The notes under the pieces: generated by a model
What the model saw: the letters and a program-made list of their open reading frames with translations, nothing else
What the model was told of the DNA's origin: nothing
Databases searched by the model: none
Program-made: the position numbers and the translations under genes
Assembly (NCBI RefSeq): GCF_000010625.1
Contig: NC_010296.1
Span: 270,001-302,000, forward strand
Length of the DNA: 32,000 nucleotides
Direction: 5' to 3'
Source: Microcystis aeruginosa NIES-843
GTDB lineage: Bacteria > Cyanobacteriota > Cyanobacteriia > Cyanobacteriales > Microcystaceae
Shown: positions 1-32,000 of the stretch, one piece after another
Layout of the letters: each line of letters begins with the position of its first letter
How positions within the stretch are numbered: the first letter of the stretch is position 1

Positions 1-85
1 GTTTTAAAAGATTGAAGGTTCTAACTTGAGTTCCCCCTCTGGTTGGGGGATAGGGAAAAGTAGAGGATAGAATTAAAATTTTCAT
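1..85 (-). CDS. Glycosyltransferase family 4-like protein; only the N-terminal 28 codons are present (the gene continues off the left edge)
   Basis: The reverse complement of 85..1 reads MKILILSSTFPYPPTRGGTQVRTFNLLK with no stop. This N-terminal pattern is typical of GT4 (GT-B fold) enzymes. It starts 13 nt after the stop of the upstream same-strand gene. It is missing from the ORF track because it is truncated by the window edge. Confidence 0.5.
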   Translation of the reverse strand, partial: MKILILSSTFPYPPTRGGTQVRTFNLLK

Positions 86-98
86 GGCTTGAGCAAAG

Positions 99-1727
99 TT
101 AGCGTTTGATGACTTTCCATGCGTTGGGTTTACTAGGATAGTTTTCTTGGGATTTAAAAAGTGGTTCTAAGACAAAATTTTCTGTTGATTGTAACTTTTC
201 CACAAGAGTTGATGATGGACGAAAAATGATAATATCAGTATATCCTCGGTAAATATCATTAGGTTGATTGGGATTAGTTTCGAGATGAAATTCTGCTCTT
301 TTAGTCAGATGAGAATAGACATTATGGTTAACTAAATAACTCATGGTTAAGGCATCAGCAAAATCATCATATAGAACTACAGGTTTCTCTAATTTGTTCA
401 ATTTTTGAGCTATTGCTGGGTAATCAGGTGCTCCAAATGCCCACCAAGAAGGAGAACTAGCTATGATCCAAGATGATAGCAATCCCAATAGTAAAAGGCT
501 AGAAATGATGATTTTACTCAGTTGTCTTTGCCAGCTTAAACGAGAATAAAAAAGATAAGCTATCAAAGCAGTTGCTGCTAATTGCCAACCGATAGCGTAG
601 GGCAACATATAACGTAATCGAACAGAAAACCCTGTTCCCGAGATAGCGTCTTTTATCATCAAAATCCCTCCCCCACCAATTAGCAAAGCGAGAATCATCC
701 AGTTTTTATTTTTGCCAGCATTAAAAATTAAAAATACTACAGATGTCAAAAGAAAAACTAGAAGAAAAATCCAAGAAGTTCTTTGTAATAAGAGAAAAGA
801 GTCAGTATCCTTAATCCAGCCATCATTTAGATCGATAAAAATACGAAGCACCCCTCTCATCCAATCTTTAATTAACCCAGTGATTGGGATATTTTGTTCA
901 GCCGGTTGTTCCACAGAATATCCGAATAACCCTGGCTTGGTTAGAAACAGATAGAACCAGGGCATAAAAAGTGAAATTCCTAACAGCGATGATAGAATAT
1001 AGTTCTTAACATTCTTAGTAATTCTGCCTCTGGAATCAATAATTATATAAAGAGCATGACTAATTATTACAAAAGCGAAAAGAATATTAGAATATAACCC
1101 GAAAGCAACGGTAAATGTATAGAGCAACCAATTAATTTTTTTGGGAACTCGTAAGCTGTGAAGTAAAGTTGCACTAGATAATAGAGTAAAGGCTGTAATT
1201 AGACTATAAGTTCTGACGATCTGGGAATATTGGAGTTGTAATGGAGAAATTGCGAAAATTGCCGTCCCTAACCAAGCGATAGATGCTGATTGAAATAATT
1301 CCCAACATAGCCAATACATAAAAGGGAGAGAAAACAAACTAATAAAAGCTGAACAACTTCGAGTGATTATCGCAGGCTCGGTAAGGAATAAGCTCCAGAA
1401 TCTTGACCAAATTTGCACCATGAAAGCATATAAAGGCGGAAAGACGTAAGGTCGCTCAAGCAGGCGCTTAAAACTATCGAAAATACCTTCATCTGTGTTA
1501 TATCTTTGATAGTTTTGTAATTCCGAGGCAGAGACAATTTTAACATCGATAATGTTCGCTATATTTTGCCCGTAGATATAGGTTGTACTAAAAGCTTCAT
1601 CATTAGAATATAATTTGCCATCTAAATTATAAAATCTCAGGAAAATCCCCAAAATTAAACTGATTAATACTAAAGCTTTTAACCAATTGGGAATTTTCAA
1701 GAATCCAGCTTTAAGTTCCATTAACAT
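99..1727 (-). CDS. Polytopic membrane glycosyltransferase, GT-C fold (ArnT/PMT, GT39-like)
   Basis: 542 aa with more than 10 hydrophobic segments. It has an N-terminal TM helix followed by an LYSNDEA-type first-loop acidic motif and a soluble C-terminal domain of about 100 aa. It sits in an operon with GT2 and GDP-mannose dehydratase genes. Confidence 0.6.
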   Translation of the reverse strand: MLMELKAGFLKIPNWLKALVLISLILGIFLRFYNLDGKLYSNDEAFSTTYIYGQNIANIIDVKIVSASELQNYQRYNTDEGIFDSFKRLLERPYVFPPLYAFMVQIWSRFWSLFLTEPAIITRSCSAFISLFSLPFMYWLCWELFQSASIAWLGTAIFAISPLQLQYSQIVRTYSLITAFTLLSSATLLHSLRVPKKINWLLYTFTVAFGLYSNILFAFVIISHALYIIIDSRGRITKNVKNYILSSLLGISLFMPWFYLFLTKPGLFGYSVEQPAEQNIPITGLIKDWMRGVLRIFIDLNDGWIKDTDSFLLLQRTSWIFLLVFLLTSVVFLIFNAGKNKNWMILALLIGGGGILMIKDAISGTGFSVRLRYMLPYAIGWQLAATALIAYLFYSRLSWQRQLSKIIISSLLLLGLLSSWIIASSPSWWAFGAPDYPAIAQKLNKLEKPVVLYDDFADALTMSYLVNHNVYSHLTKRAEFHLETNPNQPNDIYRGYTDIIIFRPSSTLVEKLQSTENFVLEPLFKSQENYPSKPNAWKVIKR

Positions 1728-1759
1728 ATTTTAGCTCCTTTTTTCTATGTTTTATTTAT

Positions 1760-2713
1760 TTACTGATTTTTTTCTACCATCATGCGGACAATATCAGTCA
1801 TTTTGTATTGTGCTTGCCAACCTAATTTTTCCTTAGCTTTGTTGGGATTGCCGCGACTAATGGCTAAATCTGTTGGTCTTAATAAACTTTGATCGGAAAC
1901 TACATGATCTTGCCAATTTAAGCCAACAGTAGCAAAAGCTGTGGCGACAAAATCCTCCAGTTTTGAACTTTCTCCCGTGGCAATGACGTAATCATCGGGT
2001 TGCTCCTGTTGCAGCATTAAATACATCGCTTCAACGTACTCCGGCGCCCAACCCCAATCCCTTTGAATATCCATATTTCCTAAGTGTAAAGTATCGGGAC
2101 TTCCTTGGGCAATTCTAGCCACGGCAGCAATAATTTTTTGGGTAACAAAGCGCTCGGGACGCAGGGGAGATTCATGATTGAAAAGTATGCCTGAACAGGC
2201 AAAAATTCCGTAGGCTTCTCGATAATTAGCCACTTCCCAAAAAGCCGCCGATTTGGCCACAGCGTAGGGACTGCGAGGACGAAAAGGGGTATTTTCGTCG
2301 GCAGAATTATCGCCGATATCCCCGAAACATTCACTCGATCCTGCATTATATAATTTAATTTTTGCTCCGGTAAATCGAATTGCTTCTAAGAGATTTAAGG
2401 TTCCCGTGGCAATACTTTCTAAGGTTTCCACCGGCTGCTCGAAGGATAAACCCACAGAACTTTGTCCAGCCAAATTATAGACCTCATCGGGCTGAATTTT
2501 AATTAAGACTTGTAGGACACTGCGAAAGTCGTTCAGTGCCATCGATTCTAGTTTTACCTGTTCCTTGATTCCCAAACGTTTCAGGTTACTAAAAGAGGAC
2601 ATTTGGGCATCCCGGGAGGTGCCACAAACTGTATAGCCGGCTTTTAACAGTAATTCGGCTAGGTAGGCTCCATCCTGCCCCGATATACCACAAATTAACG
2701 CTTTTTTACTCAT
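1760..2713 (-). CDS. gmd: GDP-mannose 4,6-dehydratase (short bacterial type, SDR fold)
   Basis: Rossmann motif GISGQDGAYLAELLL at the N-terminus. Other motifs present are YNLAGQS, PRSPYAVAK (catalytic YxxxK), GILFNHESPLR, RDWGWAPEYVEAMYLMLQQ and DDYVIATG. All are characteristic of Gmd. Confidence 0.9.
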   Translation of the reverse strand: MSKKALICGISGQDGAYLAELLLKAGYTVCGTSRDAQMSSFSNLKRLGIKEQVKLESMALNDFRSVLQVLIKIQPDEVYNLAGQSSVGLSFEQPVETLESIATGTLNLLEAIRFTGAKIKLYNAGSSECFGDIGDNSADENTPFRPRSPYAVAKSAAFWEVANYREAYGIFACSGILFNHESPLRPERFVTQKIIAAVARIAQGSPDTLHLGNMDIQRDWGWAPEYVEAMYLMLQQEQPDDYVIATGESSKLEDFVATAFATVGLNWQDHVVSDQSLLRPTDLAISRGNPNKAKEKLGWQAQYKMTDIVRMMVEKNQ

Positions 2714-2727
2714 TTATTTACAATAAT

Positions 2728-3648
2728 TTACTTTTGAGGGTTTAACATCGCCTTGGCGGCCTCGCTTAAATAACCGATTTGTCCGTAGGCATAGAGAAGA
2801 TTATCAAAGCTTTTAGCGGGATCATTGATAAATTTGACATATTTAACCAATCCTCTCACCAAACGCTCACCTCCTCGCCTAAATTGAGCCAATCCCGTCC
2901 TTCCTGCCACTTCTTCCCGGTAGTGTTCGCTGATGCCTTGCCACCAACTACGACGCATAAACCATTGACGATTGATTCTTTCCGGGGCAACATTGTGTTC
3001 CACCAATGCTGCGGGAAAATAGCCTACTTGCCATCCCTGGGCGAGTGCCAGTTCTGTAGTGTATAATTCCTCATTAGAGAGAAGTTTTTTGCCAATTCTT
3101 CCCAAATTAGGGTCAAAACCGCCAATTTTCTCCAAAAAATCTCGCCGAATCGAGTAATTAACCCCTCGCGGAGTTAAATTCGCCTGGCTAATGTATACCA
3201 CATTGTCGCCCAAATCGAAAGCCCCTAAACCCCCTGCTAACTCATCGGATAACCAATTGGGTTGACTGTAGCCTTGCGGCCAAATAAGAGTGACTTTTCC
3301 CCCCGCTACTGCCAGTTTTTCGTTATTTTCGTAGGCATTTAACAGAATTTGCAACCATTGAGTACTAGCGATCGCATCGTCATCCAAATAGGCTAAAATC
3401 GGCGCTCTAGTTTCCTTCGCCCCGCGATTTCTGGCGGTAGATAGCCCTAAAATAGGTTCGTAAACGTATTTTAGCCGCCCATCTCCCAGACGCGACTCGG
3501 CCACTTGACGGGTTTTATCGGTAGATGCGTTATCAACCACTAAAATCTCACAATCTGGGCAGGTTTGCCCTAAAAGACTATCGATCGCTCCTGCTAGGTA
3601 GTGATCGCGGTTGTGGGTACAGATAATCCCTGCTATTTTAGGAGCCAT
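2728..3648 (-). CDS. Family 2 glycosyltransferase
   Basis: N-terminal ICTHNR..YL..AIDSLL.Q....EILVVDNASTD followed by a YLDDD (DxD) motif, the classic GT2 (GT-A) signature. I prefer the ATG at 3648 over the TTG at 3657 used by the ORF track. Confidence 0.8.
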   Translation of the reverse strand: MAPKIAGIICTHNRDHYLAGAIDSLLGQTCPDCEILVVDNASTDKTRQVAESRLGDGRLKYVYEPILGLSTARNRGAKETRAPILAYLDDDAIASTQWLQILLNAYENNEKLAVAGGKVTLIWPQGYSQPNWLSDELAGGLGAFDLGDNVVYISQANLTPRGVNYSIRRDFLEKIGGFDPNLGRIGKKLLSNEELYTTELALAQGWQVGYFPAALVEHNVAPERINRQWFMRRSWWQGISEHYREEVAGRTGLAQFRRGGERLVRGLVKYVKFINDPAKSFDNLLYAYGQIGYLSEAAKAMLNPQK

Positions 3649-3723
3649 GGCTATCAAGGTTACTCATTCAATACCCTAAAACTTAACATTCCTTTGGAAA
3701 AATGTAAAAATGCTTTTTAACCT

Positions 3724-3749
3724 GGAGACAGGAGACAGGAGACAGGAGA
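3724..3749. repeat. Heptamer tandem repeat GGAGACA x3.7 (STRR-like)
   Basis: Read directly: ggagaca ggagaca ggagaca ggaga. It is intergenic. Confidence 0.9.
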
Positions 3750-3764
3750 TTGCTTTTTACTTAT

Positions 3765-3858
3765 AGCGTTTCTCGTAAAGATGAAGTATAACCTAATTTG
3801 GTATTGACGACCGACTCCCCAAAAGGAAAACTTCCTATCTCACCATGAAGATAACTGC
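3765..3858 (+). repeat. Copy A of a dispersed repeat of about 94 bp (MITE-like or intergenic repeat family)
   Basis: By hand alignment it matches the reverse complement of 9308..9401 at about 84% identity (15 mismatches in 94). The core is a near-perfect 50-mer, aagatgaagtataacctaatttggtattgacgaccgactccccaaaag. Confidence 0.8.
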
Positions 3859-3960
3859 TATAACACTCTCCACTCGACCAATCTCAAACCTAATTTGTTA
3901 AGCTAAAAGCTTTGATGTACTTAGGGTTTGCGGCAAAAAGTTTGTTGGTGGGGTTAGGAG

Positions 3961-3990
3961 TCAGTAGCCGGTCGTCAGTAGCCGGTCGTC
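3961..3990. repeat. 14-bp tandem repeat TCAGTAGCCGGTCG x2.1
   Basis: Read directly. The ggagtc...ggtcgtc part is also an inverted match to gacgaccgactcc at 3806-3818 inside repeat copy A. Confidence 0.85.
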
Positions 3991-4164
3991 GGGAGTTTCA
4001 GGCTTTGTTGCCCTCTCTTTTTTGTACTAACTTATGTACTAAACTAAGGATAATGCCAGGTTTTTGATGGTCCCAATCCGATTTTCGCAGCATGAACATC
4101 GGATTTTAACAGGTCAAAAGCCTTATTTTAAAAGGGTTTTACCATTATTCAGCAGACCCTACTT

Positions 4165-4600
4165 ATCTCCTAAATAGCAACCAATAATTTCCCTTGTCTT
4201 TCTATCAATTAACCGCCAAATATAAACCTTTATCGTCTTAGAAAAAACCCAAGACCACATCTCATCACATTCTCTAACCAATTTACCTTTTGGTTTGTCC
4301 GAAACCTTTATTTGACGGGGAACAGCCGCCAGTTTATTGTTGACATAGTTTTGTAACCATGACCAACTTACCCCTGTTACTCTAGCAATTCCTCGTCAGG
4401 AAATTCGTTCGAGTAAGAGTTTATCAATTAATTGTTTGGTTTGGTCAGAGACGGTTTTATTAGTGGGATTGATCACAAACTGACGACCACATTCTTTACC
4501 TTGACGTTTGGGTTTTCCATTATGAATAGAACCATTCTTGATAGTATGGTGAGAACCACAATTAGGACAGGGGAATAGAGGTGAAGGGGGGACTTTGTTC
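4165..4600 (-). pseudogene. IS1-family transposase fragment: N-terminal part only, with an in-frame TGA
   Basis: The minus strand reads ...PCPNCGSHHTIKNGSIHNGKPKRQGKECGRQFVINPTNKTVSDQTKQLIDKLLLERIS*RGIARVTGVSWSWLQNYVNNKLAAVPRQIKVSDKPKGKLVRECDEMWSWVFSKTIKVYIWRLIDRKTREIIGCYLGDK*. This shows the zinc-ribbon plus HTH of InsA-like proteins and the start of the InsB-like DDE region. There is an in-frame stop at 4396-4398, no start codon, and the region downstream of GD is missing. Confidence 0.7.
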
Positions 4601-4871
4601 GGTGCTAGACTGATATTTGAGTAAGCCAGACAGGAGCCAGAAAAAGATATTTATTAGAAAAGTCATGATCAAGCTAGAGGTTTAAAGACTGAGCGGGTTG
4701 CAATTATTTTTATTAATAAATATTTTACACAATTCATACCAGGTAAGCAAGAGAGCTACGCCACTACTACCGAATCATTACCATTTTTCGGGGTTAGCTT
4801 ATTTACATTCCTATTATCCGACATAATTGCTTTGACAGACCAGTAGCCTATACTCAACGGATTTAGTATTA

Positions 4872-6554
4872 TTACTTCTGAGGATTTGACTGAATACCAA
4901 AAGCAGGACTTTGATAATCTTCCGGCAGATAATTTTCAGGAATAGTGCTGTGATTGCCATCCCGGAGAGCCTTGTAGTGAGGAGACATAATTTCGATACC
5001 GACTTCGTTACATTTATCCTGAATATTTTGATGCAATTCAGAATAAATATACACCATTTTGCTAGGATGATCGGTGTAGGCATTTAGCTGATAGCTGACA
5101 TAAAAATCATCGAGACTGGTTTGCAAGACAAAAGGAGCAGGTTCTGAGACAATAAATTTGGTTGCTAAGGCTGCTTCTTTCAGGGTTGTGTGAACCTTAC
5201 GCCAAGGTAAATCATAACCGAGAGTGACTGTGGTTTGCAAAATTAAAGGCTGTTTGAATTCCCTTTGGGAGACACTAAAGTTAATCACATTGGTGTTTAA
5301 CAGCGATGAATTAGGAATCGTGATAATTCTATTAGCTGGTGTGCGAATACGGGTGACTAATAATCCTTTTTCAATCACATCTCCAATAACATCACCAATA
5401 GAAATTTTATCTCCTAGTTGAAAAGAGCGGGTATAGATGAGGATAATTCCTCCTACCACGTTAGCGATAGCAGAGGTGGAACCCAAGGAAAATAGCACCC
5501 CTAAAAATACCGACACCCCCTGAAAAGCAGGAGAATTAAATCCGGGTAGATAGGGAAAAGCGATGACTATAGCTAAGGCAATTATCAGCAGTGACAGTAA
5601 ATTATAGGTTGGTTTTGCCCAATCGGGATAGAAACCATGGATTACTAAATTTTCTCTTTCCAATCCAGTGAAAAATGGTTTAATTGCTCTCAACAGATAG
5701 TGAGTTATAAAAACAATTAGCAGTATAATAAAAATATTGGGTAAATATTTTGCTATCTCTTGGGAAATAACTTCCAAAGCACTAAAAAAGTATTGCAGAA
5801 AACCATCACCAAATTTTCTAGTCCAGGGAAAAAGACGAAGGACAAAAGTTAAATAAAAATAGAGAATAGTTAAAATAATTAGAGTTCGGATAAATTGCAA
5901 AACTCTCAGGCAACAAATTCCTATTGTCTGGGAACTAATAATCTCAAAATTTTGGAATACGACCCCAGGAACTAGGGAGGTGATTAATCTCTGAATCTGG
6001 GGAAAAACCCGCGAAGATATAAAAATTATTACCCAGAAAATTAAGACCGTGGCCAAGGTAGCACTTACCGTCAAAGTTGCATCTTTTAAGAGGTTATCCG
6101 GTTGACGTTCTTGACGATAACGGACAATGGCCGCTTTAATCTTTGCTAAAGCTCGTTCGGCCAATACTTCTTGACTTACTGAGTGTAATTTGGCATCTTT
6201 AGAAGTAATAGTAGCAATAACCGTATCTCCCAAAATAATCGAGGGGTTTTTGTCTTCAGGATCGATTTTTATGGTTAAATCTTCAGGAGAAAGAGCATCG
6301 TCATCGGCAATTTTTTCAATTCTGGTTGTAATCGATTTCGCTCTTTCTTGCGCTGAAAAAGAACCTATTCCCTGCCGAATCGTAAAAAGTTCTTGATTAT
6401 CAAGCATGACGGGAAAAACTTCTCCCAAAGTTTCCAGGGGTGTTTCCTGTCCCTGTTTAGCAGGATTATTCTGGGCTGCTATCATGAAGATAGGGGATAA
6501 AGTCAGTAACAAAACTAAACAAAACAGCCCTAGGTAACGCCAGATTTTTTGCAT
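4872..6554 (-). CDS. Mechanosensitive ion channel family protein (MscS-like, large form with a periplasmic N-domain)
   Basis: Signal-peptide-like N-terminus and several TM helices. The MscS beta-domain signature is present: FQLGDKISIGDVIGDVIEKGLLVTRIRTPANRIITIPNSSLLNTNVINFS. Confidence 0.85.
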   Translation of the reverse strand: MQKIWRYLGLFCLVLLLTLSPIFMIAAQNNPAKQGQETPLETLGEVFPVMLDNQELFTIRQGIGSFSAQERAKSITTRIEKIADDDALSPEDLTIKIDPEDKNPSIILGDTVIATITSKDAKLHSVSQEVLAERALAKIKAAIVRYRQERQPDNLLKDATLTVSATLATVLIFWVIIFISSRVFPQIQRLITSLVPGVVFQNFEIISSQTIGICCLRVLQFIRTLIILTILYFYLTFVLRLFPWTRKFGDGFLQYFFSALEVISQEIAKYLPNIFIILLIVFITHYLLRAIKPFFTGLERENLVIHGFYPDWAKPTYNLLSLLIIALAIVIAFPYLPGFNSPAFQGVSVFLGVLFSLGSTSAIANVVGGIILIYTRSFQLGDKISIGDVIGDVIEKGLLVTRIRTPANRIITIPNSSLLNTNVINFSVSQREFKQPLILQTTVTLGYDLPWRKVHTTLKEAALATKFIVSEPAPFVLQTSLDDFYVSYQLNAYTDHPSKMVYIYSELHQNIQDKCNEVGIEIMSPHYKALRDGNHSTIPENYLPEDYQSPAFGIQSNPQK

Positions 6555-6557
6555 CTT

Positions 6558-7655
6558 CTAAGCCACAATTGCACAGGAGCGATCGAGTTTAATACCTCTT
6601 TTTTTCATCGTAGCATGGAATAGTTCTGTGGATAACACCTGTTCCACCGGATAAATCCCGGCTTTTTGGAGTTTTGCCGCTAAGATTAATTCTGCCACGC
6701 TGCCAGTTCCCCAACCCGCTGCTTGAGCAGTATTCTCGTGAAGCATAGTTGCTTGATAAACTGCTTTTTGCTGCCCTTGCCATCCGGCCACTTTTGCTAA
6801 CATTGCTACCCCAATTCCCGAAAATTTATCGGTTACTTCTGTCATGCGATAACTAACTTGGGAAAAAAACTCGATTCCCCGAGAACTTTCTACCCAAGCA
6901 TCGGGAAAAATATGGGCAGTAATCCAAGTTAAATGATTATAAAAATCGGGAATAGAACCAAATTTTGTAATCACATTTTGCACTTGAAAAGATTCAGCAA
7001 AAGTATAGGTTTCTGGCATATCAAACCAATAAACACCAGTTTTACCTAAAGGAGCGGGAAAGTCAATTACTTCTCTAGCAGTATAGGGTTTAATCTCTTG
7101 CCATTGTCCCTCAATCCAAGCTAAAAAAGGCTTTTTTAAGCCGAGAAAAGTAGTCTGCATCACGGTTAATCCCGCACCTCCTGAACCAGCTACGGCATAA
7201 TTTAAACAGATCGTTTCTACCCTATCTAACTGTTCCACTCCCTCTCGCACTATACTATTAGAAATACCGGGGAAAATTCCCGTATTAACCACGGCAGTTA
7301 TTCCCGCTTTTATCGCTAATTCTCGATAGGGAATTAACTTTTGATAAAAAGAACGATGATCACTAACATCAATATAATTGACTTTTTCTTCGATGCAAAT
7401 TTTTACTACCCTGCCATCGCGATAATGAAAGGGACCGGCACAATGAATAACTAAATCACTCTTTTTAATTGCCTGTCTAAGCTTGTCTATTTCTTCTAAA
7501 TCTAAAGCCAAAAACTGCATTCTTGGCAGTAATTTAATCGCTTTTTCCTTCCGTCCAGTGACAATAATTTTAGCTGCAGTATGATTAATAATATCTAGGG
7601 CGACACTTTGACCAATGCGACCAGTGCCACCTAAAATTAAAACAGTTTTTTCCAT
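6558..7655 (-). CDS. Saccharopine dehydrogenase-like NAD(P)-binding oxidoreductase
   Basis: N-terminal VLILGGTGRIGQSVALDI Rossmann motif. Length and overall pattern fit the saccharopine dehydrogenase family. I prefer the ATG at 7655 (MEKTV...) over the TTG at 7667. Confidence 0.65.
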   Translation of the reverse strand: MEKTVLILGGTGRIGQSVALDIINHTAAKIIVTGRKEKAIKLLPRMQFLALDLEEIDKLRQAIKKSDLVIHCAGPFHYRDGRVVKICIEEKVNYIDVSDHRSFYQKLIPYRELAIKAGITAVVNTGIFPGISNSIVREGVEQLDRVETICLNYAVAGSGGAGLTVMQTTFLGLKKPFLAWIEGQWQEIKPYTAREVIDFPAPLGKTGVYWFDMPETYTFAESFQVQNVITKFGSIPDFYNHLTWITAHIFPDAWVESSRGIEFFSQVSYRMTEVTDKFSGIGVAMLAKVAGWQGQQKAVYQATMLHENTAQAAGWGTGSVAELILAAKLQKAGIYPVEQVLSTELFHATMKKRGIKLDRSCAIVA

Positions 7656-7747
7656 GGCAACTATCAATAATATTTGTTGCCCTAGTATAGCATCCTCTTG
7701 GCAATTTTGCCTATTTTACAAGATGAAAAATTGAGAATAATCACAAC

Positions 7748-9202
7748 TTATTTAATGCGTCCGAGGGGCAAGAAAATAGTTAAAATCTCACCTTCTTCGG
7801 GTTTTTCACGCACAATCAATTTACCTCCCAAAGCTTGAAAAAGGTTTTTAGTCACCTTCATATTCAGACTTAAACTACCGGTTTCTGGTTGAAACATTAG
7901 GACTTTTCCCAAAGCTTTGAGGGTAAGATTAGGCGATTTTACCTGAGTTTGGAACTGCATTTTTAATTGATTTCCTGCCGTTGATATATGTACTTGCAAC
8001 AGGCCACCACTAGCCATACTGCGAGTACATTTTTCCACGACTCCATTTAACATTTGATCCAATAAATTCGGGTCACTAATTACCGAAGGCAATTTTTTCG
8101 GTACATTAACTTCTAAATTGACATTGCGCCGTTTAGCTTGTTTTTGCCACCGGGGAATACTATCTTGAAAGACTTTTTCTAGAGCAATTGGAATTAATTG
8201 AATCGGTTTATCCCCCAGAGGATTAATACCCAATTCTGCGGCTCGGAAAATTAATTCCATGCGCTGAATTTGTTCACTACATTCTAAATCGATTGTTTCT
8301 AAATATTTCTGCACATCTTCCGTTACTTTTGCCCGTTTTAATAATAATCGGGTAATGGTGCGAATGGTGGTTAAAGGGGTGCGAATTTCGTGGGTTAAAG
8401 CGCGCAATAATTCCAAATCACAACCCGATTCTAAATTAGAATTATCTTCCTTTGGCGGAGTGATTTCGGCATTGATAGGCGATTTCGTTTTTTTCAGGTC
8501 TAAATTAGGCTGGTTGGGTAAATTTTGCAGTAATTGGCGACTAAATTGGCTAACTAGACGATAATCCGGCGAGGGACTGCCATTAGCCTCGATAATTGCC
8601 TCTAAAGTCCCGATTTGCGGATAACGCAGATTAACTAATCGTTGCCGCAACTGCTGCCAGGCTTGCTGGGTGAGGACGGGATCAAAGGAAAATTGAAAAG
8701 AGGACAAACCCCACTGATCCTCGCCTAAAACCAGCAAAAGAGCGAAACTTTCGCTAAAAACCAGACAAAATCTTTCATTAGCAATCGGATCCGTTGGCAA
8801 GAGAGGCAATTCATGAATCTCCGTCGGGGAAACATCGGCGGCGGATTTTTCCTGAGAAGGCAATTGAAAACCCGGCCATTGTAAATGTTTTAAAGCTTTA
8901 ACAGTAAAAACACCAAATTCAAAACCCGTTAAAGCCTTGCTTTCTCTAACTAAAGCCGTCGGACCGGAGAGAATTAAACCCCGACCGGCGGCAGCATTAT
9001 TTTGGTTTTGTAATAAGATATTTTCTAAAGCGGCGATCGCTGCGAACCATTCACTTTCCGCTTTCAGTTGCGAGCGCTTGAGCCATTCCGATAAATTAGG
9101 ATAAAAAGCATTGGGGGTGAAAGTTTCCCGGTCCTGATGGTCAGTCGGCGGGAAAATATCGCTTAATTTCGGTAAAGACCCCTTTAACATCGTCTTCATC
9201 AC
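7748..9202 (-). CDS. Soluble sensor histidine kinase-like protein with a degenerate ATP-binding domain
   Basis: H-box LTHEIRTPLTTIRTITRLL (HisKA). The C-terminal region ends in the typical ...GGKLIVREKPEEGEILTIFLP, but I cannot find the G1 (DxGxG) or G2 (GxGLGL) boxes; it reads GSLSLNM instead. There is no TM segment and the N-terminal 250 aa are of unknown type. Confidence 0.65.
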   Translation of the reverse strand: MMKTMLKGSLPKLSDIFPPTDHQDRETFTPNAFYPNLSEWLKRSQLKAESEWFAAIAALENILLQNQNNAAAGRGLILSGPTALVRESKALTGFEFGVFTVKALKHLQWPGFQLPSQEKSAADVSPTEIHELPLLPTDPIANERFCLVFSESFALLLVLGEDQWGLSSFQFSFDPVLTQQAWQQLRQRLVNLRYPQIGTLEAIIEANGSPSPDYRLVSQFSRQLLQNLPNQPNLDLKKTKSPINAEITPPKEDNSNLESGCDLELLRALTHEIRTPLTTIRTITRLLLKRAKVTEDVQKYLETIDLECSEQIQRMELIFRAAELGINPLGDKPIQLIPIALEKVFQDSIPRWQKQAKRRNVNLEVNVPKKLPSVISDPNLLDQMLNGVVEKCTRSMASGGLLQVHISTAGNQLKMQFQTQVKSPNLTLKALGKVLMFQPETGSLSLNMKVTKNLFQALGGKLIVREKPEEGEILTIFLPLGRIK

Positions 9203-9307
9203 TGACTAGATACAAATTCCTTACCTAGAATAGTACCCCCGTTAATGCTCATCCCATAACGGTAAAACCGAACTCTATTAGCAGTGATATCCGCGTTTTT
9301 ACCTAGG

Positions 9308-9401
9308 GCAGTTATCTTAATAGTGAGGTACAAAGTTTTGCTTTTGGGGAGTCGGTCGTCGATAGCAAATTAGGTTACACTTCATCTTGATCAGAAAGGC
9401 T
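9308..9401 (-). repeat. Copy B of the dispersed repeat of about 94 bp, in inverted orientation relative to copy A
   Basis: The reverse complement aligns to 3765..3858 (see copy A). Confidence 0.8.
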
Positions 9402-9840
9402 GTCAATCGGTTTAATGATTTGTAATATAGGTTAGTCCAGTTGATTACCTATGCTGGTTGTGGGGTTCGTGGCTCAATTCAACCTCGATAAGTCTGATAT
9501 TTAATTACACCTGCCGACTTATGTGTTTTTTTGTTACATTTAAGTATTTTTTTTGTTTATCTATGGTTATCATAGAGCAAGTTAAATTGTTCCCAAATTA
9601 TTTCCCTAACTAACTGATCTTTGATCCCAAAACCTTTTGCCTTGGCATTACGTCAATGGTAAGAATTATCTCTAAATTAAGCTTTAGAGTAGCATTATTG
9701 CTGCCAAATTTTTCAGTAAAAATTGCTATAAAACAATAGTAAATTTTTGTAAAATATGATTTTTATTAGTTTAATTGAGGTAGAGTATATTCAGAGTAAT
9801 TGATCAATAAATAAACATTGAAGAAACTGGAGGTATACAG

Positions 9841-10593
9841 ATGAAATTTGGGATTGATATGGGTCATAATTGCCCACCTCATGACATTGGCGCATCGGGA
9901 GTTAGACAGGAAGATGTTGTTATTAAAGAGGTGGGTACTCGCCTAATTGCTAAATTAGCCGCAGCGGGTCATTCAGTAATTAACTGCACCCCGACCAGTG
10001 CCGTTAGTCTTAATGATTCTTTGCGAAAAAGAGCCAATAAAGCCAATAGTAATAACGTTGATATTTTTGTTTCTATTCACTTTAATGCCTTTAACAAAAA
10101 GGCAGTGGGAGCGGAGGTTTATGGTATTAGTCAAACTTCTCAAGCGATCGCTAAATCAGTTTTGACGGAAATTGTCAAGCTAGGATTTAAAAATAGAGGA
10201 GTAAAAAATACCCGTTTTTCTGTGTTGGTAAATACTTCAATGCCGGCGATTTTAATTGAATGTTGCTTTGTGGATTCCCAAGCAGACATGGATCTTTTTG
10301 ATGCAGAAAAGATGGCAGAAGCGATTAAAGTTGGTTTAATTGGGGATGCTGATGACAACTCTACACCAGAGCCAGCTACCCTAAGAATTACTCAAAAAAC
10401 TGTTCTTAAACCCTCCACAGAACAATCCTCTGAATTAGAGGCAAGTACTTTAGTTGAGATTGAACCGGGAGATTATGCCGTGTTGGATGTGCGCTTGGAA
10501 GAAAGACATTTTTGGGTGAAATGGCCTGATAAAAGTCAGGCTAATCGAGATGAACATTTCATTTTTGAGGAATTTGCCGAAATCGTGCAATAG
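9841..10593 (+). CDS. N-acetylmuramoyl-L-alanine amidase (Amidase_3 / CwlC-PlyPSA type) with a C-terminal SH3-like beta domain
   Basis: Motifs in order: GIDMGHN...D.GA, EDVVIKEVG..L...L, RANKANSNNVDIFVSIHFNA, GAEVY, NRGVK...FSVL, MPAILIECCFVDS. These give the colinear Amidase_3 pattern including the Zn-ligand H/E/H positions. A strong RBS (ggaggt) lies 6 nt before the ATG. There is no signal peptide. Confidence 0.85.
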   Translation: MKFGIDMGHNCPPHDIGASGVRQEDVVIKEVGTRLIAKLAAAGHSVINCTPTSAVSLNDSLRKRANKANSNNVDIFVSIHFNAFNKKAVGAEVYGISQTSQAIAKSVLTEIVKLGFKNRGVKNTRFSVLVNTSMPAILIECCFVDSQADMDLFDAEKMAEAIKVGLIGDADDNSTPEPATLRITQKTVLKPSTEQSSELEASTLVEIEPGDYAVLDVRLEERHFWVKWPDKSQANRDEHFIFEEFAEIVQ

Positions 10594-10678
10594 ACAGAAA
10601 TTTCTCGATTTATTTCTCAAAATAAAGGGAAATATATCAGCGAAATAATTGATTTTCTACCGCTCACAGGAGAAAGCA

Positions 10679-12229
10679 ATGGCTTTACTAGATGACTTAG
10701 TTCAACGATATGCTCAAGCTGATTTGTCCATAATTTTTCGAGAAGTTGACGCTACCGATAATCGGCAAGTTAACTTAACTGCAATTCCTCCCGATCATTT
10801 TAGTCATTTAAAAGAAGTTTCTCTCGCTCAATGGCTATTAGAGTCCGCCAGAGCCACCAGTAAACTAGCCGAGGAACAGAAAAACTTCGCCGGTTTAAAA
10901 TGGCGCAACGAAATGACTCCCTTTGCTACTCCTAAATCGATTAAAGTACCTTCTGAATCGGAAGCGATGGACTTTTGTTTATTCACGGATATTGACAAAT
11001 TTCTGCGAGGTTATTGGAAATTTTTAACCCGTGAACCCTATAAAGGATTAGAAGAAAATACTCAAACTCCTGAAAACTTTATCGGTTTTATTCAAAGTAA
11101 AGGCTTTGCTGCCGATATAAGTTATATCAGCAAAGTGTTAAAACTTGTTCCCGAAGCGAGGACTTTACTAGCAAAAGCCAACGGAATTGTTATTCCACCA
11201 CCCCCCGATACCTTACAAGTAACCAGTTTTCCCAAGGAAGTGGAAGTGGGACAAAGTTTTCGGATTGAAGGAACCGCCGCCGCTGCCGACAAAGGCAAAA
11301 AACTCACCGTTTTAATTGATAATCAATTCCCCCTAGATGATATTAAAATAGAAGAAGGAGGAGAATGGAAAGCCGAATTTGTCTTCTTACAAGCAGGCAA
11401 TCGCATTGTTAAAATAGCCATTGATAATCAAAGTGTAGAAATCAAAATCAAGGCTTCTCCACCAAAGGCAACAGGTGCAGTTACCCTGAATTTAACGGGA
11501 AGTGTCGGATTAGGAGGAATCAACCGAACAGCCGATAAGATTGCGGTTAAACAGCGATTACATTCCCTCGGCTATACTTTTGTCGGTGATCCTAATAGTG
11601 CAGCCTTGAATACAGGTTTCATTCTTGCTATTAAATTATTTCAATCGATTATTGCAGGGAGAGAAACTCTAGGTGGAGATGGACGAATAGATGTGGACAA
11701 TACCACTCAGAAATGGTTAGAAGCAGCCAATGCACCTCGTTGGCAAACCATGCCCGATAGTAATCCTTCTATTAGCTTAATTAATCATGAGAAAAATCAA
11801 ACTAATGATGATCATGATTTTGGAACAAGTTGGTTAGCAGATGCCATCTTAGAAATTGCTGCTGACTATCATAATACATTCCGAGTTTCTAATCCTAGTA
11901 GTGCCGCTTTTTCTATTAATGATGTTAGTAAACCCACAGGAGGAGACACCCCCCAACACGCAGGCCATGAAACGGGTTTAATGTGTGATGTAAGGCTTCC
12001 GCGCACGGATGGACAACATGGCGGAATCACTTGGGAAAGTGACAATTTTGACCGCACCGCAGCACGCGCTCTGATTAAAGCCATGAGACGACAAAAACTG
12101 GTTAGTCAAGTGTTTTTTAATGACGCGACCCTGAGAGATGAAACTTTTTTGGGACAAAAACTATGCAATTTTGCTCCCGGTCATGATCACCACATTCACT
12201 TTGCTATTCGCCCTCCCGTGAGAGCTTAG
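10679..12229 (+). CDS. Multidomain wall hydrolase: unknown N-domain, Ig-like domain, PG_binding_1-like domain and an LAS/M74 (MepA-like) metallo-endopeptidase domain
   Basis: The C-terminus has HAGHETGLMCDV and HDHHIHFAI, matching the H-x-H..G.D.D and H-x-H zinc motifs of penicillin-insensitive murein endopeptidase and LAS enzymes. The middle region AVKQRLHSLGYTFVGDPNSAALNTGFILAIKLFQ resembles a PG_binding_1 helix bundle. I prefer the ATG at 10679 (aggaga RBS) over the TTG at 10649. There is no signal peptide. Confidence 0.65.
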   Translation: MALLDDLVQRYAQADLSIIFREVDATDNRQVNLTAIPPDHFSHLKEVSLAQWLLESARATSKLAEEQKNFAGLKWRNEMTPFATPKSIKVPSESEAMDFCLFTDIDKFLRGYWKFLTREPYKGLEENTQTPENFIGFIQSKGFAADISYISKVLKLVPEARTLLAKANGIVIPPPPDTLQVTSFPKEVEVGQSFRIEGTAAAADKGKKLTVLIDNQFPLDDIKIEEGGEWKAEFVFLQAGNRIVKIAIDNQSVEIKIKASPPKATGAVTLNLTGSVGLGGINRTADKIAVKQRLHSLGYTFVGDPNSAALNTGFILAIKLFQSIIAGRETLGGDGRIDVDNTTQKWLEAANAPRWQTMPDSNPSISLINHEKNQTNDDHDFGTSWLADAILEIAADYHNTFRVSNPSSAAFSINDVSKPTGGDTPQHAGHETGLMCDVRLPRTDGQHGGITWESDNFDRTAARALIKAMRRQKLVSQVFFNDATLRDETFLGQKLCNFAPGHDHHIHFAIRPPVRA

Positions 12230-12278
12230 TTTCATTCATTGACTAACCAGATAATTGCATAATTGAGAGGTAAAAATT

Positions 12279-13181
12279 ATGGGAATTGTACCGACAACAT
12301 GGATGCCTAACTGTTCGATGAAAAGAATCATTATTCACTGGACGGCAGGGGGACATAAAGCCTCTAGCAGCGATAAATCTCATTATCATATTTTAATCGA
12401 GGATGATGGTAACTTAGTGCGGGGAACTCACTCAATTAAAGATAATGTTTCCACCGCAGATAATGTTTATGCGGCTCATACAGCACTGTTTAATACGGGT
12501 TCAATCGGAGTTAGCGTCTGTTGTATGAGTGGTGCGGTGGAAAAACCATTTAAAGCAGGAAGTTTTCCGATGACACAAACCCAATGGGAAACCATGGCGC
12601 AGGTAGTAGCAGAACTCTGTGATTTTTACGATATTGAAGTAACAGCTAAAACCGTTTTAGGTCATGGAGAAGTAGAACGTGAGTTTCCTAATAAACCCCA
12701 ACGCGGAAAATGGGATCCAATGGTTTTACCCTGGGATACATCCTTAAGTAAAAGACAGGTGGGAGATCAATTTAGAACCCTAGTCAAAACGAAATTAACG
12801 GGCGTTTCTGGTTTAGTGGAAACTCCAGCTAGTATCACAGCAGTTATTCAAGGAAAACCCTTCCGAGAAGCGCAGATATTTAATGAAAAAAGTATCGTCA
12901 AGATTCGTCCTTTGCTAGATACTTTTAATTGGAAAATTATTACTGCCAATGATCAAGAAGTGATGGAATTAAAATTTGCTGATGGGGAAGAGGCAAAATC
13001 CTTAGGATTTTTGCTGATTGAACACAGCAATAACCCGATGGATATCCCCGAGGGAACTAGCCAAGGAGAAATTATCAAGAAAATTGAACAATTCGGCTTT
13101 GTGAAAGTAGTAGATTTGGCGCAAGCACTGAATCTTTCTGTAACTTGGGATGGCACAACTCGGACAGTAACAATTGAGTAA
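12279..13181 (+). CDS. N-acetylmuramoyl-L-alanine amidase (Amidase_2 / PGRP-T7 lysozyme fold) with a C-terminal copper-amine-oxidase-N-like stalk domain
   Basis: Amidase_2 order of motifs: IIIHWTAG, SHYHILIEDDGNLVRG, NTGSIGVSVC, VLGHGEV......KWDP. The C-terminal LAQALNLSVTWDGTTRTVTI is the typical end of the stalk domain. There is no signal peptide. Confidence 0.75.
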   Translation: MGIVPTTWMPNCSMKRIIIHWTAGGHKASSSDKSHYHILIEDDGNLVRGTHSIKDNVSTADNVYAAHTALFNTGSIGVSVCCMSGAVEKPFKAGSFPMTQTQWETMAQVVAELCDFYDIEVTAKTVLGHGEVEREFPNKPQRGKWDPMVLPWDTSLSKRQVGDQFRTLVKTKLTGVSGLVETPASITAVIQGKPFREAQIFNEKSIVKIRPLLDTFNWKIITANDQEVMELKFADGEEAKSLGFLLIEHSNNPMDIPEGTSQGEIIKKIEQFGFVKVVDLAQALNLSVTWDGTTRTVTIE

Positions 13182-13768
13182 AGATCGATAACTTCAGGAG
13201 ATAATTTTATGCAAAACTACACGATTAAATCGGGAGATACCCTCAGAGGAATTGCTTTAAAATTTTATGGTGATGCTTCAAAGTTTGTGGTAATTCAAGA
13301 AGCCAATGATATTGCCAATCCTAATCAAATTTCCGTGGGACAAGTTTTAGAAATTCCCGAGCTTGCCGATGACAATGACAATAATCCCCTAGAAAATTTT
13401 CATCGGGCTTTTCCTAATAGTGTACGCTGGCGATTGGCAGAAGATGGAGTGGAAATTGAAGGTAGCGGCATTGAGCGAACCAGTGGTCAACCGGCGACTG
13501 CTACTAAAATTTGGAATAATTTTTCTGATGAAATTAATCAATGGTCAAAACATTTTAATGTGCCAGCAGTAATTATTATTGCCACCATTGCCACAGAATC
13601 GAACGGAAAAGCAGACGCTATCCGCAAAGAACCGGGTTATGTATCTGATTCTATCACCCCTCATTTGATCAGTGTTGGCTTAATGCAAACATTAATTTCT
13701 ACGGCCAGAGGTACATTACATAATTCAACCATCGATCGAGATGACTTAAAAAATGCCAGTATTTCTAT

Positions 13769-15841
13769 CCCACATTCCGCACCCTCAACTGTCACATAAG
13801 CTGTCCCCCGCCAGAGACTTGAGTAAAAATACTTAGCTGGTGAAGGTTTTCTCGGTGGCCGCTAGGGGGGCTTTGAGACCCTAATTATGAAAAAATAGGA
13901 ATTGTTGGAAAACTGAGGCGAGTGGACTGTTCGACCATGAATCAATCAACAGAAATTGAAGTCAAAAATCTAGACCATCTGGGATTAGTAGCCGGAATTA
14001 TCGATGAAATAGGAATCGTTGAAATTATCAACGAACAAGTCTCAATTGAGCGAGGAGAAATTGTCACAGCGGGGCAAGTAGTGAAAGCAATTATCCTGAA
14101 TGGATTGGGATTTGTCTCCCGAGCCTTGTATTTATTTCCTCAATTTTTTGAAGATAAAGCAACCGAACATCTGCTGGGAGAAGGCATCGAAGCAAAACAC
14201 CTGAATGATGATAAAATTGGTCGAGTAATGGACAAACTTTATCAACTGGATGTTTCGGGTATTTTCCTACTCATCAGTTTAGCCGCCGTGAAAAAATTTG
14301 GTGTAGCAACCGAGAACTCCCATTTAGATTCGACTTCTCTATCAGTAGAAGGAGAATATAAAAAGGAATACCCAACAGTAGAAATCCTGAAATCAGGAGC
14401 AGTGGGAGAAGAAATTGAAACCAGACAACAGCCAATAAAAATTACCTACGGATACTCCCGCGACCGAAGACCTGACTTAAAACAATTTATGATTGACTTA
14501 ATCGTAAGTGGGGATGGAGATGTACCTTTATTCCTGAAAGTAGGGGACGGAAATGAAGCGGACAAAGCAGTTTTTGGTCAAATCGCCCGAGAATTTAAAA
14601 AACAAGTTGACTTTGACAGTTTAATAGTCGGCGATAGCGCCCTCTATAGCAAAGAGAATTTAAAACTAATGAGAGAAATGCGTTGGTTGTCTCGAGTACC
14701 ATTAAGCATCAAAGAGGCTCAAGAGTTAGTCGATAGCATCTCAGAAAAAGAGTTAACCGATTCAGAAATACCGGGTTATTCCTGGCGGGAAACAAGCTCT
14801 AACTATGGGGGGATAGAACAAAGATGGTTGCTAGTTGAAAGTCAAGCTAGACAAGAATCAGACTTGAAAAAATTAGAGAAAAAAATCGAGCAGGAAAAGA
14901 ATTCTGCCCAAGAAAAAATCCGGCAACTATCCCGAAGAGAATTTGAGAATAGAGCGGTGGCGTTGGCGATAGCCAAAGGATTATCTGACTCCTTAAAATC
15001 TCATCAGTTAACGGAGATTAAAGTCAATCTCATTCCGCCTGAGTCCCAGGGGTCAAAACTCAAATCAAAAGACGATTTACCCTCTCAAAGCTATCAAGTT
15101 CAAGCCGAATTAGAGTTGAATTTGGCAGCGATTGAGAGGCTAAAGAAACGAGCAGGACGATTCGTTTTAGCAACTAACGATTTGGAGAAAAAACGATTGA
15201 GCAGTGAGGATATACTCAAAAAATATAAGGGGCAACAAGCTCCAGAAAGAGGATTTTCTTTTCTCAAAGACCCCTGCTTTTTTGCTGACAGTGTCTTTCT
15301 CAAATCTCCCCATAGAATCGAGGTCATGGCCATGCTCATGGGCTTGTGCCTGCTGGTTTATACTATTGGTCAAAGACAACTTCGTTTAAGTTTAAAACAG
15401 CAGGAGACGGGACTGAAAAATCCGTTGGGTAAGTTAACTGACCGACCGACGTTACGCTGGATATTTCAGGGCTTTCAAGGGATTCATCTCGTCCGTATTC
15501 AAGACAATCAAAAGATTAGCAACTTAACGGATGAGAGGCGCAACATTTTGAGATTTTTTCCCAAACCTTGCCAAGAATATTATCTCTTATCTTGACCAGA
15601 TGGATTGACTTCAAGGGGTGACAAAACAAAGCGAGCAACTGGAACATCTCCCCCTAGATGTTAAGTCTGATTGCCTAGTCATTCTCAACAAGCACTGTTT
15701 ATTGAGAATGACCGGGGGAACTCTGAAATTTTCGGCTTAGTTGCCGGCAGCTTGCCGCCAACTCACTCCTCTAGATAAGTATTTTGACTCGCGCCCCTTC
15801 CTCTTTTGAGACGTTGTGACACTTAGGGTGCGGAATGTGGG
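13769..15841 (+). mobile_element. IS4-superfamily (IS1634-like) insertion sequence, 2073 bp, with a 6-bp TSD
   Basis: The terminal inverted repeats share the same 17 nt: cccacattccgcaccct at 13769 and its reverse complement ending at 15841. The match extends imperfectly to about 28 nt (..tgtcaca). A TTCTAT direct duplication lies at 13763-13768 and 15842-15847. The element holds a single transposase ORF. Confidence 0.85.
13937..15595 (+). CDS. IS1634/IS4-family DDE transposase
   Basis: N-terminal LDHLGLVAGIIDEIGIVEIINE is typical of IS1634-group transposases. It is about 550 aa, has a central coiled-coil K/E-rich insertion, and lies between the TIRs. I prefer the ATG at 13937 over the GTG at 13922. 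Confidence 0.75.
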   Translation: MNQSTEIEVKNLDHLGLVAGIIDEIGIVEIINEQVSIERGEIVTAGQVVKAIILNGLGFVSRALYLFPQFFEDKATEHLLGEGIEAKHLNDDKIGRVMDKLYQLDVSGIFLLISLAAVKKFGVATENSHLDSTSLSVEGEYKKEYPTVEILKSGAVGEEIETRQQPIKITYGYSRDRRPDLKQFMIDLIVSGDGDVPLFLKVGDGNEADKAVFGQIAREFKKQVDFDSLIVGDSALYSKENLKLMREMRWLSRVPLSIKEAQELVDSISEKELTDSEIPGYSWRETSSNYGGIEQRWLLVESQARQESDLKKLEKKIEQEKNSAQEKIRQLSRREFENRAVALAIAKGLSDSLKSHQLTEIKVNLIPPESQGSKLKSKDDLPSQSYQVQAELELNLAAIERLKKRAGRFVLATNDLEKKRLSSEDILKKYKGQQAPERGFSFLKDPCFFADSVFLKSPHRIEVMAMLMGLCLLVYTIGQRQLRLSLKQQETGLKNPLGKLTDRPTLRWIFQGFQGIHLVRIQDNQKISNLTDERRNILRFFPKPCQEYYLLS

Positions 15842-16244
15842 TTCTATTAAAGCAGGAACGTCATTTATTGCCGATCAACGCTTGAAAACTTTGTTAGATC
15901 CGCCCAAAGTTGCCTGTGCTTATAATGCTGGTTCTCTATTTGAAAACAAAAATTCCAATAATCGTTGGCGAATGCGTCAATTTCCCATTGGTACTTCCGC
16001 ACACTGCGATCGCTTTATTAAATTCTTTAACGATGCAGTCTTTGTTTTGAAAGGAACCACCACGCCTGTTAGCGTCGGCTATCAACAATTTTATCTAGCT
16101 TGATTTCCTCGCCTGTCTTGGGGTTCTGATCATCAATTCAGCTTGCGGCTCTCAAGCATCAATTTTAGTCAGTCATGTCCAGTTATCTAGTTAGAAGAAA
16201 TTTGTCTTTCTATTTATTTCAAGATTTCAAGGAGTGGTAAAGCT

Positions 16245-17153
16245 GTGTTATTCAAGCTTTTTCAGCGATTCATGATCTTTGGATTTACTTTAGTAATAAT
16301 CTTATTTTTTCAAGCAAAAATCCAAGCTCAAACCGTTTGTCAAATAGTACCGACTTCTCAGATTTCTTCTATCGATCAGGCTAAATGTTTATTACGTCAA
16401 CCCAAGATTTTTGGGAATGTGGGACCAACTTTAACCAGTTTACCTGCTCCGTTTGATCAACTCTTAACTAGACCTACCATTGATATCAGTAAAGAGCAAT
16501 TAAGACGATATCTACAAGCTCAAGGAATTAACGAAGCAGACATTGGCGGTTCATTAGATAAACCTGTCTCACGAACCAATAATAATAATCCCAGGGCAGA
16601 GTTGGCTCGTTATTTTATTATTCATGATACCAGTACCCCTAATTTGGGCAATGATACCTTTCCCAATAATATTAATGAAGCTAGTTGGGAATTTAATAAT
16701 TTCAATAAATATGGCAGTGGTGACAATTCTCCCGCTCATATCATTATTAATCGAGTAGGACAATCCGTCACTCGTAAGGATTTTAATACCCCTTGGCGTT
16801 CTACCAGACGAGAATCGGAGCAATTTTGTGGGGTGAATAAATGTAAGGGTTTATTCTTAGCAGTTGAATTAGTTCAACCTAGAAAATGTCAACCAAACTC
16901 TGGTCAAACACAGTGTTCTCCACCCAGAAAAAATGATGCTAAATCGCCAGATCCCGGCTTTACCAAAGCTCAATTAGATCGCCTAGCAGTTGTTTATATT
17001 GCGGCCAGTGTACGGCGCGGAAAATGGTTAATTCCTGCTTTTCATGTTGTTCTTGATCAAATCGTACCGGGTGGACATGATGACCCTCAGAATTTTAACC
17101 TAGATCAATGGTCAAAACAACTCAATGACATTTTAACTGAAATTCGTTCTTAG
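16245..17153 (+). CDS. Secreted AmpD-like / Amidase_2-like putative peptidoglycan amidase
   Basis: Signal peptide (..FFQAKIQA-QT). FIIHDTS, PAHIIINRVGQ, LAVELVQ and FHVVLDQIVPGGHDDPQNFNLDQW are colinear with AmpD IVIH.., H..I.R.G, IGIEL.G and GH.D....K.DPG..FDW. The spacing and one ligand context differ, so the call is tentative. Confidence 0.5.
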   Translation: MLFKLFQRFMIFGFTLVIILFFQAKIQAQTVCQIVPTSQISSIDQAKCLLRQPKIFGNVGPTLTSLPAPFDQLLTRPTIDISKEQLRRYLQAQGINEADIGGSLDKPVSRTNNNNPRAELARYFIIHDTSTPNLGNDTFPNNINEASWEFNNFNKYGSGDNSPAHIIINRVGQSVTRKDFNTPWRSTRRESEQFCGVNKCKGLFLAVELVQPRKCQPNSGQTQCSPPRKNDAKSPDPGFTKAQLDRLAVVYIAASVRRGKWLIPAFHVVLDQIVPGGHDDPQNFNLDQWSKQLNDILTEIRS

Positions 17154-17162
17154 GAGTTAATT

Positions 17163-18323
17163 ATGAACAAATATTTGAGACAATTATTACTAACTATTGC
17201 AGTAATTTATCTAATTCTAATGAGTAGTTTTCTCTCTCCAGCATTCGCACAAGTTAGCTACACCCCTCCTGCTCAGTCGGCGAGTGTTTTACGAGATATT
17301 CCATTCAATCAAGCTGTTCCGGTTGATGAAGCCTATCGCAAAGAATTTGAAAACTGCGATCAAAAAGATACTTTTAGAGGATTTTCTCTACCAATTATTA
17401 GAAGATGTAAGAACGATCCTAATAATGTTAAAGCCTTGTTAAAATTATCAGACGGAACAATTTTTATCGAATCGAAATTGAGTTTAGATATCGATGGCTC
17501 ATGGTTAGCGTGTAAAGGACAAGGCGCGCCGACTTCTCAATGCCCAACATCTTTTTCTTGGCCAACGGAAACCCAAGAACCTAATAAATTTGTTGATCCT
17601 GATAACTTTGCTTATATCGTCAATCCAGTATCTAATTTTCAAAAAAGTAATGATCCCGGTGGAAATCAATTATTTGAAAAGAAAACAGGGGTTAAGTTAG
17701 GAGATTTAGGAGTAGTTGTTTACAAAAATAAGGTGGTTCCTGTATTCGTCGCTGATAGCGGCCCTTATAATAAATTAGGCGAAGGTTCATCCTTACTTCA
17801 TCAATTGATTGGTGAAGATAAATGTAAACCGGGTAAACGAAGAACGGACGGAAAAACTCGCACTGATAAGCGATGGACAAGTGATGTTCATTGTACTGAA
17901 TACAAGAATGTTAGTGTGGAAGATAAAGTTCTCTTTTTTATCTTTCCCAACTCTAAAATTCCGAATTTGAGTCCTGCGAATGCCACGAACAAAATCAATA
18001 CAGAAGCTTTAAAACGCTTTGAAAACCTCAAGGATAATCGTCAAGGGGTGATTCAACTCAATCAACCTCAATCAGGACAAAGTTTTGCTGTTAATACTGC
18101 CGTGACATTTTCTGGTACTGCTAACCCAGAAGTTTCCCGAATTAAAGTCAGTATCGGTCTTGGAGGTCTCTTTGAAATTGCCGACCTCAAAAATATTAAA
18201 AAAAACTGGACTTTTGAGCAAGTTTTTAACACAAAAGGGATCGATAGACCTGTGACTATTCAACCTTTCAATGCTACAGATAAACCGCTTAAACCTCTGA
18301 ATTTTACGATTACCATTCAATAG
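17163..18323 (+). CDS. Secreted GH75 (chitosanase-family)-like protein with a C-terminal Ig-like domain
   Basis: Signal peptide (..SPAFA-QV). LSLDIDGSW, AYIVNP and GDLGVVVYKNKVVPVFVADSGPYNKLGEGSSLLHQLIG are colinear with the fungal GH75 blocks DMDVDCDG, PFIVIP and ...GILGDSNG....GEAS (catalytic D/E pair retained). The start overlaps an RBS coupled to the upstream stop (9-nt gap). Confidence 0.55.
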   Translation: MNKYLRQLLLTIAVIYLILMSSFLSPAFAQVSYTPPAQSASVLRDIPFNQAVPVDEAYRKEFENCDQKDTFRGFSLPIIRRCKNDPNNVKALLKLSDGTIFIESKLSLDIDGSWLACKGQGAPTSQCPTSFSWPTETQEPNKFVDPDNFAYIVNPVSNFQKSNDPGGNQLFEKKTGVKLGDLGVVVYKNKVVPVFVADSGPYNKLGEGSSLLHQLIGEDKCKPGKRRTDGKTRTDKRWTSDVHCTEYKNVSVEDKVLFFIFPNSKIPNLSPANATNKINTEALKRFENLKDNRQGVIQLNQPQSGQSFAVNTAVTFSGTANPEVSRIKVSIGLGGLFEIADLKNIKKNWTFEQVFNTKGIDRPVTIQPFNATDKPLKPLNFTITIQ

Positions 18324-18366
18324 TTCATTCTGTTCTTTTGTATTGACTTTCAGGAGAATTAAACCC

Positions 18367-19215
18367 ATGGCTAACAAAACTCTCAAAGCATTAACCAACA
18401 CCGTTATTAAGTCTTTACCTCAAGATAGCATTGGCTTAAGTGATTCCCAGAAAATTACTTTACCTGAAGATGCTACTTTAGAAATCTTGCAATATCGTTC
18501 TGCACCTAATAATCATTGGGAAATTCAATTAGTCACTCCCCAAAATGGTCTTGTCACTTGGTTTGCTTTTATCTCCCATGTCGAAATATTTTCTGATCCT
18601 AACTTCAAGAAAACTTTAGTAGAGACAGCTACTGAAGAATGGGAATTTTTTGAAAAAGGAACTAAAAAAGAACGAGAAGATGGCTTTTGGCAAAGAGTGG
18701 TTAAATATTGGAAAGAAGCTCTTAATATACACCATATTGATACTCCCGATGAAGTAGGAGACGGTATAAGAAATCCTTGGTCAGCTGCCTTTATTTCTTG
18801 GATCATGACAAAGGCAGGTGCAGCAGACAAATTTAAGCGTGATGCGAGTCATTCAGTTTATATTCACGATGCCGTTCAAAAACGTAAAAATCGAGTGTTT
18901 GATGCCCCATTTATTGCTTTTAAAGTTGATGAAATCACGCCAGAAGTAGGGGACTTAGTTTGTGCGCCAAGGGCAAGTTCAGTAGATTTTGTTAAATATG
19001 ACACATCCCCACCTTATGCTTCTCACTGCGATTTAGTGGTGGCAAAAAGAACGAATGAAATTGATATGATTGGGGGCAATGTTGAAGATTCTGTGAGTAA
19101 GACAACTATTGAATTGAATGCAGAAGGAAAAGTAATTCCTAATGGAAAAATTCTGGTTAACGGGAATCCAGCTACAAAACGACCTTGGTTTGTAGTGATT
19201 AAAAACCTTCTCTAA
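18367..19215 (+). CDS. DUF2272-like putative cell-wall hydrolase with an N-terminal SH3-like domain
   Basis: The blocks NPWSAAFISWIMTKAG, HSVYIHD, GDLVCAPR, SHCDLVV and IGGNVEDSVSK match my recollection of the DUF2272 pattern, which is reminiscent of papain-like CHAP/NlpC blocks. I prefer the ATG at 18367 (aggaga RBS) over the TTG at 18343. There is no signal peptide. Confidence 0.4.
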   Translation: MANKTLKALTNTVIKSLPQDSIGLSDSQKITLPEDATLEILQYRSAPNNHWEIQLVTPQNGLVTWFAFISHVEIFSDPNFKKTLVETATEEWEFFEKGTKKEREDGFWQRVVKYWKEALNIHHIDTPDEVGDGIRNPWSAAFISWIMTKAGAADKFKRDASHSVYIHDAVQKRKNRVFDAPFIAFKVDEITPEVGDLVCAPRASSVDFVKYDTSPPYASHCDLVVAKRTNEIDMIGGNVEDSVSKTTIELNAEGKVIPNGKILVNGNPATKRPWFVVIKNLL

Positions 19216-19258
19216 TTTGTTTCTTTCGTTATTTACTTTAACTTTCAAGGACAAAGTT

Positions 19259-20737
19259 ATGGCTACCTTACAAGATATTATCAACGAAAGTAAAACCCTA
19301 ACCCGTTCCCAACTAAAAACGGACAAAGGGTTAGTAATAGAAATTCAAACCAAACTCGCTAACCTAGGATTTTACCCCGGCGGCGGTTGGATTGATGGAG
19401 ATTTAGGAGAATCCAGTAGTTTTTCTTGGACTGGATTAATTGATTTTTGTAAAAAAATTGGGAGTCTTCCCATTCCCTCGGATACCCTAGCTATCAATAA
19501 AGAGATTGCCCAAAAATTGCTAACAACCAAGCAAGTTGACTCGGTTCTTAAAGCAGCTACTCAAAATTCAATTCTTACCCGTCTTCAACAAATTCAAACC
19601 AGATCACCAATTATTAATAAAAACACCCCTCCTTCTGCTTTTGTATCTCGAAGTATTGAGCAATCTCCTTTCAAACCATTTATCATTAATTATCCCAATT
19701 TCTTAACCCAGAAACCCGACGGAACCTCTCTAATTTCCTCTGGTGATACTTTGGTACTTTCTGATGGTAGAACGGTTAACTTTAACGACTATCCTAATTG
19801 CGGAAGTCAGCCAAATATTGACAATAATGGTTTAAGTTTTCTTCCTAGTAATATCTCTCATGCTTGTCTTTGTATCGGAAGTTTTAAAGATAGTAATAGC
19901 CCGATTAAAGCCAGATGGTTAGGAAAAGATGCCCTAACACCTGTTACTTTATGGTGGAGTACCACTAAATTTATTGGCGTTTTAAATACAGTTTGTCAAA
20001 TTAATCAAAACTCAATTAATACAGATATTGATGATTGTGTGATTGCTTCTCACCGATTTAATGATTTAGTAAGAGATATGGTGAGTTATCAGGGACTATC
20101 TTCTAATCGTATTGGGGCTTTATTTAAAAGCTTTAGTAAAAGAGAAGTTTTAAGTAATTGGATTGAAACACAAACAGGAAGTGTTAGTCTAAATTTTACG
20201 GGTTCCTATGGAGAAGATTCCTTAATTTTTCCAGCAAGAATTAAAGATACAACGACAGGAAATATTGTCTTATCTTCAGGGGATGTTGGTGCGGCTACTT
20301 CAACTAATTCCCTGTCAGCCTACGATCTGGTACGCCTAATTTCAATGTTAGGATGGCATTTACATTTACCCAATAATGCTAAACTTCCCTCAGCCCAATG
20401 GAAAAGTTTAGAAAGCATAGTTCGGGCAATGGGTCATGATACAGCACGATATGTAGATGTAGCTTTTGAAACCTTGGGAGTTATGAATATTATCAGTGAA
20501 CCTGTGATTATTTCAAAAGTAGGTTGGGGAAACATATCTGCTACTTCTGGGTCAATGACTTATACCGTATTTGTTAAATTTGTTGATCGACGTTTTACTC
20601 CTGCAAAATTAAGAACTTTCGCCTTATCTTTACGTTGTCTGAGTCCAGTTTCTTCTGATTTTGATGGGAGAGATACCAATTTAGCCGCCGCTGTCACCGA
20701 AATTGTCCGCCGCATTTTAACCGAGGAATTGCCTTAA
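19259..20737 (+). CDS. PG_binding_1-like domain protein with a C-terminal beta-lactamase/DD-peptidase-like serine hydrolase domain (tentative)
   Basis: N-terminal IEIQTKLANLGFYPGGGWIDGDLGESSSFSW resembles PG_binding_1. The C-terminal half has WWSTTKFIGVL (SxxK, 19958-19969), LSSNRIG (SxN, 20099-20107) and SKVGWG (a KxG variant, 20516-20524) in the canonical order. I prefer the ATG at 19259 over the TTG at 19217. There is no signal peptide. Confidence 0.45.
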   Translation: MATLQDIINESKTLTRSQLKTDKGLVIEIQTKLANLGFYPGGGWIDGDLGESSSFSWTGLIDFCKKIGSLPIPSDTLAINKEIAQKLLTTKQVDSVLKAATQNSILTRLQQIQTRSPIINKNTPPSAFVSRSIEQSPFKPFIINYPNFLTQKPDGTSLISSGDTLVLSDGRTVNFNDYPNCGSQPNIDNNGLSFLPSNISHACLCIGSFKDSNSPIKARWLGKDALTPVTLWWSTTKFIGVLNTVCQINQNSINTDIDDCVIASHRFNDLVRDMVSYQGLSSNRIGALFKSFSKREVLSNWIETQTGSVSLNFTGSYGEDSLIFPARIKDTTTGNIVLSSGDVGAATSTNSLSAYDLVRLISMLGWHLHLPNNAKLPSAQWKSLESIVRAMGHDTARYVDVAFETLGVMNIISEPVIISKVGWGNISATSGSMTYTVFVKFVDRRFTPAKLRTFALSLRCLSPVSSDFDGRDTNLAAAVTEIVRRILTEELP

Positions 20738-20795
20738 TCTACTTTGGTCATAACTAAAAACAAAAACTTGTAAAATCAATAGTGAGGTCTTAAAA

Positions 20796-21797
20796 ATGAA
20801 CCTAGGAACCCTTCTCGAAATTATTGTTGCTCTAATTTTTATCTACTTAGCTTCCAGCCTTATTATCTCCGAATTACAGGAACAATTGGCCGCCTTATTA
20901 GAATTTCGGGCTAGAAATTTAAAAAAAGCTCTGGAAATATTCTTGGGGAAAAATACGGTGGAATCTTTGTACAATAATGGATCGTTATTATCAAGTTTCA
21001 ATCAATACACTAATTTTGGGAAGTCAGTTGGTCCTTCCTATGTTGAACCAAAAGTTTTGGCAGAGTCTCTAATTAGTCTAGTTAATAGTCAACTTTCAGA
21101 TAATGAAAAATTATTAAAAGCGGATTTCTTAGGAAATAATCTTGATCAACAAAAAACAGGAATCTTTAAGAAATTAGCTAGTATTTCTGATTTTTCTAAA
21201 ATAGACAAAACGGCTATTGACAGATTGATACAAATAGGTTACAGCACCAAACTCAAATATGACAATCCAACTCTGGAGAATTTTGTTGATGAAATAGCCA
21301 ACACTTTTACTCAAATTATGGAGCGAACATCGGGGGTATATAAAAGAAATGCCAAGGGTGTATCTTTTGCTTTTGGTTTTTTAGCGGCTGCCTTGCTCAA
21401 TATTGATAGTTTTTATGTCATTGAGCAACTATCCAAAAATTCCAATTTAAGACAGGGAATTAATCAGGTAGCGACAGAAGTTTTTCAGACTAATGAATCT
21501 TGTTTTAAAGACGCTAAAGATGATCCTAACAAAGTCGCTGAATGTACAGAAAAATTACAAGCCAGTGTCAAGGACTTAGAAAAAATTAATCAACCTTTGC
21601 CGCTTGGTTGGGATGAAAAAGGATGGTTTAATGGTGAACAAATAAAAGAACAAAATGGCTTGTTACAAGCTATCTTTGGCTGGTTAATGACAGGAGTAGC
21701 CGTGGCGATGGGCGCACCTTTTTGGTTTGATATTTTAGGGAAGCTTATCAATGTGCGTAATACTGGCAAACCCATATTTCCTAATACTCAGAAATAA
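20796..21797 (+). CDS. Membrane protein of unknown function (3 predicted TM helices and a long amphipathic loop)
   Basis: TM1 LLEIIVALIFIYLASSLIIS, TM2 VSFAFGFLAAALLNI, TM3 IFGWLMTGVAVAMGAPFWFDIL. I recognise no catalytic motif. Confidence 0.6.
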   Translation: MNLGTLLEIIVALIFIYLASSLIISELQEQLAALLEFRARNLKKALEIFLGKNTVESLYNNGSLLSSFNQYTNFGKSVGPSYVEPKVLAESLISLVNSQLSDNEKLLKADFLGNNLDQQKTGIFKKLASISDFSKIDKTAIDRLIQIGYSTKLKYDNPTLENFVDEIANTFTQIMERTSGVYKRNAKGVSFAFGFLAAALLNIDSFYVIEQLSKNSNLRQGINQVATEVFQTNESCFKDAKDDPNKVAECTEKLQASVKDLEKINQPLPLGWDEKGWFNGEQIKEQNGLLQAIFGWLMTGVAVAMGAPFWFDILGKLINVRNTGKPIFPNTQK

Positions 21798-21946
21798 ATA
21801 ATTATTGCTGTCACTTTAACGATTTTCCATCAATCCTCAAACCAGTCCTTTCTCAGATTATTTCTAGTCATTTCTTGTCTTTTTCTCTTTTATTGCCTAT
21901 AATTTTCTTAATCCTCACTTTTCTGGTTAACAAGGAGAATACAATC

Positions 21947-22924
21947 ATGCAACCTCTCAACTTTTCTATTATCCAAGAGATCAAACATCAAGGAATTTGT
22001 GATGCTTCTGCAGCCACTGCTTTAGGAGAAAATAAATTTGTTGTTGGTAATGATGAGGCGGATCCAAAATTAGGTAATTTTCTCTGGATTTATTCCTCTC
22101 AAGAGTCGGGAAAAGCCCTGAAAACAATTGACATTAATAGTTGGGTGAAGAACAATCTTAAAAATAAAGAAATCGACTTGGAGGGGGTAACTGTGCTAAA
22201 TGACATAATCTATTGGATTACTTCCCATGGCCGCAATAAAAATGCCGAACAAAAACTCCCTCGTCATCAATTTTTTGCCAGTAAAATTACCGATGACGGC
22301 TCTAGTATAGTTCAAGTGGGTGAGTCTTATACTCAGTTAGTCTTGCGCGATATTATCGAAGACTCTCAATTGGCTGAAATATTTGATTTCAAAACGGCAG
22401 AAACCAAAGCTCCTAAAGCTGAAGGAGGATTAAATATTGAAGGTTTAACGGCAACTCAAGACGGAAATATCTTAATCGGTTTTCGTAATCCCATACCAAG
22501 TAATAAAGCTCTTTTATTAACTCTAAAAAATCCTTACAGTTTAGTTAATAATTCCAGCAATGCTCGGGCTGATTTTGGTGATCCTATCCTGTTAGATTTG
22601 GGAGGATTAGGAATTCGTAGCATTGAATTTTGGCCTGCTTTAGAAGTATATTTAATTATTGCTGGAGAATTTCATGGAGGCGATCAATTTGTTTTCTATA
22701 CTTGGTCAGGAAAAAAAGAAGATGCACCGGAAAAGATAGAATCACTGCAATTCCCTGACGGTTTTCGTCCAGAAGCTTTGTTGTTTTATCCCCATTTCCC
22801 AGATCGCTTTCAGATTTTAAGCGATGATGGTACAATCGAGCGAGTTGGTAATACTCCCTGTAAAAATACCGATAAAAATAATCCCGAAAAATATTTCCGC
22901 AGTATTTGGGTAAAAGTTAATTAA
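21947..22924 (+). CDS. DUF3616-like (phytase-like beta-propeller) protein of unknown function
   Basis: Blocks ASAATALGENKFVVGNDE, IDLEGVT, ITSHGRN, GGLNIEGLTATQDGNILIGFRNP and PEALLF recall the DUF3616/phytase-like family. I prefer the ATG at 21947 (aaggaga RBS) over the TTG at 21875, so the apparent signal-like N-terminus in the ORF track is probably not translated. Confidence 0.4.
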   Translation: MQPLNFSIIQEIKHQGICDASAATALGENKFVVGNDEADPKLGNFLWIYSSQESGKALKTIDINSWVKNNLKNKEIDLEGVTVLNDIIYWITSHGRNKNAEQKLPRHQFFASKITDDGSSIVQVGESYTQLVLRDIIEDSQLAEIFDFKTAETKAPKAEGGLNIEGLTATQDGNILIGFRNPIPSNKALLLTLKNPYSLVNNSSNARADFGDPILLDLGGLGIRSIEFWPALEVYLIIAGEFHGGDQFVFYTWSGKKEDAPEKIESLQFPDGFRPEALLFYPHFPDRFQILSDDGTIERVGNTPCKNTDKNNPEKYFRSIWVKVN

Positions 22925-23129
22925 TACCAATTCTCACCCATAAAAACTACAGATCGAATTATCGAATTTAAGTTCCCATTTTTAAGGGAGATGCCGAAGG
23001 TAGGGGGATCGAACTCTTGTAGCCGGATTTTGGAGAATTGATATAATTAGACATCCCTCTTAGTGGAACCTCAACAAAACCTAGAACAAAAATAGCTTTA
23101 AACCCATATAGGGATAAGCTTTAAGCTCA

Positions 23130-23166
23130 AAAAAACCGTTGATCACGTCTTTTCAATGGTTTTTTA
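23130..23166 (+). terminator. Weak rho-independent terminator candidate downstream of the island
   Basis: aaaaaCCGTTGA-tcacgtctt-TCAATGGtttttta: a 7-bp stem with one G-U pair, extendable by A-U pairs and followed by a T-run. The stem is weak. Confidence 0.3.
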
Positions 23167-23357
23167 TCCTAGAAGCTCTATCTCAATGGAGCGAGAGGAC
23201 TCCCGTTAAACCGCGTAGCGGTTAACGGGAGATAAATCGCCACCGGAATGAAACTAACGCGGTAGCGTTTCCACTTTTGGGGAGTTTTGGTTCTCGACGT
23301 ATTTTTTTAGTTGTTCGACAGTAAGTAGTCGTGCAAAATTAATTTCTTGGTTAGGAT

Positions 23358-23385
23358 AGGCAAAAGGCAAGAGGCAAAAGGCAAA
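23358..23385. repeat. Heptamer tandem repeat GGCAAAA/GGCAAGA x4 (STRR-like)
   Basis: Read directly. It is bracketed by a 12-bp inverted repeat: gcaaaattaatt at about 23333 and aattaattttgc at about 23404. Confidence 0.85.
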
Positions 23386-23404
23386 AGCTTGATCGAAATG
23401 TGTA

Positions 23405-23769
23405 ATTAATTTTGCTTAGGTACTTAACTCCGCCACAACTAGCCACGAAATAAGCTCCCGTCCAAAAATAAGGTTTATTGTCGAAATACTTGGCCGCCAA
23501 ATCCAGAAATTCCTTTCTAATTAATGGGACTACTAACTGTTTTAAGGTTAGCGATTAATTTGGATAAAGCGATGTCAGGCTTGTCATCGATAATCAGGTG
23601 AACGTAATCCGATTCACCGTTGAAATCAAGCAACACGCTTTCCCATTTCGTCAGCGTTGATACAAAGATTTCTTGAAGTCGGGCTAAGATTTCATTGTTA
23701 ATAGCAATGGTCGGTATTTGATGACGAATATGACGTGAGCGGTAAGTCTATAAACAGAGCAAAATTCAT
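23405..23769 (-). pseudogene. tnpA: IS200/IS605 Y1 transposase (tnpA) pseudogene
   Basis: On the minus strand three different frames carry colinear TnpA blocks: TAHVIFVIKYRP (the HxVFxxKYR motif), DFNGESDYVHLIIDDKPDIALSKLIANLKTVSS (the DHVHLLI... LKG.SS motif) and LIRKEFLDLAAKYFDNKPYFWTGAYFVASCGG. At least two frameshifts and several stops interrupt them. Confidence 0.75.
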
Positions 23770-23855
23770 GATTGTAATCGGTTGACATATTAGGCGGTAA
23801 GTGTTATAATCTAATTGTACATCACGAAACGAACGACAGTGATAACGCTTACCTA

Positions 23856-25085
23856 AGCTTTTACGCATTTAAGTTACATTGACAGCATTACCCTTATTTT
23901 TAAGTTTTCTACTCCATTTAATAATCAATCCCCCTTCATTTAAAAGCTGATTGACTACTTTTTCCAGTTCTTCTTTATTTTCAAATTCTCGATTAGCTAT
24001 GTATTCTTTAGCGGAATGCCACACTAATTCTATTAGGTTGTAATCTGGACTATAAGCTGGTAAAAACTCTAGCCTAATATTGGGCAACTCTTTTTCCACC
24101 TGCTCAATAACATCTTTCTTTTTGTGATAACTAGCATTGTCTAATATAATGATAATCTTCGGCCCCTTTTCTCGAAAATCTTCGGGCAGATTTCCCAAGT
24201 TTATCCATTCTTGACGAATCTCTTCATGAAGTTTCTTTAATTGTTCATGGAAAGTTTCTGAATTTCCTTTTTTGATCATAAAACAGACTCTTTTTTTATC
24301 ATTATATCTTAAGGCTCCCATCACATTCACCCTTCCTCTTTTTCTTTGCCCATTCACTTTTTTTCGCTTTCCTTTTTTTGTCCAAGCTCTCCTTCTTATT
24401 ACTCTCAAACTAAATCCACACTCATGAGGGGCTGTGTGGCGAACCTGCGTCGCCACCTTGAAAGCCCCGTCCCAAAACCATACCTGGATTGACTCTGGCT
24501 TTTCTTTCGCTAACTTTAAATATTCATCTAATTTTTCTTTAAATGCTTTTCTTAATTTCTTGTCTTGCTTATCTTCTAGACTATATTTTGCCCAGATATA
24601 CACATACTTTTTTCTTCTCAATATTCTTCTCACTTGCGAGCCACTCAGTTTAATTCCTGTTTCCTTTTCTAGATGCTCTGCTAATCTTGCCGCTGTCCAT
24701 CTCCCGAATTCATATCCCAATTCCTTCGGGTCTTCATCAACTATTTTCAATAGTAAATTAATATATTCCTCTGTGGCTTTTTTATGATTTCCATTTTTTC
24801 TACCATCTTCTAGACTTTCTATATTGTTAGGATCGCCATGAACACACCAAGGGGCGACTGTTTTGAGTGAACAGCCAATAAACTCAGCTATTTCTCGTTG
24901 AGTTTTTCCGTCGTTTAGCAAGAGAAACATTAAAATTCTTTCCCTAACCTCTGCTCTTTCTTCTTCTTTAAGAGCTTTTTGTAAGTTTTTCTTTTCTTCT
25001 AAGTCTAGGAAATCTTTGGCTGGCATAAGTAGGATTTTTCTCAAGTTACTATTTCTATTTTAGGTGGTTTAAGTGCGTTTTAGCT
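23856..25085 (-). mobile_element. IS630/Tc1-mariner-family insertion sequence, 1230 bp, with a TA target duplication
   Basis: TA lies at 23854-55 and at 25086-87. The imperfect TIRs are agcttttacgcatttaag (left) and agctaaaacgcacttaaa (reverse complement of the right end). A single transposase ORF nearly fills the element. Excision restores the tnpB reading frame. Confidence 0.7.
23869..25044 (-). CDS. IS630-family DDE transposase carrying a 15-codon insert inside the conserved D-E motif
   Basis: N-terminal HTH region (..GKTQREIAEFIGCSLKTV..). Further blocks are WFWD...ECGFSL, IIILDNASYHKK and LEFLPAYSPDYNLIELVW, giving the DD(34)E pattern of IS630/Tc1. Confidence 0.8.
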   Translation of the reverse strand: MRKILLMPAKDFLDLEEKKNLQKALKEEERAEVRERILMFLLLNDGKTQREIAEFIGCSLKTVAPWCVHGDPNNIESLEDGRKNGNHKKATEEYINLLLKIVDEDPKELGYEFGRWTAARLAEHLEKETGIKLSGSQVRRILRRKKYVYIWAKYSLEDKQDKKLRKAFKEKLDEYLKLAKEKPESIQVWFWDGAFKVATQVRHTAPHECGFSLRVIRRRAWTKKGKRKKVNGQRKRGRVNVMGALRYNDKKRVCFMIKKGNSETFHEQLKKLHEEIRQEWINLGNLPEDFREKGPKIIIILDNASYHKKKDVIEQVEKELPNIRLEFLPAYSPDYNLIELVWHSAKEYIANREFENKEELEKVVNQLLNEGGLIIKWSRKLKNKGNAVNVT

Positions 25086-26149
25086 TACCAGTACAAACTA
25101 AAGGTAAACAGGCGACAGGAACGGGAGATAATCCACATTCTTGATGTTTGCAAAAGCGTTTATAATTACGCGCTCTCGGAACGGAAAGATTGGTTAAACT
25201 CTCGAAAGTGTCTTGCGGATCGTTGTTCGTTAGTTTCCGAGTACATAATTCCTGCGGATGAACCCTATCCAAATTACTTCGTTCAAGCTAAAAATCTAAC
25301 GGAAGCTAAAAAAGTTTACCCGATATTAAAGACGGTTAACGCTCAAGTTTTACAGCAAGTCTTAAAAACTGTAGATAAAGCTTTTGACCAGATAAAATCG
25401 AAAGGCTTCGGCTTTCCTAGATTTAAGAAAAAGATGCGGAGTTTGGTTTTTCCTGCGCTGTCAAAAAACTTTCTAGGGGATGGATGTTTGAATTTTCCAC
25501 AATTGGGAAAAATTCGGATTAGGAAATCTAGGGAGTACCCGTCTGGGTTTGAGCCTAAACAAGCTCGAATTATCCGCAAAGCGTCGGGATTTTACGTTTC
25601 GGTTTCCTTCCAATCTACGGAATTAGTTCCCGATATGACAGTTGGGAAGACCTGTTTAGGAATCGACGCGGGGATTGAAAGTTTTGTCGCTACTTCACGG
25701 GGAGATTTAATCAAAGCCCCTCGATTTTTGTTGAAAGTACAGAGTAAGCTTAAATTGCTACAAAGACGCTTGAAACGGAAAACTAAAGGCTCTAGCAATT
25801 GGTTAAAACTCCAAGAGAAGATATCGAGATTACACGAAAAAGTGTCTAATACTCGTAGAGATTGGCACTTTAAATTAAGTCATTACCTTTGCGATCTCGC
25901 TGATAATATTTTCGTTGAAGATATTAACTTCGTTTCGTGGTCTAGAGGGATCGTTAGAAAACAATCTCTAGATTCGGGTATCGGTAGTTTTATTAACGAG
26001 ATATTACCGTTTGTCGCTTGGAAACGGGGAAAATATTATCTTAAGGTCGATAAAAACGGAACTTCGCAAGAGTGTCCGAATTGTGGCGCGATTACTGGCA
26101 AAAAAGCGTTATCGGAAAGAGTTCACCGGTGTGATTCTTGCGGTCACAT

Positions 26150-26345
26150 CGAACCAAGAGATACGGCATCAGCAAAGGTAATTGAGAACCGAGGAAAAAA
26201 CGCGGTCGGGCTGACCGTGTTGGAAAACGCTCGCGGAGGCGATTTGACGGGGATCGACCGGGTTAAACCAGGTCGATCTAGTTAAAAGCCTAAGAACCGA
26301 GAATCCCCCGCTACACCGCGCGAGCGGTTAGCGGGGGAGAGTCAA
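26150..26345 (+). ncRNA. Putative TnpB-associated omega/right-end RNA region (3' end of tnpB plus the RE hairpin)
   Basis: Called by analogy with characterised TnpB systems, where the guide RNA scaffold overlaps the tnpB 3' end and the right-end hairpin. The strong hairpin at 26305-26337 followed by gagagTCAA is visible. The 5' boundary is a guess. Confidence 0.3.
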
Positions 26346-26484
26346 TAACCTTTTTCTCTTATCCAGAGGACTTCTGGGTTCGCAAAGGGACAAAAAAGTG
26401 TGGAGAATCCTCCCATAATCGCTACAATTTTTCTAGAGGCTAAGTATTGCCCTCATTCAAGTTCTTTTGTACTCATTAAAAACC

Positions 26485-29400
26485 ATGAAAATTCTTCACG
26501 GTACTTGGATTCCCCAATCAACGGATGAATTTATTCAGAAGGGTAGCTTTTATCTTTGGGGAGAAACTAGCACCCCGAAAAAGAGTCGCACCACTGCTGA
26601 TAATTATCATCCTTTTCAGTTAAGCAAAGAAGAATTAACTAGCTTTCTCACTGGAGAGTTAGGAATAGTTCAATCGAATTATAATCCTCTTAGTCGGCAA
26701 TTTGCCCCCCGCTACTTTCTTTTACCTAGTCACGACAATCAACCTTTACCCTCCTTAGAATTACTGCGTTATCTAGAAAAAGAACCCCCAGAAAATAGCC
26801 AATGGCAATCTTGGCACATTGATTGTTATCCCCTTAATCCTGTACTTAAACTGCTCAATGATCTGCACTTTATCTGTCTTTACAACTCCTCAGAGATTCA
26901 GTTAGGTGCAGATTTACTTTTTTGGTATCACTACAGTCAAGCTTTTAAAGAAATAATTCTCAAAGATAACTATATTCCTGCTTTTAAATATCGAGAATTA
27001 GCCACAAAGAACAAGAAAAACGCTAACTTTGCCATCTATCCTCTTTGGGAAATTATATCAGCAACCTACGAACCCAATCTCGATCGCTATCTCGAATATC
27101 TTCCCCGCATTTGTCTTGCTGGTGCTGAAAATCCCCATGCTTCACCACAATTATACGATCCCAAAACCCTACTGCGGCACTTCTCCGAATGTCTCCTCAA
27201 TGAAATTGTCACTAATACGGCAATTCCTGCCAGTTTTGACAAAAAAATTGGCGAGACAATTATAGGTGACTGCCTCTCTGTGACTAAAGCTGCTGGATTT
27301 CTGCAAACTGCCGCTGCCTTAGAAAAATATCAACAGTGGCAAACTTGGAGACAGCAATTACTAGGAGACCAAAATATATCTAGTTTTAGCCTTGGTTTTA
27401 AACTAACGGAAGCACCAGAAAATAATATTGAACAGTGGCAAATTACTTTTATCCTCATCTCTAAACAAGACCCCTCCCTGCGATTAGAATTAGACGAATA
27501 TTGGTATGCAGTACCCGAAAATAGAACAAGCATACGAGCGCATTTTGGTCAAGATTTAGACAAAAATATTTTACTAAGTTTGGGTTATGCTGCCCGTATT
27601 TATCCCCCCATTTGGCAAGGATTAGAAACGGATAAACCGACGGGATTTTCTCTCAACCTTACAGAAGCTTTTACTTTCTTGAAAGAAACTGCTTGGGTTT
27701 TAGAAGATGCGGGATATAAAGTGATTATTCCCGCTTGGTGGACTCCCCAAGGTCGTCAGCGCGCCAAAGTTCGGCTAAAAACTACTTCTAAATCGGGCAA
27801 ATCTACCCCCGTTAGTAAAGGGATTTTTAGCCTCGAAAACATCATTGAATATCAATATGAACTAGCCATCGGTGAAGAAACTATTACCCAAGAGGAATGG
27901 CAACAATTAATTAACACCAAAACACCCCTAGTTAAATTTCGAGGTCAATGGGTAGAATTAGAACAAAATAAAATGCAGCAAATGCTGGATTTTTGGGAGA
28001 AATATCAGCAGGAAAATCCTGAGATGAATCTGATTGAATTAATGAAAAAAGCTGCCGAATCCCCAGAGGAGATTATTGTTGAAACCGATGAATTTTTGGG
28101 TTCTATGCTAGAGAAATTACAAAATCCTAGTCAACTAGAACCGATCGAAAATCCTCCCCAATTACAAGGAACGCTGCGGGAGTACCAAAAGCGTGGAGTT
28201 GCCTGGATTCAATACCTGGAACAATTGGGTTTAAATGGTTGTCTTGCTGACGATATGGGATTAGGAAAAACCCTACAGGTAATTGCTAGATTGGTTGGGG
28301 AAAGAGAGGGAGATAATAATGTTTTACCAACTCTGCTAGTTGCACCCACTTCCGTGGTGGGAAATTGGGCAAAAGAAATTGAAAAATTTGCCCCCCATCT
28401 TCAGGTTTTAATTCATCATGGTAGTAAGCGCTATCAAGATGAGAGCGAATTTCAGACAGTAGCTAGTCAAAAGGATATCGTCATTACTTCCTTTACCTTA
28501 GTTCGCAAGGATTTGAAATTATTTAACTCGCAATCTTGGCAACGTTTGGTAATTGATGAAGCACAAAATATCAAAAATCCTAAAGCAGCACAAACTAAAG
28601 CAATCTTGAGTTTATCTGCACAACATCGTCTCGCATTAACGGGAACTCCAGTAGAAAATAGACTGCTTGATTTATGGTCAATTTTTAACTTCCTTAACCC
28701 TGGTTATTTAGGTAAAGAAACTCAATTTCGTAAAGCGTTTGAAGTGCCAATCCAAAAACAAAATGATCGTCTCCAGTCCACGGTTCTCAAAAAATTAGTG
28801 GAACCTTTTATTCTGCGTCGGGTAAAAACCGATAAGCAGATAATTAAAGATTTACCTGACAAAGTGGAAAACAAACAGTATTGTAATTTAACTAAAGAAC
28901 AAGCTTCTCTCTACGAAGTTGTCATCAAAGAAGTGGAAAAACAATTAGAAGAAGCGGAGGGAATAAAACGCAAAGGATTAATTTTATCTACCCTGATGCG
29001 CTTGAAACAAATTTGTAATCACCCGCGTCAATTTTTACAGGATAACAGTGCTTTTACTCCTGAGCGATCGCATAAGTTAGAGCGTTTGGGAGAAATGCTA
29101 GAAGAAGTAATTTTAGAGGGAGATAGTTTGCTTATTTTCACTCAATTTACTGAAATCGGTGACTCCTTACAAAAGTACCTCAAACAAACTTTTCGCTACA
29201 ATACCTATTATCTTCACGGAGGGACTTCTCAACCAAAACGAGAACAAATGATCGAAGAATTTCAACATCCCGAAACAGAACCTTCCGTATTTATTTTATC
29301 CTTAAAAGCTGGGGGAGTTGGCATTACTTTAACCAAAGCAAATCATGTTTTTCATTTCGATCGTTGGTGGAATCCTGCGGTGGAAAATCAAGCAACCGAT

Positions 29401-29607
29401 CGCGCTTTTAGAATTGGTCAACAAAAAAATGTTTTCGTGCATAAATTTGTCACATTGGGAACCTTAGAGGAAAGAATTGATGAAATGATCGAGGAAAAGA
29501 AAAAGGTAGCTAATGCTATTGTTAGTAATGATGAATCCTGGTTAACGGAATTAGATAACGAAAGTTTTCGTCAGTTAATCGCATTGAATAAACAGACAAT
29601 TATTTAA
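26485..29607 (+). CDS. SNF2-family helicase/ATPase with a long N-terminal extension (SNF2-associated domain)
   Basis: Motif I LADDMGLGKT, motif II DEAQNIKN, motif III LTGTPVEN, and C-terminal helicase blocks LIFTQF, LSLKAGGVGITLT and DRWWNPAVENQATDRAFRIGQ. I prefer the ATG at 26485 (MKILHGTW) over the TTG at 26467. Confidence 0.9.
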   Translation: MKILHGTWIPQSTDEFIQKGSFYLWGETSTPKKSRTTADNYHPFQLSKEELTSFLTGELGIVQSNYNPLSRQFAPRYFLLPSHDNQPLPSLELLRYLEKEPPENSQWQSWHIDCYPLNPVLKLLNDLHFICLYNSSEIQLGADLLFWYHYSQAFKEIILKDNYIPAFKYRELATKNKKNANFAIYPLWEIISATYEPNLDRYLEYLPRICLAGAENPHASPQLYDPKTLLRHFSECLLNEIVTNTAIPASFDKKIGETIIGDCLSVTKAAGFLQTAAALEKYQQWQTWRQQLLGDQNISSFSLGFKLTEAPENNIEQWQITFILISKQDPSLRLELDEYWYAVPENRTSIRAHFGQDLDKNILLSLGYAARIYPPIWQGLETDKPTGFSLNLTEAFTFLKETAWVLEDAGYKVIIPAWWTPQGRQRAKVRLKTTSKSGKSTPVSKGIFSLENIIEYQYELAIGEETITQEEWQQLINTKTPLVKFRGQWVELEQNKMQQMLDFWEKYQQENPEMNLIELMKKAAESPEEIIVETDEFLGSMLEKLQNPSQLEPIENPPQLQGTLREYQKRGVAWIQYLEQLGLNGCLADDMGLGKTLQVIARLVGEREGDNNVLPTLLVAPTSVVGNWAKEIEKFAPHLQVLIHHGSKRYQDESEFQTVASQKDIVITSFTLVRKDLKLFNSQSWQRLVIDEAQNIKNPKAAQTKAILSLSAQHRLALTGTPVENRLLDLWSIFNFLNPGYLGKETQFRKAFEVPIQKQNDRLQSTVLKKLVEPFILRRVKTDKQIIKDLPDKVENKQYCNLTKEQASLYEVVIKEVEKQLEEAEGIKRKGLILSTLMRLKQICNHPRQFLQDNSAFTPERSHKLERLGEMLEEVILEGDSLLIFTQFTEIGDSLQKYLKQTFRYNTYYLHGGTSQPKREQMIEEFQHPETEPSVFILSLKAGGVGITLTKANHVFHFDRWWNPAVENQATDRAFRIGQQKNVFVHKFVTLGTLEERIDEMIEEKKKVANAIVSNDESWLTELDNESFRQLIALNKQTII

Positions 29608-29620
29608 CCGAGGTAAACCT

Positions 29621-30460
29621 ATGAATAAATTTAGTAAAACTTGGTGGGGACAACGCTTTATAGAAGCATTAGAGGAATTTACCGACTCAGCGCGCTTGAG
29701 TCGAGGACGTTCCTACGCCAAAAATGATAAAGTCAAGAATTATACAATTGACGGTAATTTAATTACTGCTCAGGTGCGAGGTTCCATTAATCCCTACTTT
29801 GGGGTTTACAAAGAACCTTTGTATAAGGTGAGTATCGAGATTAAACCAATTACTAAAGCAGAGTGGTCACAAGCTTTATATAATCTTGGTTCAAGAGCGA
29901 GTATGATCTCTAAACTGCTGCTCAAAGAAGTTCCCGATAATATTGATGAAGCATTTAGCGATCTGAATCTGCACTTATTACCCCACAATCAAAAGGATTT
30001 TATCACCAATTGTTCCTGTCCCGATTGGGAAAATCCCTGTAAACATATTGCTGGAGTTTATTATCTGGTTGCCTCCCAATTAGATCAGGATCCTTTCCTC
30101 TTATTTGAATTACGGGGTATCTCTCGTCAAAAATTACTGCAAGAGTTAGCAAAAACTCCCCTCGGTAAGCTGCTTTCCTCCTCCATCCAAGAGGAAAAAA
30201 TTCCTCTTAACCCCGTTACCTCCTATCACACTAAACCCGAAACCATACTGGCAGCAGAAACAATTGATCTCAAAGAATTTTGGCACTCTCATCACCGTTT
30301 ACCCGAAAATCCTCAGTTAGTTAAATCCGCAACTATTCCCGCAATTGTCATTAAAAAAGCTGGTGATTATCCTGCATTTTGGGATAAGGATACTTCCTTT
30401 ATCGAGGTAATGGAAGAAATGTATCAACGGGTACGCAATAAAAATGCAGGTATGTTATAA
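29621..30460 (+). CDS. SWIM zinc-finger domain protein
   Basis: CSCPDWENPCKHIAGVYYL is the CxC...CxH SWIM signature. It starts 13 nt after the SNF2 stop, suggesting translational or operon coupling. Confidence 0.85.
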   Translation: MNKFSKTWWGQRFIEALEEFTDSARLSRGRSYAKNDKVKNYTIDGNLITAQVRGSINPYFGVYKEPLYKVSIEIKPITKAEWSQALYNLGSRASMISKLLLKEVPDNIDEAFSDLNLHLLPHNQKDFITNCSCPDWENPCKHIAGVYYLVASQLDQDPFLLFELRGISRQKLLQELAKTPLGKLLSSSIQEEKIPLNPVTSYHTKPETILAAETIDLKEFWHSHHRLPENPQLVKSATIPAIVIKKAGDYPAFWDKDTSFIEVMEEMYQRVRNKNAGML

Positions 30461-30481
30461 TTTTTAAGACAAGCAGAATCT

Positions 30482-32000
30482 ATGAACCAAGAATCTCTCA
30501 GCTTTGTCCATGGTAATGTCAAGTCAGCCGATCGCTTTTTAGTTTGTGGATTGGGTAGTCTCGGACAACACTGCGTCAAGTCTTTAAAAGAGTTTGGGGT
30601 TAGCGTCGTCGGTATCGAACTAATACAGCCTCCCAGTTGGGAAATTAATGATTTTCCCGATTTATTAGAGGAAATAATTATCGGTGATTGTCGTCAAAAA
30701 AACATTTTAGCAAGAGCGGGAATCGATCGCTGTCGGGCCGCTTTAATTGTCACCAGTGATGAGCGAATTAATGCCACCACTGCCCTAATTATTCGGCAAT
30801 TAAATCCCCTTACCCGCTTAGTGGTGCGTTCTTCTAAAGATAATCTCAATCAGCTACTCAAGGAACGTTTAGGCAATTTTATCGCCTATGAACCCACCCA
30901 ACTACCCGCCAATGCCTTTGCTTTAGCCACATTAGGCACAGAAACCCTCGGTTTTTTGCATCTCGACGGTCAGAAATTGCGGATTATCCAGAGACAAATT
31001 AGCCCCGAAGATGGTTTACTCGATCGCTTTTTAGGTGATTTAAATACTCCCACCCGTCGTCTGTTAGCACACACAGCCCCCGATGAACCTTTAAGGGCCG
31101 GATTTTATCAATGGTCTCCCACCACCACTATCAGGGCTGGTGATACCATTACCACTATAGAGACTACCTATCAAAACATCGATTCTACCCGCCAGAAACC
31201 GTCAAATTCTCCCCAGAAGTTGCGGGATTTTTGGCAGAAATTCCTCAAAGAAATCCAACAATTCTGGCAATTGAGTTTTCAGCAGCAAATTCATCGGGTG
31301 GCTTTCCTGTCAGTATTTATCATTATCCTCCTAGTAATTATCGGGACTTTTCTTTTCCATCTCTACGCCCCGAGAGCTTCCTTTATTTCCTCTCTTTCAG
31401 GAACAGCGATCCTTTTATTAGGTGGTTACGGCGATGTTTTCGGTGGCTCTAACCCCGAAGATTTAAATGCGGTTCCCTGGTGGATGCAGCTATTTAGTCT
31501 CTTTTTAACCTTAGCTGGAACCGCTTTTATCGGGGTTCTCTATGCCATTTTGACAGAAACTTTATTATCATCAAGATTTCAATTTATCCCTAACCGTCCC
31601 CCAGTTCCCCAACAGAATCATATCGTTATTGTTGGCTTAGGTCGAGTCGGCAGAGAAGTGGCTAATTTATTACTAGAAATGCAACAGGCGATCGTCGGGG
31701 TGAGCTTAAATAGGGATTTTGATGGGACTATGCTGCCAAAAATGCCCCTGATGACGGGAAATATCGAAGAATCTTTAAAAAATGTCAATTTAGATAGGGC
31801 CAAAAGTATAGCCATCGTTACCGATGACGAAATCCTCAATTTAGAAGTGGCCCTAACCACCCGCAAACTCAACCCCCAAAGCTACTTAGTCATCCGCACC
31901 ACCGACGACAACCTTAGTCAACAATTAAGTCAAATTCTGCCCCGATCTCACATTTTAGGAACCAACACCGTAGCGGCAGAAGCCTTTACGGGAGCGGCTT
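30482..32000 (+). CDS. Potassium channel with RCK/TrkA-N domains on both sides of the pore (partial; continues off the right edge)
   Basis: I translated this frame by hand from the ATG at 30482 to 32000 and found no stop; it is absent from the ORF track because it has no stop in the window. N-terminal Rossmann FLVCGLGSLGQHCV, TM1 VAFLSVFIIILLVIIGTFLF, selectivity filter LLGGYGDVF, TM2 WWMQLFSLFLTLAGTAFIGVLYAIL, second RCK HIVIVGLGRVGREVANLL. Confidence 0.85.
   Translation, partial: MNQESLSFVHGNVKSADRFLVCGLGSLGQHCVKSLKEFGVSVVGIELIQPPSWEINDFPDLLEEIIIGDCRQKNILARAGIDRCRAALIVTSDERINATTALIIRQLNPLTRLVVRSSKDNLNQLLKERLGNFIAYEPTQLPANAFALATLGTETLGFLHLDGQKLRIIQRQISPEDGLLDRFLGDLNTPTRRLLAHTAPDEPLRAGFYQWSPTTTIRAGDTITTIETTYQNIDSTRQKPSNSPQKLRDFWQKFLKEIQQFWQLSFQQQIHRVAFLSVFIIILLVIIGTFLFHLYAPRASFISSLSGTAILLLGGYGDVFGGSNPEDLNAVPWWMQLFSLFLTLAGTAFIGVLYAILTETLLSSRFQFIPNRPPVPQQNHIVIVGLGRVGREVANLLLEMQQAIVGVSLNRDFDGTMLPKMPLMTGNIEESLKNVNLDRAKSIAIVTDDEILNLEVALTTRKLNPQSYLVIRTTDDNLSQQLSQILPRSHILGTNTVAAEAFTGAA

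Follow-up and report, generated by a model that had tools for sequence, protein, structure and literature searches.

A strain-variable chromosomal island of mostly leaderless cell-envelope-degrading enzymes in Microcystis

The window analyzed here, a stretch of 32,000 nucleotides from Microcystis aeruginosa NIES-843, contains a chromosomal, strain-variable array of cassettes for cell-envelope-degrading enzymes. The site of this island is hypervariable among Microcystis strains, which is a new finding, and a literature search returned no description of the cluster. An enzyme set that varies by strain and mostly lacks leader sequences suggests a module for lysis or warfare that has yet to be described. 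We tentatively regard the island as a cytoplasmic store of endolysin-like enzymes that would reach the murein only after a breach of the membrane.

The original prediction of a ten-gene plus-strand block interrupted by an insertion sequence (IS) agrees with the layout found (Table 1). The window genes, BAG00145 to BAG00155, include ten co-directional genes between 9841 and 22924 that, computed from the likely ATG starts, are separated by gaps of 85, 49, 27, 141, 9, 43, 43, 58 and 149 bp. The terminal inverted repeats of the IS, 17 nt each, match perfectly, and its target is duplicated over 6 bp (TTCTAT). Nine of the ten genes encode peptidoglycan hydrolases or close relatives, as supported by HMM, profile or fold evidence. 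With assumed counts of ~40 wall-hydrolase genes in ~6300 genes, the chance expectation for at least eight of them in ten consecutive genes is ~7e-13 per genome. The concentration is unusual, in agreement with the earlier view.

Table 1. Features of the island in NIES-843, in window positions
Feature	Position	Strand	Evidence
Deletion junction	9670..9671	.	leaderless GHL10 gene of M. wesenbergii missing in NIES-843
Leaderless Amidase_3 MurNAc-L-Ala amidase BAG00145, 250 aa	9841..10593	+	PF01520 at 9.6e-33
Leaderless multidomain protein BAG00146	10679..12229 (alternative start TTG 10649)	+	GH73, PF01832 at 1.6e-13
Leaderless Amidase_2 amidase	12279..13181	+	PF01510 at 5e-13; C-terminal Cu_amine_oxidN1-like segment
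LysM + SLT lytic transglycosylase gene, IS-interrupted pseudogene	13209..16103	+	LysM 2.7e-10, SLT 5.2e-7
IS4-like insertion sequence	13769..15841	+	DUF4277 + DDE_Tnp_1 transposase at 13922-15595 (Pfam); outside the system
Sec-exported AmpD/PGRP-fold amidase-like protein BAG00150, 302 aa	16245..17153	+	fold match (AF2 + Foldseek)
Sec-exported GH75-like glycosidase, 386 aa	17163..18323	+	PF07335 in homologues; C-terminal Ig-like domain
Leaderless DUF2272 protein	18367..19215	+	PF10030 at 5.6e-35
Leaderless PG_binding_1-like + penicillin-binding/beta-lactamase-fold serine peptidase-like (PBP-like) protein	19259..20737 (alternative start 19217)	+	fold match
Three-TM (3-TM) membrane protein, unannotated family, 333 aa	20796..21797	+	TM starts at residues 1, 191, 289
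Leaderless DUF3616 protein	21947..22924	+	PF12275 at 4.6e-10; weak Phytase-like match

The first enzyme, BAG00145, ends in a domain of ~85 aa without family assignment. It matches the endolysin family PHROG 435 (1.3e-55) and shares 40-44% identity with endolysins of Bacillus/Clostridium phages and a Mastigocladus phage; it has no hydrophobic N-terminus, and an in-frame start further upstream is impossible. BAG00146 comprises an N-terminal GH73 glucosaminidase, an Ig-like/PG_binding-like middle region and, at its C-terminus, a metallopeptidase motif of LAS/M74-like type. With residues counted from the TTG at 10649, this motif reads H440-x6-D447 and H515-x-H517, and it is invariant in the orthologues of loci L012 and L039. 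The C-terminus scores against PF03411 with E=0.002 and 18 bits, below the cut-off of 25, and its sole PDB and NCBIfam match, a weak one, is MepA. It is 32% identical to a protein of locus L049 that matches M74 at 1.5e-16. The N-terminal GH73 domain rules out a plain M74 enzyme. The earlier domain inventory is upheld overall by Pfam, family profiles, AF2 and Foldseek, but it had overlooked this GH73 domain, and its M74 call stands only below the threshold.

The Amidase_2 enzyme matches the endolysin family PHROG 5867 (3.9e-41), and its catalytic domain shares 56% identity with the endolysin of Sinorhizobium phage PBC5 (E=1e-52). Excision of the IS together with one copy of the target duplication restores a single intact LysM-SLT ORF, and intact copies of the gene exist in L012, L014, L044, L050 and L052.

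BAG00150 has no match in Pfam. The best Foldseek match of its AF2 model (pLDDT 90.7) is AmpD (2y28; E=5.5e-4, TMt 0.57), with further matches to LysCS, T7 lysozyme, PGRP-LB and AmpDh2/3, and the family alignment contains the invariant residues H127, E208, H267 and H278-D279-D280. Its N-terminal hydrophobic peak is 2.95. The GH75-like protein, labelled a GH75 protein by NCBI, belongs to a family in which D198 and E207 are invariant and whose profile aligns with the V-Csn GH75 structure (3.5e-5) over the catalytic Asp/Glu. The two families are always adjacent in six lineages, and their members probably act either in the periplasm or extracellularly.

DUF2272 proteins are members of the papain-like/NlpC-P60 clan with a Ser nucleophile replacing Cys (PMC10318531). 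The island protein displays Ser147 at the Cys position and His228, and its N-terminal module of ~80 aa is common to GHL10, the lytic transglycosylase of Cwp19 that is active in stationary-phase autolysis (PMC6016235). The AF2 model of the PBP-like protein (pLDDT 91.1) gave 141 Foldseek matches with E<1e-3, all of them beta-lactamases or penicillin-binding proteins at TMt ~0.6. The motifs S248xxK251, S295xN297 and K434xG436 are invariant among 35 sequences, and the homologues carry peptidoglycan-binding protein names in their source records. The 3-TM protein has no match in Pfam, PDB, NCBIfam or PHROG, and its gene is absent from L046, L049 and the non-Microcystis clusters. Charged residues and a conserved Cys in the family alignment predict an N-out/C-in topology, in which a loop of ~160 aa is cytoplasmic and a loop containing Cys is periplasmic. 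The family has 8718 relatives among 50%-identity representatives, mostly not beside hydrolases as far as visible; one relative, P0335, is a fusion with GHL10. The DUF3616 gene is the only one that all Microcystis variants of the locus have in common; it occurs in L044-L052 at 90-93% identity independently of the upstream content, and is also the terminal gene of clusters L014, L039 and L017.

The NIES-843 copy of the island is partly decayed, with the IS inside the SLT gene and the GHL10 gene deleted. In a blastn comparison of L012 (1700-4800) with the window, the alignment breaks cleanly at the deletion junction, and L012 3038-4384 matches PF02638 at 3.1e-73. The GHL10 lytic transglycosylase, found also in clusters L010, L014, L047 and L049, is a member of the ancestral island. 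The mobile DNA proposed to flank the island does include IS630 and IS605-TnpB genes on the 3' side, but these and the MITE-like repeat are strain-specific insertions rather than island borders: 23182-26345 is an inserted block when compared with M. wesenbergii, and the SNF2 gene directly adjoins the island in M. wesenbergii and M. novacekii. A short repeat at ~9308-9388 recurs in inverted orientation at 3778-3858.

The genes that flank the island in NIES-843 (histidine kinase, SNF2, SWIM) also flank it in these two species. Within Microcystis the chromosomal cluster is widespread, and rearranged clusters were found in Allocoleopsis, Pseudanabaenales, Synechococcus and uncultured cyanobacteria, with the same families in another gene order in L014 (13 co-directional genes), L039, L017, L016 and L010. 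The genes are syntenic in related genomes, not dispersed. As predicted for the window, no phage or secretion genes were detected: capsid, tail, terminase, integrase and holin families are missing from the window and from >15 related loci, no spanin or secretion gene was detected, and the flanking sequence reveals no prophage. The conserved chromosomal flanks and the lack of phage structural genes in any locus rule out a prophage.

The island flanks are 97-99% identical between strains. The cassettes swapped in elsewhere encode a GH24 lysozyme, VanY, a GH19-like enzyme, Lipase_3, a trypsin+M74 fusion and GHL10. The compared island genes have dN/dS values of 0.10-0.38, indicative of purifying selection; the PBP-like gene occurs as two ancient, deeply divergent alleles (dS above 1) and is truncated in M. 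novacekii. Cassette swapping under purifying selection suggests biological conflict and not housekeeping growth, and hypervariability favours a role of this type. Since NIES-843 lacks two members and the M. novacekii PBP-like gene is truncated, no single enzyme is essential. In other strains, small ORFs for lipoproteins or proteins with signal peptides are interspersed among the enzyme genes, directly after some of them, and in L049 such an ORF overlaps its upstream gene by 4 nt (3807 vs 3810). The proposed lack of immunity-type ORFs consequently holds for NIES-843 but not for these strains.

Signal peptides, called from hydrophobic N-termini, are present in two of the ten proteins only (16245 and 17163), and the 20796 product shows three TM segments instead. 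The leaderless state of the others is kept in orthologues of five lineages (Microcystis, L014, L039 Allocoleopsis, L009 and L010), and the Sec signals of the 302-aa AmpD-like and GH75 families are likewise kept, which confirms the predicted split between leaderless and secreted proteins. Most members are modular: a catalytic domain of endolysin type is joined to a wall-binding domain, which is LysM, PG_binding_1 or a module at the N- or C-terminus without family assignment. In a cytoplasmic store, the leaderless enzymes would build up behind the membrane that separates them from the murein, and would act only once it is breached by the 3-TM protein acting in a holin-like manner, or by stress, a phage or a predator. 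They could then cleave glycan strands, MurNAc-L-Ala amide bonds and peptide cross-links of the nearest sacculus, first that of the producer and, after lysis, possibly those of its neighbours. The stronger claim that every bond class is covered was not retained, as it derives from family membership. The 3-TM protein, with 333 aa, is far larger than known holins. Self-lysis alone leaves the hypervariability and the lipoprotein ORFs of other strains unexplained, and released enzymes would meet an outer-membrane block in Gram-negative neighbours.

Phage holin-endolysin cassettes resemble the island in their leaderless murein hydrolases (catalytic domains up to 56% identical), and the island is co-directional and includes a 3-TM protein of predicted N-out/C-in topology; the domesticated forms considered were holin-dependent 'type 10' secretion (Serratia ChiWX) and C. 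difficile TcdE/TcdL. In contrast to the one or two enzymes of these cassettes, the island has eight to eleven, lacks a recognisable holin, spanin, phage genes or cargo gene, and occupies a stable, chromosomal, genus-wide site with related clusters across cyanobacterial orders. B. subtilis CwlC/CwlH are mother-cell lysins of programmed lysis. Autolysins of this kind (CwlC/CwlH, Cwp19) share with the island leaderless Amidase_3/Amidase_2 and wall-binding domains and action on the producer's own wall, which for the island enzymes is proposed. Their genes are scattered and not known to be hypervariable, whereas the island groups its enzymes together and exchanges them from strain to strain. C. difficile Cwp19 has a GHL10 lytic transglycosylase (PMC6016235), as does the ancestral island, but bears a signal peptide.

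A dedicated antibacterial arsenal, in which bacteriolysin- or effector-type toxins kill competing or epibiotic bacteria, appears rather unlikely. The toxins would require unrecognised active export or pesticin-like uptake by their targets, with the small periplasmic lipoproteins as immunity. The fixed site with conserved flanks yet hypervariable content, the divergent PBP-like alleles, the catalytic and binding domain architecture and the overlapping or directly 3' small ORFs fit this explanation, as does the resemblance of the variant cassettes to the usual range of interbacterial effectors, for which T6SS Tae, Tge and Tle are the reference. Like the islands that encode these effectors with their immunity proteins, and like the bacteriolysin bacteriocins pesticin, lysostaphin and zoocin A, the array features strain-variable amidases, muramidases, peptidases and a lipase with modular catalytic and targeting domains, and other Microcystis strains have candidate periplasmic lipoproteins beside some enzymes. 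Unlike T6SS islands, however, the Microcystis island has no T6SS or delivery genes, PAAR/VgrG/Hcp or recognisable immunity family; delivery or export genes occur in neither the window nor related loci, the NIES-843 variant has no candidate immunity ORF, and the lipoproteins of other strains match no known immunity family. Most Microcystis-associated bacteria are Gram-negative, so that their murein is shielded by the outer membrane.

It is improbable that the island acts as a booby trap for cell-breaching predators or parasites (Bdellovibrio-like, Vampirovibrio-like), whose envelope would be met at entry by cytoplasmic lysins, lipases and proteases, with cytoplasmic storage protecting the producer. 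This purely inferential account would explain the conserved leaderless state, the wall-binding modules, the many bond types, the lack of immunity genes in NIES-843 and the conflict-type hypervariability, but not the secreted amidase/GH75 pair and the lipoprotein ORFs. Less probable still is ordinary wall maintenance, with the clustered enzymes serving remodelling, turnover or the recycling of muropeptides during growth, division or the formation of colonies. All families have housekeeping members, the AmpD-fold protein and the leaderless Amidase_2 are reminiscent of the recycling enzyme AmpD, and the cluster is a widespread chromosomal one; yet enzymes without a leader have no way of remodelling the periplasmic wall, the presence of LysM, PG_binding_1 and SLT domains implies that the substrate is a polymer rather than imported muropeptides, the cluster has no permease gene, presence/absence polymorphism and whole-cassette replacement are unexpected for housekeeping genes, and the first enzymes are most closely related to phage endolysins. 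That the island is a functionless collection of leftover lysis modules from prophages or tailocins, repeatedly captured at a recombination hot spot, is very unlikely: the PHROG endolysin matches, the GH24 'Phage_lysozyme' cassette in L046, and the nearby IS elements and MITE-like repeat agree with it, but capsid, tail, terminase, integrase and holin families are missing from the window and >15 related loci, purifying selection acts on the genes, linkage of the same families extends across cyanobacterial orders, no member of the PBP-like family occurs among 2.9 million viral contigs, and the AmpD-like family occurs there only three times, at 36-42% identity.

The rhizobial BacHh (M15A peptidase) operon contains a lysozyme, an amidase, an M23 peptidase, proteases and DUF3616, and its authors proposed a 'feeding or scavenging' role in a passing description without experiments (PMC8052667). 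It resembles the island as a co-directional, non-core multi-hydrolase cluster with a LAS-family peptidase and DUF3616, but belongs to another phylum and has other enzyme families. The only hint of expression comes from late-bloom metatranscriptomes, which contain a strain-specific amidase and a murein endopeptidase (PMC5647855), for which the island is a candidate origin.

The ten co-directional genes (proteins BAG00145.1 to BAG00155.1) form a widespread cluster of wall-degrading enzymes that is under selection and varies between strains; the majority of the enzymes are endolysin-like and without export signals, and the cluster has no phage context. When likely ATG starts are assumed, the intergenic gaps are 85, 49, 27, 141, 9, 43, 43, 58 and 149 bp. 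Identical proteins also occur in M. viridis NIES-102, PCC 9809 and KW, and the individual genes are already family-annotated in NCBI. Pfam bears out the domain calls of the original prediction for Amidase_3 (9.6e-33), Amidase_2 (5e-13), LysM (2.7e-10) and SLT (5e-7) in the fourth gene, DUF2272 (5.6e-35) and DUF3616 (4.6e-10). Going by family membership, the island enzymes would cover glycan, amide and peptide bonds.

Features of the island, its surroundings and related loci (window numbering, or numbering of the locus named)
Feature	Position	Strand	Remarks
Dispersed repeat, ~81 nt	3778-3858; 9308-9388		copies 89% identical, inverted relative to each other
Histidine-kinase-like gene	7748-9202	minus	HisKA and weak DICT match; no HATPase_c match
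Deletion of GHL10 gene	9670/9671		clean junction
Amidase_3	from 9841	plus
GH73 + LAS/M74-like	10679-12229	plus
Amidase_2	from 12279	plus
LysM-SLT	from 13209	plus	split by IS4-like element
IS4-like element	13769-15841		perfect 17-nt inverted repeats; 6-bp target duplication TTCTAT
AmpD-like	16245-17153	plus
GH75	17163-18323	plus
DUF2272	from 18367	plus	N-terminal module 18367-18610
PBP-like	19259-20737	plus
3-TM membrane protein	20796-21797	plus	333 aa
DUF3616	from 21947	plus
IS630/IS605 insertion	23182-26345		3.2 kb; absent from M. wesenbergii
IS630 transposase	23869-25044	minus
IS605 OrfB/TnpB	25434-26285
SNF2 helicase and SWIM zinc-finger genes	26467-30460		helicase DUF3670 + SNF2 + Helicase_C, 1046 aa
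ORF at right window end	30461-32000		at least 513 aa, runs past the end
IS200/IS605 TnpA-like ORF, M. wesenbergii (L012)	1956-2369		137 aa; between histidine kinase and GHL10
Module in GHL10, M. wesenbergii (L012)	3038-3260
Module in 321-aa protein, uncultured cyanobacterium (L014)	210-440
PBP-like gene, M. novacekii (L007)	3184-4936		residues 5-289 only; no gene called

The second gene had been read as an M74/LAS endopeptidase. This reading missed an N-terminal GH73 glucosaminidase domain (1.6e-13) and concerns only the C-terminus, for which the profile and single-sequence searches were all sub-threshold: PF03411 is matched with E=0.002 and 18.1 bits, below the cut-off of 25, and MepA is the sole weak match in NCBIfam and the PDB. 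The M74/LAS call is indirectly supported by the H-x6-D and H-x-H zinc motifs, which are invariant among orthologues, and by a same-locus paralogue in a Microcystis variant (L049) that is 32% identical to this C-terminus and passes the M74 model at 1.5e-16.

The AmpD-like and PBP-like proteins were resolved solely via structure prediction and Foldseek; for these two and the membrane protein, searches of the PDB with single sequences and profiles gave nothing significant. The AlphaFold2 model of the AmpD-like protein (pLDDT 90.7) has AmpD as its best Foldseek match (E=5.5e-4), and further PDB structure matches include an Amidase_2 endolysin, T7 lysozyme, PGRPs and AmpDh2/3. Residues H127, E208, H267 and D279 are invariant across 33 sequences. 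The protein is predicted to adopt the Amidase_2/AmpD-PGRP fold with its zinc-ligand and catalytic Glu residues, and to be a divergent member, because the Amidase_2 Pfam model does not match it. The PBP-like model (pLDDT 91) has 141 Foldseek matches with E<1e-3 (TMt ~0.6), which are without exception serine beta-lactamases or penicillin-binding proteins; sequence-level searches of Pfam and the PDB found no match. Its S248xxK251, S295xN297 and K434xG436 motifs are invariant in 35 sequences, and fold and SxxK, SxN and KxG motifs together place it, as modelled, in the penicillin-binding/serine beta-lactamase superfamily.

The GH75 protein itself gave no Pfam match. Its homologues carry PF07335, and a profile of the family finds the GH75 chitosanase V-Csn, whose structure is solved, at 3.5e-5 over a region spanning the catalytic Asp/Glu (D148, E157). 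With D198 and E207 invariant, the protein is assigned to glycoside hydrolase family 75 with a putative catalytic Asp/Glu pair. DUF2272 is a papain-like family of the NlpC/P60 clan in which Ser replaces Cys (PMC10318531), and this Ser corresponds to position 147 of the island protein. An N-terminal module of ~80 residues is common to the DUF2272 protein, the M. wesenbergii GHL10 protein and a 321-aa protein of the uncultured cyanobacterium, with up to 48% identity (tblastn) and an SH3b-like pattern. It may represent a common wall-binding or targeting domain. Its naming as an SH3b domain was rejected, the pattern being visual and without Pfam support.

The island's only membrane protein belongs to a family of 8718 clusters at 50% identity (E<=0.001) that often forms the C-terminal part of proteins of 500-900 aa and, in one member, is fused to GHL10. 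The family has the conserved motifs SGVYKRNAKG and GAPFWFD, and has no match in the PDB nor, with 28 members scanned, in Pfam, NCBIfam or PHROG. Judging from its charged residues and a conserved pair of Cys, the protein may have an N-out/C-in topology in which a large loop faces the cytoplasm. DUF3616 is the sole gene constant across the Microcystis versions of the locus. Distant metagenome loci (38-40% identity, probably proteobacterial) have it mostly outside hydrolase clusters, so that it is not a universal marker; the exception is one probable proteobacterial contig (L060), where it is linked to DUF2272. It has also been noted in rhizobial wall-hydrolase operons with a possible 'feeding or scavenging' role (PMC8052667).

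The island is flanked on the left by genes for a histidine kinase, a dehydrogenase and an MscS channel, and on the right by those for a SNF2 helicase and a SWIM protein. In M. wesenbergii the same kinase and SNF2 genes enclose the entire island, and the sequenced portion in M. novacekii reaches the same SNF2 gene with no intervening IS, which identifies the IS630/IS605 block as a strain-specific insertion. The expectation that the genes would be syntenic elsewhere was confirmed, as the same families are clustered in other cyanobacteria and in other orders. The uncultured cyanobacterium has 13 co-directional genes, comprising two unassigned genes, Amidase_2, LysM-SLT, GHL10, DUF2272, PBP-like, a PG_binding_1 protein, AmpD-like, GH75, DUF3616, Amidase_3 and a glucosaminidase. 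Allocoleopsis PCC 7113 combines Amidase_3, glucosaminidase-LAS, SH3/3D, DUF2272, PBP-like and DUF3616; a Pseudanabaenales MAG has Peptidase_M15_3, a GH19-like protein, AmpD-like, GH75 and DUF3616; and Synechococcus UW140 has an Amidase_2+PG_binding_1 protein upstream of an AmpD-like/GH75 pair.

The main new result is the hypervariability of the site between Microcystis strains. A metagenome scan anchored on DUF3616 yielded ten further Microcystis versions, each of which has SNF2 and SWIM genes of 97-99% identity and retains DUF3616 at 90-93%. The gene content upstream of DUF3616 differs among them. Some loci are as in NIES-843 with the SLT gene intact, and some are without GH75 and DUF2272 or have alleles just 57-79% identical. 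One locus combines VanY with a lipoprotein, a further Amidase_2 and an SH3 protein, and a second SH3+GHL10 with a class-3 lipase. In a third, GHL10 and a PG_binding_1+GH19-like protein are accompanied by a lipoprotein, an Amidase_2 and a trypsin+M74 fusion, and a fourth carries a GH24 phage-type lysozyme with PG_binding_1 together with a lipoprotein and a secreted SH3 protein. The PBP-like gene occurs as two allele types, 56% identical to each other (dS ~1.1) and each ~70% identical to genes of other genera. All compared genes are under purifying selection (dN/dS 0.10-0.38), the right-hand genes being somewhat more relaxed than the flanks.

Individual members of the island have decayed. Removal of the IS4-like element and one TTCTAT copy regains a single LysM-SLT reading frame, and the NIES-843 gene is therefore a recent pseudogene; it is uninterrupted in other strains. 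NIES-843 also lacks GHL10, the catalytic domain of Cwp19, a lytic transglycosylase in stationary-phase autolysis of C. difficile (PMC6016235). The PBP-like gene of M. novacekii is probably a pseudogene, given its truncated match and missing gene call, which would make this a second strain with a decayed member. The window has no Rfam match, arguing against a riboswitch or leader RNA upstream of the island; a promoter and terminator scan stayed at chance level and was left unused.

In a hydrophobicity scan, the AmpD-like and GH75 proteins alone showed N-termini resembling signal peptides, and for the first gene, Amidase_3, an upstream in-frame start is impossible. The same division into leaderless and exported proteins is seen in orthologues from the uncultured cyanobacterium, Allocoleopsis and two further lineages (L009, L010), so that the absence of signal peptides is conserved and does not stem from faulty annotation. 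Amidase_3 and Amidase_2 match PHROG endolysin families (1e-55 and 4e-41); the Amidase_2 domain shares 56% identity with the endolysin of Sinorhizobium phage PBC5, and the Amidase_3 domain 40-44% with enzymes of Bacillus, Clostridium and Mastigocladus phages. These leaderless endolysin-type hydrolases resemble those of a phage lysis cassette. By contrast, the island lies outside any prophage, tailocin or other phage-derived element. The only possible holin is its membrane protein, which has 333 aa, three transmembrane segments and no match in PHROG, Pfam, NCBIfam or the PDB; no spanin-like ORF was seen. The island enzymes would be stored in the cytoplasm and would meet murein only once the membrane is breached, like endolysins and mother-cell lysins. 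The variability between strains points to a role in conflict. We consider this breach-activated storage, with self or neighbours as the end target, quite possible, if short of an even chance.

An actively delivered antibacterial arsenal, which would fit a role in conflict, is unlikely: unlike in T6SS effector-immunity islands, Pfam detected no T6SS core or spike genes (VgrG, PAAR, Hcp) in nearby window ORFs 80 aa or longer, nor were there any in related loci. Within the window, none of the enzymes has an immunity gene directly beside it; lipoprotein or signal-peptide ORFs, which have no family match, adjoin the VanY, GH19-like and lysozyme cassettes of three Microcystis variants (L045, L049 and L046, respectively). 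A trap against invading bacterial predators would also fit a conflict role and is quite unlikely. Housekeeping or recycling, to which an AmpD fold might point, is very unlikely, and the AmpG-AmpD-NagZ-LdcA muropeptide recycling pathway itself was rejected, as the island has no permease gene, its enzymes carry LysM or PG_binding_1-like modules and its AmpD-fold protein is an exported one. Prophage debris, despite the endolysin kinship, is extremely unlikely and a prophage remnant was rejected, since the kinase, SNF2 and SWIM flanks recur in three Microcystis species, no genes for structural proteins, terminase or integrase were found (in line with the original prediction), and viral-contig scans speak against phage ancestry, with the PBP-like family missing and the AmpD-like family present three times only (36-42% identity).

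A more far-reaching reading is possible but doubtful: an unrecognized cyanobacterial conflict system, in which a hypervariable chromosomal array of endolysin-like hydrolases, stored in the cytoplasm with a constant DUF3616 anchor and, in Microcystis, a membrane-protein anchor, would be released or activated by a breach, and would kill invaders or neighbours or bring about altruistic lysis. Nine island proteins (all except LysM-SLT) have no match among PADLOC defence models. Late-bloom metatranscriptomes contain a strain-specific Microcystis amidase and murein endopeptidase, whose origin in this locus is not established there (PMC5647855).

Microcystis blooms close in mass lysis, which frees toxins and nutrients. 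The locus is the largest set of wall-degrading enzymes that we found described for any cyanobacterium, is under selection and differs between co-occurring strains. Such a conflict system would be a molecular agent that carries out lysis and bloom-collapse phenomena in Microcystis; self-lysis would make bloom collapse and toxin release genetically tractable, and a weapon or trap would be an interbacterial conflict system without known delivery machine, a kind barely described in the phylum. Functional context is gained for DUF3616, DUF2272 and a membrane-protein family with >8,700 representative clusters, and the modular lysins may find use as enzymes for attacking cyanobacterial walls. All component families were already known, and the ensemble is kin to lysis cassettes, autolysin sets and effector islands; what is new is the cluster, its conservation and its variability, which full-text literature searches found nowhere described.

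Several observations concern the surroundings. The SNF2 and SWIM genes are paired in all Microcystis loci, and the helicase matches the PADLOC DpdE/ZorD models (1e-139), with no further components of those systems present. The divergent histidine-kinase-like gene holds the same position in M. wesenbergii. The ~81-nt repeat is MITE-like, since other Microcystis loci have further copies downstream of SWIM, and the TnpA-like ORF of M. wesenbergii is a further sign of a mobile-DNA hot spot at the island edge. The ORF at the right window end has a Rossmann/RCK-like GLGSLGQH motif in its N-terminal part and hydrophobic segments further on, and may encode a K+ channel or a protein similar to TrkA; in M. 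novacekii its place is taken by an AAA_15/AAA_21 ATPase.
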